64,000 nucleotides of DNA, from the IMG/VR virus record IMGVR_UViG_3300043446_005562, positions 186,001 through 250,000 of that record; one strand, given 5' to 3'. The translations under genes were made by a program, and so were the position numbers. Each line of letters starts with the position of its first letter. Position 1 is the first letter of the stretch. Shown here one piece after another: positions 1 to 64,000 of this stretch. A model generated the notes under the pieces. The model was not told the origin of the DNA. It was given only the letters and a program-made list of their open reading frames with translations, and ran no database searches.

Positions 1-430
1 CCCATTTGTCAAGGGTCGCCTTGTCCTGAATGGTCTCTTTCATTTCGCCCTTATCATCAAGCACATGAATGTAGCTTAGGATAAGTCCATTTTTGGGCAA
101 TCGGTCGTAGGCAATGGTCTGGGCTTTTGGGCTGGTAAACCATTCCATGCCAAAATGATAGTTTTCTGGAATCTGGGCTATGGTATCAGCCCCAAGGTTC
201 TCAAAATGTCTAATAGCCGGTTCAAAGTAACGACTGAGTACTCGATCGATGTACGTAATTTCAGCGTTCCTTTTAAAGAAGCGGAACTTACTCGTATTAG
301 GATCTTTTTGGGCGCCAAAGAAGGCCCCATCCATTTTTTCATTTACAATTACAGTTTTGTTTAAAAGGCCATCTAAGAAGTCCTTTCCGCGTTTGTCATA
401 AACGTCTCTTAAGTGTGATAGTCCTGGCAT
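1..430 (-). CDS. Partial ORF (runs off left edge, absent from ORF track): ligase/nucleotidyltransferase-like protein
   Basis: ATG at 430 reads MPGLSHLRDVYDKRGKDFLDGLLNKTVIVNEKMDGAFF..., open to position 1; EKMDG matches the KxDG motif I of RNA/DNA ligases. Confidence 0.55.
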   Translation of the reverse strand, partial: MPGLSHLRDVYDKRGKDFLDGLLNKTVIVNEKMDGAFFGAQKDPNTSKFRFFKRNAEITYIDRVLSRYFEPAIRHFENLGADTIAQIPENYHFGMEWFTSPKAQTIAYDRLPKNGLILSYIHVLDDKGEMKETIQDKATLDKW

Positions 431-435
431 AGTAT

Positions 436-1032
436 TTAGTCTAGTGAACCGAAATCGCCTCTGCTCATAGCTGCGGCAAATTCTCTATCGGCTTTTGAAT
501 CTTTAGCGATATTAAGCCCGATAACGCGCTCGGCAATTTCCGGATTTTGTTTTAAAAATTTAATTAGGGCTCCTGTATCAATGTCCTGGTATTCTCCAGA
601 TCCACCAAATTCAACAAGCTCTTTTTCTAACCTAAACATTGGCGATCTATTAGTCAGCTCAAGGTGCCAAATGCTAAACGTTATGATTTGACCGTTGCGC
701 TCCATGTGATCGGCCATATCTGTCAAATCTTTGACTACGTCAGCTAACGCGTATTCCTTGTCCATTGCCCTGTCCCATTCGTTCCATTGCTTTCCATCAA
801 CCTTTATGTTGATTGGAGTAGATGCGTTGGAGAATCCGGGCACCAATACAGTTTCCAGATTTGGGCACAGTTCAAATATTTCAGCCAGATCCACTGCAAA
901 ATCCTCAATAGTTTCGCCCCTTAGACCGTGATCAGGTAGAAGACCCTTTGCTTTTAACCAGGCTCTGCGCTGTCTGTGAGCTGATTCGGCTATAAATTCG
1001 GTGAATCCTTTAAGATTTTTCATGCAAGACAC
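436..1032 (-). CDS. Hypothetical protein with N-terminal capsid-targeting-like motif (probable start at 1023)
   Basis: MKNLKGFTEFIAE resembles the T4 internal-protein CTS. Confidence 0.65.
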   Translation of the reverse strand: MSCMKNLKGFTEFIAESAHRQRRAWLKAKGLLPDHGLRGETIEDFAVDLAEIFELCPNLETVLVPGFSNASTPINIKVDGKQWNEWDRAMDKEYALADVVKDLTDMADHMERNGQIITFSIWHLELTNRSPMFRLEKELVEFGGSGEYQDIDTGALIKFLKQNPEIAERVIGLNIAKDSKADREFAAAMSRGDFGSLD

Positions 1033-1039
1033 TTTCTTG

Positions 1040-1648
1040 TTATTTATTAGGCTCGATGCCTAAAAGTCTGTAACACTCAGCATTAAAGCTCTGGGCTGAT
1101 GCTGAATCAAAATGATTGAATGAAATGCTTAGGCCGTTATTTGAGCTTGAATTTGCAAGCCAGGTATTGCCAATATCCAATAGATGTGCCATGGTCGACT
1201 GTTCTTCTTGGGTTGAATGAGCTCCATCCCAAGTGTCCTTGGCTCTAGCTGAATCGCCGGTTTGGCCTGCAACCGATACGACCAGAGTTTTGCAATTTTT
1301 AAATAGATCAGAACTTAAGAGCGAAAAGTACTCTAACTCGGCTTTAGTTTTAGACAATCTGCCTCTAAGAATTGCCCATGTGTATGCTGAAACAATCGCT
1401 CGATCAAATATCCAAATCTTATCTTTGTATTCGGGCCGCTGATTCATTTCCATAATGGTCATGATGTTGCCAAGGCTAAAGTAGTGTAGGCTCGGACTCT
1501 TTTCATCGGAGACCATATCAAGAGTCTTGATGTGATTTGCGAAATAGAACTTGTAATACTCTAACCTTGGATCAGAGCACTCTTTTAAAAAGTTATTGAT
1601 TAAAAATGTTTTGCCCGAGTGTCTTGGGCCCTCAATGAATAATATCAT
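1040..1648 (-). CDS. P-loop nucleotide/NMP kinase-like protein
   Basis: N-terminal FIEGPRHSGKT Walker A and IFDRA motif typical of thymidylate/deoxynucleoside kinases. Confidence 0.65.
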   Translation of the reverse strand: MILFIEGPRHSGKTFLINNFLKECSDPRLEYYKFYFANHIKTLDMVSDEKSPSLHYFSLGNIMTIMEMNQRPEYKDKIWIFDRAIVSAYTWAILRGRLSKTKAELEYFSLLSSDLFKNCKTLVVSVAGQTGDSARAKDTWDGAHSTQEEQSTMAHLLDIGNTWLANSSSNNGLSISFNHFDSASAQSFNAECYRLLGIEPNK

Positions 1649-2175
1649 ACAATTCTAAGACGATCGGTCTCAGCAAATTCTTCAAGTGAACGCGCTGTAT
1701 CCCAATCAATTTTAATTATTTTACTCTTATCTACGAAAATAAAGTCGATATCGATGTTCAAGCCGGCGTCTAGGAACCAGGCTGTGTACTTTATGATCTC
1801 ATACAGGGAATCCTCAAAGATTGTAATTGAGGTGGCTTCATTTTGCCGAATCAAATCAATCGCTAATTCAGCCTTTTCGCCTTCCCGGCCCAAAAAGAAG
1901 GTTTTTTCAAATCTAATCTTGTGCTCGGCCAACAGCTCAATCACCCTTGGCTGACAAGCTTTCACTCGATGGGTTATCAAGTAGTTTAGGGCGTCATCTT
2001 GGGTTCTTTCAATTGTATTTTGAATGCCTCGAATGTTGAACTTTTGGTCTAGCGACTCCGGTGAGTCAAACCATTCGTAAGGCAACTTGCCCTTGGCCTC
2101 ACTGCATGTGTAGCCGGGTACCCTGAATAGGGTTTCATCAAAATCAAATACGTTAATGTGCACTTTAGTTTCCAT
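1645..2175 (-). CDS. HAD-superfamily phosphatase
   Basis: VFDFDETLF motif I, ITHR motif II, IFEDS motif IV. Confidence 0.7.
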   Translation of the reverse strand: METKVHINVFDFDETLFRVPGYTCSEAKGKLPYEWFDSPESLDQKFNIRGIQNTIERTQDDALNYLITHRVKACQPRVIELLAEHKIRFEKTFFLGREGEKAELAIDLIRQNEATSITIFEDSLYEIIKYTAWFLDAGLNIDIDFIFVDKSKIIKIDWDTARSLEEFAETDRLRIV

Positions 2176-2233
2176 GCAGTTCTTTTACTGATAAATAAAC
2201 TTGTAGTTTTAATTATAATGTACCAAATCTAGT

Positions 2234-2704
2234 ATGTCAAGAATCCTAAGAACAACCCGCGAATACAACGGCAACCGGTATCATCTGGTTAGGGACTGCG
2301 TGCAGCATCAGAAGCCATTCGCGATCTATAATTTCACTTCTTCCAAGCAGTACGATCAGTTCTTGAGCGATCTGGACTCATTTGGCAAGCTTAATTACTG
2401 CGTGCAGACCATTACTTCACTGGCAGAGGTTCACAAACAGATTAGAATGGTGTATCCCAGCATTTTTGTGACCAATGAGGGCACTGATGTTAAGATCGAT
2501 GACTTCAAAAAGATCATAAAGGGCTCAATCTCCCACTATAAACTGGATTCCATTGTGTGTCTGTACGACGGCACAGTATCAGTCTTCTACAAGAACGGTC
2601 AACATCACTCAATCGGCAATACCATCTACTCAAGCAATCAAATCAATGAATTTAACAGCGATTTCTATCAAATCGAGAGCACGTATTATACCTTCATAAT
2701 GTAA
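2234..2704 (+). CDS. Hypothetical protein
   Basis: 156-aa ORF, GATAAATA late-promoter-like motif upstream. Confidence 0.6.
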   Translation: MSRILRTTREYNGNRYHLVRDCVQHQKPFAIYNFTSSKQYDQFLSDLDSFGKLNYCVQTITSLAEVHKQIRMVYPSIFVTNEGTDVKIDDFKKIIKGSISHYKLDSIVCLYDGTVSVFYKNGQHHSIGNTIYSSNQINEFNSDFYQIESTYYTFIM

Positions 2705-2737
2705 AACTTAAAGGGTTTTTTAGGTAAAATACTTGTA

Positions 2738-3184
2738 ATGGAAGAACTTACACCCCAACCAAAAAGAACGATCGCCGAGGTCTTTCGTAGCAAACGAGAG
2801 GATTATTCCGGCGAAATTTATACTGGCATTAAGTTATTGGAAAACGTTCGCAAGATTCCAGAGGCCCAAGTGACATTTTTAAGTCTCAGACAGCGAATCT
2901 TAGAAGAAAATCACACTCTGATTGAGCACTTTACCAATTTAAAAAAGAGCTATCGTGAAAAAAAGGGTGAGGAATGGATTGAGGCCTCAAAGAGCAGCCA
3001 GCTACGATTTAATTCCAACGAAAAGACCACAATCGTGGACGGTAAAACCGCAACGATTAAGGAAAAATTAGAACAGATTGAAAATCAAATCGGCTTCTAT
3101 TCAGAATCCATAAAAACAATAGACGCCGTCCTATTTGGGATAAAAACGCGTATTGATGTTCAAAAACTATTGGATGGACATTAA
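2738..3184 (+). CDS. UvsY-like recombination mediator (putative)
   Basis: 148-aa helical/coiled-coil protein directly upstream of UvsW, as in T4-like synteny. Confidence 0.45.
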   Translation: MEELTPQPKRTIAEVFRSKREDYSGEIYTGIKLLENVRKIPEAQVTFLSLRQRILEENHTLIEHFTNLKKSYREKKGEEWIEASKSSQLRFNSNEKTTIVDGKTATIKEKLEQIENQIGFYSESIKTIDAVLFGIKTRIDVQKLLDGH

Positions 3185-3199
3185 AATTATCCAACATGA

Positions 3200-4729
3200 T
3201 TGTTAACTTTTAAACTTGCTTCAGATAAACAGCATTTACAGCTAATAAGCCACGATACCAAAGGCGAATTAAAGGATTTGCAACTCTATTTTAGAAAGAG
3301 ACAAAAAGGCTATCACTTTAATAAACTATATCAACGTAAGCTGTGGGACGGTTACGATAAATTCATTGATAAGGACCTAAAAATCGGCGTGGGTCTTTGG
3401 AAAGAGATCTTGAATTTCGGTAAGAAATACGAATACGAAATTAATATTGACGGTCTCGACAATCTCTTAAATCTATCATTTACCAAGGATCAATTGGACA
3501 AGTTTGCGTCAGTTTTACTTGATGGGACTGGCATTGACGTTCGCGATTATCAATTGGAAGCGGCTCATCGTGCCCTAAAATACAAGTTCTGTTCTCAAGA
3601 GCTTGCAACCTCAGCCGGAAAGACCTTAATCCTATTTCTATATCTCTCCTTTCTTAAGCGTAAGGGCGTAATTTCCAGAGAAAAAAAGGCGCTAATCGTT
3701 GTTCCCAATATTTCGCTGGTTGGCCAAACCGCTGAGAAATTTGAGAAAGATTACAAAACTGGCCTGCTTGATTGGACCGTTCTGCAAATCGGCGGCTCCA
3801 ATAAATATTCAGATAAATTATTCGAGGACTCGGACCTAGTTATCTCAACCTATCAGAGTCTAAAGAACCGAGACGCTTCATTTTTTGAGAAATTTAGTTG
3901 TCTCTGTATTGATGAGGCTCACACAAGTCGAGGCAATTCAATCCGGGATATTCTGCTTGCCTGTAAGAACGTCGAATACAAATTGGGTCTCTCGGGTACA
4001 ATTAAAATCGAGGAAGAGTACTCTGACTTTTTTAAGATTCAGGAATTCTTGGGTCCATTGAGTATGGTGCTCAAGTCTAATTTTCTGATTGAACAGCAAC
4101 ACTCGCCAAATGTCTACATCAAGATGCTTTCGCTTCAGTATCCGGAGTCTGAACCGTTCGTTAAGAAGTATCTGGAATTACGTGAGCGTGGCCAAGCTGG
4201 TAAGGAACTCTTTACTGCCGAGCGGGAATTTATTGTATCGTACGAACCTAGAATCAATTTTATTGCGAGCCTATGCAAAAAATTAGAAGGCAATAAGCTC
4301 ATCCTATTCATTAATGTCAAGGACCAATACGGTCAGCGAATTTGCGATAAGATCCGGGAAGAGAATCCCAATGCCTACTACATTGATGGAGGCGTTGGCG
4401 ATAAGGATCGAAGCGATTACAAGGAGAACATGGAAAGGGGTCAAGGAGTTGTGCTCATTGCCTCATACGGAACCTTCTCAACTGGTATTGACCTTAAGAA
4501 CGTGAATCACATTATTTTTGCGGAGAGCTACAAATCCGAAATCACAATTCGTCAGTCAATTGGTCGAGGCATGCGTAAACTCGCTGGCAAACATCAAGTC
4601 GTTGTTTACGATCTCATTGACGATCTTGATGGCTATATTGTAAAACACGGTCAAGCTAGAGAAAAGATCTACAAGAAGGAACAGTTCATTCTTTCAAAAC
4701 ATTCATTTGATTTGGGCAAGTTCCTATAA
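3200..4729 (+). CDS. uvsW: UvsW-like SF2 DNA helicase
   Basis: RDYQ Q-motif, ATSAGKT Walker A, DEAH, GLSGT, TFSTGID and QSIGRGMR motifs; about 500 aa. Confidence 0.9.
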   Translation: MLTFKLASDKQHLQLISHDTKGELKDLQLYFRKRQKGYHFNKLYQRKLWDGYDKFIDKDLKIGVGLWKEILNFGKKYEYEINIDGLDNLLNLSFTKDQLDKFASVLLDGTGIDVRDYQLEAAHRALKYKFCSQELATSAGKTLILFLYLSFLKRKGVISREKKALIVVPNISLVGQTAEKFEKDYKTGLLDWTVLQIGGSNKYSDKLFEDSDLVISTYQSLKNRDASFFEKFSCLCIDEAHTSRGNSIRDILLACKNVEYKLGLSGTIKIEEEYSDFFKIQEFLGPLSMVLKSNFLIEQQHSPNVYIKMLSLQYPESEPFVKKYLELRERGQAGKELFTAEREFIVSYEPRINFIASLCKKLEGNKLILFINVKDQYGQRICDKIREENPNAYYIDGGVGDKDRSDYKENMERGQGVVLIASYGTFSTGIDLKNVNHIIFAESYKSEITIRQSIGRGMRKLAGKHQVVVYDLIDDLDGYIVKHGQAREKIYKKEQFILSKHSFDLGKFL

Positions 4730-4733
4730 AAGC

Positions 4734-4784
4734 GAAAACCTCCCGGATAGCGATATCGAGAGGTTTTCAATAGCCGAGGCTATT
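4734..4784. terminator. Twin hairpins between convergent genes (bidirectional terminator-like)
   Basis: GAAAACCTC/GAGGTTTTC and AATAGCC/GGCTATT inverted repeats. Confidence 0.6.
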
Positions 4785-4801
4785 ACGGCCCTAAGTCCGT
4801 A

Positions 4802-5587
4802 TTATCTTTCTTGAATTTGTTCTATTGCCCATTCGGTGAACCACTTTTGGGCGCTCTGGGCAAATTTCCTAGGTCGTTCGCTAATTTCTCTTAGATCATT
4901 CCAAATCTGTTCAGCTCTAGCCTTTTCTTTTGTCAGCGCTTCGCGTATATGATCCGCGTCCTTTTTAAAGTACTCTAGTTGATCAGGAGTCTCAGCTAGA
5001 CCGAGTTTAACAAGTCTCAAGAATTTTGGATCATGCGCAAGCTTAATTAGTTCGGCCCACCAATCTTCATCCTCCTTTGCTTCAGTCTTAGTATCATGAT
5101 AAGTCATTAGATCATCTTCAATTGAATTAATAAACGCTTCGCCGCTTACATCGGGCACAATGATCAACCAGCCGCCGCTGTTGCCGCCCCAACCAGTATT
5201 TTCAATCCACGAATAGTACTCCTGAATATCCTCCTGAAAGAATTCACGCTGATCCTCAATCCAACTCCACCACATGCTGTCCAATTCATCATCACTTAGT
5301 TCTTCTTCAGTCATTCCAACTCCATGTCGGATTGCATCAAAATCCGGCCATGTATGAATTTTTGCGTCTATTGCAAAGTGATCCTCTCTAAAATTACGGC
5401 CTTCCCTATTCCACCAATACTCGTTTTCAAGTTCTCCCCACATGCGCTGAACTTCGTCCATTAGCTCAGGAATTCCTTCTTCAAAATAAAAGTCCTGATA
5501 GTCTTGACCGTAATCTCTAGCCAGAGACATGTCTTGTTCTTGCCATCGACGTATTTCAGTAATAAATTGTGTGAACGTCTTTACCAT
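4802..5587 (-). CDS. Acidic hypothetical protein with CTS-like N-terminus
   Basis: MVKTFTQFITE. Confidence 0.7.
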   Translation of the reverse strand: MVKTFTQFITEIRRWQEQDMSLARDYGQDYQDFYFEEGIPELMDEVQRMWGELENEYWWNREGRNFREDHFAIDAKIHTWPDFDAIRHGVGMTEEELSDDELDSMWWSWIEDQREFFQEDIQEYYSWIENTGWGGNSGGWLIIVPDVSGEAFINSIEDDLMTYHDTKTEAKEDEDWWAELIKLAHDPKFLRLVKLGLAETPDQLEYFKKDADHIREALTKEKARAEQIWNDLREISERPRKFAQSAQKWFTEWAIEQIQER

Positions 5588-5952
5588 TATCTACCCATTT
5601 TGCTTATTTCTATTGCCTGTAGTTGTTTGATTGCCTTTTCTCGACTGGGATGAGTTCCCAATACCTTTTTACCACTCTTATCAGTTACGACCCATTTGTT
5701 ACCGCGCTTAAGCACCTTTTCATTTAGTGCTTGATATTCAGAAAAACGAATAACTCGATTTTCGGATAGGGCGGGTTCCATTATAGCTTGTGGTTTTGGC
5801 TGTTGTATTGAGATGGACTCAACCTTATTCACAAGTTCACTAACCTTATCCCTAATCAATTCTAATTTTTGAATTTGATCTTGCGTCAACGATTCATTAG
5901 ACTCTTCAACAACAAAGAGATATTCAATAAAAGAATCGAGCTGATTTTCCAT
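5587..5952 (-). CDS. Hypothetical protein with basic C-terminal domain after an internal CTS-like motif
   Basis: RVIRFSEYQALNE followed by KRGNKWVVTDKSGKKVLGTH. Confidence 0.65.
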   Translation of the reverse strand: MENQLDSFIEYLFVVEESNESLTQDQIQKLELIRDKVSELVNKVESISIQQPKPQAIMEPALSENRVIRFSEYQALNEKVLKRGNKWVVTDKSGKKVLGTHPSREKAIKQLQAIEISKMGR

Positions 5953-5954
5953 GG

Positions 5955-6563
5955 TTAAATTGATATTTTTGAAGCAATTACCAAGCCAAGTATAAGCTTA
6001 GTATAAATTAATTGAAAATGATAATAGGTCAAAATGATGGAGTACTCTTCCTTGCTCAGGCTCACCAGACCCTTTTTTAAATTTAGATGACCTAGGTGAT
6101 TTAGGACGCGAATCATCTGATTCTTGTCACGAATTAGACTTGCTAAAATCTCGCCCATCGTTGAGTAACTCAAGCTTGTTCGATTGTCCTGAATAAGCCC
6201 GCACCAGTCCTCTGCTGCCTCAACTGCGTCTCGTTTAGCCAGAATGTCCTTTGATTTAAGACCTCGATTTATGGTTTTAAGAATTCGGTCAAGATCCTTG
6301 ATTTTTGAGGCAACCTCGCTAATCCAGTAGAGTTCCTGTTCAAAAATAACGATTGCAATATTACTCTTTTCCCGTGTATAGCTAAATTTAATCAGCTTTG
6401 GGTCTATTGGTCTAATCAGAGCAACTTCATCCTCTTCAAATAAAAAGCTAGGAGACTTTGGCATTTCGCCAATCTCTATCTCAAATTCACCAAACGGGAA
6501 GTTCTGCAGAAACGGATACTTCTTTGTGAGTATCCTAGATTGCTTACTGGGTGAAATTATCAT
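5955..6563 (-). CDS. Hypothetical protein
   Basis: 202-aa ORF tightly packed, AATAAATA motif upstream. Confidence 0.6.
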   Translation of the reverse strand: MIISPSKQSRILTKKYPFLQNFPFGEFEIEIGEMPKSPSFLFEEDEVALIRPIDPKLIKFSYTREKSNIAIVIFEQELYWISEVASKIKDLDRILKTINRGLKSKDILAKRDAVEAAEDWCGLIQDNRTSLSYSTMGEILASLIRDKNQMIRVLNHLGHLNLKKGLVSLSKEEYSIILTYYHFQLIYTKLILGLVIASKISI

Positions 6564-6629
6564 CCTTGTACTTTTTGGTTATTTATTTGGTACATTAAAC
6601 CAAAATACTCTTTATTAATACAAGACTGC

Positions 6630-8087
6630 ATGCAGAATAATCTCGAACATCAAATCAAGTCACTAGATCTTAAACAGAATGCCATTAAGATCTTGATTAA
6701 CTCATTTTACGGAGCCTTCGGTAACCGATATTTCTATTTTCATAACAATGATATTGCGCAGTCAATCACGCTGCAAGGCCAAGACCTAATCAAATTTTCA
6801 ATTCGTGCGGTGAATCACTATTTCACCAATAAGTGGCATCTTGATACCGAATTACACCAAAAATTAGGTATTGCCGGTCGAAGAATAACTCCAATCACAA
6901 AAGAGGCCGCAATCTACACAGATACTGATTCTGTCTATTTGTGTTTTGACTATGCAATCCAATCGGTTGAGGGTCTGTCCATGACCAATCAAGAGTCCCT
7001 AGAATTCTGCTTGGCAATCAATCGCCATCGGCTTAAGGAGTATTTTGAACAAGCCTTTGAAAAGTATTCAACTCATTTCAATACGGATAATCGTCAAAAT
7101 TTCGAGCTTGAGAATCTCTCCAAGTCTGGCATTTGGCTTGCAAAAAAGAAGTATATCTTAAAGGTATCTTACAAGGACAACAAGCATGAAAAGCTATTAG
7201 ACAAAGAGTCACTAATCATCAAAGGTCTAGAGGCAATTCAGGCATCATATCCAATCTGGGCTAGAAATCACCTGCAGTCTCTCTATTCATATCTATTGGA
7301 TATTGGATATGCGCTTGACCTTGAGAAAGATCTTATTCCAAAACTCTCTGATCTTCGTAAAGAGTGCGATGCTCTCTCAGTCGAAGAGGCATCATTCAAC
7401 TTTTCAGTACGAGTATACGAAGACTACCTAAAAAGTCTGGTTCCATTGGTTATGGAAAAGGGTATGCCGATCTACGGCCGTGCTGCAGCGTATCACAATC
7501 ACCTAATTAAAAAGAATAATAGTCAAAAGTACGCTTTGATTAGAAGTGGTTCAAAGATTAAATTCTATTACGCAGCTCCAAACGAGCATGATTTTGATAT
7601 CTTTGCCTACGCGCCAGGCGCCTTTCCCGAAGAGTTGGCTGTGCCGCTTGATCGTGAACAACAGTTCTTTAGATTAATCGTTGAGCCAATCAATAAATTA
7701 CTTGTTGCAATGGGCTATCCTGAATTAACGCCAGGTTTAACTCGTAAGATTGAAATCATTAAGTCAAGAAGTCGTAAGGCTGAGTTCACCGCTGAAGAGA
7801 CATATCCTCTCTACTCGGTCAATGCTGAGACCCTTGAATACGCCGAGATTCCAGCAAGCTGTCAAGAATACGTGAGTAATCCTGACCTAAAGGTTCCAGC
7901 CGAACTCTTTACCGTTTATATTTCAGCAATCTCTAAATTTGGACTAAATACAGTAATTGTGCCAAATCATGAATTGCATAAGTATCGAGAAAGAGTTGCA
8001 AAGAAGAAAGGGCTTGAGATTGAATTGCCAAAGCCCGAACCCAAACCCAAAAAGACCAAAGCGGTAAAAGAAGTAAATGAAGCGTGA
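6630..8087 (+). CDS. Family B DNA polymerase, C-terminal (fingers/palm/thumb) subunit only; gp43B-like
   Basis: KILINSFYG (region III), ITLQGQ, YTDTDS (region I), KKKY; no exonuclease or region II. Confidence 0.9.
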   Translation: MQNNLEHQIKSLDLKQNAIKILINSFYGAFGNRYFYFHNNDIAQSITLQGQDLIKFSIRAVNHYFTNKWHLDTELHQKLGIAGRRITPITKEAAIYTDTDSVYLCFDYAIQSVEGLSMTNQESLEFCLAINRHRLKEYFEQAFEKYSTHFNTDNRQNFELENLSKSGIWLAKKKYILKVSYKDNKHEKLLDKESLIIKGLEAIQASYPIWARNHLQSLYSYLLDIGYALDLEKDLIPKLSDLRKECDALSVEEASFNFSVRVYEDYLKSLVPLVMEKGMPIYGRAAAYHNHLIKKNNSQKYALIRSGSKIKFYYAAPNEHDFDIFAYAPGAFPEELAVPLDREQQFFRLIVEPINKLLVAMGYPELTPGLTRKIEIIKSRSRKAEFTAEETYPLYSVNAETLEYAEIPASCQEYVSNPDLKVPAELFTVYISAISKFGLNTVIVPNHELHKYRERVAKKKGLEIELPKPEPKPKKTKAVKEVNEA

Positions 8088-9198
8088 AGAAGTAGTCTAT
8101 TTTATTGAAACTCTGCTCAGAAAGAGATTTCACGATAATCTTGAAAAACAAAAGATCGAGGACGATTCGGATCGCAAGCTTAATTTTGCTTGCCCAATCT
8201 GCGGAGACTCTGAGAAAAAATCTTCAAAGAAGCGTGGTAATCTCTATCTAGACACAGGCGCCTACAAGTGTTTTAACGACGGTTGTATGGCATACATGAC
8301 GCTTGGCGAGTTTGTTGCAAAGATGAGTCGCGAGCACGGCATCATGTTGCCAAGCTTTGTGATGGACATTGAGTACAAACCTGCCAGGGTAAAAAGAGAT
8401 GACAATCAGCTCATCAGATTCTTGACATCAGACACTGGCGAATTGGTTAAGATCACCGATATCATAAACAGATTTAGCCTTAGACGACTTGATCAGATTG
8501 AGGGCGAGTCTCGTGCGCTTGACTATATTAAGGGTCGAGACCTCAATCTTATTGAGGATTTTGGCGATTGCCTCTATACGGATCCATCAGACAGTCGAGT
8601 CTATATTTTCAACTTTGATAAAAAATCCGGTCGAGTGTTGGGATTTTCAATGAGAAGTCTCAATCCAAACGCTGAACGAAAATACATAATCAAATCGTAT
8701 ACCGACCTGGCGACAGTATTCATTCAAAAGAACATTTCTAAACAGCTGGTTGAGGATGCCAATTTTTTAAACAACTACTTTAATATCTTGAACGTTGATT
8801 TCTCCAAGCCAATTCTAATGGCGGAGGGTCAATTTGACTCCCTGCTACTCTCTAACTGTATTGCAACTTCCGGCGTTAGTAAAGCTCGCAGCATTCTTTC
8901 AAATCTTGGCGCAAAGAGCGGAGTTCGAATCATATTCGATAGGGATAAGGCAGGCCGTACTCAAATGATGCAGTTCATTAAGCAGGGTTACTCAATATTT
9001 TTGTGGAATAAAGCGCTTAACGAAATTAAATCAATGTGCGAGAGCGCATCCGAATACATCAGCCTAGCTCACATAAAGGACATAAATGATCTTTTTTCGT
9101 TTATTCGTAAAAAGAAGCCCGATTACACTCTTGAAAAATTTAACTCTTGGATCAATGGTAATTTTAGCGAGACCGTCTACGACATGGTCTACCTATAA
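8077..9198 (+). CDS. DNA primase (T4 gp61-like)
   Basis: CPICGDS...CFNDGC zinc ribbon; TOPRIM motifs EGQFDS and DRDKAG. Confidence 0.85.
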   Translation: MKREEVVYFIETLLRKRFHDNLEKQKIEDDSDRKLNFACPICGDSEKKSSKKRGNLYLDTGAYKCFNDGCMAYMTLGEFVAKMSREHGIMLPSFVMDIEYKPARVKRDDNQLIRFLTSDTGELVKITDIINRFSLRRLDQIEGESRALDYIKGRDLNLIEDFGDCLYTDPSDSRVYIFNFDKKSGRVLGFSMRSLNPNAERKYIIKSYTDLATVFIQKNISKQLVEDANFLNNYFNILNVDFSKPILMAEGQFDSLLLSNCIATSGVSKARSILSNLGAKSGVRIIFDRDKAGRTQMMQFIKQGYSIFLWNKALNEIKSMCESASEYISLAHIKDINDLFSFIRKKKPDYTLEKFNSWINGNFSETVYDMVYL

Positions 9199-9201
9199 AT
9201 A
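9194..9201 (+). promoter_or_regulatory. T4-type late promoter TATAAATA
   Basis: Exact TATAAATA just upstream of the head-completion/portal genes; also at 50799-50806 (+), 17010-17017, 27291-27298 and 39156-39163 (-). Confidence 0.65.
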
Positions 9202-9206
9202 ACCTT

Positions 9207-9713
9207 ATGAAACCTAAAGAGACCAAGAGCATTAAGACATTTTTAAAGCCCAGAGCGGGTGCAATTAGACAAGGCTATTTCAAACCGGCAAATCCTAACA
9301 AGTATTTAGGGGACCCTAACCAGATCATTTTTAGATCAAGCTGGGAATTCAAGTTTTTAAAATGGTGCGATTCAAGCCCAACGATTATTGCCTATTCCTC
9401 TGAACCTGTCGGTATTGTCTACTACAGCCCACTGGACAAGCGTGGTCATACCTATTACGTTGATTTTTACATTGTGACAAAGGACAGTGAAGGTAACGAA
9501 CAAAAATGGCTTATTGAGGTCAAGCCCAATAAGTACGTCAAGCCACCGACCGCTCCTGAGCGCATGACCAACAAACAGACTGCAAATTACGTTTATGCAG
9601 CCAAGCAGTACATCATAAATCAGGCCAAATTTGAAGCGGCCAAGGATTTTGCAGCCCAACGGGGTCTTAAATTCGGCATAATAACCGAAAACTTTCTGTT
9701 CAAATCAATATAA
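9207..9713 (+). CDS. Head completion nuclease (T4 gp4-like, TnsA fold)
   Basis: KYLGDPNQIIFRSSWE, YYVDF, IEVKP, KFEAA...FGIITE motifs. Confidence 0.85.
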   Translation: MKPKETKSIKTFLKPRAGAIRQGYFKPANPNKYLGDPNQIIFRSSWEFKFLKWCDSSPTIIAYSSEPVGIVYYSPLDKRGHTYYVDFYIVTKDSEGNEQKWLIEVKPNKYVKPPTAPERMTNKQTANYVYAAKQYIINQAKFEAAKDFAAQRGLKFGIITENFLFKSI

Positions 9714-9722
9714 AAGACTATT

Positions 9723-10373
9723 ATGGCAATTAAACTCCTACAAGACTATGTACAGGATGGCATCGTCAAAGATTTTGAACAGCCCGTTCCAAATTACAGA
9801 TTTGACACGGAAGGAATTGCCTATAATTTTAGAGCCCTAGCCCCAGGTCATATTTACACCTTTGTTTCGCTTAGGGAGCGCGGAGCAGACGGTCTACCGA
9901 GCCTTGACGAATATCAAATAAGCCCGACCAAGAGTAAAAAGCCCTATGCTGACAATCGTCCAATCTTTCTTTCGCTTGGTCAGGAAGGTCCAATGGAAAT
10001 TGGTCTAAACTTGAAACTGATGCCCATTCAATTAAGAAAAAATTTTATTCGAGTGTACTTAAAGAACACGGTACTACCGGTAATTGAAAATATGGTTGAC
10101 TCGAAAGACAATTTACCCGAATTAACTCAAAGACTTAGATCACCAGAAATTAAAAAATTACTCCTGGTGGACAGGCAGTACATTAAGCTGGCTAGCGATC
10201 TATCAAGCTTTAATTTTGAGTTCCTGGTTGATAAATATAACAGAGAAGAGATGAGATTCTTGAAAATGATAGATTGGCCAGCCGTTCCAAAACTTGGAGA
10301 ATCCGAGTATGTGCAGGACAAGACAATTGTTTCCAAGACTCCAATCTCATATTTCTTGACAAAATTTACATAA
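9723..10373 (+). CDS. DNA end protector (T4 gp2-like), putative
   Basis: PGHIYTF...P.FLSL...GLNL pattern and position next to gp4-like gene. Confidence 0.5.
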   Translation: MAIKLLQDYVQDGIVKDFEQPVPNYRFDTEGIAYNFRALAPGHIYTFVSLRERGADGLPSLDEYQISPTKSKKPYADNRPIFLSLGQEGPMEIGLNLKLMPIQLRKNFIRVYLKNTVLPVIENMVDSKDNLPELTQRLRSPEIKKLLLVDRQYIKLASDLSSFNFEFLVDKYNREEMRFLKMIDWPAVPKLGESEYVQDKTIVSKTPISYFLTKFT

Positions 10374-10380
10374 CATATAA

Positions 10381-12072
10381 ATGGCAGGATTCCTAGACAG
10401 TAACCCAATGAGATCTTTAAGATCTAGACTCACAGAGCTGAGTAAGTTTGGTATGAAATACGACGACCTACTGGTTAAAAATTCACAGGCAATAGGCTTT
10501 ATTGAAGGCCAAATGCGTTCATCTGGCACATCGTTGGGCGATGATTTAATGAGAGCCACACTAGCTCTATCCGATACAACATCTGCACTAAAGACAAAAT
10601 CAATTGCCTTTTTTCAAATGGACTATATTTCAAAGCGCGAAAGGCTTAGAGATATTGCCTCAAACGGCGAGATTGAATTTGTATTAGAGACAATCACCGA
10701 CGACTGTATTGTATTCGATGATGATAACCGTTTCTGTTATGCAAACGACCTAGTCGGCGAAATCCAGTACATGGGTGCAAACAAAAAGCAACGCCTTGAA
10801 TTTCAAGAAAAGGTTTTGACCAAATACCAAGATACATTTCAAAACATTTACAGCAAATGGGGTTTTGATCAAGGAATCTCGGCTTGGCAGTATTTTTATC
10901 AATGGCTGATTGAAGGTCATTTGGCATTTGAAATTATCTATGATGATCTGCTAAAACCCACTCAAATTATAGGTTTCAAAGAACTGGATCCAGCATCTCT
11001 CTATCCGGAAATGAAAAAGGATGCTAAGGGATCGCTGATTTTGCAATGGCAACAAAAGGATCCGGTTTCAAAAACCAACCGGACTCTATCTGATTCGCAA
11101 ATCATCTATATTTCCTACTCAAATCACATGCGAACCAAACGAGTTAGTTTTGTTGAGAGACTTGTTCGTTCGTTCAATATGTTACGTATCATTGAGCATT
11201 CAAAGGTTATTTGGCATACAATGCACGCCCCAATTCGTTTGGTAACAACTGTGCCGATTGGCACCAAATCAATGCAAAAAGCCAAGGAAGACGTTCGCGA
11301 ATTCACAAATACTCTCAAGGAGGATATTTACTTCGACGGCGACTCTGGCGAATTAAAGGTTGACGGTAAACCCAATATCCTATTCTATAAAAACTATGTG
11401 GTTCCAGTAAATGATCAGCAACAGCAGGTTAAGATTGAACCGCTAGAATACACCGGTCCAAACCTAGCCGGTTCCGAACTACTGAAGTACTTTCATGAAA
11501 AATTAAAAATGGATTCTAAAATTCCGGGTACTCGATTCGCAGAAGGCGGTGGAGCATTCACCTTGAATTCAGAAGGCATTTCACGAGAAGAAATTCGCTA
11601 TAATAAATTCATTCAGCGCTTGCGGTCAGCCTTTAAGGAGCTGATCACAAAGCCTCTCTATCTGCAAATGTGTTTGGACATGAAGGAGTTACAGAATGAT
11701 CCAAAGTTTGCAAACGCGGTTGGTGTTAGCTGGTACAATGATAATGTATTTGAAGAGATCAAGACTCAAGATCTTATCAACAAACGTCTTGCAACAGTCA
11801 ATGCCCTTAAGGCCGTGGTTGACGATGAAAACAAGCCTTACTTCTCTACCGAATTCTTGATTCGCGAATACTTAAAAATGAGCGATGAAGATATTCAAAA
11901 GAACAAGGACTATCAATCAGTTCAGGCCGGCGAAGCTGAAGAGGCGAAGGGCGGCGGAGCGGGTGGACCTGGAGGAGCGGGAGGCGGCGGCGGTGCAGCA
12001 GCAGCTGGTGCAGCGGCAGCAGAAGGTGGCGGAGAGTTCAAAACTGAGCTTGGAGCTAAGGGCCAATTATAA
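10381..12072 (+). CDS. Portal protein (T4 gp20-like)
   Basis: 563 aa; WLIEGHLAFEIIY, LRIIEHSKVIW, AFKELITKPLYLQ patterns; Gly/Ala-rich C-terminal tail. Confidence 0.85.
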   Translation: MAGFLDSNPMRSLRSRLTELSKFGMKYDDLLVKNSQAIGFIEGQMRSSGTSLGDDLMRATLALSDTTSALKTKSIAFFQMDYISKRERLRDIASNGEIEFVLETITDDCIVFDDDNRFCYANDLVGEIQYMGANKKQRLEFQEKVLTKYQDTFQNIYSKWGFDQGISAWQYFYQWLIEGHLAFEIIYDDLLKPTQIIGFKELDPASLYPEMKKDAKGSLILQWQQKDPVSKTNRTLSDSQIIYISYSNHMRTKRVSFVERLVRSFNMLRIIEHSKVIWHTMHAPIRLVTTVPIGTKSMQKAKEDVREFTNTLKEDIYFDGDSGELKVDGKPNILFYKNYVVPVNDQQQQVKIEPLEYTGPNLAGSELLKYFHEKLKMDSKIPGTRFAEGGGAFTLNSEGISREEIRYNKFIQRLRSAFKELITKPLYLQMCLDMKELQNDPKFANAVGVSWYNDNVFEEIKTQDLINKRLATVNALKAVVDDENKPYFSTEFLIREYLKMSDEDIQKNKDYQSVQAGEAEEAKGGGAGGPGGAGGGGGAAAAGAAAAEGGGEFKTELGAKGQL

Positions 12073-12090
12073 AGCTAATCTAATTTTTTA

Positions 12091-13002
12091 ATGAAATCTA
12101 AAGTAACTGTAATAGGTGGGGCAGGCTTCATCGGGTCTCACCTGGTATCACTCCTGTTAAAGAATAACTATAGGGTAATAGTAATAGATGACTTTTCAAC
12201 GGGATCACCTGACAATCTTAAAAATGATCTGGCAAATCCAGATCTTTTTTGTTTTAAATTCGATATTCTAACGGATTCACGGGTCAAATTGGCAACCCTA
12301 ATCGGCGGCTCAACTCACGTGTTCCATCTAGCCGCAAAGACCTCCGTTGAAGAGTCCTTACAGAATCCTCCAAGCTATCTTAAAGCCAATCTTTTGGGAA
12401 CAGTTGCGGTGGTTGAGGCAATGAAGCGAGCTAGAATCAAGCACATTATCTTTAGCTCAACCAGTGCAGTATACGGAGAGACCAACTCCTTTCCAACTCA
12501 TGAAGACTGCACGCCAAATCCAATATCACCGTATGCCATGAGTAAACTTATGGCTGAAAATTTCCTAAAGGATCAATCCGATATTTCAAGCGTAAGTTTA
12601 AGATATTTTAACGTGTATGGAGATCGCCCAAATTTACGTGGGTCGTATCGACCAGTGATGTCAGTTTTCTTGGAAAAATTTGCAAATGGGGAACCTCTAC
12701 CTATTATAAATGGAGGTTCGCAAAGTAGAGATTTCATTAACGTTGAGGATGTTGCCCTAGCAAATCTAGCCGCAATGAAAGTTCAGCAAGGTCATGCTCT
12801 ATTCAATGTTGGGTCGGGCACAGACTTGAGCATCAAGCTCATAGCCGATTCAATCTCAGCCAATCAAATAGAGGCAGCTCCTCGAGTAGAACCAACTCGT
12901 TCACTTGCAGATATTAGTAAAATTAAAAAAGAATTGGATTGGACTCCAAGAGTAAAATTTGATGAGTGGATTAGTCCTCGTATAGCGCGGCAAACGATCT
13001 AA
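12091..13002 (+). CDS. NAD-dependent epimerase/dehydratase (GalE/HldD-like extended SDR)
   Basis: GGAGFIG, HLAA, SSTSAVYG, YAMSK (YxxxK), RYFNVYG, SRDFINV. Confidence 0.9.
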   Translation: MKSKVTVIGGAGFIGSHLVSLLLKNNYRVIVIDDFSTGSPDNLKNDLANPDLFCFKFDILTDSRVKLATLIGGSTHVFHLAAKTSVEESLQNPPSYLKANLLGTVAVVEAMKRARIKHIIFSSTSAVYGETNSFPTHEDCTPNPISPYAMSKLMAENFLKDQSDISSVSLRYFNVYGDRPNLRGSYRPVMSVFLEKFANGEPLPIINGGSQSRDFINVEDVALANLAAMKVQQGHALFNVGSGTDLSIKLIADSISANQIEAAPRVEPTRSLADISKIKKELDWTPRVKFDEWISPRIARQTI

Positions 13003-13345
13003 CGCCGTCTATTGTTATGTCCAGGCCCAGTGAGGTTTTGTAAATATCGGATATATCGTCTAGCGTAAATGCCCTTGCACCGATTGCGTACTTCTTAGAC
13101 ATCATTACGTAATTTTGAATTTGAGTATGAGCCTCTTTTTCAAGCGAATCCAATGGATAGCCTTCAAATTCAAATAGGTATTTTGTAGTATCCAGACCAA
13201 AATCAGGTTCACCAAGCACTTCGCCCTTTTTGGTCAATAGGGTCATTCTAATCTGCTCAATGGTATTTTCAATATCATTTTCGCAAGAAAACAATCCTTC
13301 TCGATAATTTGGGTCACCCGGCGCTCTAAAATAAAAGTCTATCAT
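12971..13345 (-). CDS. Baseplate wedge gp25/GPW-like protein
   Basis: EQIRMTLLTKKGEVLGEPDFG motif. Confidence 0.75.
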   Translation of the reverse strand: MIDFYFRAPGDPNYREGLFSCENDIENTIEQIRMTLLTKKGEVLGEPDFGLDTTKYLFEFEGYPLDSLEKEAHTQIQNYVMMSKKYAIGARAFTLDDISDIYKTSLGLDITIDGVRSFAALYED

Positions 13346-13350
13346 AGTTC

Positions 13351-14085
13351 TTAAAAATTAACTAGGAACATCCAGTCTGCTGAATTTTCGCCCTTCATCA
13401 TGTCCATTACTGCAGTAAGTTCAGCTTCAGCTTTTGTAACTAGAGTTGCGTAATTGGGTTTTACTCCGCCTGGTAAACTATAGTCAAATGCGGTTAACAG
13501 GTCGCCCAATCTGATTTTGGACTTTGCTCTGACGTATCGTTGAAATACTTCATCTTCGTATAGATCCTCGGCGTCTATTTTTTTAGCAACTTGAACAACT
13601 GTTTCAGCCAATGGAGTTCTTCCCATTATTGTTAGCTTTTTAGTGTTTTTATTGTAATCGTAAGCTAGGGTATCAATTGTAAAATTCTTTGCAATATCTA
13701 GGAATGAAAATAGAACTGTCCTGTACATTAAAGATTCACCAATGAACGGTGTCAAGAATATCTCCGAGCCAATGAACTTATTGTCCGCGAAATCTTTATC
13801 AAGAGTTCCAAAAATACTACCGCCCTTTGCTTCGCGAACCTGGTGCACAAACTGTACGCAGTCTGGCATTTGAATAGCTCTCTCCTTTTTGAAAAGAGGA
13901 TTTGTAAAAACGTCTTTCGGTAATAGTAAGTATCTGGGCTCAATTGCATGTCGCCAATTATCATAAAAATAGCGCTCAGCGTTGGTAATAACACGCACTA
14001 TTTCCGCTTCTGGAATTGAATAAGGTAGAGCCTTTGCAAAGGTCATCTCATTTTGAATATCAAGTATTAGTTCGGCTTGAGTCAT
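13351..14085 (-). CDS. Neck/head-tail adaptor protein (gp13-like), putative
   Basis: 244 aa; C-terminal YVRAKSK...G...F...LPGGVKPN...AEAE pattern of T4-like neck proteins. Confidence 0.55.
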   Translation of the reverse strand: MTQAELILDIQNEMTFAKALPYSIPEAEIVRVITNAERYFYDNWRHAIEPRYLLLPKDVFTNPLFKKERAIQMPDCVQFVHQVREAKGGSIFGTLDKDFADNKFIGSEIFLTPFIGESLMYRTVLFSFLDIAKNFTIDTLAYDYNKNTKKLTIMGRTPLAETVVQVAKKIDAEDLYEDEVFQRYVRAKSKIRLGDLLTAFDYSLPGGVKPNYATLVTKAEAELTAVMDMMKGENSADWMFLVNF

Positions 14086-14098
14086 TTAATTAGATAAT

Positions 14099-14473
14099 TT
14101 AGGCCTTTGGCTGTTGCGCATCGGCTGTTTTTTGAGCATCCATTCTTTTAGACGCATCTAACAATTTGGCGTCAAGATCACGTTTTTTAGTTTCATAATC
14201 TGCTGCCTTTGGATCAAGTTTCTTGAGTTCAATATTAATATTATCAATCTCAACCTGAATTTCTAACGCCTTGGTCGACTCATCAATCTTTTGGGTTTTA
14301 GAGTAGTCAGGCTCAGTTGTGTCTAATGGGGTCAAATTTGCGCGTTTTACCTGGTTAATGGTCTTTTCCTTTTTAACTGGATCAGCCGGTTTAACGTCAA
14401 GCGCGTGTTTCTTGGGATCAACTAGCTCGTTGCCCTTTTTGAAATCGTCAAATTTTAAGATTCTATTCTTCAT
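14099..14473 (-). CDS. Hypothetical protein with CTS-like N-terminus
   Basis: MKNRILKFDDFKKGNE. Confidence 0.6.
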   Translation of the reverse strand: MKNRILKFDDFKKGNELVDPKKHALDVKPADPVKKEKTINQVKRANLTPLDTTEPDYSKTQKIDESTKALEIQVEIDNINIELKKLDPKAADYETKKRDLDAKLLDASKRMDAQKTADAQQPKA

Positions 14474-14492
14474 TTAAGTCTTATTCTTTTTA

Positions 14493-15914
14493 TTATTTAT
14501 CAAGCCCGCTATTCAGCGTTGATTTGTGGAATTTAGCATTATCGGGTTCATCTTTACAAAAATCGTTAAAGGTTTTAACCTTTCTTTCTTCAGGATTGGC
14601 GCCGTATCGATTAGACAACGGATTGGTCTTGAGATCAAATCTAGAATAGGGCTGAGTTGTTACCCAATGAGACGGTAGACCGCCGACTGGCACATTCACA
14701 TCGTTAGGCATCACATTTGGATCAATTTGCTGATCAAATGAGTCTGCTGGAATATCATAGGTGCCGACCTCTTCCTTAAGTTCAATTTGACCTGTAACTA
14801 TTTGCCAAATGAGCTCCTTATCCGAGCCTTCAGGTAATCCCTTAAAGAAATTTTGTTTGTCTTTTGCCCGAATGAACCCTCTCATTAGGGTACCCGAAAC
14901 TCCATCTGAGTCCTTTTTATTAGGATCCGCTGAGTTTGCCATAGCCTGACTTATCTCAGGTCTCTCGGTTTCAATTCTTTCAAGCTGTCTGATTCCGCCC
15001 AACCATTTTTCCATTGCTGCAAATCTACCCATATCTTCAGGTAGAGCATAGAGATTTATTTTATTATTGGGAGCGTCTTGTGTTTTGCCAAGGGCTTCAA
15101 CCCATTCGTATGATGATCTAACTGGTGTTACCTCAGCCGGATGAATCTTAATAGCTGAGTTCTTTTTGAAATAGAGTTTAAGTATCTCAACCGCCATTTT
15201 ACCTGTAATACCATCCTCAGGCTTTGGCGAAACAAACACGTGAAATTCATCGTTTTGAGCCGCGTACTTCTCAATCATTTTATAGTGACCAAGATGGGGC
15301 GGTTTGAATTTACCGGTAAAGATTCCAATTCTCTTAATTTCAAGTTTTGGTAGGTGTTTTGCCTTTACTCGATAGGTATTCACTGTGATTGGCAGCTCAG
15401 CTTCAAGCTCCTTAGCCAATTTTAAATTATTGACATCATCATCGAAAAATTTAAAATCTCGATAGCCCATTTCATAGAGTCTTCTAAATGCCTGCTGTTT
15501 CTTTTCAGCAACCGACCCGTGAAAACCTTCAGCCGGATCGTTAACTGCAATAACAAATTTTGGATGAATATCAATACCGTTTTCCAAAAAGAATTCACGA
15601 ATCATTGAACCCTTGTTGCGAGCGGTGATGATTCCAACCGCAGTTGAGTTTTCGTAAGTTTCTTTTAATATGCCAAGTATCTTCTCAACAAGCCGACCAG
15701 CCTTTAAAATTTGAGGATCTTCAAATTGGCTGTAATTAACCTCATGATGAGGCTGATGCTCGTATTCATTAAATTCCTGTGGAGTTAAATGAAAAATTTC
15801 ACCGGTTTTAGAGTCCTTCACAGCGATTCTTGCATTAGTAACAACTAATGTATCATCAAGATCAAATATGGTAATAGATTCTCCGCTAAAAGCCATTTCA
15901 TTTACTGATTTCAC
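14493..15914 (-). CDS. HAD phosphatase fused to HxGH nucleotidyltransferase (cytidylyltransferase-like)
   Basis: IFDLDDTLV...ITAR...FFDDD (HAD) followed by GKFKPPHLGH and GVSGTLMR (HIGH-class NTase). Confidence 0.75.
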   Translation of the reverse strand: MKSVNEMAFSGESITIFDLDDTLVVTNARIAVKDSKTGEIFHLTPQEFNEYEHQPHHEVNYSQFEDPQILKAGRLVEKILGILKETYENSTAVGIITARNKGSMIREFFLENGIDIHPKFVIAVNDPAEGFHGSVAEKKQQAFRRLYEMGYRDFKFFDDDVNNLKLAKELEAELPITVNTYRVKAKHLPKLEIKRIGIFTGKFKPPHLGHYKMIEKYAAQNDEFHVFVSPKPEDGITGKMAVEILKLYFKKNSAIKIHPAEVTPVRSSYEWVEALGKTQDAPNNKINLYALPEDMGRFAAMEKWLGGIRQLERIETERPEISQAMANSADPNKKDSDGVSGTLMRGFIRAKDKQNFFKGLPEGSDKELIWQIVTGQIELKEEVGTYDIPADSFDQQIDPNVMPNDVNVPVGGLPSHWVTTQPYSRFDLKTNPLSNRYGANPEERKVKTFNDFCKDEPDNAKFHKSTLNSGLDK

Positions 15915-15919
15915 TTAAA

Positions 15920-16984
15920 TTAAACCTTTAATTTTTGAGCAGCTGTCATCATGCACTCCATTAGGTATTCATGACACTCATTAAGATAAGATTCATAATT
16001 TTGAGACTCATCGTCTGTCATATCATGTTTATGAGCTTCATGAATAAGCACCTCTTCACAAATTCTCTTGATTGCCTGCTTTGCGCTGTCCGATAGACCT
16101 GGAACGTAACCTTCTGGCATGGCTGACCAACACTCATTCACGAACTGGTCAAACGTATTTGACACCCTACCCTCTGCTAATTTATTGCCATAGGCATGAA
16201 ATGGAACTGACGATCCGGGGTGCATTACGTTCCCTGAAATGCCGTGTTCTCGACTGGTGTACTGTGAAAAGCTAATACCTGTAACATCATCCAATGGAAT
16301 AACTTCACCGTTGTCTGCTGTGATTTCACCAGTCCTTAGGTCTAATTGAGAAGTTGGATCAGATACTGTGTACTGCTCCCGATAGGCATGAAATTTGATG
16401 GGTTGTTTGGGACCATCTTCCCATTCTTTAATTAAATGTGAAAATACTTTATGATAGTAATTTGGATCATTGCGCTTTTCGCGGTCGGTCTGCATTGCTG
16501 TTTTATTATAGACTGCTTGGCTTGGAACACCACCGGTTGTATCAACTTCCTCTGCTTCAATCGAATCATTGTCAATATGCTCAATCTCCTCATCCCCGGC
16601 CCATCTAGTAACCTCCGCTTCAATTCTGTACTCAATTCCCTCATGCTCACCAACCAGGACAGCATAGCCTAGTCCATCTTCCCAGGTGGTGTATTGGGTA
16701 TCAAGATCAAAATCAACGATTGCCTCTTCTCCCCAAACCGTTCTAATTTTTATGAAAGTCTCGCTACCAATAATTCTTCTAACCTTATAACCTGCTGCTT
16801 GAATTTCAGCCAGATCCTCCGGTTTATTACTCATGATTTTAATAACCGCAGGTTTACCGGGTTGGGCTAAACCCAAACCCTTAAGTCTTCTGTAATTATC
16901 TTGATGCGATTTTGGATTTGCACCGTACTGTGAAACTTCGTCTTCTGCGAATTTTGGAATTCTTCTTTTGCCAAATTTGCCCAT
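15920..16984 (-). CDS. Acidic hypothetical protein (late promoter upstream)
   Basis: 354-aa ORF; internal NTFDQFVNE motif; TATAAATA at 17010-17017. Confidence 0.65.
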   Translation of the reverse strand: MGKFGKRRIPKFAEDEVSQYGANPKSHQDNYRRLKGLGLAQPGKPAVIKIMSNKPEDLAEIQAAGYKVRRIIGSETFIKIRTVWGEEAIVDFDLDTQYTTWEDGLGYAVLVGEHEGIEYRIEAEVTRWAGDEEIEHIDNDSIEAEEVDTTGGVPSQAVYNKTAMQTDREKRNDPNYYHKVFSHLIKEWEDGPKQPIKFHAYREQYTVSDPTSQLDLRTGEITADNGEVIPLDDVTGISFSQYTSREHGISGNVMHPGSSVPFHAYGNKLAEGRVSNTFDQFVNECWSAMPEGYVPGLSDSAKQAIKRICEEVLIHEAHKHDMTDDESQNYESYLNECHEYLMECMMTAAQKLKV

Positions 16985-17012
16985 AAATAAAACCCTTTTT
17001 TTGTAGGGTTAT

Positions 17013-17777
17013 TTATATGGAACTGTTGATATCGGAAACGACCCCTCGTTTAGACACTGCGACCCCGGCGCAGTGGTTTGCATACCGAATAGCCGCATCC
17101 AGATCACGAGTTTGTGCGTATTTGGCGACCAGACCCGCCAGGAAAGAATCGCCCGCTCCGGACACGTCCTTTACCTCAACCCGTTTTTCGGGTTCAATCT
17201 CAACCTTGCCGATTCTTGCGCCCCGATCGCCAAGCGTAACAATTACTTTGAATCCAAAATCCTTTAAGAAGGCCGGATCGTGATTTGGATTGGCCCATTC
17301 CTTTGAGTTAATTTTAATCCAGGAGAAGCCTCTGGCCCAATAGCCAAGCGGTTTTTTAGTGTCAATAAAGCTCACCTTTGCAATTGTAGCAATATGGCTA
17401 AGGGTTTCGGTGTCTAAAAAACCTTTGCAGTAATCGGACACAACGACAATATCGGCCGCCATGATTCGGTCGGTCAATCGATCGTCGAGCTTTAGCGGCT
17501 CAACTGGGCCATCGTGATCCACTCTCAATAGAATATAGTTAGAGGCCAGATCAACATAACGATGTTTAATGATATCGCCGCTCTCCTGTTTTAAAAATTT
17601 GACCTCGGCCCCAGGTAAAAGGTCTTTGATATTGGCATAGACATTTGCAGCCATGCCGCCATTGGTCACCTTTTGCCCGCTAACAAACACTGGGGTTGGA
17701 GCCTCAGGATTAAGCCGGGTACAAGTTCCGTATTCAAACACATCGAGGCAATCCTCGCCAATCACTAAAATCTTCAT
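17013..17777 (-). CDS. PfkB-family sugar kinase, RfaE/HldE domain I-like (heptose-7-phosphate kinase)
   Basis: RLNPEAPTPV, GGMAANV, VSDYCKG, DVSGAGDSFLAG, AVSKRG. Confidence 0.85.
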   Translation of the reverse strand: MKILVIGEDCLDVFEYGTCTRLNPEAPTPVFVSGQKVTNGGMAANVYANIKDLLPGAEVKFLKQESGDIIKHRYVDLASNYILLRVDHDGPVEPLKLDDRLTDRIMAADIVVVSDYCKGFLDTETLSHIATIAKVSFIDTKKPLGYWARGFSWIKINSKEWANPNHDPAFLKDFGFKVIVTLGDRGARIGKVEIEPEKRVEVKDVSGAGDSFLAGLVAKYAQTRDLDAAIRYANHCAGVAVSKRGVVSDINSSI

Positions 17778-17789
17778 GCAAATATGGTT

Positions 17790-19763
17790 TTATTTTATAC
17801 AGAGCTTATCGCTCTTCGCCTTATGGGTGATCACCAGATGATCCCCTTCCTTGATCTTATTGTCTATATAGGCTTCAGCAATGAGGTCCTCTATGTGTGA
17901 CTGGATCACTCTCTTTAGGGGTCTGGCTCCAAACTTTGGATCATAGCCCTTTTCAATTAAAAAGTCCTTTGCTGCCTTGGTAACCTCAATCGTGTAGCCG
18001 TTCTCTTTGACCCTTTTTTCAAGGTCAATAATATCAATCTCAATGATTTTACGAACGTCTTCTTTTTCCAAAGAGTTGAAAATTATAATATCGTCAATTC
18101 GATTTATGAATTCTGGCGCAAACTGCTTGCTCACAGCTTTTTGTAATACCTGATTCGCAAGATCCTTTTGCATTTCAATGCTCGATGCGGTTGCAAAACC
18201 AATGCCTGCACCAAAGTCCTGTAGACCCTTGACACCAACGTTTGAGGTCATGATGATCACCGTGTTCTTGAAATCGATTTTACGACCCAAACCGTCCGTC
18301 ATGTGGCCTTCATCCAACACCTGCAATAGCGTATTGAAGATGTCCGGGTGAGCCTTTTCAATTTCATCCAATAGAATCACCGAATAGGGTTTGCGCTTAA
18401 CCTTTTCGGTCAATTGCCCGCCATTTTCGTAACCCACATAGCCCGGAGGCGCGCCCAGCATTTTGCTTGACGTAAATTTCTCGCCGTATTCGCTCATGTC
18501 GATTCTAATCAACGCATCCTCAGATGAGAACATGAATTTTGCGAGCTGCTTAGCCAATTCAGTTTTACCGACGCCAGTTGGGCCCAAGAACATGAAAGTA
18601 CCGATTGGTTTCTTTTTGGACTTTAAACCTGCCCTCGCTCTTTGAATTGCTCTAGTTAATTTTTTAACAGCATCAGACTGGCCAATCACGCTTTTAGAGA
18701 GGGTCTCTTCCATGCGGGCAATCTTTTCCAATTCCGAACCTTGTAAGCGACTCACTGGAATGCCAGTCATAGTTGCAACAACTGCTGCAATGTCGGACTC
18801 ATTAACGGTAAGTCGATTGATCTTGAGAGAGTCCTCCCATTTCTTTTTTTCTTCCGCAATTTCGTCCATTACCTTTAGAGCCTCGTCCCTAAGCTTGGCC
18901 GCAGCTTCGTACTGTTGAGACTTGACAGCTTTGTCCTTTTTCTCGGTGACTGCTGCCAATTTTTCCTCAAGTTTTTTAATTGAATCTGGTACAACCACTC
19001 CGTTGATGTGAACGTTTGAACCCGCTTCATCCATTAAATCAATCGCCTTATCCGGTAAAAATCTGTCCTGAATGTATCGATCGCTGTAGTTAACGCATGC
19101 GTCCAATGCCTCATCCGTATAGTGTACTGAATGATGATCCTCGTATTTGGACCTAATGTTTTCCATGATTTGGCGAGTCTCTTCTGGACTTGAAGGATTC
19201 ACGACGATCTGTTGAAAACGACGATTAAGAGCCCCGTCCTTTTCGAATGATCCCCTAAATTCGTCCACAGTAGTTGCGCCAATGCACTGAATCTCTCCAC
19301 GACTCAGAGCCGGTTTAAGAATGTTAGCCGCGTCCAACGAACCGCTTGCTGAACCAGCTCCGACCAGAGTATGAATCTCATCTATGAAAAGAATGATGTT
19401 GGCATTCTGTTGCACCTCTTGAATGATTTGCTCCATGCGCTCTTCGAACTGACCTCGATATTTTGTGCCGGCGACCAGGTTCGCAAGTTCAAGCGAAATT
19501 ATCTTTTTATCAAATAGAACTCGTGGACATGTGCGATTAACAATCATCTCAGCTAGACCTTCCACGATTGCGGTTTTACCAACGCCCGGCTCTCCAATCA
19601 AGATGGGATTATTTTTCTTTCTGCGTGCCAGGATTTGGCTGCATCTCTTTATCTCTTGCGCACGACCGACTACTGGATCCAATTTGCCTTCAAATGCTAA
19701 TTGAGTTAGGTCCTTACCGAAGGAGTCCAACATTGGAGTTTTACTCTGTGATTGTTTTGCCAT
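17790..19763 (-). CDS. clpC: ClpC/ClpA-type AAA+ protease ATPase lacking the N-terminal domain
   Basis: GEPGVGKT, FIDEIH, RFLPDKAIDL, UVR-like middle coil, GPTGVGKT, LLDEIEKAH, GIGF ClpP-binding loop, GARPL. Confidence 0.9.
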   Translation of the reverse strand: MAKQSQSKTPMLDSFGKDLTQLAFEGKLDPVVGRAQEIKRCSQILARRKKNNPILIGEPGVGKTAIVEGLAEMIVNRTCPRVLFDKKIISLELANLVAGTKYRGQFEERMEQIIQEVQQNANIILFIDEIHTLVGAGSASGSLDAANILKPALSRGEIQCIGATTVDEFRGSFEKDGALNRRFQQIVVNPSSPEETRQIMENIRSKYEDHHSVHYTDEALDACVNYSDRYIQDRFLPDKAIDLMDEAGSNVHINGVVVPDSIKKLEEKLAAVTEKKDKAVKSQQYEAAAKLRDEALKVMDEIAEEKKKWEDSLKINRLTVNESDIAAVVATMTGIPVSRLQGSELEKIARMEETLSKSVIGQSDAVKKLTRAIQRARAGLKSKKKPIGTFMFLGPTGVGKTELAKQLAKFMFSSEDALIRIDMSEYGEKFTSSKMLGAPPGYVGYENGGQLTEKVKRKPYSVILLDEIEKAHPDIFNTLLQVLDEGHMTDGLGRKIDFKNTVIIMTSNVGVKGLQDFGAGIGFATASSIEMQKDLANQVLQKAVSKQFAPEFINRIDDIIIFNSLEKEDVRKIIEIDIIDLEKRVKENGYTIEVTKAAKDFLIEKGYDPKFGARPLKRVIQSHIEDLIAEAYIDNKIKEGDHLVITHKAKSDKLCIK

Positions 19764-19783
19764 TTATGTTTATTTCTTTTTTA

Positions 19784-20413
19784 TTAGTCCCACCAGCCGC
19801 GTAGACCGCTGCCGTCAAACTGTTTTTCCCAATTTTCCCAACTCTTTCTGTGTTCAATATTGTCAGTCGTATTTTCAAATTTTGAATAGTCCTGGCCCTT
19901 TATTAGGTGCCATAACTCATTCCATGAAGACTCTTCGATTTCCCTAGCCCTTGCAAATACTCGTGAATTGTGTTCCTTTTCGGCGGGCGTATCCTGATCC
20001 TTAAGCTGTACATAACCCTCTTTCTCAGCAGGTTCAAACTCCCATGGGTGATGTATGATCTCGCCCAGCTCATCCTCAGCCAATTCAATGAAGTCATCAT
20101 CAATGAAGTGTTGCATGAGCTCAGCCGCACGTCTCATTGCCCAAATCTTTTTTGAACTTGTGCTCTCTATCTCATGCCCACGCTCTTCAATTTTTGAGGC
20201 CATGTCCACTAGCGCGGTTTGCATTAGCGGTAGGACCGCATAGGTTCCGCTCCACCATCTGTAATTCCAGACGGCTTTACGAAATCGCCAAATATTCTTG
20301 ATGCCAGCTGGCAAATCATATCTAAAGAAGTCCCAAGTCTTCCAATACCATTTTTCTCGATCAATCATTGCCTTGAAACTTTCAAAGAATGAGTCAGCTA
20401 ATTTTACTTTCAT
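19784..20413 (-). CDS. Hypothetical protein (Trp-rich)
   Basis: 209-aa ORF in co-directional array. Confidence 0.65.
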   Translation of the reverse strand: MKVKLADSFFESFKAMIDREKWYWKTWDFFRYDLPAGIKNIWRFRKAVWNYRWWSGTYAVLPLMQTALVDMASKIEERGHEIESTSSKKIWAMRRAAELMQHFIDDDFIELAEDELGEIIHHPWEFEPAEKEGYVQLKDQDTPAEKEHNSRVFARAREIEESSWNELWHLIKGQDYSKFENTTDNIEHRKSWENWEKQFDGSGLRGWWD

Positions 20414-20414
20414 T

Positions 20415-20696
20415 TTAATTTGTTGATTGATTAATTATTGTACTATCCGATTGAGATTTCGGCTTTGGCTCCTCGCAGTGTTTCTTTCTACACTGGGCCG
20501 GGATCCTTACCGTATCAGGCTTGGAATAAACTATCTTTTGAACAACGATCGTGTCCTTTTTGATTGTTTTGGGTTCGGGTTTAGCCGGGTCAGCCAGGCT
20601 ATTGTGAGCTAATGCAACAAGTACCATGAGTATCATGATGAAGGCTATGGCAATAATACTTGAACCCAGTATGGTCAATTTTGTGTACTTAGTCAT
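20415..20696 (-). CDS. Hypothetical membrane/secreted protein
   Basis: N-terminal hydrophobic helix. Confidence 0.6.
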   Translation of the reverse strand: MTKYTKLTILGSSIIAIAFIMILMVLVALAHNSLADPAKPEPKTIKKDTIVVQKIVYSKPDTVRIPAQCRKKHCEEPKPKSQSDSTIINQSTN

Positions 20697-23243
20697 TGAT
20701 GTGAGATATTATTGATTGTAGTGAGTGCTTTACGTTTTTTCTAAATGCCATTTCCATCTCAGTACGTCGATGTTCAACTTCGTTGACGAAGGCTTGATAT
20801 AGTGATCTATGAGTCTTTTGAGAAATCTTAATGGTGTAACCAAACACGTGATTAATAACAATCATTTCATAATCGGTTAGAATTATCAAAAGCTCCTTGT
20901 GATCGTTCTTTAAAAAGTATTTACCGCTGATTGGACTAATGAGCAATTCACTATCCTGCTTCATCAGCATCTTTTTGAAGAGTAGGGCAGCATCTTTTTC
21001 TGAGCTTGTTACGTCAAATGGTAATTTCTCAACTGGATTAAAAGATTTCAACATTTTTATTGAAAGTCTCTGTGAAATTCTACGGAACCTGTGAATTATT
21101 GGCTTGGCTCGTTGCAGTAATTGATCGGAATTCATGATTTAATTGTACTCAAAATTTAAACAAATTTCCTATTATTTTATCAAAATCAATTGACTCGTTT
21201 GTGGGTCTCTTTGGCAGCTCGTATTCTTTGAAATCTTCACTAACTCTACACTCCTCAACAGTTTTCCATAGGCTCTGAATATCATAGCAGATAGGTGAGC
21301 CGTCCTTGTCCCAGGCCTGATTGATCTCGCCACTTAGAGAATCTCTTTCGTATAGGTACCAGTCAATCCAGTCTCGGCCAACCTCGCCGTAATACGCGCT
21401 TAATAAAAGGTGTATTACCTCAGAGTATTCCTCCTCATACGTAATTAGATCAATCCCTAATTTATTAGCAGCAAAGCTGCGTTCGTGTTGATTTTTGAGT
21501 TGAGTGATAATTCTTTCAAATACTTCAAGCTTCATATTAGTCCTTTGTTTCGGTTTCTTTTAACAATATTAAAAAGTCTTCAAGCGCGGTCTCGATGCCC
21601 GCTGCAATTAAATTGGTTAGATCCTCTTCGGTTGAGACCAAATTCATGCTTTGAGCCAGGGCTAGTGATTTAACGGTCATTGTTGCATGATCCTTTGCAA
21701 TTTCCGGAATGCTCACTTTATTACTTTCCATTCGATTCACCGATTTTAAATAATTCGTAATTACTATTTCTGGTCTTGAATTTAATGTATCCTTCCCTTT
21801 CTTCCACGATTTCAGTAACTCCCGTTGTCTGCCAAGTGAATGAAAATGTAAATGGAGACATCATTAAACTTCTGCCCAGCCCAATTTCATTGTGCTTAGC
21901 TTTAAAACGACCGTCGTCCTCATTAAATTCAAGCCAAATTATCTCTTTAGACTTTTTAGTCAATCCGTCGCGTTCGCGAACCAGTTTCCAATTGAATTCA
22001 TTTTCAATTACTCCTTGTTCAATAGCAACCTTCAAGACATTATCTTCCGTTAATGTCATTGGTATTGAGTCTCGTTTAATCTTACTCATGTTGTTTTATG
22101 TTTTTTTCTAATCTACCAAATGTTTTATCATCAAGTCGATGATTGAGTCGCCTAGATATTTCAAGGTACACTGGCATCTCCAACTCGGCAGCATAGTTCT
22201 TTTCAAAAAGCCGAATCAATTTTCGAGCAGCTGACTCTTGAAGCGGATGTTCGCACGAGTCAATTACCTTTTCTATCCAATTTGCGACGTCGCCGTAGTG
22301 TTTACTTATTGCTGCCATTTATAAAATCATTAAATTCTTTTTGAATCTTGTTAACTCTAAGTTCTGCCAGGATGGCGACTCCCACCCACAGAGTGCAGTT
22401 AACTTTCCAGAGATCAATGGGTCGATCGAATACAAAGTCAGTTGTGTAACTTACGATTAGAGTAACAAGCATGAATGCGTACAAAATTTTTGAGAATGTG
22501 TTCATATTTATACTATACTATTTTAATTCTTCGTTTATCCTATTTTGAATGTCTTGCGCAATTTTAATCGCGCCAAATTTTGAAATCCAGGTACCAAGCA
22601 GAGGTCCGCCATTGAATTCTATGTACTCTATCAGATTTTGATGTTGGCAATTTTTAAGCCAATTCAGCGCGTGCACGCTAATAGTTTCCGCATAGAATTG
22701 CTCATCAGTTTCAATTAGTCGATTCTCTTCCATGCTATTTAATGAATTTATAGGTTATTGAATCGCCGACTTGAGTGTAACTACTGCAAGGCACTGTGTC
22801 TCCATTTGAGAGCACCGCGTTCCAACTGGGATTAATTTCGTCGTGTACTGAAATAGGTCTTTTCTTGTAAACCTCAATTACCTTGAATCTCTCAATGGCA
22901 ACGCATTCAGGTTCTTTTATCTCGCATGCTGCAAGTCCAATTGCGCAAACGATCAATAGTGTCAAGTTTTTCATTTTTCTATAAAGGATTCTCTGGTGAT
23001 AGCAATAATTCGTTCACGTTGACTCTTTGTGAGCATGAAACGGTCTTGCCAAATTTGATTTAGTGCAGCGCCAAGCTCTTGCTCGGTATAGGTTGCTCCC
23101 GAAAAAGAGGTGGATTCTGAGGAGTCTTCGCCAAACTCTTCTTTTAATTCTTCGTACAGGTCCTTACGCTCATGGTAGCTAAGTTCGGACAAGACGTCAT
23201 CGATGTCAACATCGACGTCAGTAGTAACAGTAATGTAGCTCAT
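20689..23243 (-). other. Array of nine small tightly packed hypothetical CDSs (20689-21135, 21149-21535, 21537-21740, 21721-22089, 22082-22318, 22302-22505, 22518-22733, 22735-22974, 22971-23243)
   Basis: Co-directional, overlapping or abutting starts and stops; no recognisable motifs; AGTATAAT motif upstream at 23265-23272. Confidence 0.65.
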
Positions 23244-23278
23244 AATTAAGATTTTGTCTTAATTATTATACTACAGTT

Positions 23279-23437
23279 TTAGTACTTTAGTTTTTTGGTT
23301 TTGGATTTTTTGCTCTTTTTGGGGTTAAGGCCAAACCAATATGGATTGCCGCTTTGTGCAACTTGAGCCTGTTGCAGGAATCTCTGATAACTTTGAGACT
23401 CTTCAATGAAATTTGTGAATGATTTGATGTGTTGCAT
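23279..23437 (-). CDS. 52-aa ORF missed by the track, CTS-like N-terminus and Lys-rich tail
   Basis: MQHIKSFTNFIEESQSYQRFLQQAQVAQSGNPYWFGLNPKKSKKSKTKKLKY; ATG abuts the stop of the upstream gene. Confidence 0.7.
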   Translation of the reverse strand: MQHIKSFTNFIEESQSYQRFLQQAQVAQSGNPYWFGLNPKKSKKSKTKKLKY

Positions 23438-23839
23438 TTATCCAAATTTACCAAACATCATGGTAACAATAATACCTGCAATTGACGTGACAATGATCCA
23501 TAAAAATTTGGTCACGGTGTCCTTCCAATTCATGAGCTCTTTGTGTTCGTCAATGATTTTGGAATAGTCACGTTCTGCATCCTCCTTCTTCTTTCTGAAT
23601 TCGGTGTTCTTATTGACCCTAACCACAAGGCCATCCTCTGGATCGAGTAGCTGCTTTTTGATTAGTCTTAAATCGTCGTGCATGTCTTCCTGAGAAGACT
23701 CTATTGAGGCAATTTTTTCCTGAATTACCTTTATTTCGCCATTAGGCATTTTGGACTTGATTAAATCAAGCGCATCAAGTATTTCATTCATCATGCCATC
23801 AACATTACCTTCATGGGATCTAGGAGTACGTCCGCTCAT
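23438..23839 (-). CDS. Coiled-coil protein with C-terminal TM helix
   Basis: FLWIIVTSIAGIIVTMMFG. Confidence 0.6.
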   Translation of the reverse strand: MSGRTPRSHEGNVDGMMNEILDALDLIKSKMPNGEIKVIQEKIASIESSQEDMHDDLRLIKKQLLDPEDGLVVRVNKNTEFRKKKEDAERDYSKIIDEHKELMNWKDTVTKFLWIIVTSIAGIIVTMMFGKFG

Positions 23840-23863
23840 GGTATTATCGAAATAGTAATTTTA

Positions 23864-24184
23864 TTACATTAGGTCAGGATTCTGACCGTCATTGTCTTGA
23901 ACATCGTTTGCATCAGTAGCTTCTTCGCCAGTCTCTGCTTGATCATCTTGGGCACCGGTTTCTACCTCAGTTTCAGTATTAACTGGCTCGTCCATCATCA
24001 TTAGATTAGGTTCCATTGGTTGTTGTTCATGACCCATTGGCTCTTGCGCAGGTGCAGGCAATTCCATGTGACCGTGTGGTTGATCCATGTGAATGTTTGC
24101 ATCAGCTGAAGGTTGATTATCTAATCCTTGAGACACGAAATCTTCAAAGCTAAGAATTCTACTTTTTGGTTGTGAATTTTCCAT
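23864..24184 (-). CDS. Acidic low-complexity protein with CTS-like motif
   Basis: RILSFEDFV; GATAAATA upstream. Confidence 0.6.
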   Translation of the reverse strand: MENSQPKSRILSFEDFVSQGLDNQPSADANIHMDQPHGHMELPAPAQEPMGHEQQPMEPNLMMMDEPVNTETEVETGAQDDQAETGEEATDANDVQDNDGQNPDLM

Positions 24185-24256
24185 TATTGGATGGGTAATT
24201 TTTGTTTATTTATCTGTAAGGGTCGGAACAATTTGAGCCTCGCTCTTGTCAAATTG

Positions 24257-25033
24257 TTAAGAATTAAGTTCGGTTCCGCAACTTGGGCAGAACTTCCAAT
24301 TACTCTTTTTTATTCTGGCGCCGCAACCTGTGCAATAGCTACGGATTTCACCAACTTCTACCGGTTTTTGGCTCTGCGGTAGAATCTTATAATGATACAC
24401 CGAGCATGCCCATGAATTAAATGAACCGTATCCGTTGATAAAACTTTGATCGGATTTTGCGCCCTTTTCAACACGGCCAGTTTCAATAGATCCAGCCGGC
24501 GGTACTGTCGCACTGCTAGTTAAAGATAAGGTTCCGATTGAACCGGAATTCATTGAACAGTACACGGTGTTTACTGTTGAGCCAGCGTAAGACAAATTGG
24601 TGGTCCAGCTTGGATTTGCGTATTGCGCGTACAGGTTAGGTGAGTCTACTTCAGAATAGAAATCAACCTTTACGTTGCCGTTGTTTGCGATTGCCATCTT
24701 GACCTCAGCCGATTCCTCAACATCATAGGTTGAAAATTTAAACTTACGATCTTCATCGATGAATCTTTCCAGATAGACTCTTTGGCCGGGATTCACAATG
24801 ATTCCTCCGCTGGATATGAGTCGGCCGTTAATGCTAATCTTGGCTAGAACCTTTACGTTTTTTGGATTGAATAATTCTATCTCAAAATGAGATTCGTCCT
24901 TTAGGTACACGGTTGATCCGCTGTACACCTTTAGACGATTTTTGCTCTTTGTAATGTGAGCTTCAGGTTTTGGGTCATAGTTCGAATAGGTAAGTGAACT
25001 GCCCAAATTTAGGGTGTTTGTTTGTTGGTACAT
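24257..25033 (-). CDS. Hypothetical protein with C-terminal zinc ribbon
   Basis: CTGCG...KFCPSCG. Confidence 0.7.
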   Translation of the reverse strand: MYQQTNTLNLGSSLTYSNYDPKPEAHITKSKNRLKVYSGSTVYLKDESHFEIELFNPKNVKVLAKISINGRLISSGGIIVNPGQRVYLERFIDEDRKFKFSTYDVEESAEVKMAIANNGNVKVDFYSEVDSPNLYAQYANPSWTTNLSYAGSTVNTVYCSMNSGSIGTLSLTSSATVPPAGSIETGRVEKGAKSDQSFINGYGSFNSWACSVYHYKILPQSQKPVEVGEIRSYCTGCGARIKKSNWKFCPSCGTELNS

Positions 25034-25147
25034 AGTAGTTATGTTATTTTTTGCTCATCTCTTTGTAACCCTTATTGATTACTCAAAGGCCCGCGGACCC
25101 GAGACGAACAGAGCGAGGCTCTATGTTCCAATAATATTTATACTAAA

Positions 25148-25167
25148 ATCCAAAAAAGGTTTTGGAT
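25148..25167 (-). terminator. Hairpin terminator after tRNA-Arg
   Basis: ATCCAAAA-CCTT-TTTTGGAT followed by T-rich sequence on the minus strand. Confidence 0.55.
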
Positions 25168-25244
25168 TGGCGATCCCGACAGGATTCGAACCTGTGGCCC
25201 ACAGATTAGAAATCTGTTGCTCTATCCAACTGAGCTACGGGACC
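25168..25244 (-). tRNA. tRNA-Arg(UCU)
   Basis: Cloverleaf, ACAGA-TTTCTAA-TCTGT anticodon arm, CCA encoded. Confidence 0.95.
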
Positions 25245-25268
25245 ATTGTTTAATTAATATACTATTTG

Positions 25269-25349
25269 TACCTCGGGTGGGACTCGAACCCACAAGCATT
25301 TCGCACTCGATCTTAAGCCGAGCGTGTTTACCAATTTCACCACCGAGGC
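25269..25349 (-). tRNA. tRNA-Leu(UAA)
   Basis: Type II cloverleaf, CTCGG-CTTAAGA-TCGAG. Confidence 0.95.
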
Positions 25350-25350
25350 A

Positions 25351-25427
25351 TGGGGTGACGGAGGGGAATCGAACCCCCGACCTTCTGAACCACAATCAGA
25401 CGCTCTAACCTGCTGAGCTACCGCCAC
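25351..25427 (-). tRNA. tRNA-His(GUG), no encoded G-1
   Basis: TCTGA-TTGTGGT-TCAGA, C73, CCA encoded. Confidence 0.93.
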
Positions 25428-25429
25428 AG

Positions 25430-25499
25430 AGGTCAATGTTGGAATCGAACCAACTCCGTGGGATTTGCAGTCCCATTGGCCTCCACGACCGAACTGACC
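25430..25499 (-). tRNA. tRNA-Cys(GCA) with shortened D-loop
   Basis: TGGGA-CTGCAAA-TCCCA, U73, D arm GGTC-GTGGA-GGCC. Confidence 0.85.
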
Positions 25500-25500
25500 T

Positions 25501-25538
25501 AATAAAAAATGGGGCTTAAACTTGCGCTTAAGCCCCAT
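25501..25538 (-). terminator. Intrinsic terminator immediately upstream of the Cys-His-Leu-Arg tRNAs
   Basis: Perfect 11-bp stem ATGGGGCTTAA/TTAAGCCCCAT plus TTTTTATT. Confidence 0.85.
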
Positions 25539-25562
25539 GTAAGGTTTTAGTTTTCCATCACA

Positions 25563-25634
25563 TCACGACTTAAGTCCCTCAGATCTAGATCTGTGAGTAC
25601 ATAAACTTAATCGATGTAATGATAAGGTTTTCAT
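25563..25634 (-). CDS. Putative attenuator leader peptide (23 aa)
   Basis: MKTLSLHRLSLCTHRSRSEGLKS; lies between an AT-rich promoter-like motif and the terminator. Confidence 0.7.
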   Translation of the reverse strand: MKTLSLHRLSLCTHRSRSEGLKS

Positions 25635-25668
25635 GTTAATAATATACTATAAAATTGCTTTTCGGTTT

Positions 25669-26877
25669 TTATTTATTATCGGACCTGCCTAATTTACGTT
25701 TCACAGCTTCTCTGGTTTTTTCCATCTTTGCTGCGTAACTTGGATTCTTCTTTTTATTAAAATTAATCTGTTGATTTAGTGAACCTGATATTTTTTGTAG
25801 GTTCCTGCCTCTAGTTTTAATTAACCAATTAGCTAATGCATTTACTCCAAGTTCTTTAAATTTGCCGTTTGCGTCTGGTGCGTTAGAATCATGCCATTCA
25901 AGTCGCTTCTTTTCGGATACTGCATAATTATCTTCAATTGCTTGATCTACGATTTGTTCAATTTGAGCATCCGTAAATCCTAGATTTAACATAGGCTGTC
26001 TGAAAGACCATTTTAATTTATGAGTGAGTCTCTGTTTAATTTGTTCGGGAGTGGTTGCATAGTATCTAGTATCTCTGTGATTCACAAATACTTTACATAC
26101 GGCTTTAACTCGACGAACCATCTTCATTGGCTCTTTAATCAACTGTGCCATTCTTGAGGCTTTACCCTCATCGAATCCATAGCTGTTGAATAGACCATTC
26201 GCTCTCATCATGTCCTTTTCTTCAGGCTGAACTGCTTCAACGTCGATAAAATTGTTACTAGCTAAACCTAGTGCTTTTAATCTATTGTAATTACGTTGCT
26301 GATTTTCACGAATCTCTGACATTCTTTGAAATTCTGAGAGTATTCGTTGACTGCGATCGTATTCTTCTCCTCCGTATTTTCCCGAATAGTAGGCAAGAAC
26401 TGAAACTCCATTCATTAGATCAGAATATGCAGATACTCTTGTTGTATCAGGATCCTTCTTCTGTAGAGAAATAATATCTAACAGAATATCTTCTAGGAAA
26501 TCTAGCGCCGAGTTTGCATTAATTTGAGCTGGCTCGCTTTCAAGATCATCGTCCTCAATAATATTAACGTAATTTGTAACTTGATCCGCCAATTGTTTTA
26601 CTTCAGCCTCTGTGTTAGGCATCTCGGTGTTAACTGAAGATTTTTTAATCTTCTTTAGCGAAAATACTGGAACCTTTGCAATGGTTCCGTTGCTGCCTGT
26701 AAATTTGATTTTTGCGAACTCTCCATCAATTGATAATAATTGACCGTGACCACGATAAGTATCAACCCAATCCCCAGGTTCTAATTCTGGATTGTCCTCG
26801 TTCTTTGCAAACTCTGAGTCAGGGTCTTGTAAAAATTTATCAAGATCGAAATCTTCGAATAGTTTAACGTGTTTCAT
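25669..26877 (-). CDS. Multi-segment hypothetical protein with CTS-like N-terminus
   Basis: MKHVKLFEDF; 402 aa. Confidence 0.65.
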   Translation of the reverse strand: MKHVKLFEDFDLDKFLQDPDSEFAKNEDNPELEPGDWVDTYRGHGQLLSIDGEFAKIKFTGSNGTIAKVPVFSLKKIKKSSVNTEMPNTEAEVKQLADQVTNYVNIIEDDDLESEPAQINANSALDFLEDILLDIISLQKKDPDTTRVSAYSDLMNGVSVLAYYSGKYGGEEYDRSQRILSEFQRMSEIRENQQRNYNRLKALGLASNNFIDVEAVQPEEKDMMRANGLFNSYGFDEGKASRMAQLIKEPMKMVRRVKAVCKVFVNHRDTRYYATTPEQIKQRLTHKLKWSFRQPMLNLGFTDAQIEQIVDQAIEDNYAVSEKKRLEWHDSNAPDANGKFKELGVNALANWLIKTRGRNLQKISGSLNQQINFNKKKNPSYAAKMEKTREAVKRKLGRSDNK

Positions 26878-27271
26878 TGTACTTAATGATCAGTTCTCCT
26901 AAAACTTCAATTTTTCCAACGATTCTTTGAAAGTCCATCTGCTTTAGCGCAATGGCTTTAGTTGAACCGTCAATTGATGTTAGATGCTCCGATAATTCTT
27001 TTTTGGCCTCAGCTAGATTGAATTTTCCAGCTGCAGCTTTTTGATAGTATGGAAGTTTAACTTTAAAATGCTGATACGTCAAGAGGGCATCGCCGCCCTT
27101 TTCCTTGGCATTCTGAGCAATCTTTGAGGCTCCGCCCAAACGATTCTTTGCGAACTGTTCAAGAGTTTCAACCTGTTTGGCTTCATGCAGAGCATTGAAA
27201 TCCATGAATGTTGTAGCAATCTTGGTCTTCGGTAAGGTCTTTTGGTGTAATTCCCAGTTAATAATTGACAT
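26864..27271 (-). CDS. Hypothetical protein
   Basis: 135 aa, TATAAATA upstream. Confidence 0.6.
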   Translation of the reverse strand: MSIINWELHQKTLPKTKIATTFMDFNALHEAKQVETLEQFAKNRLGGASKIAQNAKEKGGDALLTYQHFKVKLPYYQKAAAGKFNLAEAKKELSEHLTSIDGSTKAIALKQMDFQRIVGKIEVLGELIIKYNETR

Positions 27272-27289
27272 CAGCTTGACTAGTTTAGG

Positions 27290-29026
27290 TTATTTATACT
27301 CAACCTTGACTCTAGACCTGAACTCCGGTGGAAATTGGGTGCCGGCGTTCTTGAAAAGATCAGAAAAACAGCCGTCTATTAGATAGGTTACTGCCCAGTC
27401 TTCTGGGGTTCTGATTGATCGTCCAACTCCCTGTAAAACCGAGACTGACGTCTTCCAGTTATACCATTTTTGAGAATAGTTTAGCTTGGCAGCAACGTAC
27501 TTGTCACCAAGATGAGGATACGGCACCTTTAAGAAGATTTGAAATCTGGACAGGTCGTCTACTAGATTTAGACCCTCAAGTAGAGATGGACCCATTGCAA
27601 CGAGTCCACGAGTCTTCTTCATCTTCTTGAGCATCTTCTCCTTTTCATCAGAGCCTTTGTAGAGCAGCACTCTTTTTCTAAGCTCCTTAGGCAGATTCTT
27701 CCAAACCTTTTGACCAAGCTCATAGGAGCCGGTGTGAATGATGCCGGACTCGGTCGAATGAGTCTTTAGAATTTCCGAAACTCGATTGACTGCCCATTCT
27801 AAATTATCGGCCAGAAATCTGGCTGACAATTTTTTACCCGGATAGAAAAAGATCGGCGACTTATCCCATTTAAAATGAGTCTCAATCTTGAAGTACTTTG
27901 CGGCCTTGATACCGTGATTTCGCATAAAGTCTTGGGTGTTTCCCATCGTAGCGGTCATCAGCAGTTTAAAGCCGAATTTATTAAAGAAGTGCTTGTGTAG
28001 TAGGTAGTATTCGTCAATGCAATTGAACGTGATTGAGGTTTCGCCCGGGTTCTTAACCATTTTTTCAAGACCGGTCTTCTCGATTATTTCGCAATAGTCT
28101 TCAAGCTTACAGTGAACGTCCTTTAACCAATCTGTTAAGTTAAAAGTTGCCAACCAATCCTGTGGAACATCGTTCTCTCCAAACTCCTTACCTGCAACCT
28201 CCCGAATGTCGGCAGTTGCCTTAACAAGTCCACCCAAGATTTTTGTTATCTCTTTTAGGTGAGCTAGGATAACGGCGGGTGCCTCCTCTAAATAGATCTC
28301 CTCAATGTTCTTTTTGAGTCCAATTAGATTAACACTGGGCACCTTAAGTCCCAAGTCACCAATGTTCTCAAGAGTCTTCTCAACCTTTTTGTAAATGTCA
28401 TGGGAAACGATTGGGCTAAAATGACTCTGTACAATGTCTAGTAGCTTATGAGCCTCATCACAGACCACAAAGTCTCTTTGTGGAAATGGGGAGCCTTTGC
28501 CCTTGCCCTGCTGCTGTTGCTCAACGTAGTTTCTCTGAATTAGTGCGTACGGATAGGTGAGTAGCGCAACTGGCGATTTTATTGCCTTTTTTCTGGCAGT
28601 TAAGTATCCGCACTGTTTAAAACAAGGTAGCGATTCTGCAGCTTCGTATGATATGCCCTTGCTCTTACAGTCGCCGACCGAAAAACGTTCTCCGTTAACC
28701 GCGCATTCATAGTTATCAACTCCCTTAATATTACCCCAATTCCAGAGCTGCATGCCTCGAAAGTCTTTGACGTACTGCTCATGTAGAGCCAGATCGGATG
28801 CAAGAATATAGCCGCGGTTGCCTTTGAAGGCCAGAAAATCAGCAAAAAGCATTGCAATGACGGATTTACCCGAACCAGTCGGTGCGTCTAACAGAAAGAT
28901 TCCATTTGGATCTTCGTCGTATGCTTCAATTATTGAGAGAATTGCCTCTTTCTGCTGGGGTCTAAACTCAAACATTGGATGTTTACCCTTGACAAATTGT
29001 TCAAATTCAGCCTTTAAATTACTCAT
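27290..29026 (-). CDS. DinG/XPD-family ATP-dependent helicase with Fe-S cysteines
   Basis: RPQQ, APTGSGKS, four Cys between motifs Ia and II, CDEAH, MTAT, LQGVGRSIR. Confidence 0.85.
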   Translation of the reverse strand: MSNLKAEFEQFVKGKHPMFEFRPQQKEAILSIIEAYDEDPNGIFLLDAPTGSGKSVIAMLFADFLAFKGNRGYILASDLALHEQYVKDFRGMQLWNWGNIKGVDNYECAVNGERFSVGDCKSKGISYEAAESLPCFKQCGYLTARKKAIKSPVALLTYPYALIQRNYVEQQQQGKGKGSPFPQRDFVVCDEAHKLLDIVQSHFSPIVSHDIYKKVEKTLENIGDLGLKVPSVNLIGLKKNIEEIYLEEAPAVILAHLKEITKILGGLVKATADIREVAGKEFGENDVPQDWLATFNLTDWLKDVHCKLEDYCEIIEKTGLEKMVKNPGETSITFNCIDEYYLLHKHFFNKFGFKLLMTATMGNTQDFMRNHGIKAAKYFKIETHFKWDKSPIFFYPGKKLSARFLADNLEWAVNRVSEILKTHSTESGIIHTGSYELGQKVWKNLPKELRKRVLLYKGSDEKEKMLKKMKKTRGLVAMGPSLLEGLNLVDDLSRFQIFLKVPYPHLGDKYVAAKLNYSQKWYNWKTSVSVLQGVGRSIRTPEDWAVTYLIDGCFSDLFKNAGTQFPPEFRSRVKVEYK

Positions 29027-29739
29027 TATTTCCAGTAGTTTTGGTCCTTGTAAAAATAGGATTCGTTATTGCGATTAAGCCAATTTCTAAAAACCAGGCC
29101 TATCATTTTAAAGTACCCGTATCTTTTAAACCTTCGATTATCCTGCGTAATTAAATCCGGTACGAGCTTGAATTTTTTTGGCTTGATCTTTCGACTTAGC
29201 AGCCAATCTTCGCTTTGATGAGCGGCTTCGTCAAATCCTCCAAGTTCTAAAAATATGAGTCGCCTAACGAGTATAAAACCGCCTATTGCAAACGGTTTCG
29301 TTTTGGAAAGGTACCATGTGACTAGTCGATTAATGCTAAATATTAATTTAGCTCGAATGTCAAACTCACCACGATATTTTGGACAAGTTCCAATCATTGC
29401 CAAATTTTCATTCATTAAGCAGGTTAGCGCTCGTGAGACGACCGTTTTATCAGTAAATGTAATATCCGCATCAATGAACAGCAGATATGGTGTGGTAGCG
29501 AGGTCCGCGCCGGCATTACGGCCAACCGCCGGTAATCCTCCCTTAACTATCTCAACTCTTAGATCAAGTTGCTTCTTTAACTTTTCAATGATGCTGAGGG
29601 TTGAGTCAACTGAGCCAGCGTCCGCAATTATTATTCTCACGCCTTCCGTACCAAGCTGTCTTTTAATATGTCGAAGAGTTCTGCCAATATAGAGCTCTTC
29701 GTTGTAGCATGGAATGACGATTGTGAGCAGATCCTGCAT
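29026..29739 (-). CDS. GT2-family glycosyltransferase
   Basis: IVIPCYNEE, DAGSVD, GRNAGA, FIDAD, EDW. Confidence 0.9.
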   Translation of the reverse strand: MQDLLTIVIPCYNEELYIGRTLRHIKRQLGTEGVRIIIADAGSVDSTLSIIEKLKKQLDLRVEIVKGGLPAVGRNAGADLATTPYLLFIDADITFTDKTVVSRALTCLMNENLAMIGTCPKYRGEFDIRAKLIFSINRLVTWYLSKTKPFAIGGFILVRRLIFLELGGFDEAAHQSEDWLLSRKIKPKKFKLVPDLITQDNRRFKRYGYFKMIGLVFRNWLNRNNESYFYKDQNYWK

Positions 29740-30434
29740 TAGATGAATAGGGTTAATTTTTGAGAATTTAGATTAAATCCAGAAGTTTCGTATATTACGT
29801 ACGAAGTATTTTCAATCCAGTCACCGGTATTTAGATAGCGAACTCCATCGATCTGTTTGTCGGCCGGCGTATGAATGTGACCGCAGATAACCGTATGACA
29901 ATTTCTCTTTTTTGCTTGCCTTACCATTTCATTTTCAAAGTCGGTCATGAAAGAGATAGCCGCTTTGACATTATCCTTTAGGTATTTGGATAGGCTTGTC
30001 TTTTTATTAAACTTCTTTAGTAGTCTATCGATTACTATTGCTAAATCGTAACCGATTGAGCCAAGCATGCCTAACCAGTGCATCTTTACAATACCATCAT
30101 AGCGATCACCATGACAAAACCAGATACCGGCCTCACAAAATTCGTCAACTACCTTTATTCCACCTATCGTAACTGGTAAATATTCTCTAAGAAATTCATC
30201 GTGATTGCCAGCGATCCAGATAACCTCATGCTCCTTTGAGACCTTTAATAACTTTCTAATGAGGCGAGTGTGTTCAACCGAAAATTTCTTGTACTTTTTA
30301 AACAACCAACCGTCAATTATATCGCCGACCAGAATCAATCGGTCGAATTCGGTATTTTTTAGTAGTGCTATTACACCCTCGGTATTACAACCTTTAGAGC
30401 CAATGTGAACGTCCGATATTACTAGAGTTTTCAT
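29739..30434 (-). CDS. UDP-2,3-diacylglucosamine diphosphatase-like metallophosphoesterase (LpxH-like)
   Basis: ISDVHIG, VGDIIDGW, AGNHD, HGDRYD, CGHIH, NTGDW. Confidence 0.8.
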   Translation of the reverse strand: MKTLVISDVHIGSKGCNTEGVIALLKNTEFDRLILVGDIIDGWLFKKYKKFSVEHTRLIRKLLKVSKEHEVIWIAGNHDEFLREYLPVTIGGIKVVDEFCEAGIWFCHGDRYDGIVKMHWLGMLGSIGYDLAIVIDRLLKKFNKKTSLSKYLKDNVKAAISFMTDFENEMVRQAKKRNCHTVICGHIHTPADKQIDGVRYLNTGDWIENTSYVIYETSGFNLNSQKLTLFI

Positions 30435-30436
30435 AA

Positions 30437-30935
30437 TTAATCCTTTTCCCAGCCTTCCTCGGCATGGTCATATTCACAGCAGGGAAACTGTCGACCCTTA
30501 TCGTCAACGTGAGTCCAAACCTTGCCTTCCTTAATCCATACCCAAGGTTCATCCGATTTTCCCGGAAGTTCAGGTCTTTCTAAAGGCGGATGATAGGCAT
30601 TTACGTCAGTGTGTCTGTGATTACATTCACAACCTCTTGGAACGCAATCATCACAAGAATAGTCGTTCTCTTTGCTTGAATATCCGGGCAAGTAAACCCA
30701 GGTTGCGATCTTACCGCAATCGCATAATTCTTTACCAGCTATCAACATCAGTTAAATCTATTTCAGTTCCAGTTAAATGACTAAAGAGACGTAATTCACT
30801 ACCAATTCCATTCGGTGTACATTTCCAAGTAAGTAGCCCAACCTCACCATATATAGCCTTAATATGACTAATCCATTTATCAAACTTCTTCTGCTGCTTG
30901 TCATTTAATTCTATAATTATTTGTTTATTTGCCAT
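30437..30935 (-). other. Two small hypothetical CDSs (30437-30748 Cys-rich; 30732-30935)
   Basis: Tightly packed ORFs. Confidence 0.6.
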
Positions 30936-30952
30936 TGCATGTATTTAAAAAG

Positions 30953-31059
30953 TAGTCGGTCCGGGACTCGAACCCGTATGCTGTTGCCAGCGGGGACTTG
31001 TACAATCCCTGTGTCTGTCCATCGGCAGTTGTACACCTGCTCGCTTTCACCACCCGACT
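30953..31059 (-). ncRNA. Aberrant tRNA-like RNA (Leu-type scaffold, hairpin inserted in D-loop)
   Basis: AGTCGG/CCGACT acceptor, TTCGAGT T-loop, long variable arm, GGGAT-TGTACAA-GTCCC arm. Confidence 0.7.
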
Positions 31060-31065
31060 GAAAAA

Positions 31066-31142
31066 TGGAAGAGGGGGGAATCCAACCCACCGTCACGGCC
31101 GTTAGGGCTTGCTCTCATGTAGTGTCACTGAGCTACTCTTCC
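31066..31142 (-). ncRNA. Aberrant tRNA-like RNA with truncated anticodon arm
   Basis: Perfect GGAAGAG/CTCTTCC acceptor, GCTC/GAGC D-stem, TTGGATT T-loop, GCC-CTAAC-GGC arm. Confidence 0.6.
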
Positions 31143-31146
31143 CTTG

Positions 31147-31224
31147 TACCCTCTGAGAGACTCGAACTCTCACCCGAAGACTAGATCCTAAGTCTAGCGC
31201 GTCTACCAATTCCGCCAAGAGGGC
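31147..31224 (-). tRNA. tRNA-Leu(UAG)
   Basis: CTAGA-CTTAGGA-TCTAG, type II. Confidence 0.95.
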
Positions 31225-31235
31225 ATTCTATGAAA

Positions 31236-31661
31236 TTAATCGATTAGTGTTTCCATTTTAAAAGTTACAATCCACCTAGCGCAATCTTGAGGTAGTCGAT
31301 TAATGTGTTTGTAATTATTGATGTATCCCATCATGTTTGCAGACCCAATCGCATTTGCTGAATGTACCATCACTTTACAAACTGGGGCTCCATTCATCCA
31401 TTGCTCTACTAACCACTTTGTACAATCCATTCCTGTTTTTTCAGTAATGTTGTCGTAGTTAAGAGTGTAGTTATGATACACGTTGGTGTGCCATTCTTTC
31501 ATGGCTGAGTCACCTAAGTCGTGATCTAAGCTAATAAGAGCAATGTTCTCTAATCCAATTTCAGTTACCTTAGCTACAAACTCTTCGTAGTTACGTACTA
31601 CTGTCCAATCTTCTTTATTGATTGGAGTTCTTACGTCGTCTAGGTAAATATTGTATTTCAT
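31236..31661 (-). CDS. Cyclic-phosphate-processing receiver-like domain protein
   Basis: IYLDDVRTP, ISLDHDLG, TGMDC, VHSANAIG. Confidence 0.7.
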   Translation of the reverse strand: MKYNIYLDDVRTPINKEDWTVVRNYEEFVAKVTEIGLENIALISLDHDLGDSAMKEWHTNVYHNYTLNYDNITEKTGMDCTKWLVEQWMNGAPVCKVMVHSANAIGSANMMGYINNYKHINRLPQDCARWIVTFKMETLID

Positions 31662-31667
31662 GTAGCT

Positions 31668-31675
31668 ATTATACT
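31668..31675 (-). promoter_or_regulatory. Recurrent (A/G)GTATAAT promoter-like motif
   Basis: Same motif upstream of minus-strand units at 23265, 34178, 37047, 38683, 42799 and 62740 (GGTATAAT at 39169 and 50317). Confidence 0.65.
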
Positions 31676-31697
31676 AAGTTAAATCAGCTAGGGTTTA

Positions 31698-32777
31698 CTA
31701 GTCTCCGCCTTTTAGCAAAAATTTATTTGAGATTACCTTAAACGAAATTGATCTAACCATATTTCGGATTACCAAACCTTCACGCTCCGTACTTTCACAC
31801 AGGGCAGATTTGCCCTCGGCGAACTGCAACAGCTCTTCAATTGTATTGGGCAGTAGAAAATGATTATGAAGCATGGGTACCGTTTCAAGGCCCAATTCAT
31901 TGATCGTTTTTTCCAATTGGGCTTTAATGTAGTACTGATGTTCGTCGATATCGAAGATATTAAAGAACTTCAGAGTTTGACCCTTCAGCCTGTATGGATT
32001 GCCCTGAATTCCTTCACCGATAATCTCTCCTTGAAAGGAAACATTTTTACCAAGACTACGCATCTTTGTCTCAAGATCCAATTCTCTGGCAACCTTCCAC
32101 ATTGTGTTGTCTTCAGTCTCAAGCAGCTCAAGATTTCTAGAACAGATGCCAAATTCGCCATCCTTTACGTAGGCTGTGAAAGAGGATCCATCTAGCTTTT
32201 CAGTAACATAGAAGGAGGTTTTTGTGTAGCCCTCATACTCGTTGGTCAAGTTCTGCACTCGCTCTTCATCTGTTTTTGGAATGAACGATGGAAAAAGACC
32301 CTTGGCCACACCAGCTAATGAAGCCGGTACCGGCGGTTCATACTTAATGATTCCCAAGTGTTTACTTACATCCAATCCTTCTTCAATCACCAGCGCATCA
32401 TCGTAAGGCCCCAGTTGTAGCTGCTCTCCCCATGGCTGTTCACTGACTCCAACGACCATTTCCTCAGCACAGTTTAGAGTTTCAAGCGGTAGGACTAGAC
32501 CTTGCGATACTTGGCCTCTGAGCTTAATCGTCTTTAATCGAAAGCCTTCAGAGCCGTCCGCTAATTTTCGATAGGAACTCTTACGTAAGAACTCAAACTC
32601 CTCCTTTATTGGCAGGAACGAGTCAATTTCGCAATAGATGCACAGATCTCCCGGTTTGTACTCGCCCTTTTTGCAAACGACGTTCCAGTTATTGATCTGT
32701 ACGACTTCAATCACGTCAGCTCCTTCGATCGGTCTAACGTCTCTGACTCTTTGAATACTTGCTAATTTTCTTTCCAT
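31698..32777 (-). CDS. RNA ligase, DRB0094 family
   Basis: RKLASIQ, YCEIDS, IKLRGQVSQG, PKTDEERVQN, TEKLDGSS, QGEIIGEGIQGN, EGLV, FKVISN. Confidence 0.9.
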   Translation of the reverse strand: MERKLASIQRVRDVRPIEGADVIEVVQINNWNVVCKKGEYKPGDLCIYCEIDSFLPIKEEFEFLRKSSYRKLADGSEGFRLKTIKLRGQVSQGLVLPLETLNCAEEMVVGVSEQPWGEQLQLGPYDDALVIEEGLDVSKHLGIIKYEPPVPASLAGVAKGLFPSFIPKTDEERVQNLTNEYEGYTKTSFYVTEKLDGSSFTAYVKDGEFGICSRNLELLETEDNTMWKVARELDLETKMRSLGKNVSFQGEIIGEGIQGNPYRLKGQTLKFFNIFDIDEHQYYIKAQLEKTINELGLETVPMLHNHFLLPNTIEELLQFAEGKSALCESTEREGLVIRNMVRSISFKVISNKFLLKGGD

Positions 32778-32779
32778 TT

Positions 32780-33324
32780 TTATTCTTTGTATATTTCGGC
32801 AAGTTTGCGTTCTATTTCATAACACTTTTCGGATGGAACTCCATCTGCGTAAAATCTAAATGAATTGAACTTGCTCTTGATTTGACTGAACTTAAAATCC
32901 GGTAATTTGCTTAGGCTCTCAAACTCCGCGTCTAAATACTCAATTACTTCCGGTTTATCTAGTGCAAGCCCATAGTGGCCCTTTTTTAAAAAGGCACCCC
33001 ACTTTTTGTTAAACTCATCAGAGGTTGTAGGTTTCATATATCGTTTTTAATAATTTAATTGTACTAAAAAGGCAGTGGTCGGGTTTCCCAATCCGAGTAA
33101 GAGGTCCATTCGACAAGATCGTCAACTTGACCCTCTTCGATCACATGAGCGACCATAATCTCCTGCTTCTCATTCTTTCCGACTGCGACCATTCTGCAGC
33201 CTTCACATAGAACAGGCATGTAAGTATTTGGTTCAAGGGACTCAGCTATTTTCTGAACGTCTATTTCCGGTTCAAAATCTTCGCCCCACATTTCGGTTGC
33301 GCATCGATTACAAAAGTCTGCCAT
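32780..33324 (-). other. Two small hypothetical CDSs (32780-33037; 33064-33324 with CxxC pairs)
   Basis: Co-directional ORFs. Confidence 0.6.
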
Positions 33325-33325
33325 A

Positions 33326-33829
33326 TTATTGTCTGTTTAAAATTTTAAGAGCGTAGCCGTTGATCATAGGTCTGCCTGTGTTATAACAGCCCAGCACCAG
33401 ACCCCAATCGCCGTACTTTTTATAGAGGTTTGAGAGCAGCTTCATTGAGATCTTTACATTTAATTCCAAGTCGTTTAATAGCTGCTTTGAAGTAATTTGT
33501 TTGCCCCAAGTTGCGGTTGCGGTCGGCACCTGAATCTGCATTGCACCGTAGGCATGAGCTGAAGACACAAGTTTTGGATTGTATCCCCAGTCGAATGGGC
33601 CGTGATAGCCGCTTTCAGTTTCAGCAACGCCCATCGCAATGTTGAAGGGTACGTTGTACTGCTTTGAGTAGGTCTGCAGATAATCGTACAGCCTAATACA
33701 AGGTGGCGCTTTTTTTAGTGAAACTTTGGAGAGATCTAGGGTTCTATCCCCGTGCTTAGCTGTTTCGTAAGACCAGGCTGCGCCAAATAATAACAGCACT
33801 CCAAAGATTAGAGTTGATCTTAGTGACAT
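33326..33829 (-). CDS. Lytic transglycosylase (SLT domain) with signal/TM segment
   Basis: AETESG, GAMQI, LGCYNTG. Confidence 0.8.
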   Translation of the reverse strand: MSLRSTLIFGVLLLFGAAWSYETAKHGDRTLDLSKVSLKKAPPCIRLYDYLQTYSKQYNVPFNIAMGVAETESGYHGPFDWGYNPKLVSSAHAYGAMQIQVPTATATWGKQITSKQLLNDLELNVKISMKLLSNLYKKYGDWGLVLGCYNTGRPMINGYALKILNRQ

Positions 33830-34152
33830 TACTTCGCGATTTGGTCATACTTCCTAGAAGCATAAAGGTTAAAAATCATTAGTCCTACCGAATCTTGATA
33901 CACGGTGTAGGTACCGTCCGCTCTATCGATTACAAGAAGTTCATTGCGCTCGTTGATCGCAACTGAGGTTGTGGATAGAGGTTTTGTATTCTTAAGTGGG
34001 GATTTCTTTGCGTGACTCATCATTACCCAATAGTAATAGCCAATAAAGAATCCAGTTATCATTGCGACCGCAACAATAAGCAGATTACCAAGTTTCTTTG
34101 CAAAGACGTTTAAACGAGCCAATGCATTCGTGATCATGAGTTTCTTGTCCAT
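33829..34152 (-). CDS. Single-TM hypothetical protein
   Basis: LLIVAVAMITGFFIGYYYW. Confidence 0.6.
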   Translation of the reverse strand: MDKKLMITNALARLNVFAKKLGNLLIVAVAMITGFFIGYYYWVMMSHAKKSPLKNTKPLSTTSVAINERNELLVIDRADGTYTVYQDSVGLMIFNLYASRKYDQIAK

Positions 34153-34208
34153 AACTTTGTTTTATAGGTTTAAAACTATTATACTAAAAAATGGGGCGAG
34201 CGGTCTTT

Positions 34209-34589
34209 TTAGTATTCTTTTGGACTTTCGATGTCCTTTAAGTCTGGAAATTTAGTGTACAGTTTATGATAGATTCTGTCAAATCTGCGATCCTGATCCC
34301 GTTGAAATCGATCGCCCGCTTCAAATACATTGCGCTGAATGTTTGATTGTTCTTCTCGAATGGATCTAAATTCCCATTCAAGATTCTTTCGAATCTCTTC
34401 AGTGTTCTCTTCCAATCTTCGATAAAGATCTTCCCGAACTGAATGAAGTGTGTTAGCAAGACCTGTTAGATCATTACTTAATTGATTGTTGATTGCTTGT
34501 GCCTTACGTAACCCCAACCCAATCCATCCAAGATAGATTACGGCCAAAGTGCCTAGTACGCTCAACACGACAGTTGAAATTATTGTCAT
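34209..34589 (-). CDS. N-terminal TM plus coiled-coil protein flanked by a 10-bp inverted repeat
   Basis: Hydrophobic N-terminus; TGGGGCGAGC/GCTCGCCCCA at 34192-34201 and 34610-34619. Confidence 0.6.
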   Translation of the reverse strand: MTIISTVVLSVLGTLAVIYLGWIGLGLRKAQAINNQLSNDLTGLANTLHSVREDLYRRLEENTEEIRKNLEWEFRSIREEQSNIQRNVFEAGDRFQRDQDRRFDRIYHKLYTKFPDLKDIESPKEY

Positions 34590-34651
34590 ATATTTAGGGT
34601 GTTTTTAGTGCTCGCCCCAAATATTTTACTCTATCGTAAACTTAGGTTTTG

Positions 34652-35506
34652 TTAAAAGCCGTTGGTTGAAGTGTTATAAAAAACTTTACCAGTCACGTCG
34701 GTCGTCTTGGTGATGGTCGGCGTTGAATAGTTAAAGGTTAATACATCACCGCCTGTGTTCTCTCCGAATTGAATTCTAATTGGATAATAAGTGCCGGACG
34801 TTAAAGCAACTGAGCCGGATCTTTCAACCGTTCCATGGAGTCCTCCATTATTCACAGTTGCATTGCCTGTGGTAAAGCCGCTAATTGCATTACTTCCAAC
34901 CCAAACATAGGAAGCATCATCGCTTGATGTGTAAAAGGTATAGGTTTCAGTCGTAGTTGGTTTAAAATAACCCAACCATTGACAACTAAATACTTCTCCA
35001 TCATTTGAGGATGGTTCGGAAATCACTGTAGTTTGAACTGATGTTGCCGGGTTAGCACCGAATGTCGTTGGCGTAGCGGTCGCAAAAAAGCTTACGTTAT
35101 CACTAAAATATCCAGAATAGGTTGTTTTGTAGAGACCCGCTGCATACGGTACAAATGTTGTAAAATAATTATTGGTATTCAACCAATCATACGCCAATTG
35201 AGCTGTTGCAAAGGGTCCACTTGCGCCAGCAACAGCATTTGCAATACTTAAAAAACTTGCATCTGTCAAGCTACTCGATCTCCAAAAACCAACGGTTCCG
35301 TTGTTCAGGCCGTTTGGTGTGGGCTGATTTGCTGCAGCAACGTCCTTTGCGATAATATAGCCCAGTGATTCGTCTGGACCCATCCACCAGGTAAGACCGG
35401 TCGCGCCAAAGCCGGCGCTTGGGGTACCGTATGCCAGGTTTCCAAGCTGGGTTGTTCCGCCGATTGCGGCGCCAGTATTACGAGTGAAGGGTCGTGATGT
35501 TGCCAT
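34652..35506 (-). CDS. PA14/GLEYA-domain protein (putative virion or surface carbohydrate-binding protein)
   Basis: WLGYFKP...YTFYTSSDDASYVWVG...GTYYPIRIQFGENTGG; AATAAATA upstream. Confidence 0.75.
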   Translation of the reverse strand: MATSRPFTRNTGAAIGGTTQLGNLAYGTPSAGFGATGLTWWMGPDESLGYIIAKDVAAANQPTPNGLNNGTVGFWRSSSLTDASFLSIANAVAGASGPFATAQLAYDWLNTNNYFTTFVPYAAGLYKTTYSGYFSDNVSFFATATPTTFGANPATSVQTTVISEPSSNDGEVFSCQWLGYFKPTTTETYTFYTSSDDASYVWVGSNAISGFTTGNATVNNGGLHGTVERSGSVALTSGTYYPIRIQFGENTGGDVLTFNYSTPTITKTTDVTGKVFYNTSTNGF

Positions 35507-35531
35507 CCAGTAACTAGATCTTTCTAGTTAT

Positions 35532-36623
35532 TTATTCTTCTTGATTCCAGAAAGGTTTTTGATAATCTGGTCGAATCTGCTTCCAGATCTGCTGACTGGG
35601 ATCCCGACCGTTCAGCAAGCAGAATAGGGTGCTCCAAGCGGTTTGCGGAACATTTTCTTGAATCCACAAGGCCTCGTCCTTTCTGGTCTTGAAACCCTGT
35701 TCAGATAATTGATTTAGATAATTTTGCGCAGACCTCATTCGCATGACATGTGCAACTTTTAGGGCAGCCTCCCACTGTCTAACCCATGCATCAAATTCAT
35801 CGGGCACCATCTCTAAAAATTGATCAAGTTCTTCGCCCCGGCTCAGGTGCTCCCAAATATCGACATTAGAAAAATTGGTCAAGAGCCGGTGCAATCGAAC
35901 GTATTCTTCGAATTTAATCTTCATTCTAAAATTTCCGGGCTGGAATCTTAGAACAAAACCTTCAGCCTTTCTAGTATTCATGGCCTTTAGGCTTTCATAG
36001 AGTTCAGGACTAAAATTAAAATGTTGCTCAGTTTTTACCAGATCAGATTTGCTAATTCCGTTTGACCTAAAAAAAGCGCACGCGGTTGTCCAGTGCAATT
36101 CAGTACCCTCAGAGATGGCGCTCAGAAAAACCACCCTGGGCTTGGAACCGTAATCAACAACTATACGATTCTTGGGATAGATGATTTCGCACAAGTAGGT
36201 TACTCGACGCTCAAATTGACGTAGTCCAAAATATTTCTCTTTTAGAATTTTTAAACCCTCAACTGCCTGATCCGAATGAAATGAACCTCGAGTGGCCATG
36301 TGCCAGGCGTCAGCATAATAGAATAGAATTCCCAATGAGCCGTCCATTTTTTGCTGCACATAAACGTAATCACCTTTGACTGGAATTTGACCAGTCTGCG
36401 CAGCCTCCTCGTAATTAAAGAATTTATTGAAACCCCTAGCCACAATCTCGCCTGAATCATCCATGATGAGACCTCGACACTGTAGAGTCACTTCATCCCA
36501 TGCCGAATCGTATTGGCATTTTCTAGAGTAATTGTAAATTGTCAACGGTAATTTGTTATGCCGATTGGCAACGACCAATCCACGGTTGACGTAATCCTTT
36601 AAGATAGTTTGAGTTAGGGTCAT
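35532..36623 (-). CDS. T4 Rnl1-like RNA ligase
   Basis: IYNYS, CRGLI, RGFNKFFN, QKMDGSLG, ATRGSF, EII, EGFV, KIKFEEY. Confidence 0.9.
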   Translation of the reverse strand: MTLTQTILKDYVNRGLVVANRHNKLPLTIYNYSRKCQYDSAWDEVTLQCRGLIMDDSGEIVARGFNKFFNYEEAAQTGQIPVKGDYVYVQQKMDGSLGILFYYADAWHMATRGSFHSDQAVEGLKILKEKYFGLRQFERRVTYLCEIIYPKNRIVVDYGSKPRVVFLSAISEGTELHWTTACAFFRSNGISKSDLVKTEQHFNFSPELYESLKAMNTRKAEGFVLRFQPGNFRMKIKFEEYVRLHRLLTNFSNVDIWEHLSRGEELDQFLEMVPDEFDAWVRQWEAALKVAHVMRMRSAQNYLNQLSEQGFKTRKDEALWIQENVPQTAWSTLFCLLNGRDPSQQIWKQIRPDYQKPFWNQEE

Positions 36624-37028
36624 TTATAATTTAATTTCAAAACGAGCTCTCATCTGCTCTACTTTTTCAGCCGGCACTCCATGAGAATTAATGCCACCGT
36701 GCCTATTTTCAACAATGATTGAGAAAACTCGATAGTTCCATTCCTTTGCTAAATCGTAATAGGCTTGCATTTCCCACTCTTGAGTAAATGTATTCGAGAC
36801 CACAATCACGGAATTTTGACCGGTTGTGTGATTTAGTATCATGGCGGTTTCCACATCACCATAACACCACTGATGAGCCTCCTTTAATTTAGAGGCATCG
36901 AATCGATATTCGCTATTCTCATCCAAGAAAAATCTGTCTGTTTCAAAATGAGAACCTCCAAGCTCTTTAGCTAGTGTTGATTTGCCCGCACCCGGCAAAC
37001 CTCGTAAAAGAAATAGTGTCTTTGTCAT
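36624..37028 (-). CDS. Polynucleotide 5'-kinase-like P-loop protein (AAA_33), no phosphatase domain
   Basis: RGLPGAGKST, ETDRFF, VSNTF, HGVP. Confidence 0.8.
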   Translation of the reverse strand: MTKTLFLLRGLPGAGKSTLAKELGGSHFETDRFFLDENSEYRFDASKLKEAHQWCYGDVETAMILNHTTGQNSVIVVSNTFTQEWEMQAYYDLAKEWNYRVFSIIVENRHGGINSHGVPAEKVEQMRARFEIKL

Positions 37029-37059
37029 GCTATTTTAGTTAATGATATTATACTAAAAG

Positions 37060-37141
37060 TGGGAGTAGGTGGACTCGAACCACCGAACTCAGAAGAGGAG
37101 GGATTTACAGTCCCTTGCAATTGCCGCTATGCGATACTCCC
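37060..37141 (-). tRNA. tRNA-Tyr(GUA)
   Basis: AGGGA-CTGTAAA-TCCCT, type II. Confidence 0.95.
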
Positions 37142-37281
37142 AAAATAAGGAAAGGGGAAGATGGTTGTGTGGACGACCCCTTTTACGATTGGCTTTACTC
37201 TGCTAATGATCTGCCAACTCCGATGCTGCCAGTCGACCATTAGTCTCAAACTATTGACAGCTCATTCCCCAATCAACCTTG

Positions 37282-37356
37282 TCGGGGTGGCAGGATTCGA
37301 ACCTACGACCTCCTGCTCCCAAAGCAGGCGCGATAACCGGACTACGCTACACCCCG
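37282..37356 (-). tRNA. tRNA-Pro(UGG)
   Basis: CCTGC-TTTGGGA-GCAGG. Confidence 0.95.
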
Positions 37357-37438
37357 AAAATCAATACGCTTTCGCCCCCTGTATGGCGTATTACTGATGC
37401 TTAAGGTCGGCCTTAACCGTTAAGGGAGCCACCAGTTG

Positions 37439-37511
37439 AGCGGATGGCGAGAATCGAACTCGCATCTCCAGCTTGGAAGGCTGGAGTAATAAGCCATTAT
37501 ACGACATCCGC
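37439..37511 (-). tRNA. tRNA-Gly(UCC)
   Basis: CCAGC-CTTCCAA-GCTGG, U73. Confidence 0.95.
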
Positions 37512-37518
37512 TTATTTG

Positions 37519-37591
37519 AGCGGGAGACCGGGTTCGAACCGGCGACCTCAACCTTGGCAAGGTTGCGCTCTACCAACTGAGCTACTCCCGC
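37519..37591 (-). tRNA. tRNA-Gly(GCC)
   Basis: CAACC-TTGCCAA-GGTTG, U73. Confidence 0.95.
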
Positions 37592-37595
37592 AATT

Positions 37596-37776
37596 GGGTA
37601 GGATCAGACGTGTTCTGCCTACTAGGCAGGTCTGCCTACCGAGACCTCGTCGTTAACTTTCGTCAGAGCGTACCGAGACACCATTTGTTTTTCGACTTGA
37701 GGTAGTCACGGCCGCCTCTGGTCCTCTCAAGTCTATTTCGTATCGTGGCAAGATGCGGCTCGACCCTGATACGCTG
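37596..37776 (-). ncRNA. Candidate structured ncRNA between tRNA-Thr and tRNA-Gly
   Basis: Multiple helices, including GACTTGAG/CTCAAGTC and GGTAGG/CCTACC. Confidence 0.5.
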
Positions 37777-37778
37777 TG

Positions 37779-37851
37779 AGCCTCCTGCCGGGATCGAACC
37801 AGCGACCTACTGATTACAAATCAGTTGCTCTACCAGCTGAGCTAAGGAGGC
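37779..37851 (-). tRNA. tRNA-Thr(UGU)
   Basis: ACTGA-TTTGTAA-TCAGT. Confidence 0.95.
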
Positions 37852-37934
37852 AAGATGAACCGTCACAGTGGTTCAGTCTGGTCATTTTCTTCTTCAGTCA
37901 TCGGTAAACCGCGACCTTCTGACGGTGACATCCA

Positions 37935-38011
37935 TGGTGGACCGTGAGAGACTCGAACTCTCGACCCCCTGCGTGCAAGGCAGGTGCTCTAGCCAACTGA
38001 GCTAACAGCCC
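37935..38011 (-). tRNA. tRNA-Ala(UGC)
   Basis: CCTGC-CTTGCAC-GCAGG, G3:U70, CCA. Confidence 0.95.
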
Positions 38012-38017
38012 ATTTTG

Positions 38018-38089
38018 TAGCCCGTACGAGAATCGAACTCGTCTCTCATCCGTGAAAGGGATGCGTCCTAACCGATAGACTAACGGGCC
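38018..38089 (-). tRNA. tRNA-Glu(UUC)
   Basis: CATCC-CTTTCAC-GGATG. Confidence 0.95.
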
Positions 38090-38211
38090 AAATAAAAACA
38101 TAATACTACTTTAATAGCGCTTACCCAATTTTACAACAGAGCGCGTTACCTTGCTAGACCGTTATTGGGCAACGACTTCTAACAATCCTACCTACCCATA
38201 TTATGTTTTTG

Positions 38212-38283
38212 CGGTCCCACCGGGAATCGAACCCGGCACTTTGCCGTGACAGGGCAATATTATAGCCGATTAACTATGAGACC
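38212..38283 (-). tRNA. tRNA-Asp(GUC)
   Basis: TTGCC-CTGTCAC-GGCAA, G73. Confidence 0.95.
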
Positions 38284-38289
38284 TTTTGC

Positions 38290-38480
38290 TCCTTATAAAT
38301 CCTTCCCGTGCACAGAACAAGAAACTGGGGAGACGTTGTTTCTACTTTTATGAAAGGCTTGGGTACCCTCTCCCACCGTTTCGCAGGTTGAAGCGTCCAT
38401 CTCCACGCCGTCCCTGTGGAACTACAGTGGCTGGTTGTTGCGGCATGCTGCGCTGTGATGGAACATTCGCACAAGCATTG
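38290..38480 (-). ncRNA. Candidate structured ncRNA between tRNA-fMet and tRNA-Asp
   Basis: At least five complementary pairs plus a possible pseudoknot. Confidence 0.55.
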
Positions 38481-38482
38481 AC

Positions 38483-38557
38483 TGGTTGCGGGTGCTGGAA
38501 TCGAACCAGCGATCTTTGGGTTATGAGCCCAACGAGTTACCATTTCTCCGACCCGCG
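38483..38557 (-). tRNA. Initiator tRNA-fMet(CAU)
   Basis: C1:A72 mismatch, three G-C pairs in TTGGG-CTCATAA-CCCAA, CCA. Confidence 0.95.
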
Positions 38558-38562
38558 ATGTG

Positions 38563-38633
38563 TTGTCCCGCAAGGATTCGAACCTCAATTCTCTGGACCA
38601 AAACCAGATGTGCTGCCGTTACACCACAGGACA
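38563..38633 (-). tRNA. tRNA-Gln(UUG)
   Basis: TCTGG-TTTTGGT-CCAGA. Confidence 0.93.
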
Positions 38634-38704
38634 ATTTACTATCTCCAATACGTCAAAGAACCTAATTCTCTTTGTATAGAATATTATACTATATTCCAGA
38701 GATC

Positions 38705-38778
38705 TGGCACGAGTGGAGAGATTCGAACTCCCATCAACGGTTTTGGAGACCGGTATGCTACCATTGCACCACACACGT
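38705..38778 (-). tRNA. tRNA-Trp(CCA)
   Basis: CCGGT-CTCCAAA-ACCGT, CCA end. Confidence 0.92.
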
Positions 38779-38782
38779 ATTT

Positions 38783-38859
38783 TGGTTGGAATAGTAGGAT
38801 TTGAACCTACGACCTCATGAGTATCAGTCATGCGCTCTAACCAACTGAGCTATATTCCA
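38783..38859 (-). tRNA. tRNA-Ile(GAU)
   Basis: CATGA-CTGATAC-TCATG, CCA end. Confidence 0.93.
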
Positions 38860-38862
38860 ATT

Positions 38863-38938
38863 TGGTGGTGCGGGGCAGGATCGAACTGCCGACACCAGGA
38901 TTTTCAGTCCTGTGCTCTACCGTCTGAGCTACCGCACC
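38863..38938 (-). tRNA. tRNA-Phe(GAA)
   Basis: CAGGA-CTGAAAA-TCCTG, CCA end. Confidence 0.95.
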
Positions 38939-38942
38939 GGGT

Positions 38943-38978
38943 AAAACAAAAAACCTCGAATTTTTTAGGTTCGAGGTT
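38943..38978 (-). terminator. Intrinsic terminator immediately upstream of the large tRNA array
   Basis: AACCTCGAA/TTCGAGGTT stem plus TTTTGTTTT. Confidence 0.85.
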
Positions 38979-39002
38979 CAGTGTTTCGTAGTTAATATTT
39001 CC

Positions 39003-39134
39003 TTAACTTAATCCGCTTGAACCTCGCAATGCCCCAAAATCTTTAATCGCTTCCGTTGCATTCACAGTAATTGTGCCTGCCGGATACTGATTCCAGTTTT
39101 GAGAAATTTTTGATGTGTTCGCGTAGTTTTGCAC
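39003..39134 (-). CDS. Putative attenuator leader peptide (43 aa, GTG start)
   Basis: MQNYANTSKISQNWNQYPAGTITVNATEAIKDFGALRGSSGLS; two promoter-like motifs upstream; contains the antiterminator segment. Confidence 0.7.
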   Translation of the reverse strand: MQNYANTSKISQNWNQYPAGTITVNATEAIKDFGALRGSSGLS

Positions 39135-39196
39135 GGTTTAAGTTTTTTGTCTAGTTATTTATAAAGCTATTATACCAACTTTTCGGAAAAAGGTTC

Positions 39197-40054
39197 TTAG
39201 TGTTGAATAATTTTCTTGGAGGTTCCGTCATCATACAGATAAATCATGATTTCATCTTTGCGGATATATTGAACCGGCCTGCCTAACATATCAACCACAC
39301 CAATTAATTTGGGTTCACGTTTAGTAAAAGTTTTAATTCCGCTTGTAGTGCAAGTTTCAATTGTAATACGTGTGAAGAAGAATGTATCTTGGTCCAAGCA
39401 TTTATTATACCATTGAGTTGCAATCAAGTAATGACCATCATGAGGGAATTTGTATTTGATAATGCGAGCATCATTACCCGGTCCTTTCTGCCAAACCAGA
39501 TCGCTATCATTAAAATCGTAATACATGTACAGCTGATCATCACTCATAGAATCCCAGTCGTGCTGATTTAGAGAATCTAGCATAGGTCCATTCCAAATAT
39601 AAGAATACCACTGCCAACAAGTATCGCCTTTCTTCCAAGGACCCAGAGTCATTTCACCAACCATACTATCATTACAGGTTCCGGTAGTACTCTTTAAATT
39701 ATAGACAAACTTAGAGTTGGGAAAATAAATCAATTCAATAGGACGATAAATCAGAGTATCGCATCCTTTACAACGGTTTTTCACTACGACACGCAAGTAA
39801 TACTTACCCTTTTTGTTGAATTGAACTTCGCAAATACCCCTATACGAATAGACAGTATCTAATTTTTTGGTTTGAAGATCAATTACTGTAAACATGTAAT
39901 CGACACAAGTATCATCCAATACTTGACCGCTTAAATACCATTTGTAAAGGTTACGCTGATTCCATTGTTGAAGTTTTAACGTGCTCCAATCACATTTTGC
40001 AGAGGCAGTAGCTGATGCAACGAAAAGCAGAACTGCTAATAGTAGTTTTTTCAC
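39197..40054 (-). CDS. Secreted Cys-containing beta-rich protein with CTD-like C-terminus
   Basis: Signal peptide; C-terminal LIGVVDMLGRPV...IYLYDDGTSKKII resembles Flavobacteriales sorting-type tails. Confidence 0.6.
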   Translation of the reverse strand: MKKLLLAVLLFVASATASAKCDWSTLKLQQWNQRNLYKWYLSGQVLDDTCVDYMFTVIDLQTKKLDTVYSYRGICEVQFNKKGKYYLRVVVKNRCKGCDTLIYRPIELIYFPNSKFVYNLKSTTGTCNDSMVGEMTLGPWKKGDTCWQWYSYIWNGPMLDSLNQHDWDSMSDDQLYMYYDFNDSDLVWQKGPGNDARIIKYKFPHDGHYLIATQWYNKCLDQDTFFFTRITIETCTTSGIKTFTKREPKLIGVVDMLGRPVQYIRKDEIMIYLYDDGTSKKIIQH

Positions 40055-40109
40055 GCCGATCTTATACTAATCAGCACGCAATAAGTTTTTAATGGAAATG
40101 TAAAAAAGA

Positions 40110-40742
40110 TTAGTCTTGAGTCTGGGCTTCCAGGAAAGAAACTACGTCAGAGTAAATTGTCTCTTTATCTGAATTGCTTACGTCCAGCTCATCAAGCAAA
40201 TATCCGCGTTCTGGCACCAGCCTGTTAAAATCGTAGTCCGGTCCGCTACGGCCAAAGAATTCGCCGTGAACTCTAATGTCCCCTGTGTGCGTGACCTCAA
40301 GGGAAGTTTTAGCATAAACGCTATCCCAATTGTATTCCATCTGACGGCGACATGCGTCTTCATACTCGTATTCGGTCATCTGCTTGTCTTCATCGTGAAC
40401 CAAATCCTCTTGGCCCAGCATTCGGATTGCATCTGCTTGAGAACCCGAAGACAATACGTATTCGTCAAACGCAGCCGAAAACCAATTCGCAAGATCATAG
40501 TCATAAAGTCTAATCCATTGGTATCGCGGTATTCTATCAAATCCAGAGTTTGATAGTAGCAGCATTTGAACATAATCCTCCTCATCAATAAAAATTGAAC
40601 TCTCGCCTGTCTCCCTAACCAGGCTTGCCGCTCTGTGCTCCAGTCTAGTCAATTCGTCAGTAAGACCCAATTGAGCAAGGCGGCCTAATCTGTCCTCGTT
40701 CTCGGTTATGAATTGATTAAATCTCTTAAGGGAATGATTCAC
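40110..40742 (-). CDS. Acidic hypothetical protein with CTS-like N-terminus
   Basis: MNHSLKRFNQFITE. Confidence 0.7.
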   Translation of the reverse strand: MNHSLKRFNQFITENEDRLGRLAQLGLTDELTRLEHRAASLVRETGESSIFIDEEDYVQMLLLSNSGFDRIPRYQWIRLYDYDLANWFSAAFDEYVLSSGSQADAIRMLGQEDLVHDEDKQMTEYEYEDACRRQMEYNWDSVYAKTSLEVTHTGDIRVHGEFFGRSGPDYDFNRLVPERGYLLDELDVSNSDKETIYSDVVSFLEAQTQD

Positions 40743-41396
40743 TTAGTATCTGCGTAATTTTGCTAGGGCTCTTTTAGCCGCTTCACCGCGCTCGCGAATG
40801 TTGTCCTTTTCCTCTTGTGACATGTGTTTGTACTGTGCATGCTCAGGATCGGAACCCCAACGCTCAAGGTGATCTAGCGCGCTAACGTCTTGTCGATAGC
40901 CGTGTACCAAATCATCATTGCTGTCGCCCTCTTCATTGCGGCCTCTACGGTAAGGATAATTACCAGCTCCCTTATGATAACGGCCGTATTCGTACACCTC
41001 ATCATTTGGATCGTACTCGTCCTCGTCGTACCAGGTCGCGGGATCAAACTCTTCAGCAACTGCTCTGGTAAATTTTGGATCGGTTTGCAAAAATTCAATG
41101 GCTGAGTCAATTTCAGCCGGATCAGAGGTTTCAACGTATTCGTCGCCTTGTGCAACAGCCAACTGTAGATTGGCAATATTGAAGTCTGAAATTCCATAGA
41201 AATCGCCAAGCTCATGAAAGCCATGGCCCTCTTCTCTCTGTGATGGCGTGTATTCGGTTTCGCCCTCTACCTCGGCTGTGCAAATATAATCACGGCCGTC
41301 CATTGTGAATTCAAAATCTTCAACGGTAATCATTTGGGGTCCGCCGTGATGAGATTCATTCACGAATTGGCCGAAATTTGCTACAAAATTCTTCAT
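40743..41396 (-). CDS. Acidic hypothetical protein with CTS-like N-terminus
   Basis: MKNFVANFGQFVNE. Confidence 0.7.
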   Translation of the reverse strand: MKNFVANFGQFVNESHHGGPQMITVEDFEFTMDGRDYICTAEVEGETEYTPSQREEGHGFHELGDFYGISDFNIANLQLAVAQGDEYVETSDPAEIDSAIEFLQTDPKFTRAVAEEFDPATWYDEDEYDPNDEVYEYGRYHKGAGNYPYRRGRNEEGDSNDDLVHGYRQDVSALDHLERWGSDPEHAQYKHMSQEEKDNIRERGEAAKRALAKLRRY

Positions 41397-41414
41397 TAAG
41401 TAATATCTTTCTTG

Positions 41415-42306
41415 TTATTTATCCAAGACTCTGTCTATTACTTCAATAGAAATGTATCCATCAGGAGAGTCCCGTTTGACCCGAATGGTCATTTCCGAAT
41501 GACCTCTAACAAAGAGCACATCGTCAACCGCTTCCGCCAGATCATCCGTACACAGGTTTGGGTGCACAATGCCCGGCTGATATGGATCCGTTTCAATCTT
41601 TTCGGTGAATTCCGCAACAAGCCGCTTAAGCTCTTCTTGCTCGGCCCGACTTCTAAATTCCGACCCTTTCATTGGATTAGCCTACGTATTTTGCAAAATT
41701 CGCTGCCGCAATCTGAGCCTCTTCATAGGTCTTGATTACCTTGGCCCCGCGTTGTCTAAAAGGAATGTGGCCGACTGCCCACTCGTTGAGAGTCTGACCT
41801 TCTGGAATTTCACCAAGGTGCTTTGCAAAGTATCTTTCGTACTGTAAAAGCTCATCATCGCCCGGCACCCAAGTTGCATCGAATAGGCGATCACCTTTGC
41901 CGAAGGCACAGGCCGCTCTATGCGAATAACCAACCCATTGTTTGGTCGATTTCTTCCACGCGGTGAATACGTGAGTTCCCTTTTTGGCAGTAAGACCGTT
42001 CTTGAGATACCAATAGCCTCTCTCCAAATCGCCAACGTATCCGCCGTCTGGGTGCATGCACGAGTTTTCTAGAGAGTGCTCGCCTTTCGGCCCAAAGGTA
42101 TGAGTTTCAATTCTTAAACCTGTTGTGTTCAGAATTGACGCGATTGCTTCCGGTCTGGGTTCACGAGTATCGATTCGACTTACCAACTTGGTAAAGCCCA
42201 AGTTTAGATGAACCTTGTTTAATTTGTTTGAACCGCTCGAATAGTGAGGGTGCTTTTCAAATTTTAGCCTGATTTTGCCCGAGTAGGGCGTTTGATTCTT
42301 TATCAT
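41415..42306 (-). other. Two hypothetical CDSs (41415-41672; 41677-42306)
   Basis: Co-directional ORFs. Confidence 0.6.
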
Positions 42307-42317
42307 GTTATCTGTTT

Positions 42318-42689
42318 TTAAATTTTATTCCATTTGTTATTGGAGTCTAGCACAAAACTGCCGATCCATTCATAAGACCATTCGGTTGGATTTATCATCG
42401 ACAAAAATAGGTTAGAGTCCCGACCAACATAGAGATGATAGGCTTGACCTATGATGGGTTCAAATGCAAATTTAGCATTGTAGACCAATTCGTTCCATTT
42501 GTACTCTTCAACCAATTTTTGATACTCGGCCTTTAGCTCATTGAACTTTGTCTGCAAGCTGGCATTTGCCTTGACCGAGCTCCTGGCCTTCCATGCGCTG
42601 ATGTCTTCTATCTTGATTGCCGGCGCTCCAACATTACTTGCATAGGGTAAAAGCCCCGGATTATCAGCTACATTGTCTGGCTTTTTCAT
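42318..42689 (-). CDS. DUF2452-like protein (Bacteroidota-associated family)
   Basis: LLPYASNVGAPAI...AKFAFEPIIGQAYHLY...LSMINPTEW. Confidence 0.7.
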   Translation of the reverse strand: MKKPDNVADNPGLLPYASNVGAPAIKIEDISAWKARSSVKANASLQTKFNELKAEYQKLVEEYKWNELVYNAKFAFEPIIGQAYHLYVGRDSNLFLSMINPTEWSYEWIGSFVLDSNNKWNKI

Positions 42690-42699
42690 TGATACTATT

Positions 42700-42787
42700 T
42701 GGCGGAGAGGGAGGGATTCGAACCCCCGTTAGCTTTCACTAAAACGGTTTTCAAGACCGCCGCATTCGACCGCTCTGCCACCTCTCC
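42700..42787 (-). tRNA. tRNA-Ser(UGA)
   Basis: GCGGT-CTTGAAA-ACCGT, long variable arm, G73, CCA. Confidence 0.95.
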
Positions 42788-42823
42788 TGATTTATTATAT
42801 TATACTACCTTAGTCAAAAAAAT

Positions 42824-43819
42824 TTACGGATAGGGTTCAATATAATTTTCTATTTGATCTACCGATTTACTAAAGACTAAGAGATCATTATCGTAAACCT
42901 CAAATTTTGAAACTCCGCCCCTAATTTCGTTAAAGGTCCATTCACCGTCTATTGTAAAAGTATGCTCAAAAATTTCGTAATTTGAAAAATCGCCGTAGAC
43001 CTTTACCTTTCTGCGTAGAGTGGAATTTTTTCTATTCAAAGAGAATAATATGGTTTGGTCCCCGTATTTGTAAACATCGGTTGAACACTCATGCATTGAT
43101 TCCGGCAAATGAGAATTGGAAATAGACTGATTCCACACAGTATCGTTCAATACTTCAGCCAAATCATTCTCGATGTAAATTTGATCCTTGTCTAATTTAC
43201 TAATGTAATGATACATCAATTTTTCAACAGTAACAAAATCCTGATTACCGTATTCTCTGTTCAATAAATCTGAGTAATCCTGCTCATTTTTTATCTCTGG
43301 AAAGTTATCTAGAAAAAAGTCAATTTCGCTGAAAAAATATTGAAAAGTATTTACCTTAGCTGGCTCATTGATGTAAAATTTGGCCTTTTTACCCGCAGCT
43401 GCACACGCAAGTGGAGTGTCGATAAAATCTTGCAAAGTTCTTTCACCAATCAAAGTATCATATTCAATTCGTCTAAAATGGGTGTAACCTAGGTCCTTTG
43501 CCAGTTTTAAACTTCTGAATAGATTTATGAGCACCGACAGTCCATGCTTTTGAGTGTGAACTTGTAGAGTAAAAAATTTTAGGTCATTAACTACTCTCCA
43601 CAATAAAAATCTCTCATAATTCTCGTATTTGCCTTCAAATAGAGTATTACTCTTGTCGTAGAAAAGATAGTCAACTCGTTCGGCAATGCTTTTATCCAGC
43701 ACACTATTTGTAATCAACAGAACTGGATCAATTGGATTCACCCTATTCAAAAAATTAATCAGCAATTCGTGTTGTTGGTCCCGATCCACGAATGCATCTA
43801 TGATTGTTATTGTCTTCAT
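42824..43819 (-). CDS. Hypothetical glycosylation-island protein (paralogue of 46348-47325)
   Basis: Shared N-terminal pattern II.AF...LL..L...V.YL.YD.SN...H...V..N....AK..GY.....EYD. Confidence 0.6.
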
Positions 43820-44661
43820 TGTTTTATAGCTAATGTATCAATACCAAATTCAATGATTTTATAATTTAAACTCTGTAAATAGTCAATACACGGTTGATAA
43901 GTATTTATGAATTTAGCATGTTCATTTTCAAAAATAATGAATTTGGGCAAGTACTTTAAGCCCATAATCAATTCAGCATCATAACCTTCAATATCAGTAT
44001 GCAGCCAATCGTACTCTTGATAGTTATTGGACTCAATGAGTTCATTTATTGAAACGCTTTGCCTTTTTTCGGTCAAGATCTCTTCGTCTTTCAAGAATCG
44101 CTGATTTACCTGCTTCACGACCGAGTCTGTGTATCCCGCTCCGCCCGTGTGCCATTCAATTAATCCACCGTCTACTGTTACAATTTCGTTTACCAGGGTA
44201 CAGTTGGCTAGGCCATCATAATTTTTTTGTAACTCTTTAAATTGAGGCTCGGAACCCTCTATGATTATGCAATCTGTGTCTTGATCCCTTACCGATTGTA
44301 CCCAATGTCCCCAAACTCCATTGTGAGATCCTATAACAATGCCTTTGGTATTCTTGTTATATTTACAATAGAAATTAAAGAATTTGTCCAAATCTCCACC
44401 GTCGTATAGCGAATTGTATTCTCTGGTAAAAATAACATTTCTCTGTTGATCCATGACAGTTATGTTCCATCTACTATTGCCGCCGCCATTCCATTCTGAC
44501 CAGTGGCCTGGTAACAATTGAGTTTCCCAGCCCTCTCCAGCCAGATCATTGAAACTAACGATCAGGGGTTCTTTTATTATGAGAGCCAGCGCAGGATCTA
44601 ATTCTATTTTAAATGTAAAAAGCTCAGGATTCTGCTGATTGTGCAATTTAAAGTGTATCAT
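43816..44661 (-). CDS. FkbM-family methyltransferase with extra N-terminal domain
   Basis: VIGSHNG, IIEG, LHTDIEGYD, IFEN. Confidence 0.7.
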   Translation of the reverse strand: MIHFKLHNQQNPELFTFKIELDPALALIIKEPLIVSFNDLAGEGWETQLLPGHWSEWNGGGNSRWNITVMDQQRNVIFTREYNSLYDGGDLDKFFNFYCKYNKNTKGIVIGSHNGVWGHWVQSVRDQDTDCIIIEGSEPQFKELQKNYDGLANCTLVNEIVTVDGGLIEWHTGGAGYTDSVVKQVNQRFLKDEEILTEKRQSVSINELIESNNYQEYDWLHTDIEGYDAELIMGLKYLPKFIIFENEHAKFINTYQPCIDYLQSLNYKIIEFGIDTLAIKQ

Positions 44662-44735
44662 AGTATATTGTTTGTTTTATTAGCGTTTGGTTCTTTATTT
44701 TACTATTAATAATGATAAGGATCTTATCCATTTTA

Positions 44736-45638
44736 TTAGAGTAATTTTTCTTCCCAGTACTGCACGAAACTGTTTATAGTTTTTTGATCTATTTTTTCCA
44801 ATTCCTGTAAATGATTTCTAACCAAGCCGACCGTATCATTAGCCCATTTTAAATCATCTAAGCCATAGGCTACTCCAAACATTTGAGTAGGATTGCTTAA
44901 TCTATATTCCAACGGAGTAGTGTTTTTGTCCGGATTCAATATTATTGATTTACAACCGCATAAAGCGGCCGCTGCAGTAATATATGATTTAGAATCAAAT
45001 GTGACCAAATACTCAAATTTATTAAATTCATCGGATAGTTCACTGAATTTACCATCAAGCATCAAACTAGTTAAATTTTTTGCATTGAATTTATCAACAA
45101 AATCTAAACCCCAGTCTGGAGTGTACTTATGATTGATAAAACAAAAACCATTTCTTTTAGCGTTTTTGCTAGTGTACGTTTCTAATTTATAGTCAGTTAC
45201 AATTAATTTTTGCTGTTTTATATTTTTTGGTACAAAAAAGGATCCATAATTGTATATTAGATCAGTTTCGTCATAACTTTTCCATTTTTCATGATCATCA
45301 TGTAAAATCCATCTACACGTATGTATTGTTCCAAATGGATTGTGCCACGTATTTTGGTTGTATATTGAAATGGTTTTATGTAGATCATACGCAAACGGCT
45401 CCCAACTAAACTCCGAATCCCAAGGATTACCTTTTTCTTCAGTCTTTGAAGTTGGAATCGTATTAATATTTTCATGGGGATAGCACGGTTCATCAAAAAC
45501 ATATACAATGTGTCCTCGATTTGCTAACTCATAGGCCAGTTTGTGAACTGCGATTGAACCTCCCCTATTTTCAAAACCAATAGAACATAGCGTATCAACG
45601 ATAAATGTTAGCTTTCCTTCCTCGTTTTTTAAAAGCAT
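44736..45638 (-). CDS. Glycosyltransferase-like protein (GT-B type)
   Basis: GGSIAVHKLAYELANRGH; YITAAAALCGCKSII. Confidence 0.55.
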   Translation of the reverse strand: MLLKNEEGKLTFIVDTLCSIGFENRGGSIAVHKLAYELANRGHIVYVFDEPCYPHENINTIPTSKTEEKGNPWDSEFSWEPFAYDLHKTISIYNQNTWHNPFGTIHTCRWILHDDHEKWKSYDETDLIYNYGSFFVPKNIKQQKLIVTDYKLETYTSKNAKRNGFCFINHKYTPDWGLDFVDKFNAKNLTSLMLDGKFSELSDEFNKFEYLVTFDSKSYITAAAALCGCKSIILNPDKNTTPLEYRLSNPTQMFGVAYGLDDLKWANDTVGLVRNHLQELEKIDQKTINSFVQYWEEKLL

Positions 45639-45640
45639 AG

Positions 45641-46351
45641 TTATTTTTTCTTTAAGACTATTTTTAAGTTATCATAGTGATCGTAGTGATTACCAATTAA
45701 CTCCCATTCTATTCTGCCAGCCAGCGCCTCTTGATATAGATGTGCGCCCTTGCCGATCATTGGATATTGAATAGCTACATTACTCTCGGTTCCATTCTGA
45801 AACCATTGTAGCAAACTATTATTTCTCCAATTGTCATCAATTATTATGATACTGCCAGGTTTCATCAGCCTCTCGATTGCTGTGAATTCTTTCCATACAT
45901 GAAGCGCGCTCGGAAAAGGATCGAACAGCTGAAAATCATAACTATCTAGATGAATGATATTTGGGATGATTGGAGGAGTCTTCAAGAATTCTATTGAGTC
46001 TTGACAATAGGTTTTGTACTTTAGATTAGGTAGTTGAGTTTTAAAAATAATTTCACTATTTTCGCAGGCTGACTGATCTAGATCGACCGAATGCATTTGC
46101 CCACCGTATTGATCTATTGCGTGCGCAAAAAATAATCCAAATAGTCCATACTCCAGATGACCACTAACGCCAGTTTCTATTAAATTAATTTCGTCAAATT
46201 GAAAATTCTCGGAAAGACAATCGACTAGTGTGTTCATCTGACGTACTCTTAACTGATATCCCTTATGATTATAATAGTCTTCTACCTTATCCTCAAGATA
46301 TTGATTGTACTGTACAATTGAATTCAATAGGATCTGCTTCAAATTTTTCAT
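45641..46351 (-). CDS. Class I SAM-dependent methyltransferase
   Basis: LIETG, SVDLD, DSIEFL, IHLDSYD, IIIDD. Confidence 0.7.
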   Translation of the reverse strand: MKNLKQILLNSIVQYNQYLEDKVEDYYNHKGYQLRVRQMNTLVDCLSENFQFDEINLIETGVSGHLEYGLFGLFFAHAIDQYGGQMHSVDLDQSACENSEIIFKTQLPNLKYKTYCQDSIEFLKTPPIIPNIIHLDSYDFQLFDPFPSALHVWKEFTAIERLMKPGSIIIIDDNWRNNSLLQWFQNGTESNVAIQYPMIGKGAHLYQEALAGRIEWELIGNHYDHYDNLKIVLKKK

Positions 46352-47325
46352 GATGTAATTTGATTTTTTTGAATAAGGAAGTTTTTACTTTTGAACAACT
46401 CTAAATTAGTTTCATTTAATTCTACCGACTTGGTTAGAGTATCATCAATATAAATTTTTATCTTGATAGGCAAAGTCATTTCACAAAGTCTTGTCATTGT
46501 CCACGACGATGGCGGCGGACACGAGTATGTACGAATAGTATCGTTGACTGAAACTGCAATATTATAGTTTCCGCCATGCTCATTGTAGATGAACAGCTCT
46601 AAATGATCAGCTGTCGTATTGTATATTGGAATGACCCAATTCAGGCCTCTAGAATTATGAGAATCTATTAAATCTATTTTTCCAGAAATTTTGACCAGAT
46701 TCGAAACATCATAATGATACACACTTCGGTTGTTTGAGACTAGTCTTGAAAAAATATGCTCAGTATGTTTGGATTCAGATTCACGTAACTCATTGATGAT
46801 TTTTTCATTAGTCATTGGTGATTCAATTTCTAGATTGTCTACTCGAAAAGCCCAGTATGGGCCATGCGTCCAACCTATTTCAAAGTCTCTGACTAAAACC
46901 GTATCGTAATCTATTAATATTTTACTTGCATCAGTGATAGCTTTAAGATTCTCTGGCAGTAAATCGTACTCAACATAGTGTAAATTTCGATAGCCATTGA
47001 ATTTTGCAAAATTAATTGAATTATAGATCATTCCGTATACGGCCAAATGAGTGCTCTTTGAGAAGATCAATGTTGAATTTATAAAAAAATCAGGGTGATT
47101 AAATTCAAAAGAATTTGTAAGATCAAAGTCTTCAAGAATATTGTTGAATCTATCGTATATTACAAAATCAACAAGTTCACAAAAGGTTTCACCAATTGGG
47201 CAATGACTCATTATCAATAAATCGTAAGACTTTCGATAGTCCTGTAATTTTAATAATAACTCAAGTAAGATTTGCCTTTTTTCCGGAGTCGGACAGTGCG
47301 CCGAAATTGCTATTAGTTCTTTCAT
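46348..47325 (-). CDS. Hypothetical glycosylation-island protein (paralogue of 42824-43819)
   Basis: See paralogue. Confidence 0.6.
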   Translation of the reverse strand: MKELIAISAHCPTPEKRQILLELLLKLQDYRKSYDLLIMSHCPIGETFCELVDFVIYDRFNNILEDFDLTNSFEFNHPDFFINSTLIFSKSTHLAVYGMIYNSINFAKFNGYRNLHYVEYDLLPENLKAITDASKILIDYDTVLVRDFEIGWTHGPYWAFRVDNLEIESPMTNEKIINELRESESKHTEHIFSRLVSNNRSVYHYDVSNLVKISGKIDLIDSHNSRGLNWVIPIYNTTADHLELFIYNEHGGNYNIAVSVNDTIRTYSCPPPSSWTMTRLCEMTLPIKIKIYIDDTLTKSVELNETNLELFKSKNFLIQKNQITS

Positions 47326-47918
47326 ACTTTAAGAGCGGGAGTTCCAATATAGGTTCCAGGTTGATCGATATTTTTAGTTACGCCAGCGTTCATTCCAATT
47401 ACAGCATCATCACATACTGATAATTTTTGTTTGATACATGATCGAGTACCGAAGTAAACTCGATTACCGATCGTTTCATTTCCTGAAATTTGTACACCTG
47501 GTGCAGTTGTAAAATAATCTCCGATTATGCAATCATGACCGATTGTAGTTATTAAATTTATGTGAGCGTGTTTACCTATTTTTACATTAGTTGTTATTAT
47601 AGAGCCAGCGCAAATAATGCTACCTTCCCCAATTTCAACGTCCGGCCCATGAATTTGAGCGGACGAATTGATGTGAGTAAAAAATTTAGTATTGGCTGGC
47701 AAACTTTCTACGATTCGCTGTCTGTGATTTGAGTCAGCTATTGCGACGACTAACGTATATTCAAGAGGATCAAATTTAGATAGAGGTAGAATCAGTGGAT
47801 CACTTCCATTAAAGTATGCATCATCTACGAAAAAAACCGTATTTTCTCGTTCACTCGGGTTTAGACTCCAGTATACTTCTCTACCAAATCCTCCTGCTCC
47901 AACTATTCCCTTTCTCAT
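47322..47918 (-). CDS. Sugar O/N-acetyltransferase, NeuD/PglD family
   Basis: GAGGFGREV, hexapeptide repeats, GHDC, GTPA. Confidence 0.9.
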   Translation of the reverse strand: MRKGIVGAGGFGREVYWSLNPSERENTVFFVDDAYFNGSDPLILPLSKFDPLEYTLVVAIADSNHRQRIVESLPANTKFFTHINSSAQIHGPDVEIGEGSIICAGSIITTNVKIGKHAHINLITTIGHDCIIGDYFTTAPGVQISGNETIGNRVYFGTRSCIKQKLSVCDDAVIGMNAGVTKNIDQPGTYIGTPALKV

Positions 47919-48544
47919 TGATTATAAATTTCAAATTTTGATAGATCCGGATATGGCAATTCTAGATCTGCCTGTTTTTTCTTGGAACCATCGAGATTGT
48001 AAAACTGATTCATTAATAAAAGACCTCGAGCCGCCAGTTCAGGCATCATGTAAAAATTCCAACCGAGCATGTCAAAGTGATCATCATGATACGAACACTC
48101 TCTACGACCAGAATATCTTGCACGTTTGAACCAATGATATGCTTCTAAGTTATCGGTTAAGATTGCACCGCCCTTACTTAATTTGAAGTGCTTGTACGGC
48201 CCAGTGAATGAAATACACATGTGAGTGCCGGGCTTGTACATGTCAGCAGTGAAGCTCAGTGCTGAATCCCAAACTCGGGTTGGTTCTAGTTGATACGCGC
48301 CTTTGATTGTTTTGCCCTCAACTGGTCTAAATTTAACCTTTGCACCAGCGTGAATGATTTCGCATGGGACTGAAGGATAGGTTCTGGCCGGAATGGTTAT
48401 CTCCTGACCAGTAACTTTTTCATAGTAGAGCGCAAGGAATAGAGCATTACTTTGATTATCCACAGTAATACAGTAAGGTGCACCAGTGTAGTCACATAAA
48501 GCTTTTTCAAAGTCTTCGGTTATTTTATAGACACCATTTGCCAT
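47915..48544 (-). CDS. Compact DegT/DnrJ/EryC1/StrS aminotransferase
   Basis: NQSNALFLAL, IPARTY, DSA, SFTGPYKH (catalytic Lys), GGAILTD, GWNFYM. Confidence 0.8.
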   Translation of the reverse strand: MANGVYKITEDFEKALCDYTGAPYCITVDNQSNALFLALYYEKVTGQEITIPARTYPSVPCEIIHAGAKVKFRPVEGKTIKGAYQLEPTRVWDSALSFTADMYKPGTHMCISFTGPYKHFKLSKGGAILTDNLEAYHWFKRARYSGRRECSYHDDHFDMLGWNFYMMPELAARGLLLMNQFYNLDGSKKKQADLELPYPDLSKFEIYNQ

Positions 48545-48589
48545 AATTAATTTGTTTTAGATATTTTACTCCAAAGACCTTGTCGGTTT

Positions 48590-48820
48590 TTAGAAAGGTC
48601 TCTCCCCAATTAGGGCTTCTCTGTGCCAGAGCGGAGTTCGATATTGAATCAGTTTGTCAACCATTTCTCGAATTGGCATGCCGAATTTTTGACACCGATC
48701 CGAGATGGGACGATCATCGTCTCCTTCCGGTTGTAACCACTCCTCGTAAAAGAAACCTAGTGCATGATCGTGACCATACACTAGGAGTTTGTCAGCTGCG
48801 CGTTTTGTGTATCTGCTCAT
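48590..48820 (-). CDS. Hypothetical protein
   Basis: 76-aa ORF abutting the next gene. Confidence 0.55.
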   Translation of the reverse strand: MSRYTKRAADKLLVYGHDHALGFFYEEWLQPEGDDDRPISDRCQKFGMPIREMVDKLIQYRTPLWHREALIGERPF

Positions 48821-49473
48821 ACTTCTATTTGAATAGGATTTTGATAGTAAAGTTCATATCTTAAATCAACGACTGACGCATTCACAAAAGTTGTGCCGCC
48901 CTCTTCATGAACTCCTCTGGCCTCATGAATGTGGCCAAACACATGCACCTTGGGCTTGATCCGCTTGACCTTTTCAAGTAGATACGGACAGCCGACGTGC
49001 AATTGAGTGTGTTGAGTAAGATCAAGAATTCCATTCGGCGGACCGTGCGTAATGAGAACATCAATTCCATCCGGAATCATGTCCCAGTGCTTGCGAATCT
49101 CTGGTCCAGTTCGATTGAACGCCCAATTGTGGAACCACGGAGTTATTGGACTACCCCAAAATTTAATACCTTCAATCGTTACGCCGCTATCGTTTAGATA
49201 GGTGATGCCCGGATATTTGGCAAGCAGCTTGGCCGCTTCTTCGGGATCAGCCTCAAATAGGAAATCATGGTTGCCTGCAATTAGGATCTTGTGCGCGTAG
49301 GGTAGCTCGCTAAACCAGTCTAAAAACTGTTCAACCTCAAAGTAGGTACCTCGGCCTGAAACATCACCAGCGTGCACCAAGATAGGACCGCCTTCCAACA
49401 TTGACGTCATGTCATCGCGCTCAACATCGTTTTTAACAAGCCAATGAGTATCGCTAATAAACGTGATTTTCAT
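48817..49473 (-). CDS. Metallophosphoesterase (MPPED/239FB-like)
   Basis: ISDTH, HAGD, AGNHD, ITHGPP, FGHIHE. Confidence 0.9.
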   Translation of the reverse strand: MKITFISDTHWLVKNDVERDDMTSMLEGGPILVHAGDVSGRGTYFEVEQFLDWFSELPYAHKILIAGNHDFLFEADPEEAAKLLAKYPGITYLNDSGVTIEGIKFWGSPITPWFHNWAFNRTGPEIRKHWDMIPDGIDVLITHGPPNGILDLTQHTQLHVGCPYLLEKVKRIKPKVHVFGHIHEARGVHEEGGTTFVNASVVDLRYELYYQNPIQIEV

Positions 49474-49479
49474 GATTCT

Positions 49480-49752
49480 CTATTTTAATTCAGTTATTAA
49501 TTCAATGATATCTGATTTTTGTCTGATGCCGGTAACAGTCTTTACTATTTTACCTTCTTTTTCAAAAACCATTTGCGGAATTGATTTTACGTTGTACTGC
49601 CTACAGAGCTCAGCCGATTCATCAGCATTCACCTTCACAATCTCAACTCCGCTTTCTGGTTTATTATACTCAACAATTAAACTTTCGATCGTGGGTGCCA
49701 TTGCTTTGCAGGGTCCGCACCATGGAGCCCAAAAATCAATTACTTTTAACAT
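49480..49752 (-). CDS. trxA: Thioredoxin
   Basis: DFWAPWCGPCK, SIP. Confidence 0.92.
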   Translation of the reverse strand: MLKVIDFWAPWCGPCKAMAPTIESLIVEYNKPESGVEIVKVNADESAELCRQYNVKSIPQMVFEKEGKIVKTVTGIRQKSDIIELITELK

Positions 49753-49763
49753 TTGCCTTTTTA

Positions 49764-50000
49764 TTATTTTATGATTGTATCCGGTTTTTTAGGCTCTCTA
49801 ATCTGAAATTGCTCGTTGACATGGCCGCATGCCGTGCAAATGAAAGTTGGCACGGGCACAATCATGTCCTCGGCTGATCCAGTTAAAAGCCTTGAAATTT
49901 TCCTTAGGTAACTTGCCTCCTTGAAGGTTGAGTTTTCGCATTTTTCACAGACGATTGCGGTTGAATTTTCTAGACCGACCCTCACTTGTTGATTCTCCAT
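49764..50000 (-). CDS. Small zinc-binding hypothetical protein
   Basis: CEKC and CTACGH. Confidence 0.65.
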   Translation of the reverse strand: MENQQVRVGLENSTAIVCEKCENSTFKEASYLRKISRLLTGSAEDMIVPVPTFICTACGHVNEQFQIREPKKPDTIIK

Positions 50001-50059
50001 ATATGAATTTTGATTTGTATATTATTTTACTTCAATGCGGAATTTGGTTTACTGCTAAA

Positions 50060-50085
50060 TAAAAAAAGGGAGCTTACAGGCTCCC
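50060..50085 (-). terminator. Intrinsic terminator
   Basis: GGGAGC/GCTCCC stem plus T-run on the minus strand. Confidence 0.7.
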
Positions 50086-50109
50086 TCAGCGTCAGTCTCA
50101 GTAATTTAA

Positions 50110-50298
50110 TTACTTTACTGTTGGAGTGCAGCATGCAGCAGTATCAGCTTTTGTTGCAGCTGAGTCTACTACGGTCGAGTCAACTTTAACTAGAGTTGAG
50201 TCGGTCGCATTGGCTGTTGCTTCGGTGGTTCCTGTGGTGCAGCTAACTGCGAACATTGTCGCGATAGCGATAGCAAAGATTGCTTTTTTCATAGTCAT
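50110..50298 (-). CDS. Small lipoprotein
   Basis: Signal peptide ending FAVSC; Thr/Ala/Asp-rich. Confidence 0.7.
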   Translation of the reverse strand: MTMKKAIFAIAIATMFAVSCTTGTTEATANATDSTLVKVDSTVVDSAATKADTAACCTPTVK

Positions 50299-50334
50299 TT
50301 GTTTTTTTGTAAAACTATTATACCATACCTGGTG

Positions 50335-50739
50335 CTAAAGTTTCCCATTCTTTTTATTTAACTCCCTAATTTGCTGAAGCACCCAGCGCTGAGCCTCGTC
50401 CGCATGTTTGGTGGACTTGTTATTGGCTGTAATTTCATACGGATGATTATCGTAGTTACGGCCATACCTTTCAAAATAGTCATCGTACTTTTCAAAGATC
50501 GGCTGCCTGAAATGAGTGTACTCATGGATCACGGTCGTGACCCAATCCTTAAGCGTCTTGTGCCGCTTTGGATTAAGTAGAATTAGATTGTCTAATTCGT
50601 CGTAACTACCCAAGTAGTCAACTCGAGAATCCAACTTTATGCGTAGAGTTTCAAGATCCGCGAATCTGCTTGGGCCGTACTTTTCAATGCACCAGTCCAG
50701 GGCAAGAAGAGCACTTTTTCTGGAGATAAGCTTAACCAT
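50335..50739 (-). CDS. Zincin-like metallopeptidase domain protein
   Basis: IHEYTH...HPYE. Confidence 0.6.
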   Translation of the reverse strand: MVKLISRKSALLALDWCIEKYGPSRFADLETLRIKLDSRVDYLGSYDELDNLILLNPKRHKTLKDWVTTVIHEYTHFRQPIFEKYDDYFERYGRNYDNHPYEITANNKSTKHADEAQRWVLQQIRELNKKNGKL

Positions 50740-50826
50740 TCGGTACTCTCAATGATTTCTTTATTATTTATTTGGCCCGCTTAGTTGAGACCTCGCTTTA
50801 TAAATAAACAAAAAACTTTTTAGTCG

Positions 50827-51657
50827 ATGGCACTTCTAAAAAACGGATCCTCTGGCCCAGAGGTTTCTAAGCTCCAGTCATTCCTGGGCATCCCAGCGGA
50901 CGGCCAATTTGGTCCAGGTACCGAAGCAAAGGTAAAGGAATGGCAGGCTGCACACGGGTTAAAGGCGGACGGTATTGTTGGAGAGGACACTCTTGCAAAA
51001 ATGCTTGGAACACCGGCCCCAGCGGCACAATCTCAAACGACGATTCCAGCGTCAAGTTTCAAACTGGAAAAATTAAAAGGGCATGTGCCCGATGCAGTCC
51101 TGGCTCAGATTCCTGACACGGCTGCAAAATTCGGAATTACTAATGTTTTAAGATTAGCTCATTTCTTGGCTCAATGCGGTCACGAATCCGGCGGATTTAA
51201 GGCGGTTAGTGAGAACCTAAATTACTCAGCGGACGGTCTAAAAAAGATCTTTCCAAAGTACTTTCCCGGCAATCTAAACGAGTCCTATGCCAGACAACCT
51301 GAAAAAATCGCTAACCGCGTCTATTCTTCAAGAATGGGTAACGGCGACGAGACCTCAGGCGATGGCTTTAAGTTTAGGGGCCGCGGCTACATTCAATTGA
51401 CTGGAAAGTCTAACTATTCAGCATTTGATAAGTTCGTGGACGACGATATCATCGGTAATCCAGATCTAGTATCCACAAAGTATCCATTGGCATCAGCTGC
51501 TTTCTTTTTTAACAATAACGGTCTATGGACGGTTTGCGATAAAGGAGCTGACGATGCAACGGTTACTGCAGTTACCAAACGAGTTAACGGTGGAACCATT
51601 GGATTAGAGGATCGTCTAAAGCACTTTAAGGAGTATTATTCTCTACTAACTACTTAA
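50827..51657 (+). CDS. Endolysin: peptidoglycan-binding domain plus GH19 lysozyme
   Basis: ADGQFGPGT/ADGIVG PG-binding repeats; AHFLAQCGHESGG, FRGRGYIQLTGKSNY, VNGG; late promoter upstream. Confidence 0.9.
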   Translation: MALLKNGSSGPEVSKLQSFLGIPADGQFGPGTEAKVKEWQAAHGLKADGIVGEDTLAKMLGTPAPAAQSQTTIPASSFKLEKLKGHVPDAVLAQIPDTAAKFGITNVLRLAHFLAQCGHESGGFKAVSENLNYSADGLKKIFPKYFPGNLNESYARQPEKIANRVYSSRMGNGDETSGDGFKFRGRGYIQLTGKSNYSAFDKFVDDDIIGNPDLVSTKYPLASAAFFFNNNGLWTVCDKGADDATVTAVTKRVNGGTIGLEDRLKHFKEYYSLLTT

Positions 51658-51671
51658 AATAATTTTAAAAA

Positions 51672-53600
51672 ATGAAGAATTTCTTTGTCGGATTAATAAT
51701 TGTACTTGCCTCTCTGGTTGGGTCCAACCCAGCCTTTGCTCAATCCGGTCCACCCGCTCCAGGCTGGGGGATCTATGCTCTAATCGACACCACCTATCAA
51801 GTTGGAACCTATTCGCAGGGTGTATCCCATGCAAAGATCACTCTTAAGAACAGCGTTACCACAAAATACACAGGTGTTCAGTTTAGACTCTTTTACGATA
51901 AAAACGCGTTTGCCTCTGCCTCAGTTGCACTAATTGGTTCAGCAACGAACCTTGACCTGCAAGCGGTTGACAATAACGCAAACGGTTATGTTACCATTTC
52001 TTTGGTTTACACGGGTAACAGCGCAACCTACACAATACCGGACGGCGAAAGATTTGACGTGACGTTCACTCACGTTGCGCCCAATGCCTTTTTTGGCTTA
52101 GCTTCAATCTCTAACCTAACCTGGTCCGGTGCACAATCATACAGCCAATACGCATCATCTCAACCTGGTCTAGATACCGTGCTTACTCTACACAGCTACA
52201 ACGGGCAATGGTTAAGGGATACCCTAAAATTCCACGGCACATTCACCAACGTTACCGGCTCACCCGCTAAAAACCTAACACTTTCTCTTGAAAAGAAGGT
52301 AAAGGTTGGAGGTACCTGGTCCCAGCACGCTGCCTATACTACGAATCTACAGGGTAAATTTTCAATCGCTGAATTGATTGACACAACCTATTACGATGTT
52401 CGCTTGGCAATCAAGGGCGATACGATGGGAGTTGGTAATGTAATCTCAACCGCTGATGCTCAACTAATTAATCAGTGGATTCTAGGCAACGGTACTCCAC
52501 AGGCCTGGGATTTTTATACTGGAGATATTAACGGCTCAAACGGTTTGACCATCACCGATGCCTATGGAGTTTTTGGTAGAATCTCTGGCCGATTCAACTC
52601 TTGGCCCAATGGCGTAAAGGATCTTAAGTTCTTTACTCAAGCCGAGTACGCTGCAATCACAGGCTCGCCAAATACAAACTACACCGCAACCTATACCGGC
52701 ACAACCAACTTCTACTACAATATTTTACCAGGTCAGCCAGATTCGGTTAATTATTATGTGTTGGTACCGGGCGATGCAAACGGTACAGGCTATCACATGG
52801 CTCGTTTGACACCTATCACGATCCTGCCAACGCCCAATCCCAATTATCCATCTCAATTGGAAAACATAATTGACATGACCGCTGAATACGACTTTCCAAC
52901 CGATCATGTTGAGATCAACATGCCTTCAATTAAGGTTACAGCCGGCAATCTGGTTGAAATTCCAGTAACCGTTAAAACCTTTGGTAAGCAGATCTCATCT
53001 CTACAATTGGGAATGTTATACGATTCAAGCGCTCTTGACTTTAAAGAATTAAGCAATTCGGACAAATCAATGCTGTGGCTCTCTTCAATCAATCCAATGG
53101 ACGGTATGGTTGAATGGTCGGGTTACGATCCATCTGCAAACAAGGACTACATGATTCCGGACGGCTACAATATCTTTACTCTTAAATTCATAGCTAAACA
53201 GCCACAATCAAACTGGTCTCAATCACCACTATGGACAACTCGTAAATTTACGGGCGATGCTAATTCCAAGGACATGAGCGTGACACCAACTAATGGAATC
53301 TTGATTGTTGCAAAGATGGCCGCTCCAATCGGTCCAAACGAGGCCGAGGAGTCAATGATCGTCTATCCTAATCCAACGACCGGCGATTTCAGCGTTAACT
53401 TCACAGTTAAGAACAGCGGTCACGTTACCCTCTACATTCTAAATAACCGCGGTATAGTTGAACACCTAATCTTAGACAAGGACATGCCAGAAGGAAACTA
53501 CGTTTACTCTTCAAACATTTCTAATCTAGCTTCAGGTCTTTACATTGCAACTCTACAGCAAAAAGGAGAGGTGAAGACCTCAAAAATTATTAAAGAATAA
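51672..53600 (+). CDS. Secreted cohesin-dockerin-cohesin protein with T9SS type A C-terminal sorting domain
   Basis: Signal peptide; cohesin-like GVQFRLFYD and LQLGMLYD; dockerin-like GDINGSNGLTITDA; C-terminal IVYPNPTT...SNLASGLY...KIIKE. Confidence 0.75.
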   Translation: MKNFFVGLIIVLASLVGSNPAFAQSGPPAPGWGIYALIDTTYQVGTYSQGVSHAKITLKNSVTTKYTGVQFRLFYDKNAFASASVALIGSATNLDLQAVDNNANGYVTISLVYTGNSATYTIPDGERFDVTFTHVAPNAFFGLASISNLTWSGAQSYSQYASSQPGLDTVLTLHSYNGQWLRDTLKFHGTFTNVTGSPAKNLTLSLEKKVKVGGTWSQHAAYTTNLQGKFSIAELIDTTYYDVRLAIKGDTMGVGNVISTADAQLINQWILGNGTPQAWDFYTGDINGSNGLTITDAYGVFGRISGRFNSWPNGVKDLKFFTQAEYAAITGSPNTNYTATYTGTTNFYYNILPGQPDSVNYYVLVPGDANGTGYHMARLTPITILPTPNPNYPSQLENIIDMTAEYDFPTDHVEINMPSIKVTAGNLVEIPVTVKTFGKQISSLQLGMLYDSSALDFKELSNSDKSMLWLSSINPMDGMVEWSGYDPSANKDYMIPDGYNIFTLKFIAKQPQSNWSQSPLWTTRKFTGDANSKDMSVTPTNGILIVAKMAAPIGPNEAEESMIVYPNPTTGDFSVNFTVKNSGHVTLYILNNRGIVEHLILDKDMPEGNYVYSSNISNLASGLYIATLQQKGEVKTSKIIKE

Positions 53601-53616
53601 AAAAACCAATAAAACC

Positions 53617-53946
53617 ATGTCAGAAGAAACAAACGTACAGGATCAAAATGACGGCACCTGGTCAGGTCTCAAGAAAACCTTGATCGCCACTTTAACTACC
53701 GTAATTACGGGAGGCGGTGTCTGGTTGGGAACCTTCCTTTATGGGGGGCATGAAGAACCCAAGGCCGAGCCAAAAACTGAACAGGCAGCACCAGCTCCTG
53801 CACCAGTTATTGTTAATGTTCAGCAAACTCAAGAGAACACTCAACAACAAAAAGCGGGTGGAACAACAACAATCATCAAGGAAAAGATTGTTGAGAAGCC
53901 AGCAAAGAAAGAAAAAAAGAGCGAGACTGAAGACTCTCCTTGGTAA
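53617..53946 (+). CDS. Single-TM protein with Pro/Gln/Lys-rich extension
   Basis: LIATLTTVITGGGVWLGTFLY. Confidence 0.6.
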   Translation: MSEETNVQDQNDGTWSGLKKTLIATLTTVITGGGVWLGTFLYGGHEEPKAEPKTEQAAPAPAPVIVNVQQTQENTQQQKAGGTTTIIKEKIVEKPAKKEKKSETEDSPW

Positions 53947-53962
53947 AAATACGTAATTTAAA

Positions 53963-54319
53963 ATGTCACTGAAAAAACTCTTAATTGGCGAAAACGCCTA
54001 CGTTAAGGTGGAAGACAAGAATCGCTTCTACTATATGTTACAACAAATGCAGGCCAATCGTTGGAAGATTACAGCGATCGTGTTGGGCCTGTTCTTCTTT
54101 ATTATTTTAGGTATCAATTCAGCCGTTTTCTTTGGAGTTACAATCCAAGAATCATGGAAGGAAATGTTACTAATTTTATTGGGAGCGTTTGTTGGTAATC
54201 TAAACAAGGTTGTTGATTACTGGTTTAATTCAGAAGATCGCGACAAGATGCTGATTCAAAAGGTAGATGAAGAGGACGGAACTTCGCTATCAAACGTAAC
54301 AACAAATAGCCCAGAATAA
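53963..54319 (+). CDS. Two-TM membrane protein (holin-like, uncertain)
   Basis: Two hydrophobic helices, then VDYWF and a charged tail. Confidence 0.5.
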   Translation: MSLKKLLIGENAYVKVEDKNRFYYMLQQMQANRWKITAIVLGLFFFIILGINSAVFFGVTIQESWKEMLLILLGAFVGNLNKVVDYWFNSEDRDKMLIQKVDEEDGTSLSNVTTNSPE

Positions 54320-54320
54320 C

Positions 54321-55040
54321 ATGAAAAAGCTAGCAATACTCTTTGCGCTTTTCCTAAATTCAGCCATGTGTGTTGCTCAGATTGGTTCAATCAAGTCTGA
54401 GCAATACCAAGCTGACTTTGAAAAGAAAATGTCGCTTGACTCTGTGCCCGAATACAAGGACACAATCAAGATTCCCGTGCAGATTCTAAAAATTGGAATC
54501 AGCTCGGATCTTTACGAAATGTATCCAGAATTAAAGGACAAGCGTGTTGGACTTGGTGTTACCAATATTGTGTTGGAATACCTAGAGTACACCAACCGAT
54601 TCGTCTTTACTGAGGATAAGTTGGAGATTAAGGAGCGCATGATTAATCAGTTCAAAGCATCGGACAAGGGATTCACCGAGAACAAAATGGACGGTCGTGG
54701 TAAGATCAAACTTGCAAAATACTTTGTCTATATTGAAGTTTACGATTTTTCGGTGTCAGACGATGAGGTTGTGAAGGTGAACGGCCAATCGCAAACAACC
54801 CAAATTACGAGACTTGGCTTACAGGTTAAATTCGTTGATGCTGAGACCGGCGAAATCATAATGGGCTCAGGACTGGGCGAGGCCAAGACAGTAAAAACGG
54901 TTTCAATCTTGGAAGGTATTGACGATACTGAAATTAAATTTAATCAATCCCATATTGGTATAACCACCAAAAAAGCTTTGGAAACCGCTGCTGCTCGAAT
55001 AGTTAATCGCATGATAAAAAAGGGAATTTTTAAATCTTAA
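54321..55040 (+). CDS. CsgG-like (curli assembly/transport family) protein
   Basis: Signal peptide; LGVTNIVLEYL..TNRF, YFVYIEVYDF, GLQVKFVDAETGEI, KKALETA. Confidence 0.7.
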   Translation: MKKLAILFALFLNSAMCVAQIGSIKSEQYQADFEKKMSLDSVPEYKDTIKIPVQILKIGISSDLYEMYPELKDKRVGLGVTNIVLEYLEYTNRFVFTEDKLEIKERMINQFKASDKGFTENKMDGRGKIKLAKYFVYIEVYDFSVSDDEVVKVNGQSQTTQITRLGLQVKFVDAETGEIIMGSGLGEAKTVKTVSILEGIDDTEIKFNQSHIGITTKKALETAAARIVNRMIKKGIFKS

Positions 55041-56623
55041 TGCATGTCAAGAAAATCATATTCATACTATTTTTAATTATCTCAAATGTTGCAATCGGTC
55101 AAATCAATTATTCATACATTGACCCTTGTACTGGGATAAAGAAAACAATTCAGGTGCCGTCTAACGGCGTGACCGTTACCTATTACGGTCAAATACACAC
55201 ATTTCAACCGACCGATTTTTACAGCGGAGTTTTTGAGAATTGGGCAAATGGCGTTTACGCATCATTCGGCTCCAATAATCCATGCGCAAGCATTGTCGGC
55301 ATGCCAACCGGTCTAACCGTTGCTCAGAGCAGCGCGTTGAATTTTCTAGGAATAATTAATTCGCTCGATGCGGTCAAGGATTTAGCGGGAGGAGGAACGA
55401 ATTTTCTTTCTGGTACAATTGAGAGTACTAAAAAATCTGAAAAAAAGGAAAAGAAAGATGATAATACTAACTCTACTTCTGTTAATGCTGGTGCCGCTAG
55501 CGGTCAAACTGGTAATTCGGCAACATCGCCGCAATCTGGGAATAAAGGCGAAGCTCAATCGGCTGGTGGATCTCAAGGCCAATCTGGAGGCGAGGCTCAA
55601 TCAAGCGGTGGGAGCCAACCGGCTAGCCAAAAGCCTGATCAAACGGGCGGATCTGGATCGGGCCAAGCTGGCGGAGGAAGCGGATCAAACGGCAGCGGCT
55701 CACCACAAAATCCAGGATCGGAAACCTCAGGTGGATCAGCCCAGGGATCAACAACCGGATCAGGTGGACAAACAACTGGCTCGAGTTCAAATAATAGTTC
55801 AACTTCTCAAAATGGGTCTTCCTCTGGAGGAGGCTCACAGGGAGGCGGACAAAATGATGCAACAAAAAAAGTAACCACAACACCCGCTGGGGAATCCAAA
55901 ACGGATCAGCCATCTGGCTCGGGTAAAACCGATCTGGTTGGATCGTCAGTTAATAATGTGCAGCGAGTTGATGCAAAAAACGGCAATCGACCCAATATCA
56001 TAGCCTCAAGCGATTTTGTTGGATTTAATTTTAAAAATTCAGATGTCTCATACGGCGGTAAATTTACCGGAGGCTATACCTCAGCCAGATGGGACGGCGC
56101 TCGAGCTCATGGACTACTCATTGACTACACGACCGCACTAAAGGGTCCAAACATTAGCGGCTTCTATGCATTCATTAAGCCCAAAAGAATTGACCTTATC
56201 TCAACCACGCTAACTCTTGGTCTTGACATAAAAAAATCAATTTACGGAACGATTGCGCTGGGTCAAATGTGGGATATCAACAAGAAGAAAAACGTTAAAG
56301 CTGTTTATCTTTTAACTGGCTCTTACGGTAGTGTCTATGATCAAGCATTCATTGGTACGGCAGCAATTGCGGGCGGCATGTGGGATCTTAAACTCGGTAA
56401 AAGAATTGATGCTAAAATAATGGGTCTCTATGTTTACGCACCGTATGTTAGCTATTACAACGATATTTTGCTAAAGTCGCCTCACGTTGTTTTACCAATT
56501 CTTGGGTGCAATATTAAAATCACAAATAAATTCAAGATAAACATTAACGGTGGTGGCGCTTGGGCTCTAAAAGAAAACACCCTAAATTACACAGTAATGA
56601 TGGGTACCAGATTATTGTTATGA
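55040..56623 (+). CDS. Secreted protein: N-terminal domain, Ser/Gly/Gln low-complexity linker, C-terminal outer-membrane beta-barrel-like domain
   Basis: Signal peptide; about 140-aa S/G/Q tract; alternating amphipathic strands at the C-terminus. Confidence 0.65.
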   Translation: MHVKKIIFILFLIISNVAIGQINYSYIDPCTGIKKTIQVPSNGVTVTYYGQIHTFQPTDFYSGVFENWANGVYASFGSNNPCASIVGMPTGLTVAQSSALNFLGIINSLDAVKDLAGGGTNFLSGTIESTKKSEKKEKKDDNTNSTSVNAGAASGQTGNSATSPQSGNKGEAQSAGGSQGQSGGEAQSSGGSQPASQKPDQTGGSGSGQAGGGSGSNGSGSPQNPGSETSGGSAQGSTTGSGGQTTGSSSNNSSTSQNGSSSGGGSQGGGQNDATKKVTTTPAGESKTDQPSGSGKTDLVGSSVNNVQRVDAKNGNRPNIIASSDFVGFNFKNSDVSYGGKFTGGYTSARWDGARAHGLLIDYTTALKGPNISGFYAFIKPKRIDLISTTLTLGLDIKKSIYGTIALGQMWDINKKKNVKAVYLLTGSYGSVYDQAFIGTAAIAGGMWDLKLGKRIDAKIMGLYVYAPYVSYYNDILLKSPHVVLPILGCNIKITNKFKININGGGAWALKENTLNYTVMMGTRLLL

Positions 56624-57804
56624 GAAAACTTATATTACTGCTAGTTACGGCGATTGCGCTTTCAATTACACTCACGGCTCAGCCTTTTACCTATTCAGGT
56701 TACGTTTACGGCGCAAACGGCCAGGGTCTTCAAAACATTCCGGTCAAACTGTTTGGCAAACGAACTGACCCATACGAGATTAGCTTTCCAACCTACAGCC
56801 CAGCTGGTGCATTTAATTCCGGCACGGTGATTCCATCTTCCGACGACGCGACTCATGGACCCTTTAATATAGGCTTCACCTTTAGCTTCTTTGGTAATAA
56901 CTACACCCAATTCTATGTTGGGTCAAACGGCTGGATTGGTTTTTCTTCTGCTCAAACAACAGGTTATACTGCTCAATACATTCCAAATGCAGGTTCGCCA
57001 AAGAACGTTATCATGGCGGACTGGGAAGACCTCTATCCAGGTTCAGCCAATATCTACTACACAACGGTTGGCACTTCGCCCAATCGTAAATTAATAGTTT
57101 CATTCAATGCAGTGCCGCATTACGGCTGTCGTACTAATCTGCACACATTTCAATTTGTGCTGTACGAATCAAGCAATGTGATTGATGTCTATTATCAGGA
57201 CAAGCCCCTGTGCTCAGGCAATAACTCAACCGCAGGCTTGGTCAATATTGATAATACGAATGTCGTACCGGTTGGCGGCAAGAATGCCTCTGCCTGGTCG
57301 GCGACCAATTACGCAGTTCGATACACGCCAGCCGTGCCGGAAACTTCTTTTTCGCTAAAGGGTACCTATTCAACCAGTGCAACCGGTCAATACACAATAA
57401 ATCCAAATCTGGATGCACAGTCTTATCAATTTGAAATTCGACTAGAATCATTATCGGTTGCATTACCTACACCGACTGATGCGCAATATCCAACCGAGAT
57501 AAGTCTCTATAATATTACGCCAACCTCCAAGCTCTATTACACGATGGACGTCAACGGCGATGGCCGATTCACGGTCACGGATTCATACAATATCTATGCT
57601 CGCATAAATAACAGACCAGGTTTTTGGATCTCTCCAATTGCAGACTATCGAATATTCACACCAGCCCAGTGGACCACAATTAATTCAGGCACCACTGACA
57701 TGAGGGGTACGATTCCCGGTGTTCAGTCAATGATCATCTTCACTCCAACAAACGGTGGTTCAACCAATTTTTATCTGTTGAGAACTGGCATAAAAACACA
57801 ATAA
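56620..57804 (+). CDS. Secreted protein with nidogen-like domain and dockerin-like motif (true start probably 56620)
   Basis: MRKLILLLVTA signal; NIGFTFSFFGNNYTQFYVGSNGWIGF; MDVNGDGRFTVTDSY. Confidence 0.7.
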   Translation: MRKLILLLVTAIALSITLTAQPFTYSGYVYGANGQGLQNIPVKLFGKRTDPYEISFPTYSPAGAFNSGTVIPSSDDATHGPFNIGFTFSFFGNNYTQFYVGSNGWIGFSSAQTTGYTAQYIPNAGSPKNVIMADWEDLYPGSANIYYTTVGTSPNRKLIVSFNAVPHYGCRTNLHTFQFVLYESSNVIDVYYQDKPLCSGNNSTAGLVNIDNTNVVPVGGKNASAWSATNYAVRYTPAVPETSFSLKGTYSTSATGQYTINPNLDAQSYQFEIRLESLSVALPTPTDAQYPTEISLYNITPTSKLYYTMDVNGDGRFTVTDSYNIYARINNRPGFWISPIADYRIFTPAQWTTINSGTTDMRGTIPGVQSMIIFTPTNGGSTNFYLLRTGIKTQ

Positions 57805-57809
57805 CTAAC

Positions 57810-58271
57810 ATGAAAAAACTAATCTTTACCCTATTAATTTTTATCTCAACCCAAGTCACGGCCTTTTCCCAAACTGATCGATGTTTTAGCATTGATACTG
57901 TGTACTCAACTGCAAAGTTTAGAGAATTGGGCAAACGCGATATTAGGTTCGGTGTCAAGCAGATGACCGAGGAATTGATCTCTGAGAAGTTCTGTATTAA
58001 GCCAGGGTCGTCAAGTGTCAAGGTTGAAATATTCTATTTTGGCTTGCCGAGAAAGGAACTTAGGCTGCTTGGAGTTGGACGAGAAGAGGCAATCACGCAG
58101 GTCGGAATCAGGCTGCACATTGATGGTAAAGCATACGAGGGCTATGGCGAATCGGAAACTGAGATTAGAACAATAATGTTGGAGGTGGTGGAAGAGTCTG
58201 TACCTTTTTCCAAAATGACTCTGTCCAATTCCATTAAAAAAGCCCTGGTTCAATGCGTTTCGCAATTATAG
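57810..58271 (+). CDS. Secreted protein, possibly distant CsgG-like fold
   Basis: Signal peptide; FGVKQMTEEL...GESET...NSIKKAL pattern parallels 54321-55040. Confidence 0.5.
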   Translation: MKKLIFTLLIFISTQVTAFSQTDRCFSIDTVYSTAKFRELGKRDIRFGVKQMTEELISEKFCIKPGSSSVKVEIFYFGLPRKELRLLGVGREEAITQVGIRLHIDGKAYEGYGESETEIRTIMLEVVEESVPFSKMTLSNSIKKALVQCVSQL

Positions 58272-58714
58272 CTCTAATCGTTTGGCTGGCAGCTGGCTCA
58301 GCACAGGCTCAAATTCAAATACCCGATGTGGGAGACGGCTGGCGACCAAAGGTCGACTCGGCGATTGCTGTGATTAAGGCCCATGATCCAGTCGCTCACA
58401 AGCGCCTGCTTGAAAACTGTAAATCGATTCAATTCATTATCGCGGGAGAGTCAACCACTCAACCGCCCAGCGTAATTGCAATATCGGTAAACGACATGCG
58501 ATTAAACTCAATCAACAACATTGCTGCCATTCTGGTACACGAGTCGTATCATTTGTACATTGCAAATCAGGGCATAAAGCTTGATCCAAACGTTGAGGAG
58601 TATCAGGCCTACTCAATAGAATATGAATTTTTATTTAAAATTCCTGACCTTGAGGATTGGCTATTCGAGAATGCGCTCAACCGCATGCTCTATTATAAAT
58701 CCAAGATAAAATGA
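58253..58714 (+). CDS. Secreted zincin-like metalloprotease
   Basis: Signal peptide; VHESYH...EEYQAY. Confidence 0.6.
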   Translation: MRFAIIALIVWLAAGSAQAQIQIPDVGDGWRPKVDSAIAVIKAHDPVAHKRLLENCKSIQFIIAGESTTQPPSVIAISVNDMRLNSINNIAAILVHESYHLYIANQGIKLDPNVEEYQAYSIEYEFLFKIPDLEDWLFENALNRMLYYKSKIK

Positions 58715-59496
58715 AAACCTTAATTACATTGGCTTTAATGCTAGCATCAATTGCAGCAGTCGGTCAGACAAGTCCACCTCCACCGCCCAAGGCGCCAGCT
58801 GAGGATTTTGGCAATACTCAAAATAATATTATGGGCGCGCAGGCCAGATCTTTTGGCGGCGGCTCAATAATTAGACCCAACCCAGTGCTGACCTCAGCCG
58901 ATTTTAGTTTCATACAGAATCCAACCTTTGAATCGGGTTGGCGCTATGGTACTGGCTTGGGATACAGTAATGTAAATTTGGGTAAGGGTTATGGTGTCAA
59001 CGTTATTTTGACATTTGACTTGACCCAACAAACCTATTCGGGTTTCTATCGCAATGGAGACTGGTACTTTCATCTCAACTTTGGAAAAATGGGTCTTGTC
59101 AGAAACATTGGCGCAAGCGCAACCAGAGTTTGGGAATTCGATAAAACAACTGTCGGTGTACAGCTTGGAGTATCCGATGTTGAGAGCATGGATTTAAAAA
59201 ATCAGTATTACGTTGCGGTGCCCTATCTTGTTTTTCTAGCGGATCGAGAGATTAGATTAAGCAAAAGACTTGAATGGAAGCCTGAGATTTTCATAACTAC
59301 TTGTTCGCCATACTATGACATTGGTAAAAAATTTAGCAGCACATCCACAACATTCAACGCGGTCGTTGGCAACAACATCTCAATCGCAGTTCACAAGAAA
59401 TTCAGGCTAAATGTTAATTGGCGTGCAAATATGAACACAACTCCAAACTGGGGTGTCATGCACAACATTCTAGTCGGAACAACTTTAAAATTTTAA
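58711..59496 (+). CDS. Putative outer-membrane beta-barrel protein
   Basis: Signal peptide; amphipathic strands; C-terminal Phe (TTLKF). Confidence 0.6.
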   Translation: MKTLITLALMLASIAAVGQTSPPPPPKAPAEDFGNTQNNIMGAQARSFGGGSIIRPNPVLTSADFSFIQNPTFESGWRYGTGLGYSNVNLGKGYGVNVILTFDLTQQTYSGFYRNGDWYFHLNFGKMGLVRNIGASATRVWEFDKTTVGVQLGVSDVESMDLKNQYYVAVPYLVFLADREIRLSKRLEWKPEIFITTCSPYYDIGKKFSSTSTTFNAVVGNNISIAVHKKFRLNVNWRANMNTTPNWGVMHNILVGTTLKF

Positions 59497-59528
59497 ACCC
59501 AGATAAATATTATTAAAAAATAAAGAAT

Positions 59529-60119
59529 ATGAATTACACAAGAGAACAAATTGAAAAGGCGGTCAAGGCCAAGGGTTATGCATGGTTTGAGGGCGCAAAG
59601 GACTATGATGTCAATATTGTTGGTATTAGAAATTCTAGCACCGGCCAAAAGGTCACTAACGTGTTTGATGATCTGTTGACCGTGTCCTATAAATTAAACG
59701 GTGAATGGCACTTTCATGCCTGGGCCGCAACAACCGATCCCGGTAAAAAGGGGGTTATGGAGTATCATAATGCAGCTGGCGTTGCTCGACTGGTTGAGGG
59801 TCAATATCGTGGATCGCATGCAATCGGTCTACACCAGGGTAAGTACGAAGCCCTAAAGCAGGCTAAAAACGTCAAGGTGTATCGCGATGCAAATCGTGAT
59901 CTAACTTACGATGAAACCAAAATTCAGGAAGGAATCTTTGGAATCAACATTCACAAAGCTGGAGCGGACTCAACCTATGTTGAAAACTGGTCAGAAGGTT
60001 GTCAAGTATTTAAAAAGTCAGCGGACTTTGATCAGTTCTTGGCCATCTGTAAAAAATCACAAGCAATTCACGGTAATTCCTTTACCTATACGCTAATTGA
60101 ATCTGCGGACATTGTATGA
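59529..60119 (+). CDS. YkuD/L,D-transpeptidase-like cell-wall enzyme
   Basis: ATTDPG; GINIH...WSEGCQV His/Cys catalytic pattern. Confidence 0.6.
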   Translation: MNYTREQIEKAVKAKGYAWFEGAKDYDVNIVGIRNSSTGQKVTNVFDDLLTVSYKLNGEWHFHAWAATTDPGKKGVMEYHNAAGVARLVEGQYRGSHAIGLHQGKYEALKQAKNVKVYRDANRDLTYDETKIQEGIFGINIHKAGADSTYVENWSEGCQVFKKSADFDQFLAICKKSQAIHGNSFTYTLIESADIV

Positions 60120-60859
60120 GATTAATATTTCTATTACTACTAATTATTCCTATTGAAGCCTTTAGTCAAACTAAGGGCTTCATTTCAATAGGTGGCGATT
60201 GGAATTCAGGTAACTTTCAGTCGATTGGCCTGACACTGCGGTCGGAGATTAAAAAGGACAGTGGCAACTATCAATGGGCGATTGCGCCCAACTTTAGATG
60301 GAGCGAACAGTCAAAGGTTGGTGGAGGAGACCTAAATCTCTATGAGAACGAGCTCTACTTGACAGGTAATTTGACACGATCATTGGTCAAGAGCTGGAAG
60401 GTGATAGGCTTTTCCGAAAACGAAAAATCCTATTTAAGAAAAATAGACTTGCGATCAGCTGCTGGTTTTGGAATTGGGGTTGATCTACTCAATCTAAAAG
60501 GAGTTCGGCTCTCAGTGTCTGAACTTATTCTACCTGAATACTATTGGTCAAGCCTGAACACTGAACTAAATAACTTTACGGTTAGGGGCTCGACCCGATT
60601 CAAGCTTGAGATCAGCGGTAAGATTTTAAAGTTCTCATCAGTCAATCTAATTCAACCGGCCATCTATTCAAGTCGACAGGTTAGCTTTGCGGATAATCTA
60701 AACATTCGCAGTAATTCTTCAATCTCTACCAAGTTAAAGGATCGCTATGAGGTTGGTGTGTTACATACCTTAACCTATCAGGGATATCCCTACTACATCA
60801 ATAAGACGATTGTGCCAATGCAACAGGGCGCATCCATCTTTGTTAAGTGTACTTTTTAA
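60116..60859 (+). CDS. DUF481-like outer-membrane beta-barrel protein
   Basis: Signal peptide; GNFQS, ENEKSYLRKIDLR, C-terminal Phe. Confidence 0.6.
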   Translation: MRLIFLLLLIIPIEAFSQTKGFISIGGDWNSGNFQSIGLTLRSEIKKDSGNYQWAIAPNFRWSEQSKVGGGDLNLYENELYLTGNLTRSLVKSWKVIGFSENEKSYLRKIDLRSAAGFGIGVDLLNLKGVRLSVSELILPEYYWSSLNTELNNFTVRGSTRFKLEISGKILKFSSVNLIQPAIYSSRQVSFADNLNIRSNSSISTKLKDRYEVGVLHTLTYQGYPYYINKTIVPMQQGASIFVKCTF

Positions 60860-60860
60860 T

Positions 60861-61370
60861 TTAGAGATTTTCCAGACCGTCAGCAAGAGTGGAGTCCCAA
60901 TCCTTGGAGTCGTCAACTGGTTTCTTAGCCTTGCTGCGAGTCATCTCTTCAGGCGTCAATAGGGCTCTGCCGAATTTTTTGACACGATCTGCGTATCTGG
61001 TCTTGACGCGATCGCTGATTGCAAGCGGCTCGCCCTCATCGTCAATTCTGACAAATTTCATGTTAGTATGAGTCACGACCTTTTGGACTCCAGTATAGAC
61101 ATTGTGCTTTCTAACCTCAATGTAGAGAGTGACTGACGTTGTGCCAAATTCTTTAACGCTACCGTAGATCTTTAGGATATTACCTGACTTAACTGGCAAT
61201 TTAAAAACAAGCTCATCTATTTTTAGGGTGACCACGCGTTGAGTATCGCAGATTTGAGAAGCATAACTTGCGGCAGCATCATCAATGATCGATAGGATTA
61301 TTCCACCGAACATGTTATTGTGAACTCCAATATCTCCCTGCTTGCAGATGTAGGTACTAATTAATTCCAT
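60861..61370 (-). CDS. Acyl-CoA thioesterase (HotDog fold, YciA-like)
   Basis: HNNMFGG...IDDAA, VTLKIDELVFKLPV, FVRIDDEG. Confidence 0.85.
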   Translation of the reverse strand: MELISTYICKQGDIGVHNNMFGGIILSIIDDAAASYASQICDTQRVVTLKIDELVFKLPVKSGNILKIYGSVKEFGTTSVTLYIEVRKHNVYTGVQKVVTHTNMKFVRIDDEGEPLAISDRVKTRYADRVKKFGRALLTPEEMTRSKAKKPVDDSKDWDSTLADGLENL

Positions 61371-62731
61371 TACTTAACTGTTGCTTTTAAATTTTTCTTT
61401 AGTTCAGCCAGATCCTCACGATACATGTCAATTGGATCCTTCTTTTTAATCTCGGCCAAAAGAGCCTTTTTGTCAGCAACCTCTTTTAAAAGCTGTTCAT
61501 AGGTTTCCTTGGTCAAGGAATGAATTGGCATGTTAAGCAAATAGTTGTAAGAGCCGTTGACCTCATCAAAATCTGCCGTTTGCAAGTAGAGAATGATCTC
61601 CTTACGCGGAACGTTGTTGATCTTCAACTTGCCGTCGATTATCAACTTAACGAATCTTGCCCGATTGGAAAGGTACGTAAGTTCCTCATTGTACTTGTTG
61701 ATGAGATAGGCCTTGCGCTTTGCATAGAAGGTTGATCTAAACTTGACAAAGTATTCCACCAGTTGGGGCACCGTATCAAAGATGATAAGCTTGCCGCGCT
61801 CGTCCAAACAGGTTAGGTTCTCAGTCTCGGTCTCAACCATTTTTAGAGTCTGTTCAAGACGACCCTTTGCAATTAGGTCAGCAAGGGTTGCTCTTGAAAA
61901 TTTAAGAGTGTAGTTGATACCGTTTGCTGAGTTGTCCTCATACGAAAAGATGATACCTCTATCCTGTAGAGAATTAAGATGAGCTTCGTATTTTTGAAAG
62001 GTTATGGACGGCGGCAGTTCAGAGATCTCGACTGTTGTTGTGTTTGCAACTCGATACTCTCCACGCATCATGTACTGATTTGTACCCGCAACCTGTTCGA
62101 CAGGTCCACGATACTCATTCCACCAGGGCAGAAGCTTGCCAACCTTTTTACCGTCCAACACTTTAAGACAGGCATCAACTAGATCAAGTGGATTACGATT
62201 TAAGATGTTTGTTGCAAAACCAACCGCAATACCCGAACTACCGTTCAACAAGACAGTTGGAATGATTGGTAAAAAATACTTGGGCTCTATCAAATTACCC
62301 TCTTCAACCTGATTCTCAAGCAGTTCAAAGTCCTTGTACAGCAGCCTAAAGTTACCGGTTAATTTCGTTGAGATATATCGAGCCGCGCCCGCTTCTGGCG
62401 AACGTAGGGAACCGAACTGACCAATCTCTTCTAGGAGTGGCAGGGAATTCTTAAATGACTGCGCCATGCCAATGATTGCACCATTTAGTGAACCGTCACC
62501 GTGATGGTAGTGGGCCTCGGATGCGATGCGGCCACCTAATTGAAATATCTTTAGGGGTTTTTCGGAGCCATTACGCCAAACCTTATCTGCAATAAAGATA
62601 ATCTTACGTGCAGTAGGTTTAAAACCGTCTATCACTGACGGTATTGCTCGATTCTCTAGCGTGTACATGCCGTACATTGCGTAGTCCTGATCGAGATATT
62701 CGGTTATTGTTTTATTCTGTAATTGATTCAT
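61370..62731 (-). CDS. Type II DNA topoisomerase, GyrA/ParC-like subunit (T4 gp52-like)
   Basis: RAIPSVIDGFKP..RK, YHHGDGS, AARY (catalytic Tyr), PIIPTVLLNGSSGIAVGF. Confidence 0.93.
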   Translation of the reverse strand: MNQLQNKTITEYLDQDYAMYGMYTLENRAIPSVIDGFKPTARKIIFIADKVWRNGSEKPLKIFQLGGRIASEAHYHHGDGSLNGAIIGMAQSFKNSLPLLEEIGQFGSLRSPEAGAARYISTKLTGNFRLLYKDFELLENQVEEGNLIEPKYFLPIIPTVLLNGSSGIAVGFATNILNRNPLDLVDACLKVLDGKKVGKLLPWWNEYRGPVEQVAGTNQYMMRGEYRVANTTTVEISELPPSITFQKYEAHLNSLQDRGIIFSYEDNSANGINYTLKFSRATLADLIAKGRLEQTLKMVETETENLTCLDERGKLIIFDTVPQLVEYFVKFRSTFYAKRKAYLINKYNEELTYLSNRARFVKLIIDGKLKINNVPRKEIILYLQTADFDEVNGSYNYLLNMPIHSLTKETYEQLLKEVADKKALLAEIKKKDPIDMYREDLAELKKNLKATVK

Positions 62732-62746
62732 CCGGTATTATTATAC

Positions 62747-63127
62747 TTAAATTATGTCTAAACAGACTGGTGTCAAGAATTTATGATCTTCAGGTAGAGC
62801 AAATAACTCGGCAATATGGTTTTGAACAAAGAGTTCGCTTTCCTCAGTAAGTTTATTTCCCCAAAGAGTTGCCTGATCAAAATGATTCAGTTTAGCAAGT
62901 CTCACGAACTCATTGTAATCCTTGTCGAGTATGTATCCCTTTAATGGAACAATTCGGCCAACGCATGTATTCCAAGTAAACTTACGACCATTGTAAGTTA
63001 TCCAATAGTAATCCATTTCATCTTCACCGACCGCCACAAGTCTTTCAATTTTCCACGAATCTGTTATAACGAATTGCCCCTTAAGATTTTCAAATTCTGT
63101 TTTTATTGAGCTTAAATTATCTTCCAT
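62747..63127 (-). CDS. Hypothetical protein between topoisomerase subunits
   Basis: 126-aa ORF. Confidence 0.6.
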   Translation of the reverse strand: MEDNLSSIKTEFENLKGQFVITDSWKIERLVAVGEDEMDYYWITYNGRKFTWNTCVGRIVPLKGYILDKDYNEFVRLAKLNHFDQATLWGNKLTEESELFVQNHIAELFALPEDHKFLTPVCLDII

Positions 63128-63211
63128 TTTAGAATTTTTGAATTGTTGAAAATGATCTGGCCTGATCCAGGTGGTTCTGTAACAGGTTTAGAAAGTTGAC
63201 AAAGCGACGGA

Positions 63212-64000
63212 TCATAACGACAGTTTTAAAAGTTTCTCCTTACGCATTGCTGAGTCTGTGCCGAACCAGTCATTGAGACTCTCCTTGTACTTCTTATCGT
63301 TCTGCATTTTGACCAATACTGGATTGTGAATGATATCTCGATACTCAATGTCTTCTAGGGCAGCAAGTCCCTTTTTGTACTCAACGTCCCAGCCCTTGGC
63401 ACCAGTTTTCTTTTCCCAGGCCTGATACTCCTCGTTAGAATAGAACGGCTTGACCTCCTTGCCCTTTTTTGCAACAACCAATGGAGTCATTACCTTGAAG
63501 ACTCGGCCCTGATCAAAGAGCTCTGGCCAATACTTATTAAAGAAGTTCATTAGCAGACCTGCGATGGAGTCGCCGTCCGGATCCGCGTCAGTATAGATAT
63601 ACACGCTGCCATATCTCAGGTCACTCGGTTCCTCTCCTAATTTGATTCCTAATGATGCCATAAGCTGGACAGCTTCATCATTCTGGATGACCCCAGAGTT
63701 TGTCATTTCACTAACGTTTAGGAACTTACCCTTTAGTGGAAAGGCTCCAAATGTCTGGGGATCTCTGAATTTCCGAACGGCTGACAGCGCTGACATTCCT
63801 TCGAATATTCCAAGCACGCATTTCTTACGGTCCTTGCCCTTTGCATCAATCAGCTTAAGTACTTTAGTTGAGGCTAGCGACTTATTTAATTTTCTGAGTT
63901 CAGCGCGCTCTTCGGCCGCTTTCTTCTGTTCAATCCAGTCAAGTAACGAAGAGACCACCTCAGACGCAAAGACCGACTTCACGAATTTTTCAGAAACTTG
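63212..64000 (-). CDS. Type II DNA topoisomerase, GyrB/ParE-like subunit, C-terminal TOPRIM part (truncated by window edge)
   Basis: EGMSA, PLKGKFLN, TDADPDG, YKKGL. Confidence 0.92.
   Translation of the reverse strand, partial: QVSEKFVKSVFASEVVSSLLDWIEQKKAAEERAELRKLNKSLASTKVLKLIDAKGKDRKKCVLGIFEGMSALSAVRKFRDPQTFGAFPLKGKFLNVSEMTNSGVIQNDEAVQLMASLGIKLGEEPSDLRYGSVYIYTDADPDGDSIAGLLMNFFNKYWPELFDQGRVFKVMTPLVVAKKGKEVKPFYSNEEYQAWEKKTGAKGWDVEYKKGLAALEDIEYRDIIHNPVLVKMQNDKKYKESLNDWFGTDSAMRKEKLLKLSL

What the first reader, a model, noticed from the sequence alone, without database searches (positions are those of the whole stretch)
38290..38480. About 190-nt multibranched RNA candidate with possible pseudoknot inside the tRNA array
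Seen on the minus strand: CTTGTGC/GCACGGG closing stem; CCACTGT/ACGGTGG enclosing TCCAC/GTGGA; GAGAGG/CCTTTC; AGAAAC/GTTTCT, whose loop TCTCCC is complementary to upstream GGGAGA (pseudoknot or switch). It is GC-rich, is bounded exactly by tRNA-fMet and tRNA-Asp, and so would be released by tRNA processing. Established: T4 encodes two stable RNAs of unknown function in its tRNA cluster, and GOLLD RNAs associate with phage tRNA arrays. I do not recognise a known family.
Basis: partly seen in the sequence, partly recalled or inferred. Interest (0 to 1): 0.66.

Follow-up and report, generated by a model that had tools for sequence, protein, structure and literature searches.

The report
Mosaic of small phage RNA hairpins
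The 199-base gap between two tRNA genes of this freshwater jumbo phage is not one large branched RNA but a string of short hairpin RNA modules, two of which belong to undescribed families found in many other freshwater phages; their function is unknown.

Summary
The spacer 38284-38482 (minus strand) lies exactly between tRNA-fMet and tRNA-Asp. As a single molecule it folds no better than shuffled sequence (z +0.5), and no Rfam family matches.

Comparison shows a mosaic. Spacer nt 1-87 are a diverged, shortened copy of a ~110-nt two-hairpin element that the phage's relatives keep at 93% identity just upstream of tRNA-Asp. Nt 89-137 (B1) and nt 134-195 (B2) are absent from those relatives but recur in about 70 other freshwater phage contigs, beside tRNA and tRNA-like genes and in changing order.

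B2 is a roughly 47-nt bulged hairpin behind a conserved A-rich leader. Eight of its 15 base pairs show compensatory changes (0 of 500 shuffles reach this).

The loop TCTCCC pairs with a downstream GGAG instead.

One metatranscriptome contig matches 38267-38443 exactly.

I take the modules to be small RNAs co-transcribed with the tRNAs and released by tRNA processing. Function is unknown. A better-supported RNA with pairing between its two loops lies in the neighbouring Thr-Gly spacer.

The parts
38483..38557 (-). tRNA-fMet (CAT), upstream boundary of the spacer; its encoded CCA ends at 38483
   Evidence: ARAGORN and Rfam tRNA, 59.5 bits; initiator features read
38445..38478 (-). HP1': short hairpin (AUGCU-uGU-GCG / CGC-AGCAU). 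It is the likely shortened counterpart of hairpin 1 of the relatives' 'pre-Asp element'.
   Evidence: The local alignment of spacer nt 35-87 with element nt 54-105 includes the 3' strand (GCAUG): score 39 against 18.4 +/- 3.1 for shuffles. Seen in the fold. Weakest part: the R1 model deletes hairpin 1 in its match.
38433..38440 (-). Linker CAACAACC, shared with the pre-Asp element (AAACAACC)
38403..38430 (-). HP2: CCAC-UGUA-GUUCC-ACA-GGGAC-GGC-GUGG. It has the same architecture as hairpin 2 of the pre-Asp element (L002, L003, L005, L071, L098) and of L107.
   Evidence: Best hit of model R1 in 20 kb: 38395-38450, 16.3 bits, E 0.008. Outer and inner stems change compensatorily between window, L002 and L005. 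L107 keeps CCAC/GUGG.
38346..38394 (-). Module B1: a motif GCUUCAACCUGC.AAACGGU followed by the hairpin GAGAGG (38372-38367) / CCUUUC (38357-38352), which has a conserved 9-nt loop (GUAMCCAAG)
   Evidence: 15 distinct homologs; alignment A7; hairpin 95.6% paired with 3 of 6 pairs compensatory
38288..38349 (-). Module B2. Its parts are: an A-rich leader AAAAGUAGAAACAAC (38349-38335); helix P1, (G)uCUCC 38334-38329 with GGAGC 38292-38288; an internal loop; helix P2, UCUUgUUCUG 38322-38313 with CGGGAAGGA 38308-38300; an apical loop UGCA 38312-38309.
   Evidence: Model R2 scores 91.3 bits, E 1e-17. Alignment A6 of 46 sequences is 93.6% paired, with 8 of 15 pairs compensatory and 0 of 500 shuffles as high. 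RNAfold of the isolated segment gives this fold. It is 100% identical over 63 nt to L105.
38211..38283 (-). tRNA-Asp (GTC), downstream boundary. Its 5' end lies 4 nt after B2, so RNase P cleavage here would make the 3' end of the released spacer RNA.
   Evidence: The RNase P step is inferred from established tRNA processing, not shown.

Best explanation
The spacer is a mosaic of short, separately conserved hairpin RNA modules that are transcribed together with the tRNAs.

The 5' 87 nt (HP1', linker, HP2) are a diverged and shortened copy of a ~110-nt two-hairpin element. The phage's relatives keep that element nearly unchanged, usually directly upstream of tRNA-Asp.

The 3' 110 nt are two modules, B1 and B2. 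This phage alone among its relatives carries them, so they were most likely acquired by recombination. They belong to families of small RNA modules that are spread through the tRNA and tRNA-like gene arrays of many other freshwater phages and are found there in varying order.

Shown: homology, modularity, covarying hairpins on the tRNA strand, and presence in one RNA library.

Inferred: the modules are cut out of the polycistronic precursor by the tRNA-processing enzymes. RNase P at the 5' end of tRNA-Asp would make the 3' end. Cleavage after the tRNA-fMet CCA and in the A-rich linkers would make the other ends. The bulged B2 hairpin, whose single-stranded parts barely vary, then acts as a self-contained small RNA that is recognised by a conserved partner, most likely a protein.
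For: - Array and boundaries.
- Relatives: the array of the closest relative, L002 (ligase 82% aa identity), is collinear and its other spacers align at 72-84%. The Met-Asp slot is the one break.
- Pre-Asp element: about 110 nt, 93% mean identity in L002, L071, L003 and L005 although their ligases are only 57-82% identical to the window's. It has compensatory pairs and G-U wobbles on the tRNA strand. The L002 copy folds at z -2.45. In L098 it is the whole Met-Glu spacer.
- Window copy of that element: R1's best hit in 20 kb falls in the slot (E 0.008). The local alignment reaches a score that none of 1000 shuffles reached.
- B1 and B2 elsewhere: 5 viral loci, 1 contig from a metagenome-assembled genome, 40 metagenome loci and 33 further viral loci. 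L107 is 86% identical over spacer nt 49-195. L105 is 100% identical over 63 nt but has B2 before B1.
- Covariation: B2, B1. All one-sided changes in P2 are A/G opposite U, which fits RNA on this strand.
- Distribution: R2 finds one clear copy in the 252.6-kb genome and none in 1.03 Mb of loci from relatives.
- Position: B2 lies 3-5 nt after tRNA-Glu, or 3-9 nt before a tRNA or tRNA-like gene, in many loci.
- Expression: RNA run X16 has a 177-nt contig identical to 38267-38443 (depth 36.5), while the coding flanks have depth 0.
- Strain variants in two other studies keep the whole slot at about 99%.
Against: - No function is shown.
- The RNA evidence is one assembled contig. It crosses the B2/tRNA-Asp junction, so it shows the precursor (or DNA carry-over), not a stable processed RNA. 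The second RNA run, X15, has nothing there.
- The window's spacer is no more stable than shuffles.
- The HP1' homology is weak.
- Part of the sequence invariance of B2 comes from the exact-match patterns used to find it.
- In the window P1 is only 4-5 bp.
- No protein family accompanies B2 in more than 13 of 71 loci, so no partner is identified.
- Acquisition by recombination is inferred from distribution only; no junction repeats were seen.
Confidence: 0.6

Rival explanations
1. Cis-acting punctuation of the tRNA precursor. The hairpins and their A-rich linkers are not products. They would be processing or stability signals that guide RNase E, RNase III or RNase P, protect ends, or terminate transcription for the neighbouring tRNA or tRNA-like genes.
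For: B2 nearly always abuts a tRNA 3' end or a tRNA or tRNA-like 5' end. Its leader AAAAGUAGAAACAA also stands directly before a plain tRNA in L111 and L146. In L132 and L144, P1 is followed by a run of U and then a protein gene, like a terminator. The only RNA contig spans the uncut junction.
Against: Most tRNAs in these arrays are separated by only 1-12 nt and need no such element. B2 also occurs after protein genes and in a ~700-nt noncoding region (L105, L110) with no tRNA beside it. Near-invariant loops are more than a generic RNase site would need. No terminator-like site is found in the window array.
Confidence: 0.22
2. One reading: one ~190-nt multibranched RNA closed by CTTGTGC/GCACGGG, with a pseudoknot or switch between TCTCCC and GGGAGA.
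For: All stems exist in the sequence. The minimum-free-energy fold of the whole spacer uses several of them. HP2, B1 and B2 do travel together in one other phage, L107.
Against: The fold energy equals that of shuffles. GCACGGG is the apex of the covarying P2. B2 and B1 occur without the 5' part in about 70 loci and in either order. L107 has no CTTGTGC-like partner and breaks TCCAC/GTGGA (by eye). GGGAGA varies (GAAGGA, AAUGAG) with no compensating change in UCUCCC, which instead covaries with the downstream GGAG.
Confidence: 0.05
3. A DNA-level element: a promoter (TTGTTC-N17-TATAAG lies inside B2) or an operator (palindrome CTGTGCACAG), not an RNA.
For: The hexamers and the spacing can be read from the sequence. 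Many copies carry a 10-nt palindrome at the apex. Some B2 copies stand at the start of an array, after AT-rich DNA.
Against: The compensatory changes in P1 and P2, and the exclusive U-A/U-G alternation, point to an RNA helix on the tRNA strand. The consensus scan does not call a promoter here; its only minus-strand call is at 38710-38683. The second hexamer lacks the conserved last T.
Confidence: 0.06
4. In this phage the spacer is decaying junk: a broken pre-Asp element plus passively carried foreign sequence with no present role.
For: The window's copy of the pre-Asp element is far more diverged than the copies in relatives (93% among them; R1 gives only 16 bits here). Its hairpin 1 is truncated. 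No half folds better than chance. P1 of B2 is weak here.
Against: B2 is 100% identical over 63 nt to L105 and scores 91 bits. The B1 hairpin is intact. Strain variants from two other studies keep the slot at about 99%.
Confidence: 0.07

Closest known systems
Phage T4 stable RNAs 'species 1' and 'species 2' (rnaC, rnaD) in the T4 tRNA cluster (from my own knowledge of the literature)
   Same: They are small non-tRNA RNAs encoded inside a phage tRNA gene cluster. They are co-transcribed with the tRNAs, released by the tRNA-processing enzymes, and still of unknown function. A T4 Rnl1-type RNA ligase and a small kinase lie next to the array here too.
   Different: No sequence similarity to any cultured phage record. 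The modules here are shorter (about 30-60 nt each), modular and shuffled between phages. Processing and stability have not been shown.
GOLLD and ROOL large ornate RNAs of phages (Rfam; bioRxiv 10.1101/2024.12.08.627333)
   Same: Phage and prophage RNAs of unknown function, often near tRNA islands; GOLLD can carry tRNAs in a linker region. Found in lake metagenomes.
   Different: Those are 500-800 nt single RNAs with defined Rfam models. Neither model matches the window or L105, L107 and L108, even at loose thresholds.
Operator-type protein-binding hairpins (such as the MS2 and PP7 coat-protein hairpins; resemblance from my own knowledge, a lead only)
   Same: B2 is a short hairpin with a single bulged purine, a small conserved apical loop and conserved unpaired bases. 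That is the usual look of a sequence-specific protein site.
   Different: No sequence relation, no partner protein identified, and a DNA phage context.
Poribacteria-1 RNA (Rfam RF03113)
   Same: It is the only Rfam model that touches the spacer. It aligns a hairpin followed by GCUUCAA and ends near an AAGGAGA-like motif.
   Different: 14.8 bits against a gathering score of 74.2; E 2.1 in a search of only 199 nt, which is chance level.

Membership tests
Any Rfam 15 family | Score at or above the family's gathering threshold | tested here: not met
   Only tRNAs pass in the window. Nothing falls in 38284-38482 at E<=10 in a 2.4-kb search. The best hit in a 199-nt search is Poribacteria-1 at 14.8 bits against 74.2.
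tRNA, tRNA remnant or tmRNA | Cloverleaf with T-arm (tRNA); tag reading frame plus tRNA-like ends (tmRNA) | tested here: not met
   ARAGORN and the Rfam tRNA, tmRNA and YrlA models give nothing in the spacer. There is no GGTTCGA-type T-loop in the sequence.
GOLLD RNA | About 800 nt with a conserved 3' domain that matches Rfam RF01998 | tested here: not met
   No match in the window or in L105, L107 and L108. The spacer is 199 nt.
Self-cleaving ribozymes (hammerhead, twister, pistol, hatchet, HDV-like) | Match to the conserved catalytic core models | tested here: not met
   No Rfam hit at E<=10. Cleavage activity itself is not testable here.
T4-type stable RNAs of tRNA clusters | Encoded within a co-oriented phage tRNA cluster | tested here: met
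   14 tRNAs lie on the minus strand at 37059-38938, and the spacer lies between two of them.
T4-type stable RNAs of tRNA clusters | Accumulates as a discrete stable RNA after RNase P / RNase E processing | not testable with these tools
   Only an assembled RNA-library contig across 38267-38443 is available. Contigs show neither ends nor abundance of a processed species.
T4-type stable RNAs of tRNA clusters | Sequence homology to T4 rnaC or rnaD | tested here: not met
   blastn of the spacer against 50,697 phage records gives no match.
B2 hairpin family (defined here, model R2) | Leader GUAGAAACAA; P1; internal loop; P2 with a bulged G; UGCA loop; AUUUAUAAGG | tested here: met
   91.3 bits, E 1e-17 at 38284-38355 (G000:224284-224355). 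All motifs are present.
B1 module family (defined here, alignment A7) | GCUUCAACCUGC.AAACGGU plus a 6-bp hairpin with the loop GUAMCCAAG | tested here: met
   The window row aligns over the full length. The hairpin is GAGAGG/CCUUUC with one G-U pair.
Pre-Asp element of the phage's relatives (model R1) | Hairpin 1 (9 bp plus an inner stem), linker AAACAACC, hairpin 2, tail ending ..AGAGAAAC directly before the next tRNA | tested here: inconclusive
   The linker and hairpin 2 match (16.3 bits, E 0.008, top hit of 20 kb; alignment score beyond all 1000 shuffles). Hairpin 1 is deleted in the model alignment. The tail is not detectably conserved (p 0.49). The element is not adjacent to tRNA-Asp here.

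The most novel reading that the evidence does not exclude
B1, B2, the pre-Asp element and the neighbouring Thr-Gly RNA may be members of a so far undescribed repertoire of small RNA 'cassettes'. Freshwater phages would exchange these between their tRNA and tRNA-like gene arrays and express them with the tRNAs. The cassettes would act in trans, for example as decoys or binding sites for host RNA-targeting defence or translation factors, in parallel to the way phage tRNAs and the adjacent RNA ligase and kinase counter tRNA-cleaving defences.

One untested hint: in most B2 copies, P1 pairs CACCUCC (as at the 3' end of 16S rRNA) with UAAGGAGG (a perfect Shine-Dalgarno sequence). The pairing covaries away from these sequences in about a third of copies, including the window.
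Probability: 0.15. Interest if true: 0.8.

Novelty: new member of a known kind. Interest (0 to 1): 0.55.

Why it matters
Phage tRNA clusters have been known for fifty years to carry extra stable RNAs whose role has never been found, and large phage RNAs such as GOLLD and ROOL also sit near tRNA islands.

This window shows that uncultured freshwater phages hold several more such RNAs. They are short, strongly conserved, supported by covariation and absent from Rfam. They behave as modules that are swapped between phages.

That gives concrete, small (about 50-110 nt) targets for structure probing, pull-downs and deletion. It also suggests that spacers in phage tRNA arrays are gene space rather than filler. 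For genome annotation, long GC-rich gaps in tRNA arrays should be searched for these modules.

Tried and rejected
- **Single-sequence folding** of the whole spacer and of its halves, on both strands: no better than shuffles.
- **Rfam** at gathering and loose thresholds: nothing. The Poribacteria-1 hit at E 2.1 is chance level.
- **blastn against cultured phage genomes** for the spacer, the pre-Asp element and the Thr-Gly RNA: no match.
- **A 30-nt exact pattern from HP2** in IMG/VR: nothing.
- **Premature early conclusion.** I first concluded 'no homolog anywhere' from the 54 ligase-anchored loci. This was overturned once patterns from the 3' half were scanned.
- **Second degenerate copy.** The idea that spacer nt 84-199 is a second copy of the pre-Asp element was rejected (alignment p 0.49).
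- **Alternative proximal pairing** CCUCCCC/GGGGAGG inside B2: no compensatory change and 71% paired.
- **Small ORF through B2, or a start codon in the following B3 hairpin:** rejected. The start is not conserved, and the changes follow base pairing, not codons (by eye).
- **tmRNA-like or 16S-like resemblances** of short motifs (AACCUGC, GGUAACC, AAGU.G.AACAA): by my own estimate these are compatible with chance, so I do not claim them.
- **Co-located partner protein:** ORF clustering in 71 B2 loci gave no family in more than 13 loci.
- **Literature:** a full-text search for the B2 core sequence found nothing. The supplement of the IMG/VR structured-RNA survey is not held.
- **Not used because not relevant:** the protein searches, structure prediction and complex prediction.

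Full report
**Setting.** The window is bases 186001-250000 of a 252.6-kb IMG/VR virus record that is about 93% complete. On the minus strand, 14 tRNA genes lie between 37059 and 38938, with five more elsewhere. Directly downstream are a T4 Rnl1-type RNA ligase (35532-36623) and a small AAA_33 kinase (36624-37028). The finding is the 199-nt spacer 38284-38482 between tRNA-Met(CAT) and tRNA-Asp. Below, 'spacer nt i' means window position 38483 minus i.

**The observation.** On its own the sequence gives no sign of selected structure. The minimum free energy is -53.9 kcal/mol against -56.0 +/- 4.1 for dinucleotide shuffles (z +0.51). Each half, on either strand, lies within half a standard deviation of its shuffles. 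No Rfam family matches, even at E<=10.

**Relatives of the phage.** The ligase brought in 54 loci. The closest, L002 (82% aa identity, a 253-kb contig), has a collinear array. Its Trp-Gln, Asp-Glu, Ala-Thr, Thr-Gly and Gly-Pro spacers align with the window's at 72-92%. The Met-Asp slot is the one break: 218 nt in L002 that do not align with the window's 199 nt.

- Anchoring on the shared tRNA-Asp and on a motif showed what relatives hold in this slot.
- The first part is a variable tRNA-like gene. It is an odd ~108-nt tRNA-like in L002, L099 and L103, a CAT tRNA-like in L071, and a TTA suppressor tRNA in L003.
- It is followed by a ~110-nt 'pre-Asp element' that is 93% identical among L002, L071, L003 and L005.
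- That element has two hairpins joined by AAACAACC, with compensatory and G-U changes on the tRNA strand.
- The L002 copy folds better than all 200 shuffles (z -2.45).
- In L098 the element is the entire spacer between tRNA-Met and tRNA-Glu.

**The 5' part of the window's spacer.** A covariance model of the pre-Asp element (R1) was run without filters over 20 kb of the window. Its best hit falls inside the slot, at 38395-38450 (16.3 bits, E 0.008). The hit aligns the linker and hairpin 2 and deletes hairpin 1. A local alignment of spacer nt 35-87 with element nt 54-105 scores 39 against 18.4 +/- 3.1 for shuffles (0 of 1000 as high).

Hairpin 2 has the same layout in all three types:

| Source | Outer stem 5' | Bulge | Inner stem 5' | Loop | Inner stem 3' | Bulge | Outer stem 3' |
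|---|---|---|---|---|---|---|---|
| Window | CCAC | UGUA | GUUCC | ACA | GGGAC | GGC | GUGG |
| L002 | UCAC | GGUA | UACCC | ACA | GGGUA | GGA | GUGA |
| L005 | UCAC | GGUA | UGCUC | UACG | GGGCA | GGA | GUGA |

Both stems change compensatorily. So spacer nt 1-87 are a diverged and shortened copy of the relatives' element. Nt 84-199 show no similarity to it (p 0.49).

**The 3' part.** Laying public runs on the region gave the first hint that this part occurs elsewhere. Some DNA contigs carry only 38288-38394, with four substitutions, joined to a tRNA-Glu-like end. Exact-word scans then found the core of the last 60 nt in:

- 5 IMG/VR loci;
- one phage-like contig from a metagenome-assembled genome among 185,579 species genomes;
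- 40 true metagenome loci;
- with a looser two-anchor pattern, 33 IMG/VR loci.

L107 is 86% identical to spacer nt 49-195, so HP2, B1 and B2 lie together there in an unrelated context. L105 is 100% identical over nt 135-197 but carries the preceding module after it. Two modules can be delimited.

**Module B2 (38349-38288).** It consists of an A-rich leader with GUAGAAACAA, a helix P1, an internal loop, a helix P2 with one bulged G, and a UGCA loop.

- On a MAFFT alignment of 46 sequences (A6), the 15 pairs are 93.6% paired.
- Eight pairs have changes on both sides, against 3.6 +/- 1.1 in shuffles (0 of 500 as high). That is 35 cells, and sliding the partners drops pairing to 65% or less.
- Examples in P1: CCUCC/GGAGG, CCACC/GGUGG, AUCCUC/GGGGAU, UUUCC/GGAAA.
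- Examples in P2: UUCUG/CAGGA, GGUG/CACC, GGCG/CGCC, and UUGAC/GUCAA in L157 (by eye; MAFFT aligns this insertion differently).
- One-sided changes in P2 are all A/G opposite U, which fits an RNA helix on the tRNA strand.
- The unpaired parts hardly vary, even in the sets where the search pattern did not fix them.
- RNAfold of the isolated window segment returns this same fold.

**Module B1 (38394-38346).** It has a conserved 5' motif and the hairpin GAGAGG/CCUUUC. In 15 sequences the hairpin is 95.6% paired, with 3 of 6 pairs compensatory (GAAGGG/CCCUUC, GAAAGG/CCUUUC).

**Where the modules occur.** The B2 model (R2) finds one clear copy in the phage's own genome and none in 1.03 Mb of loci from its relatives. 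The window's lineage therefore stands alone among its relatives in carrying B1 and B2.

|---|---|---|
| GAGAGG/CCTTTC | Correct | Covaries |
| AGAAAC/GTTTCT | Untestable | Invariant. It overlaps the 5' strand of P2, and its 5' word belongs to a leader that also precedes a plain tRNA in L111 and L146 |
| Closing stem, GCACGGG | Not supported | GCACGGG is the apex of P2, and B2 occurs in about 70 contexts without the 5' word |
| CCACTGT/ACGGTGG and TCCAC/GTGGA | Not supported | Not kept in L107; B1 occurs mostly without HP2 |
| Loop TCTCCC with upstream GGGAGA | Not supported | The loop covaries with the downstream GGAG. GGGAGA changes to GAAGGA or AAUGAG without compensation |

**Expression.** All the runs laid are assembled contigs, so ends and levels cannot be read.

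- Riverine metatranscriptome X16 holds a 177-nt contig identical to 38267-38443 (depth 36.5). The coding flanks 36800-37051 and 38984-39300 have depth 0, which argues against plain DNA carry-over.
- The contig crosses the B2/tRNA-Asp junction, so it shows the precursor.
- The second RNA run, X15, has nothing there.
- DNA contigs from two other studies carry the whole slot with two substitutions. The phage occurs in freshwater, reservoir, estuary and wastewater samples of 13 studies.

**Interpretation.** The evidence shows a chain of separately conserved hairpin modules, not one branched RNA. I infer that they are co-transcribed with the tRNAs and cut out by the tRNA-processing enzymes, and that B2 in particular is a self-contained small RNA recognised by a conserved partner. 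The grounds are:

- B2's unpaired bases are as conserved as its helices are variable.
- It occurs in many different neighbourhoods, including after protein genes and inside a ~700-nt noncoding region.

The main rival is a cis role in precursor processing or termination, suggested by B2's habitual position against tRNA ends. No neighbouring protein family accompanies B2 consistently, and the literature search found nothing on its core sequence. The closest known things are the T4 stable RNAs of the tRNA cluster and, more loosely, GOLLD and ROOL near phage tRNA islands. Membership of any described family was tested and not met.

**A stronger candidate next door.** The Thr-Gly spacer (37777-37592) is 94.6% identical to L003 over 147 nt, although the two ligases share only 59%. 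Its first ~90 nt form a two-hairpin module found in 17 IMG/VR loci.

- On 10 sequences it is 99.4% paired, with 9 of 16 pairs compensatory.
- One of those is a loop-loop pair (A-U in 6 sequences, G-C in 4, no exception) within a 5-bp interaction, GCCRC with GYGGC.
- RNA-library contigs of a relative cover it at depths of 494 and 132.
- Rfam has no match.

Noticed in passing
window 37592-37777 (minus strand), mainly 37690-37777: The Thr-Gly spacer holds a strongly conserved RNA: 94.6% identity to L003 and 91.8% to L002. Its first ~90 nt are two hairpins whose loops pair with each other (GCCRC with GYGGC). It is 99.4% paired, with 9 of 16 pairs compensatory. RNA-library contigs cover it at depths of 494 and 132. 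There is no Rfam match. It is found in 17 IMG/VR loci next to tRNA-Thr.
   Followed up: partly
L002:3498-3609; L071:6104-6215; L003:3269-3380; L005:5976-6087; L098 (Met-Glu spacer): A ~110-nt 'pre-Asp element' is conserved at 93% across phages whose ligases are 57-82% identical to the window's. It has two covarying hairpins; the L002 copy folds at z -2.45. No Rfam or cultured-phage match.
   Followed up: partly
window 37357-37437 and 38634-38704 (minus strand): The Gly(TCC)-Pro spacer (81 nt) is 91% identical to L002 and 75% to L003/L004. The Trp-Gln spacer (71 nt) is 82% identical to L002 and contains the only sigma-70-like site on the tRNA strand (GTGCCA-16-TATAAT, 38710-38683).
   Followed up: no
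L002:3393-3500, and the same position in L099-L104 and L103: An odd ~108-nt tRNA-like gene: acceptor GAUUAGA/UCUAAUC, a normal T-arm and a long irregular middle. ARAGORN and Rfam do not call it. L071 has a different tRNA-like gene with a CAT loop, and L003 a TTA suppressor tRNA, in the same slot. L004 and L006 carry predicted TCA (opal-reading) tRNAs.
   Followed up: no
L107:1955-2070 and 2275-2361; L108:1276-1367 and 1485-1595; also L169, L183, L159: tRNA-like genes with the acceptor AGUCAGG/CCUGACU, class-II-type D-arms and long inserts in place of a normal anticodon arm stand next to B2 in many freshwater phage contigs. Rfam tRNA scores are 26-42 bits. ARAGORN calls them only as improbable intron-bearing tRNAs.
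   Followed up: no
for example L108:1436-1487; most loci: A further module, 'B3', follows B2 in most metagenome loci. It is a hairpin whose stem covaries (UUGGAU/AUCCAA, UUGAGU/ACUCAA) around a conserved loop GACGUUUAUCUUUUGUA, followed by AAUAAACAGAAAAAGG. It is not present in the window.
   Followed up: no
L105 (oriented as) about 600-1310; L110:790-1380 (minus strand): A noncoding region of about 600-700 nt contains B2, B1 and repeated units: a hairpin with the loop UUCCCAAGG, and long-range complementary words CAGUUGUAAU / AUUACAACUG. It may be a large structured RNA. GOLLD and ROOL models do not match; there is only a weak DUF2693-RNA hit of 28 bits just upstream.
   Followed up: no
window 35532-37028 (minus strand): A T4 Rnl1-type RNA ligase (PF09511, 77 bits) and a 134-aa AAA_33 kinase lie directly downstream of the tRNA array. 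This looks like a tRNA-repair pair of the kind T4 uses against anticodon nucleases.
   Followed up: partly
G000:C1:172792-172836 (outside the window): A marginal second match of the B2 model in the phage's own genome (20.5 bits, E 0.09). Not examined.
   Followed up: no
L060, L066, L077, L079, L085 (68-69 nt before tRNA-Asp): Another lineage has its own conserved hairpin spacer before the same tRNA-Asp: an outer stem GGGCCC...GGGCCC with an inner stem that looks covarying by eye. Structured spacers seem common in these arrays.
   Followed up: no

What the first reader, a model, noticed from the sequence alone, without database searches (positions are those of the whole stretch)
51672..53600. 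A phage protein carrying a type IX secretion sorting signal
Seen: the C-terminal 80 aa (SMIVYPNPTTGDFSVNF...ILNNRG...SNLASGLYIATL...KTSKIIKE) follow the type A CTD consensus (YPNP, G.Y, K.IK). Inference: the phage hijacks the host T9SS to display its own cargo. This also fixes the host as Bacteroidota.
Basis: partly seen in the sequence, partly recalled or inferred. Interest (0 to 1): 0.68.

Follow-up and report, generated by a model that had tools for sequence, protein, structure and literature searches.

The report
Phage scaffoldin-like protein with T9SS signal
A 252-kb freshwater jumbo phage encodes an exported protein with two cohesin modules and a genuine type IX secretion sorting tail, so it very probably uses its Bacteroidota host's secretion machine; the general idea is already published, but this conserved protein family and its gene island are undescribed.

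Summary
ORF 51672-53600 (+) encodes a 642-aa protein whose last 79 residues match the T9SS type A sorting domain over the full model and above curated cut-offs (TIGR04183 40.1 bits against 23; PF18962 39.4 against 27). It is the only such hit in the 252.6-kb phage genome.

The protein has a signal peptide obeying the Bacteroidetes Q-rule. After it come a cohesin (structural Z 12.3), an Ig-like module, a weakly supported dockerin-like module, a second cohesin (Pfam 44.8 bits; Z 13.7), a variable linker and the CTD.

The genome is clearly a phage: portal, DNA polymerase, primase, helicases and 19 tRNAs. Four further lines point to a Bacteroidota host, probably Flavobacteriia:
- 8 of 8 signal peptides follow the Q-rule.
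- Shine-Dalgarno sites are absent.
- Homologues occur in cultured Flavobacterium 'immuto' phages.
- The portal is closest to Lak and related huge phages.

The gene heads a conserved ~9-kb island of exported envelope proteins. In immuto phages it is split into two genes.

Phage-encoded T9SS cargo and the hijack idea were already published (Bellas 2020; de Jonge 2019). This is therefore a new member of a known kind. Secretion, surface display and any cohesin-dockerin docking remain untested inference.

The parts
51672..51740 (+). Signal peptide (aa 1-23), predicted SPI cleavage AFA|Q, with Gln at +1 (Bacteroidetes Q-rule)
   Evidence: Hydrophobic N-terminus. Q24 is invariant in 36 homologues. 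Q-rule source: PMC5837995. This is a heuristic; no SignalP was available.
51765..52220 (+). Cohesin module 1 (aa ~32-183)
   Evidence: In the exhaustive VIA-align search of the 24-375 model, the top 13 hits are all cohesins. The best is 3ul4_A: Z 12.3, rmsd 2.9 A, 137 of 142 residues. Foldseek gives 4uyq_A at TMt 0.65. There is no Pfam hit, and hhalign against cohesin 2 is not significant.
52221..52421 (+). Ig-like beta-sandwich (aa ~184-250), in the position of a scaffoldin X-module
   Evidence: pLDDT is 80-93. It aligns as part of the CipA CohI9-X-DocII match: 3kcp_A Z 11.2 and 4fl4_I Z 11.6, both with high rmsd. Homologous copies give weak CarboxypepD_reg, SdrD_B and transthyretin hits.
52422..52787 (+). 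Dockerin-like helical module plus a small beta unit (aa ~251-372). It is the most conserved part of the protein and contains one intact EF-hand-like loop, D285-x-N287...D296
   Evidence: Mean pairwise identity is 73%. D285, N287 and D296 are invariant. The A1 profile hits the ScaB dockerin 4uyp_B at E 0.0065 over its full length. Pfam Dockerin_1 matches 4 of 11 homologous copies, best E 9.2e-4, but not this copy. The module recurs at the C-terminus of the 394-aa neighbour and of the immuto lectin.
52902..53315 (+). Cohesin module 2 (aa ~411-548)
   Evidence: PF00963 scores 44.8 bits against a gathering score of 24.1, residues 414-542. VIA gives Z 13.7, rmsd 2.4 A, 122 residues aligned to 6kgc_A. 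Foldseek TMt is 0.63-0.70 to type I cohesins.
53316..53357 (+). Variable, low-confidence linker before the CTD (aa 549-562); the expected place for CTD cleavage
   Evidence: Mean pairwise identity is 17% and pLDDT is below 50. Cleavage here is inference only.
53361..53600 (+). T9SS type A C-terminal sorting domain (aa 564-642) plus the stop codon
   Evidence: TIGR04183 40.1 bits against 23; PF18962 39.4 against 27. The model shows seven strands. PDB profile hits are 5jvk_A and 8glj_D.
50827..51657 (+). Endolysin (PG_binding_1 + GH19), 14 nt upstream. The adjacency is specific to this genome
   Evidence: Pfam and phrog_181 at 232.8 bits. It is absent from all six related loci.
53617..53946 (+). 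Conserved partner: 109-aa membrane-anchored protein with a Pro/Ala-rich linker
   Evidence: 64% identity to immuto gp16 over the first 56 aa. Syntenic in L004, L006 and L008.
53963..54319 (+). Conserved partner: 118-aa membrane protein with a charged C-terminal tail (holin-like, unverified)
   Evidence: 77-80% identity in L005, L006 and L008. One 19-residue window passes my hydrophobicity threshold; a second hydrophobic stretch is seen by eye only. No family assignment.
54321..55040 (+). Conserved partner: 239-aa exported protein, CsgG/LpoB-like by language-model features
   Evidence: 60% identity to immuto gp17. The nearest Atlas clusters are all viral, followed by CsgG/HfaB/LpoB families at score 0.94 with 176 shared features. 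This is a lead only.
55040..56623 (+). Conserved partner: 527-aa exported protein with an N-domain, a long Ser/Gly-rich linker and a C-terminal outer-membrane beta-barrel
   Evidence: The Atlas structure of residues 300-527 gives TM 0.70-0.77 to autotransporter beta-domains, KdgM/OmpL and DUF481. Homologous to immuto gp18.
56620..57804 (+). 394-aa exported protein carrying the genome's only other copy of the Ig + dockerin-like module (aa 270-393); candidate docking partner
   Evidence: The module HMM scores 164 bits, and there are only two hits in the genome. BLAST links it to the immuto lectin gp13 and gp14. Starting at the ATG at 56620 gives a signal peptide ending LTA|Q.
57810..60859 (+). 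Rest of the envelope island: two 153-aa exported proteins, a 261-aa exported protein ending in Phe, a 196-aa protein with an endolysin-like domain, and a 247-aa DUF481 beta-barrel
   Evidence: Signal peptides with Q at +1. DUF481 scores 28.5 bits against 21.1. w196 hits phrog_3000 and phrog_33083. Synteny is shown.

Best explanation
P0001 is a phage-encoded envelope protein made in the infected cell and exported in two steps by host machinery. First, the Sec translocon and signal peptidase I remove the 23-residue leader and expose Gln24, which Bacteroidota convert to pyroglutamate. Second, the folded protein is recognised through its C-terminal type A sorting domain by the host's type IX secretion system and moved across the outer membrane. 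The tail is then expected to be cut off in the variable linker, and the mature protein is either attached to the cell surface or released.

The mature protein is scaffoldin-like: cohesin, Ig-like module, dockerin-like module, cohesin. Its most likely job is protein-protein docking on the infected cell's surface. It would bind itself and/or the one other phage protein that carries the same Ig + dockerin-like module, the 394-aa neighbour. In the immuto phages that partner is a C-type lectin protein. This would be part of a conserved phage programme that remodels the host envelope.

Shown here: the domain content, the signals, the phage origin, the conservation and the synteny. Inferred: actual Sec and T9SS transit, CTD cleavage, surface anchoring, cohesin-dockerin binding, and the benefit to the phage (adhesion, receptor masking or superinfection exclusion).

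My confidence is about 0.8 that it is a T9SS-routed exported protein and about 0.3 that it works as a cohesin-dockerin scaffold. The figure of 0.7 stands for the core statement.
For: - **CTD.** It scores above the curated cut-offs, covers the full profile and is C-terminal. It is unique in the genome, and the control genomes give no hit.
- **Retention of the CTD.** All 120 best homologues keep it, with invariant motif residues. The immuto gp15 homologue scores 45.4 bits.
- **Signal peptide.** It is present, with invariant Gln at +1 (PMC5837995).
- **Two cohesins.** PF00963 scores 44.8 bits, and the structural searches give Z 13.7 and Z 12.3.
- **Dockerin-like module.** Support comes from the 4uyp_B profile hit at E 0.0065, Dockerin_1 matches in 4 of 11 copies, and an invariant D-x-N...D loop.
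- **Split versus fused.** Immuto gp14 and gp15 each have their own signal peptide, while the window has one fused ORF. This suggests the two halves work together.
- **Module counts.** There are exactly two cohesins and two dockerin-like modules in this genome. The complete immuto genome holds exactly two modules and one Pfam cohesin; I count the N-domain of gp14 as a second cohesin only by its homology to cohesin 1 of P0001.
- **Conserved island.** Exported proteins sit around the gene in six related loci.
- **Phage restriction.** Only one hit appears in 185,579 species genomes, on a probably mis-binned MAG contig.
- **Occurrence.** The gene is found in freshwater, river and estuary metagenomes from about 12 studies, and in four river RNA libraries at 99% identity or more.
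Against: - No experiment of any kind supports secretion.
- The host is unknown, so the presence of a T9SS in it is inferred.
- The dockerin assignment is weak. The window's own copy has no Pfam hit, and the mixed module profile finds no dockerin in the PDB.
- The cohesin-dockerin complex prediction gave no verdict (0.10 against a mark of 0.32).
- The full-length model did not dock the module on either cohesin with confidence.
- The partner proteins that lack a CTD have no evident route across the outer membrane.
- One relative (L003) lacks the CTD and the downstream island altogether.
- Presence in RNA libraries does not prove transcription.
Confidence: 0.7

Rival explanations
1. The protein acts on the secretion system rather than as displayed cargo. 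As an abundant substrate it competes with or clogs the T9SS. The host then stops displaying the T9SS-dependent gliding adhesins that Flavobacterium phages need as receptors, giving superinfection exclusion or protecting progeny from adsorbing to debris.
For: The CTD is genuine and conserved. By title and abstract, phage resistance in Flavobacterium arises through mutations in gliding-motility and T9SS genes (bioRxiv 10.1101/2020.10.02.323337 and PMC9804748), so changing T9SS output would matter to a phage.
Against: A plug would not need two well-conserved cohesins and a dockerin-like module that is more conserved (73%) than the CTD (44%). The conserved partner genes are not explained. There is no direct evidence.
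Confidence: 0.1
2. It is a lysis accessory, part of the phage's system for breaching the Bacteroidota envelope (a spanin-like or outer-membrane-disrupting function), co-expressed with the endolysin and a holin.
For: It lies 14 nt downstream of a GH19 endolysin and 16 nt upstream of small membrane-protein genes, in a tightly packed block. The island also holds a second protein with an endolysin-like domain (w196). No recognisable spanins were found in the window.
Against: The endolysin is not adjacent in any of the six related loci. Cohesin modules and T9SS sorting have no known role in lysis. The holin and spanin assignments of the neighbours are unverified.
Confidence: 0.1
3. It is a virion component, such as a decoration or fibre protein. 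The C-terminal domain would be just an Ig-like fold used for binding, and the hydrophobic N-terminus would not be a working signal peptide.
For: Ig-like domains are common on phage virions (cited in PMC6949934). The CTD is an Ig-like sandwich. Some phage structural proteins give false signal-peptide predictions (noted in PMC10367356).
Against: Eight neighbouring genes all have leaders ending with Gln at +1, which fits real export. The CTD passes the curated family cut-offs over the full profile. No PHROG structural family matches. The neighbours look like outer-membrane barrels and lipoproteins, not virion parts.
Confidence: 0.06
4. It is host DNA: a recently captured passenger gene with no phage function, or an assembly chimera.
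For: T9SS cargo genes are abundant in Bacteroidota. One homologue sits in a bacterial MAG bin.
Against: GC content matches the flanks. Phage genes lie on both sides. The same gene and island recur in many large viral contigs and in three independently isolated, fully sequenced Flavobacterium phages. The MAG is labelled Sphingomonadaceae and has only this one CTD hit in 3.4 Mb, on a 16.5-kb contig. No close bacterial homologues were found.
Confidence: 0.03

Closest known systems
Phage-encoded T9SS type A CTD cargo of 'Cryophage' (Bellas et al. 2020, PMC7468147) and T9SS sorting-domain ORFs on crAss-like contigs (de Jonge et al. 2019, PMC6949934)
   Same: These are phage ORFs ending in a T9SS sorting domain. 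Host T9SS hijack and a Bacteroidetes host were inferred from it.
   Different: Those cargos are an endoglucanase, a GH39, a PA14 protein and BACON repeats. In Cryophage they are hypervariable 'flexible' genes. Here the cargo is a two-cohesin scaffoldin-like protein. It is a conserved gene with fixed neighbours across a large clade and across cultured phages.
Flavobacterium phage vB_FspM_immuto gp14 and gp15 (MW353176; annotated 'hypothetical protein' and 'cohesin domain-containing protein')
   Same: They are homologous over the full length (31% and 30% identity). Both have the CTD (45.4 bits), signal peptides with Q at +1, and the same downstream genes.
   Different: In immuto the gene is split into two, each part with its own leader. 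The record does not annotate a CTD. The dockerin-like partner there is a C-type lectin protein (gp13). No endolysin is adjacent.
Cellulosomal scaffoldins, e.g. C. thermocellum CipA CohI9-X-DocII bound to an anchoring cohesin (PDB 3KCP, 4FL4)
   Same: The order of modules is the same: cohesin, Ig-like X module, dockerin-like module. A further cohesin is attached to a cell-surface anchoring device. Both cohesins match solved cohesins at Z 12-14.
   Different: Sequence identity is 10-20%. The dockerin has only one intact calcium loop and falls below Pfam thresholds. The anchor is a T9SS CTD in a diderm, not SLH or sortase in a Gram-positive. No enzymes are attached. It is encoded by a phage. Binding is not shown.
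Bacterial T9SS type A cargo (TIGR04183 family; solved CTDs such as 8glj_D and 5jvk_A)
   Same: It has an N-terminal Sec leader with the Q-rule, a C-terminal Ig-like seven-strand domain with the PNP, G-x-Y and terminal K motifs, and a flexible linker in front of it.
   Different: The gene sits in a virus. The full-length family was found in only 1 of 185,579 species genomes, on a dubious MAG contig.
Phage-encoded envelope proteins that follow the Bacteroidetes Q-rule in Porphyromonas gingivalis phages (Matrishin et al. 2023, PMC10367356)
   Same: These are phage genes of unknown function whose leaders expose Gln. They were read as adaptation to the host's export pathway and as a means of changing the outer membrane.
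   Different: No T9SS signal is reported there. Those are temperate phages of an oral anaerobe, not freshwater jumbo phages.

Membership tests
T9SS type A CTD cargo (TIGR04183 / PF18962) | Match to the sorting-domain HMM above the curated cut-off | tested here: met
   TIGR04183 scores 40.1 bits against 23 over profile positions 1-72 of 72. PF18962 scores 39.4 against 27. The genome-wide six-frame scan gives 43.7 bits.
T9SS type A CTD cargo (TIGR04183 / PF18962) | Domain at the extreme C-terminus | tested here: met
   The match covers residues 564-642 of 642.
T9SS type A CTD cargo (TIGR04183 / PF18962) | N-terminal Sec signal peptide for entry into the periplasm | tested here: met
   The leader is hydrophobic and ends AFA|Q. 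It is conserved in character across 36 homologues, with invariant Q24. This is a heuristic; no dedicated predictor was available.
T9SS type A CTD cargo (TIGR04183 / PF18962) | Ig-like seven-strand beta-sandwich fold of the CTD | tested here: met
   The AF2 model has seven strands in residues 563-641 with block-mean pLDDT of about 72-84. VIA gives Z about 9 to Ig/FN3-like domains. The profile hits solved CTDs. The fold description comes from PMC11285876 (abstract).
T9SS type A CTD cargo (TIGR04183 / PF18962) | Secretion depends on T9SS components, and the CTD is removed | not testable with these tools
   This needs expression in wild-type hosts against gldK, sprA, porV and porU mutants.
T9SS type A CTD cargo (TIGR04183 / PF18962) | The producing cell possesses a T9SS | not testable with these tools
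   The host is unknown. Indirect evidence: Q-rule, no Shine-Dalgarno sites, and homologues in phages of Flavobacterium sp. LMO8. That Flavobacterium has a T9SS is background knowledge.
Cohesin (PF00963) | HMM match above the gathering score | tested here: met
   Module 2 scores 44.8 bits against 24.1, residues 414-542. Module 1 has no Pfam match.
Cohesin (PF00963) | Cohesin jelly-roll fold | tested here: met
   Module 2: Z 13.7, rmsd 2.4 A, 122 residues aligned to 6kgc_A. Module 1: Z 12.3, rmsd 2.9 A, 137 residues aligned to 3ul4_A, and the top 13 hits of an exhaustive search are all cohesins.
Cohesin (PF00963) | Binds a dockerin | tested here: inconclusive
   The complex prediction of cohesin 2 with the module plus calcium scored 0.10 against a mark of 0.32, which is no verdict.
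Dockerin type I (PF00404) | HMM match above the gathering score | tested here: not met
   The window's own copy matches no Pfam family at E up to 10. Four of 11 homologous copies match Dockerin_1, with best E 9.2e-4.
Dockerin type I (PF00404) | Duplicated ~22-residue F-hand with two calcium loops | tested here: inconclusive
   Two tandem segments are visible. Only the second has the loop residues D285, N287 and D296, all invariant. The first is degenerate. The A1 profile hits dockerin 4uyp_B at E 0.0065, but the mixed profile A2 does not.
Cellulosome-type scaffoldin system | Cohesin-bearing anchor plus separate dockerin-bearing subunits encoded together | tested here: inconclusive
   This genome has two cohesins and two dockerin-like modules. 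The complete immuto genome has two modules and one Pfam cohesin, plus the cohesin-like N-domain of gp14 by homology. The second module sits on a separate exported protein. Binding is unproven, and no enzymes are attached.
Phage lysis cassette (holin / endolysin / spanin) | Conserved linkage to the endolysin and recognisable holin or spanin families | tested here: not met
   The GH19 endolysin is adjacent only in this genome. The neighbours match no holin or spanin family in PHROGs, Pfam or NCBIfam.

The most novel reading that the evidence does not exclude
Freshwater jumbo phages and the cultured Flavobacterium immuto phages carry a conserved ~9-kb 'envelope island' that builds a phage-specified, cellulosome-like assembly on the infected cell. 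A cohesin scaffold is exported and anchored through the host T9SS. It captures other phage proteins tagged with an Ig + dockerin-like module (a C-type lectin protein in immuto, the 394-aa protein here). Phage-encoded outer-membrane barrels and a CsgG/LpoB-like lipoprotein provide the rest of the machinery. The infected cell's surface would thus be re-tooled for adhesion, receptor masking or superinfection exclusion.
Probability: 0.25. Interest if true: 0.75.

Novelty: new member of a known kind. Interest (0 to 1): 0.55.

Why it matters
Phages that route their own proteins through a phylum-specific secretion system can change what an infected cell displays to other phages, particles and grazers. 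Bacteroidota are major degraders of organic matter in fresh and coastal waters.

This case has three things the earlier metagenomic reports lacked:
- The cargo has a recognisable protein-docking architecture.
- It lies in a fixed set of envelope-protein neighbours that is conserved across a large clade.
- It has clear homologues in phages that are in culture with their Flavobacterium host, so the hijack hypothesis can be tested directly.

The combination of a T9SS tail with Q-rule leaders is also a cheap, sequence-only host marker for uncultured phages.

Tried and rejected
- **Complex prediction.** Cohesin 2 (residues 405-550) against the dockerin-like module (240-372) with two calcium ions scored 0.05 and 0.10 against a mark of 0.32. 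This is no verdict and counts neither for nor against binding.
- **Profile-profile comparison.** hhalign of the N-domain against cohesin 2 was not significant. The cohesin nature of the N-domain rests on structure only.
- **Mixed module profile (A2) against the PDB.** It found no dockerin; the best hits were marginal and heterogeneous.
- **PHROGs.** No family matches P0001 or most island proteins.
- **Bacteroidota -7 promoter box TAnnTTTG.** It is not enriched upstream of genes (0.32 per kb against 0.43 per kb), so it is uninformative.
- **Sigma-70 promoter and terminator scan of the island.** Results were no better than shuffles.
- **Word search with the C-terminal half alone.** It returned only 26 short proteins on contigs of 5 kb or less, which are probably fragments. 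It gave no named bacterial relatives and did not even recover immuto gp15.
- **PDB sequence searches for w196, w394 and w239.** Nothing was found.
- **NCBIfam on the island proteins.** Nothing was found.
- **RNA-library contigs.** They cover the locus but cannot show strand, level or even transcription.
- **Not used.** I did not run the large representative-protein search, because the word search and family scans sufficed. I used no alternative genetic code.
Full report
**1. Observation**

- TIGR04183 (T9SS type A sorting domain) scores 40.1 bits (E 2.7e-10) against a curated cut-off of 23. It aligns residues 564-642 to profile positions 1-72 of 72.
- Pfam PF18962 scores 39.4 bits against a gathering score of 27.
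- A six-frame scan of the whole source genome finds this one match and no other. The same search gives nothing in 14 control genomes.

In an alignment of 36 homologues at 55-72% identity, the motif residues P566, N567, P568, G622 and Y624 are invariant and K641 is nearly so. The AF2 model shows seven strands between residues 563 and 641. The family profile hits solved CTDs, including the T9SS substrate 8glj_D at E 0.0019.

**2. Is it a phage?**

Yes. The window is bases 186001-250000 of a 252,618-bp IMG/VR virus record that CheckV rates 93% complete. It encodes:
- a portal, a DNA polymerase, a primase, two helicases, an RNA ligase and a ClpA-like ATPase;
- a GH19 endolysin;
- a topoisomerase II subunit;
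- 19 tRNAs.

GC content across the gene matches the flanks.

**3. Anatomy of the protein**

| Residues | Feature | Evidence |
|---|---|---|
| 1-23 | Signal peptide ending AFA, then an invariant Gln24 | |
| ~32-183 | Cohesin 1. No Pfam hit. When residues 24-375 are folded alone (pLDDT 79.8, pTM 0.67), the top 13 hits of an exhaustive search against 48,161 chains are all cohesins. The best is 3ul4_A: Z 12.3, rmsd 2.9 A, 137 of 142 residues | |
| ~184-250 | Ig-like sandwich | |
| ~251-372 | Helical dockerin-like module plus a small beta unit | see below |
| ~411-548 | Cohesin 2. PF00963 scores 44.8 bits against 24.1. Z 13.7, rmsd 2.4 A to 6kgc_A | |
| 549-562 | Variable linker, 17% identity and pLDDT below 50 | |
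| 564-642 | T9SS type A CTD | |

Residues 30-372 align as a block to the C. thermocellum CipA CohI9-X-DocII construct (3kcp_A Z 11.2; 4fl4_I Z 11.6). The rmsd is high, so I take from this only the order of modules.

The dockerin-like module is the most conserved part of the protein, at 73% mean pairwise identity against 44% for the CTD. The evidence that it is a dockerin is weak but points one way:
- The full-length family profile hits the ScaB dockerin 4uyp_B over its whole length at E 0.0065.
- Pfam Dockerin_1 is the only family matched by more than one of 11 module copies (4 of 11, best E 9.2e-4). The window's own copy does not match.
- Two tandem ~22-residue segments are visible. Only the second has an intact D-x-N...D loop, with D285, N287 and D296 invariant.
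- A mixed profile of all module copies finds no dockerin in the PDB.

**4. Relatives and context**

The word-index search found 1,363 proteins at E 0.001 or better. The best 120 are all about 620-658 aa long and 55-99% identical, all carry PF18962, and many lie on contigs of 150-590 kb.

The only cultured relatives are the Flavobacterium 'immuto' myophages: 160 kb, host Flavobacterium sp. LMO8, from the Baltic Sea. In those phages the gene is two genes, each with its own leader.
- gp14 aligns to P0001 residues 1-373 at 31% identity.
- gp15 aligns to residues 412-642 at 30% identity and scores 45.4 bits on TIGR04183.

This split-versus-fused arrangement suggests that the two halves work together.

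The Ig + dockerin-like module also closes two other exported proteins: the window's 394-aa neighbour and the immuto C-type lectin protein gp13. The module counts are as follows.
- The window's genome has exactly two cohesins, two such modules and one CTD.
- The complete immuto genome has exactly two modules and one Pfam cohesin. The N-domain of gp14 would be its second cohesin, by homology to cohesin 1 of P0001.

The downstream genes are conserved in order in immuto, in two IMG/VR contigs, in a 591-kb JGI contig and in a MAG contig. They are:
- a 109-aa anchored protein with a Pro/Ala-rich linker;
- a 118-aa membrane protein at 77-80% identity;
- a 239-aa protein at 60-73% identity, with CsgG/LpoB-like features;
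- a ~500-aa protein whose C-terminal part models as an outer-membrane barrel;
- the 394-aa module-bearing protein;
- two 153-aa proteins, a 261-aa protein, and a 196-aa protein with an endolysin-like PHROG domain.

In the window, a DUF481 barrel follows the block.

The GH19 endolysin just upstream is not adjacent in any relative.

Among 185,579 species genomes, only one contig holds a relative. It is a 16.5-kb contig in a MAG labelled Sphingomonadaceae, and that MAG has no other CTD hit in 3.4 Mb, so I read it as a mis-binned phage fragment. One relative, L003, is truncated at residue 525. It lacks the CTD, and its downstream island is replaced by other genes.

**5. Host**

Five lines of evidence agree on Bacteroidota.
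- The T9SS tail itself.
- The Q-rule. All eight signal-peptide proteins of the island have Gln directly after the predicted cleavage site, and so do the immuto homologues and the family. [quoted passage not shown]
- Translation signals. Shine-Dalgarno motifs occur upstream of 3.8% of genes against 7.9% of random 16-mers, and leaders are about 50% A. That Bacteroidota translate this way is my background knowledge.
- The module's cultured relatives infect Flavobacterium.
- The portal's best matches are the LR7565xx huge phages and the Prevotella Lak phages.

A recent paper describes freshwater 'moraphages' with predicted Flavobacteriia hosts that are sister to the Lak phages (PMC12619734). This genome may belong to or near that lineage; I did not test this.

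The gene occurs in freshwater, reservoir, river and estuary metagenomes from about 12 studies. Four river metatranscriptome libraries hold fragments of the locus at 99% identity or more. This is compatible with transcription but does not prove it.

**6. Mechanism**

The best-supported reading has three steps.
- Sec export and leader cleavage expose Gln24.
- The protein folds in the periplasm, and the host T9SS recognises the CTD and moves the protein across the outer membrane.
- The tail is removed in the variable linker, and the protein is either attached to the surface or released.

All of these steps are inferred from the signals; none is shown.

The mature protein is built for protein-protein docking. 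The simplest model is a small scaffold in which the cohesins bind the dockerin-like modules of the same protein and of the 394-aa partner (the lectin protein in immuto). The one computational test of this gave no verdict. Partner proteins without a CTD also have no evident way across the outer membrane. I therefore put this part at about 0.3.

What the phage gains is open. Options are adhesion of infected cells, masking of receptors on cells or debris, and superinfection exclusion. Flavobacterium phage resistance commonly arises through mutations in gliding-motility and T9SS genes, so the T9SS-dependent surface matters to these phages.

The rivals are listed separately with their evidence: interference with the T9SS itself, a lysis accessory, a virion protein, and host DNA.

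**7. Comparison with what is known, and novelty**

Phage-encoded T9SS type A cargo and the hijack hypothesis were published for 'Cryophage', with an endoglucanase, a GH39 and a PA14 protein as cargo (PMC7468147). T9SS sorting domains were also noted on crAss-like contigs (PMC6949934). Q-rule leaders were noted in P. gingivalis phage genes (PMC10367356). The kind of thing is therefore known.

I found no report of the following in searches of the open literature:
- this family;
- its two-cohesin scaffoldin-like build;
- the split and fused forms;
- the conserved envelope island;
- its presence in cultured phages, whose GenBank records do not annotate the CTD.

I file it as a new member of a known kind, with a more novel reading (a phage-built, T9SS-anchored cohesin-dockerin surface assembly) left open at about 0.25.

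**8. Limits**

No signal-peptide predictor was available. Only two structure jobs were allowed. There is no experimental evidence of any kind. The host was not identified directly.

Noticed in passing
window 51672-60859 (+ strand block): All eight signal-peptide proteins in this block have Gln immediately after the predicted cleavage site (AFA|Q, CVA|Q, AIG|Q, LTA|Q, AFS|Q, AQA|Q, AVG|Q, AFS|Q). This is the Bacteroidetes Q-rule, and it works as a sequence-only host marker for phages (PMC5837995).
   Followed up: yes
L001 (MW353176) 6001-7825 versus window 51672-53600: The cultured Flavobacterium immuto phages carry the homologue as two adjacent genes (gp14 and gp15), each with its own leader and separated by one base. 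The window and all 120 best metagenomic homologues have one fused ORF.
   Followed up: yes
window 54321-55040 and 55040-56623: The 239-aa protein is 60-73% identical across phages and looks CsgG/LpoB-like. The 527-aa protein has a ~190-residue Ser/Gly-rich linker followed by a C-terminal outer-membrane barrel (TM 0.70-0.77 to autotransporter and KdgM barrels). Both are phage-encoded envelope proteins of unknown role.
   Followed up: partly
window 60116-60859 and 58711-59496: There are two more likely outer-membrane proteins. One is a DUF481 family member (28.5 bits against 21.1). The other is a 261-aa exported protein with a poly-Pro start that ends in Phe.
   Followed up: partly
window 56560-57804: The longest ORF call starts at a TTG at 56560 and overlaps the previous gene by 64 nt. 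Starting at the ATG at 56620 gives a 394-aa protein with a clean signal peptide ending LTA|Q, which is the more likely start.
   Followed up: yes
window 59529-60119: This 196-aa protein has no signal peptide. It matches phrog_3000 (E 5e-39) and the C-terminal part of an 'endolysin' PHROG (E 5.7e-16), and is conserved in the island of L004 (80%) and L008 (58%). It may be a second peptidoglycan hydrolase besides the GH19 endolysin at 50827-51657.
   Followed up: partly
window 53963-54319: This 118-aa membrane protein has a charged C-terminal tail and is 77-80% identical in three related loci but was not found in the 13.8 kb of immuto examined (L001). It is holin-like in shape only; no family matches.
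   Followed up: partly
L003 5947-7524: One relative is truncated at residue 525 and has no CTD. Its downstream island is replaced by unrelated minus-strand genes. The record is classed as a provirus fragment, 12% complete.
   Followed up: partly
L008 (RFPL01000028.1, MAG labelled Sphingomonadaceae): This 16.5-kb contig carries the phage island. It is the only TIGR04183 hit in the 3.4-Mb MAG and the only hit for the family among 185,579 species genomes. It is most likely a phage contig mis-binned into an alphaproteobacterial MAG.
   Followed up: partly
window 25168-25499, 31146-31224, 37059-38938, 42700-42787 (- strand): There are 19 tRNA genes in four groups, covering 17 amino acids (Leu and Gly twice each). 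This is a large set, in keeping with a jumbo phage.
   Followed up: no
window 50110-50298 (-) and 22735-22974 (-): Two small ORFs (62 and 79 aa) have lipoprotein-like leaders ending in Cys (…AVSC, …LAAC). The first lies just upstream of the endolysin block. They could be candidates for an outer-membrane lipoprotein role in lysis or exclusion.
   Followed up: no
window 17790-19763 (-): A 657-aa two-AAA-domain ATPase matches phrog_4871 'ATP-dependent protease' at 833.7 bits. A ClpA-type ATPase is listed among the core genes of the freshwater 'moraphages' (PMC12619734), which hints at kinship.
   Followed up: no
whole window: Shine-Dalgarno motifs are rarer upstream of genes (3.8%) than in random sequence (7.9%). 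The 20 nt before start codons are about 50% A.
   Followed up: yes
window 50700-56650: Four river metatranscriptome libraries hold many short contigs at 99% identity or more across the endolysin, P0001 and the island. The gene also occurs in freshwater, reservoir, estuary and one seawater metagenome, so the phage is widespread.
   Followed up: partly

What the first reader, a model, noticed from the sequence alone, without database searches (positions are those of the whole stretch)
51672..60859. Phage-encoded cell-surface assembly operon: cohesin/dockerin cargo, CsgG-like proteins, OM beta-barrels and proteases
Seen: eleven co-directional genes right after the GH19 endolysin, eight of them with signal peptides. 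They comprise a cohesin-dockerin-cohesin protein with T9SS CTD, a nidogen-like/dockerin protein, one clear and one possible CsgG-like protein, three predicted beta-barrels (one with a long Ser/Gly linker), a secreted HExxH protease, two small membrane proteins and a YkuD-like enzyme. Established: cohesin-dockerin pairs build multiprotein surface scaffolds; CsgG-family proteins form or assist OM channels; T9SS CTD cargo is exported and surface-anchored in Bacteroidota. Inference: a dedicated system that builds a scaffolded complex on the infected cell surface, for example for superinfection exclusion, aggregation, anti-grazing or assisted lysis. This is not a standard phage module.
Basis: partly seen in the sequence, partly recalled or inferred. 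Interest (0 to 1): 0.85.

Follow-up and report, generated by a model that had tools for sequence, protein, structure and literature searches.

The report
Phage-encoded cell-envelope lectin-display module
A jumbo phage of Flavobacterium-type bacteria carries a conserved gene set that sends about eight of its own proteins into the host's outer envelope. They include a cohesin/dockerin scaffold, swappable sugar-binding heads and two CsgG-like proteins, and the set probably re-dresses the surface of the infected cell, although its purpose is untested.

Summary
The eleven genes are real, tightly packed and phage-borne. They are not host contamination. Eight products have Sec signal peptides that end just before a Gln, the Bacteroidota "Q-rule".

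Domain calls that held up:
- g1: cohesin plus a type-A T9SS sorting domain
- g4: a CsgG fold, best PDB match E. coli CsgG
- g7: a short paralogue of g4
- g5 and g11: 12-strand-type outer-membrane barrels (g9: weak pairwise evidence only)
- g8: an invariant HExxH motif

The dockerin has moderate support. The "first cohesin", the nidogen-like domain and the YkuD fold rest on weak evidence or motifs only.

Synteny across 80 IMG/VR contigs, marine TARA contigs and the cultured Flavobacterium phage "immuto" defines a core. It is the cohesin/CTD scaffold, an inner-membrane tether (g2), g4, the g5 barrel and g7, plus one slot whose dockerin protein carries interchangeable lectin-type heads. The endolysin, g10, g9 and g11 are looser neighbours.

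In immuto and the TARA contigs the module lies among early replication genes. In immuto it is about 8 kb from the endolysin, which argues against a lysis role.

My best reading is a phage-built display complex on the infected cell's outer membrane. It would use host Sec and T9SS and serve receptor masking or adhesion. The function is untested. I found no published description of the module.

The parts
50827..51657 (+). g0: endolysin (PG_binding_1 + GH19). A neighbour, not part of the core.
   Evidence: Pfam hits. Its position and strand vary among related loci. In phage immuto the endolysin lies about 8 kb from the module.
51672..53600 (+). g1: scaffold protein. Layout: signal peptide, N-domain (possibly cohesin-like), CarboxypepD_reg-like sandwich, dockerin module, cohesin, type-A T9SS sorting domain.
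   Evidence: Cohesin 44.8 bits and Por_Secre_tail 39.4 bits. TIGR04183 type A. In the family, CTD in 27/36, Cohesin in 24/36 and Dockerin_1 in 7/36 members. PDB profile hits to cohesins and CTDs. N-domain against cohesin: E 2e-4, probability 47%. Split into two genes in immuto, gp014 and gp015.
53617..53946 (+). g2: single-pass, N-in inner-membrane protein. Its low-complexity Pro/Ala and Lys/Glu-rich periplasmic tail ends in a conserved D-[S/A]-P-W motif.
   Evidence: Sequence and family alignment. Present in almost all related loci, directly upstream of g4 or g3.
53963..54319 (+). g3: two-TM inner-membrane protein with a strongly conserved second TM and an acidic post-TM segment.
   Evidence: Replaced by the unrelated small two-TM family F10 in some loci, and not detected in immuto.
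54321..55040 (+). g4: CsgG-fold protein and the most conserved member of the module. It has an SPI-type signal peptide here; marine relatives carry a lipobox.
   Evidence: AF2 pLDDT 84.3, pTM 0.77. Foldseek top hits are CsgG structures 4uv3, 4uv2 and 6l7a, E 1e-8, TM 0.55-0.60. The family profile reaches proteins whose matched region is Pfam CsgG at 45.8 bits. 74% mean column identity. Lipobox in P0134 and P0129.
55040..56623 (+). g5: signal peptide, ~100-aa two-Cys N-domain, ~170-aa Ser/Gly/Gln-rich linker and a C-terminal ~225-aa beta-barrel. This is an autotransporter-like layout. Its start overlaps the g4 stop by one base.
   Evidence: ESM Atlas structure neighbours: autotransporter beta-domain TM 0.75-0.76, OmpL 0.71, DUF481 0.70. 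No Pfam or PDB sequence hit. Always follows g4. Linker length varies, family members 366-639 aa.
56620..57804 (+). g6: occupant of the variable slot. Layout: signal peptide, CarboxypepD_reg-like motif, head domain (nidogen-like, unverified), ~150-aa dockerin module. No T9SS sorting domain.
   Evidence: Shares the dockerin module with g1, 29% identity, E 1.8e-11. In other loci the slot holds Lectin_C, PA14, Laminin_G_3, GEVED or Ig_7 heads, with Dockerin_1 hits. The slot protein is 30% identical where g4 is 95% and g5 94%.
57810..58271 (+). g7: short secreted paralogue of g4 (CsgG/LpoB-type fold).
   Evidence: hhalign A1 against A2: probability 97.6%, E 3.9e-12. Present in nearly all loci; placed first in the module in distant relatives.
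58253..58714 (+). g8: small secreted HExxH (gluzincin-like) putative metalloprotease.
   Evidence: VHESxHL, EE and a further Glu are invariant in 22 homologues. No Pfam or NCBIfam family. Present in 37 of 80 loci, sometimes on the other strand.
58711..59496 (+). g9: extra barrel-only paralogue of the g5 C-terminal domain. Ends in Phe.
   Evidence: Clusters with the g5 family by BLAST. Pairwise alignment over 268 columns, E 0.029. Rare as a separate gene.
59529..60119 (+). g10: cytoplasmic putative peptidoglycan enzyme with an H...SxGC motif. The YkuD-like fold is unverified.
   Evidence: phrog_3000 E 5e-39 and phrog_33083 'endolysin' E 6e-16. Motif invariant in 7 homologues. In several related loci it sits directly beside the endolysin g0.
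60116..60859 (+). g11: DUF481 outer-membrane beta-barrel. Ends in Phe.
   Evidence: Pfam DUF481 28.5 bits against a cutoff of 21.1. Found next to g7 or g8 in 22 loci.

Best explanation
This is a phage-encoded envelope-remodelling module. It uses the host's Sec and type IX secretion systems to assemble a lectin-display complex on the outer membrane of the infected Bacteroidota cell.

Shown:
- Eight products are Sec substrates with Bacteroidota-style signal peptides.
- g1 is type-A T9SS cargo. It carries a cohesin and a dockerin module, and possibly a second cohesin.
- One slot encodes a dockerin-module protein whose head is exchanged among relatives (C-type lectin, PA14, LamG, GEVED, or nidogen-like here).
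- g4 and g7 are CsgG-fold paralogues.
- g5 is a barrel with an N-terminal domain on a long flexible linker.
- g2 is an inner-membrane tether with a conserved C-terminal motif.

Inferred:
- g1 is exported and retained at the surface. Its cohesin(s) capture the dockerin of the head protein, and of other g1 copies.
- g4 and g7, as ring-forming CsgG-like proteins, work with the translationally coupled g5 barrel. Together they form the outer-membrane base or conduit that lets the CTD-less partners (g6, g8) reach or anchor at the surface. g2 links this base to the inner membrane.
- The likely purpose is to coat the infected cell with glycan-binding heads. That would mask receptors, giving superinfection exclusion and less loss of progeny on debris. 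Alternatively it would stick the infected cell to particles or neighbouring hosts.

g0 and g10 are lysis enzymes that merely sit alongside.
For: - Phage context: portal, DNA polymerase, primase, helicases and RNA ligase are in the window, with topoisomerase II next door.
- The same gene order occurs in 80 IMG/VR contigs, including 250-430 kb ones.
- It also occurs in marine TARA contigs and in cultured Flavobacterium phage immuto.
- Signal peptides ending before Gln.
- Cohesin and type-A CTD. Dockerin evidence.
- g1 is split in immuto into a dockerin-bearing half and a cohesin-CTD half. This is what one expects if the two associate in trans.
- The slot carries lectin-type heads and is the fastest-changing gene: 30% identity where g4 is 95% and g5 94%.
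- CsgG fold of g4, and g7 as its paralogue. Lipobox versions of g4 in marine relatives point to the outer membrane.
- g5 barrel with an autotransporter-like layout. The g4 stop and g5 start overlap.
- Early-gene neighbourhood in immuto and TARA contigs: RecA, exonuclease, DnaB, plus RNR in immuto.
- Precedent for variable phage-encoded type-A T9SS cargo: PMC7468147.
Against: - No experiment or multimer model shows cohesin-dockerin pairing, g4 oligomerisation or surface exposure.
- The dockerin calls are sub-threshold for the window proteins themselves.
- Where the slot gene is replaced, its dockerin module drops to ~33% identity while the g1 cohesin stays ~83%. So there is no covariation signal.
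- g4 lacks a direct Pfam CsgG hit and, in this clade, the lipid anchor that CsgG needs.
- CsgG-fold proteins also serve as non-channel periplasmic domains. Cellular relatives of g4 are fused to kinases or caspases.
- None of the curli partners CsgA, B, E or F was detected.
- How g6 crosses the outer membrane is pure inference.
- The lectin head of immuto has no paralogue elsewhere in its genome, so there is no link to the phage's own receptor-binding proteins.
- In the window and many loci the module abuts the endolysin and holin-like genes.
Confidence: 0.45

Rival explanations
1. Outer-membrane disruption arm of the lysis cassette. g2 (inner-membrane tether) and g4/g7 (outer-membrane partners), together with the barrels, protease and other enzymes, would act after holin and endolysin to breach the outer membrane. 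This would be a Bacteroidota substitute for spanins.
For: - The module starts right after the GH19 endolysin in the window and in many loci.
- Holin-like two-TM genes (F10, F16) lie inside or beside it, and next to g0.
- g10 resembles an endolysin domain.
- g2 has i-spanin-like topology with a conserved C-terminal motif.
- g4 is a lipoprotein in marine relatives.
- Accessory nuclease, lipase-like (F45, read by eye only) and protease genes travel with it.
Against: - In immuto and the TARA contigs the module sits among RecA, exonuclease and DnaB (plus RNR in immuto). In immuto the endolysin is ~8 kb away.
- The position and strand of g0 vary, while g1-g7 stay together.
- A T9SS-exported cohesin scaffold and fast-changing lectin heads have no obvious role in lysis.
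- The periplasmic part of g2 is low-complexity, not coiled-coil.
- g4 is not lipidated in this clade.
Confidence: 0.15
2. Nutrient-capture auxiliary module. A cellulosome-like, T9SS-displayed scaffold would bind polysaccharides or particles to feed the infected cell during a long jumbo-phage latent period.
For: - Cohesin/dockerin architecture and carbohydrate-binding-type heads: Lectin_C, PA14, Laminin_G_3.
- 'Cryophage' carries variable T9SS cargo that includes an endoglucanase and a GH39 (PMC7468147).
Against: - No glycoside hydrolase or other catalytic carbohydrate-active domain was found in any slot variant or module gene scanned.
- This reading gives no role to the conserved core g2, g4, g5 and g7.
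Confidence: 0.12
3. A periplasmic or outer-membrane defence-type module without surface display. The g4/g7/g5/g2 complex, with the secreted nuclease in relatives, would block or degrade DNA injected by competing phages. Alternatively it would jam the host T9SS and gliding apparatus that flavobacterial phages use as a receptor. In this reading g1 acts as a plug rather than a scaffold.
For: - Early-gene location.
- A signal-peptide-bearing Endonuclease_NS gene inside or beside the module in immuto, the TARA contigs and several IMG/VR loci.
- g4 is very strongly conserved, as expected if it contacts a conserved host component.
Against: - It does not explain the rapidly exchanged lectin heads.
- The nuclease is absent from the window's module.
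- There is no similarity to known superinfection-exclusion proteins.
Confidence: 0.15
4. Virion or assembly components, such as decoration or fibre proteins that use cohesin-dockerin contacts.
For: Lectin-type and Ig-like domains are common in phage fibres and decorations (established knowledge). ESM Atlas structure neighbours of the g6 cluster include viral SprB/CHU_C-type proteins at TM ~0.48.
Against: - Eight cleavable Sec signal peptides, a T9SS sorting domain, and outer-membrane barrels ending in Phe.
- The module lies ~40 kb from the portal gene in the window and among replication genes in immuto.
Confidence: 0.03

Closest known systems
Curli secretion channel CsgG (E. coli; PDB 4UV3, 4UV2, 6L7A) and other CsgG-fold envelope proteins (HfaB, PelC, LptE, FlgT, LpoB)
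   Same: - g4's model matches CsgG best and over its full length. g7 is a shorter paralogue.
- Marine relatives of g4 are lipoproteins.
- g4 is paired with an outer-membrane barrel, as PelC is with PelB and LptE with LptD (the pairing comparison is from established knowledge).
   Different: - No direct Pfam CsgG hit.
- No lipobox in this clade.
- No CsgA, B, E or F partners.
- Oligomer and transmembrane hairpins are untested.
- The closest cellular relatives of g4 are linked to caspases or kinases, not to curli.
Cohesin-dockerin scaffolds (cellulosomes and non-cellulosomal cohesin/dockerin proteins)
   Same: - A scaffold protein with cohesin(s) and an anchoring module.
- Separate subunits carrying dockerin modules.
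- An adaptor-like arrangement when g1 is split, as in immuto gp014 and gp015.
   Different: - Encoded by a lytic phage.
- Anchored through a T9SS type-A sorting domain rather than SLH or sortase.
- Subunits carry lectin-type binding heads, not enzymes.
- The dockerins are degenerate and pairing is unproven.
Phage-encoded T9SS cargo of 'Cryophage' (Bellas et al. 2020, PMC7468147)
   Same: Phage genes with type-A T9SS sorting domains, highly variable between phage variants and including a PA14 protein. They are presumed to hijack the host T9SS.
   Different: The Cryophage genes were described as individual flexible cargo genes. Here a single cargo protein is embedded in a conserved multi-gene module with CsgG-fold proteins, barrels and membrane tethers. 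The variable part lacks the sorting domain.
Type Va autotransporters
   Same: g5 has a signal peptide, an N-terminal domain, a long linker and a C-terminal barrel. The barrel resembles 12-strand autotransporter beta-domains in predicted structure.
   Different: - No Pfam Autotransporter hit.
- The linker is a long disordered Ser/Gly-rich stretch.
- The 'passenger' is only ~100 aa.
- The system is unusual for Bacteroidota, and its orientation is untested.
Phage spanins and superinfection-exclusion envelope proteins (e.g. T5 Llp, T4 Imm/Sp)
   Same: Phage-encoded proteins are placed in the host envelope. An inner-membrane tether and an outer-membrane partner are encoded side by side.
   Different: No sequence or architectural membership, and far more components. 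g2 lacks coiled coils and g4 is much larger than an o-spanin.

Membership tests
CsgG family (curli-type outer-membrane channel) | CsgG alpha/beta fold | tested here: met
   AF2 model pLDDT 84.3. The Foldseek top 23 PDB hits are all CsgG, E 1.3e-8 to 4e-6, TM 0.43-0.62. The family profile reaches proteins whose matched region scores Pfam CsgG at 45.8 bits.
CsgG family (curli-type outer-membrane channel) | Direct match to Pfam PF03783 above the gathering score | tested here: not met
   No CsgG hit for g4 or g7 at E<=0.1. No hit to CsgG chains with sequence profiles against the PDB.
CsgG family (curli-type outer-membrane channel) | N-terminal lipobox Cys (lipoprotein) | tested here: not met
   The window's Cys17 is not conserved, and all clade members end the signal peptide with ..A/G-Q. 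Marine and cellular relatives do have a lipobox.
CsgG family (curli-type outer-membrane channel) | Nonameric ring with transmembrane beta-hairpins and a constriction loop | not testable with these tools
   Only a monomer model is available, with three 17-18-residue strands at 134-195. No multimer prediction and no coordinates. The invariant YP..L...GLG segment lies between the first strand and the following helix, where CsgG has its constriction loop; that placement is inference from memory.
CsgG family (curli-type outer-membrane channel) | Curli partners CsgA/B/E/F in the locus | tested here: not met
   No such Pfam or NCBIfam hit in any of the eleven products.
Cohesin-dockerin system | Cohesin domain | tested here: met
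   Pfam Cohesin 44.8 bits against a cutoff of 24.1 in g1. Found in 24 of 36 family members. PDB profile hits to scaffoldin cohesins, E 7e-4.
Cohesin-dockerin system | Dockerin with Ca-binding repeat(s) | tested here: inconclusive
   - Window g1: E 0.065 to dockerin 4uyp_B.
- Dockerin_1 in 7 of 36 g1 homologues, best E 2.2e-4, and in slot proteins at 20.2 and 16.5 bits against a cutoff of 22.9.
- One canonical D-x-N-x-[DS]-G...D loop is visible in g1 and g6, and D285, N287 and D296 are (nearly) invariant.
Cohesin-dockerin system | Physical and specific pairing of the two modules | not testable with these tools
   No multimer prediction was available. Indirect evidence: g1 is split into a dockerin half and a cohesin half in immuto. 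No covariation was seen.
T9SS type-A cargo | C-terminal sorting domain (PF18962 / TIGR04183) plus an N-terminal Sec signal | tested here: met
   39.4 bits (cutoff 27) and 40.1 bits (cutoff 23). Signal peptide. CTD found in 27 of 36 homologues.
T9SS type-A cargo | Host that possesses a T9SS | tested here: inconclusive
   The cultured relative infects Flavobacterium sp. LMO8. MAG bins holding the module are Flavobacterium, Sediminibacterium and 'Bacteroidetes'. That Flavobacterium has a T9SS is established knowledge and was not tested here. The host of this particular contig is unknown.
Type Va autotransporter | C-terminal 12-strand beta-domain (PF03797) preceded by a passenger | tested here: inconclusive
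   Structure neighbours at TM 0.75-0.76 to PF03797 clusters, but equally to OmpL and DUF481. No Pfam hit in 40 family members.
DUF481 outer-membrane barrel (g11) | Pfam PF04338 above the gathering score | tested here: met
   28.5 bits against 21.1.
Two-component spanin | Type-II inner-membrane protein with a coiled-coil periplasmic domain, plus a small outer-membrane lipoprotein | tested here: not met
   g2 is type II, but its periplasmic part is a low-complexity Pro/Ala and Lys/Glu tail. No lipoprotein is present in the window's module.
YkuD L,D-transpeptidase fold (g10) | Pfam YkuD match; catalytic His and Ser-x-Gly-Cys | tested here: inconclusive
   No Pfam, NCBIfam or PDB hit. An invariant H...WSEGC motif. 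PHROG endolysin-domain hit, E 6e-16.
NIDO (nidogen-like) domain (g6) | Pfam PF06119 match | tested here: not met
   No Pfam hit at E<=0.1. Only a language-model neighbour at 0.77, a cluster with NIDO and Dockerin_1, which is below the tool's reliability level.
Zincin metalloprotease (g8) | HExxH plus a third ligand, conserved | tested here: met
   H96, E97, H100, E115, E116 and E123 are invariant in 22 sequences. No named family.

The most novel reading that the evidence does not exclude
The core genes g2, g4, g7 and g5 are a self-contained, phage-encoded outer-membrane export and anchoring machine. It would comprise a CsgG-like ring, an autotransporter-like barrel and an inner-membrane tether. 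It would carry CTD-less dockerin-lectin subunits to the surface, where they plug into a T9SS-delivered cohesin scaffold. If so, a lytic phage builds a cellulosome-style lectin coat on its host, and this would be a new class of virus-encoded secretion and display system.
Probability: 0.22. Interest if true: 0.88.

Novelty: new variant of a known kind. Interest (0 to 1): 0.72.

Why it matters
- Phages are known to alter host surfaces with single proteins, and one report describes phage-borne T9SS cargo.
- Here a multi-protein envelope complex is conserved across a large, abundant clade of freshwater and marine Bacteroidota phages. The g4 family alone has about 6,000 homologues in metagenomes.
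- The complex combines a cohesin/dockerin scaffold, exchangeable sugar-binding heads, CsgG-fold proteins and outer-membrane barrels.
- If it is a display system, it is a new way for a virus to control what the infected cell binds to or is recognised by. That bears on superinfection, host range, particle attachment and carbon flow in lakes and seas.
- It would also extend cohesin-dockerin and CsgG-fold biology into viruses.
- A culturable pair exists (phage immuto with Flavobacterium sp. LMO8), so the question is directly testable.

Tried and rejected
- **Host-contig chimera: rejected.** The window has portal, polymerase, primase and topoisomerase II genes. GC content is uniform. The module recurs in 80 viral contigs and in a cultured phage. 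Among 185,579 species genomes it occurs only on four MAG contigs.
- **Megablast of the 9.2-kb region against 50,697 phage genomes:** no match. Protein-level search was needed to find immuto.
- **Sequence-only links of g4 to solved CsgG structures failed**, with the single sequence and with two profiles.
- **First AF2 model from a shallow alignment was unusable**, pLDDT 51. A broader alignment that included cellular relatives gave pLDDT 84.
- **g5/g9 family:** no Pfam or PDB sequence hit.
- **Diversity-generating retroelement as the source of lectin variation:** no template/variable repeat pair in three loci.
- **Lectin head as a copy of the phage's own receptor-binding protein:** no second copy in immuto apart from the shared dockerin module.
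- **Cohesin-dockerin covariation:** not seen.
- **Genome-collection scan with the broad alignment A5:** A1 was used instead.
- **Literature searches for phage plus cohesin/dockerin/T9SS, and for jumbo phage plus CsgG:** no description of this module.
- **Sigma-70 promoter and terminator scans:** uninformative, with counts near shuffled expectation.

Full report
**What is in the sequence**

Eleven + strand ORFs lie between 51672 and 60859. They are separated by 0-33 bases or overlap by 1-19 bases. They directly follow a PG_binding_1+GH19 endolysin at 50827-51657. I call them g1 to g11, and the endolysin g0.

The block is a + strand island between - strand genes. Upstream are a small metallopeptidase-like protein, a metallophosphoesterase and a DegT-type aminotransferase. 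Downstream are a 4HBT thioesterase and two topoisomerase II subunits.

The window is clearly phage. It has a portal protein, DNA polymerase, primase, helicases and RNA ligase, and 19 tRNA genes. GC content is even across the module and its flanks. No ORF in the block needs a stop read-through.

**Signal peptides and topology**

g1, g4, g5, g6, g7, g8, g9 and g11 each start with a short basic stretch and a strong hydrophobic core. This is followed by a small-x-small site and then Gln. The same ...A/S/G-Q ending is conserved in the family alignments of g4, g7 and g8.

A Gln at +1 of signal-peptidase-I substrates is the Bacteroidota "Q-rule". That is established knowledge and was not tested here.

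g2 is a single-pass N-in protein. g3 has two TM segments. g10 has no export signal.

**Domain calls**

- **g1.** Pfam Cohesin at residues 414-542 and the T9SS sorting domain at 564-640 are both above threshold. NCBIfam types the sorting domain as type A. Among 36 homologues, 27 show the sorting domain, 24 the cohesin and 7 a Dockerin_1 hit; single members hit CarboxypepD_reg or transthyretin-like models. A family profile finds solved cohesins and T9SS sorting domains.
- **g1 dockerin.** The window protein's own dockerin evidence is weak, E 0.065 to a ScaB dockerin. However, the Asp/Asn positions of one Ca-binding loop are invariant or nearly so in the family.
- **g1 N-terminal domain.** It aligns to the second cohesin with hhalign E 2e-4 and probability 47%. 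Control domain pairs gave E 0.07-0.6. It is possibly a divergent cohesin, but this is not established.
- **g6.** It shares a ~145-residue dockerin-containing module with g1, E 1.8e-11. Its "nidogen-like" head has no profile support.
- **g11.** DUF481.
- **g8.** An invariant VHESxHL motif plus Glu residues.
- **g10.** It matches a PHROG of unknown function and the C-terminal domain of a PHROG "endolysin" family. It keeps an H...SxGC motif. No YkuD profile hit was obtained.

**The CsgG-like proteins**

g4 has no Pfam, NCBIfam or PDB sequence hit. Three independent lines place it in the CsgG/LpoB superfamily:

1. A language-model search and its structure neighbours point to CsgG/HfaB/LpoB clusters.
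2. A profile of the phage family, searched against 1.84 billion representatives, reaches cellular proteins. Their matched regions score Pfam CsgG at 45.8 and 32.5 bits.
3. An AlphaFold2 model built on the widened alignment (pLDDT 84, pTM 0.77) has E. coli CsgG as its 23 best PDB matches. These cover essentially the full length, ahead of FlgT, PelC, LptE and HpaA.

g7 is a shorter paralogue of g4, with hhalign probability 97.6%.

In this freshwater clade g4 is not a lipoprotein, because the Cys in its signal peptide is not conserved. Marine phage relatives and cellular relatives do carry a lipobox. That supports an outer-membrane location for the family. Whether g4 forms a pore could not be tested.

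**The barrels**

The last ~225 residues of g5 resemble 12-strand barrels in predicted structure: autotransporter beta-domains, OmpL/KdgM and DUF481.

Upstream of the barrel are a conserved ~100-residue domain with two Cys and a Ser/Gly/Gln-rich linker of variable length. This is an autotransporter-like layout.

g9 is a barrel-only relative of the g5 C-terminus. g9 and g11 end in Phe, a common outer-membrane-protein terminus.

**Conservation and the true extent of the module**

A search with g4 returned 80 IMG/VR loci. The window's own contig is among them (252,618 bp), and others range from 250 to 434 kb.

tblastn and all-against-all clustering show the order g1-g2-g3-g4-g5-[slot]-g7-g8 in close relatives. 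Distant relatives have g7-g1-...-g2-(g3/F10)-g4-g5.

- g4 followed by g5 is nearly universal.
- g8 occurs in about half of the loci.
- g11 is often next to g7 or g8.
- g9 as a separate gene is rare.
- g0 and g10 move about, change strand, and in several loci sit directly beside each other.
- Small two-TM holin-like families (F10, F16) appear between g2/g3 and g4 or next to g0.

Among 50,697 deposited phage genomes, only Flavobacterium phage vB_FspM_immuto has the module (160 kb; host Flavobacterium sp. LMO8). Its gene order is:

| immuto gene | Content |
|---|---|
| gp012 | nuclease |
| gp013 | C-type lectin plus dockerin |
| gp014 | g1 N-terminal half |
| gp015 | g1 cohesin-CTD half |
| gp016 | g2 |
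| gp017 | g4 |
| gp018 | g5 |
| gp019 | g7 |

This block follows RecA, an exonuclease, DnaB and ribonucleotide reductase. It is about 8 kb from the endolysin.

TARA marine contigs show the same module after RecA, exonuclease and DnaB.

In 185,579 species genomes the g4 family was found only on four MAG contigs. These were labelled Bacteroidetes (a 254-kb contig), Flavobacterium (two) and Sediminibacterium.

**The variable slot**

The gene after g5 always encodes a signal-peptide protein with the dockerin module, but its head differs. It is unassigned (nidogen-like?) here. Elsewhere it is Lectin_C, Lectin_C+Ig_7, PA14, Lectin_C+Laminin_G_3 or GEVED.

It is by far the fastest-changing gene. In L046 against L049, g4, g5, g7 and g1 are 95, 94, 88 and 83% identical, while the slot proteins are ~30% identical with different heads.

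No catalytic carbohydrate-active domain was seen. No DGR-type repeat was found.

The slot's dockerin module also diverges (~33%) while the g1 cohesin does not. So there is no covariation signal for specific pairing.

**Interpretation**

The shown facts fit a complex assembled in the outer envelope of the infected cell:

- A T9SS-exported cohesin/dockerin scaffold (g1).
- Dockerin-bearing, lectin-type heads that are exchanged like host-interaction genes.
- A strongly conserved base made of two CsgG-fold proteins (g4, g7), a translationally coupled barrel with a tethered domain (g5), and an inner-membrane tether with a conserved C-terminal motif (g2).

The split of g1 in immuto into a dockerin half and a cohesin-CTD half is what one expects if these modules bind in trans.

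Three steps are inference:

- That g4, g7 and g5 provide the route or anchor for the partners that lack a sorting domain.
- That the heads end up outside the cell.
- That the purpose is receptor masking or adhesion.

The early-gene neighbourhood in immuto and the marine contigs favours an infection-time function such as exclusion or adhesion. It disfavours a lysis function. This holds even though the module abuts lysis genes in the window.

**Comparison with known systems**

Phage-borne type-A T9SS cargo has one published precedent, the variable endoglucanase, GH39 and PA14 genes of "Cryophage" (PMC7468147).

The GenBank record of immuto labels gp013 and gp015 as lectin and cohesin proteins without comment. 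One BFVD entry from an uncultured phage is auto-named CsgG.

My literature searches found no description of the module.

It is therefore a new multi-component variant of phage-driven host-surface modification, built from known domain families. Membership of g4 in the curli CsgG family proper is not supported: there is no lipobox, no curli partners and no direct profile hit. The fold is the same.

**Verdict**

Function is unproven but testable in a cultured system.

Noticed in passing
window 25168-25499, 31146-31224, 37059-38938, 42700-42787 (- strand): Nineteen tRNA genes, most in one array. This is a large complement, typical of jumbo phages.
   Followed up: no
window 41677-42306 (-): A 209-aa protein matches Pfam Tad6, a type I Thoeris inhibitor, at 70 bits. 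It is a candidate anti-defence gene.
   Followed up: no
window ~42800-48544 (-): A low-GC island (0.35-0.37, against ~0.42 elsewhere) with sugar-modification genes: a PglD-like hexapeptide acetyltransferase, a DegT-type aminotransferase (short, possibly truncated), and FkbM and other methyltransferases. Wbp/PorR-type aminotransferase and acetyltransferase genes make the sugar that links T9SS cargo to LPS in Porphyromonas (from memory). A link to g1 anchoring is conceivable, but this flank is not conserved with the module.
   Followed up: partly
window 50335-50739 (-): A small 134-aa protein with weak hits to putative metallopeptidase families (DUF6782, aspzincin). It is conserved beside the module in several loci: L005-L009, L026 and L081.
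   Followed up: partly
window 17790-19763 (-): A 657-aa ATP-dependent protease (phrog_4871, E 3e-250) encoded by the phage.
   Followed up: no
window 6630-8087 (+): The DNA polymerase ORF (485 aa) matches only the C-terminal part (positions 500-838 of 856) of the PHROG polymerase profile. This suggests a split or partial polymerase gene.
   Followed up: no
L016:9334-9984, L059:5645-6193, L063:8579-9112, L067:9445-9999: In some relatives g3 carries a C-terminal extension with DGDG-type (Ca-binding-like) repeats and a Cys-rich HxxC...CxxC motif. The window's g3 lacks it.
   Followed up: no
L039:12212-14923: The slot protein and g7 are one 903-aa ORF in this locus. This is either a gene fusion or a sequencing frameshift.
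   Followed up: no
L092/L093:6001-6729 and neighbours; proteins P0217, P0218, P0225, P0245: Cellular relatives of g4 are lipoproteins. They are encoded next to, or fused with, Peptidase_C14 (caspase)+PEGA proteins, or form the C-terminal domain of Ser/Thr kinases. This looks like an uncharacterised bacterial use of the CsgG fold.
   Followed up: partly
L085:6202-6780 (immuto gp012); L086:5782-6402; family F19 in L002, L003, L021, L048, L051, L055, L066-L071: A signal-peptide-bearing Endonuclease_NS-type nuclease gene travels with the module in many relatives but is absent from the window. A class-3-lipase-like gene (F45; called by eye from the sequence, no profile search) follows the barrel in six distant loci.
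   Followed up: partly
L029:5390-5450 and 6161-6221: The direct-repeat search picked up two tRNA-like sequences upstream of the module in a related phage.
   Followed up: no
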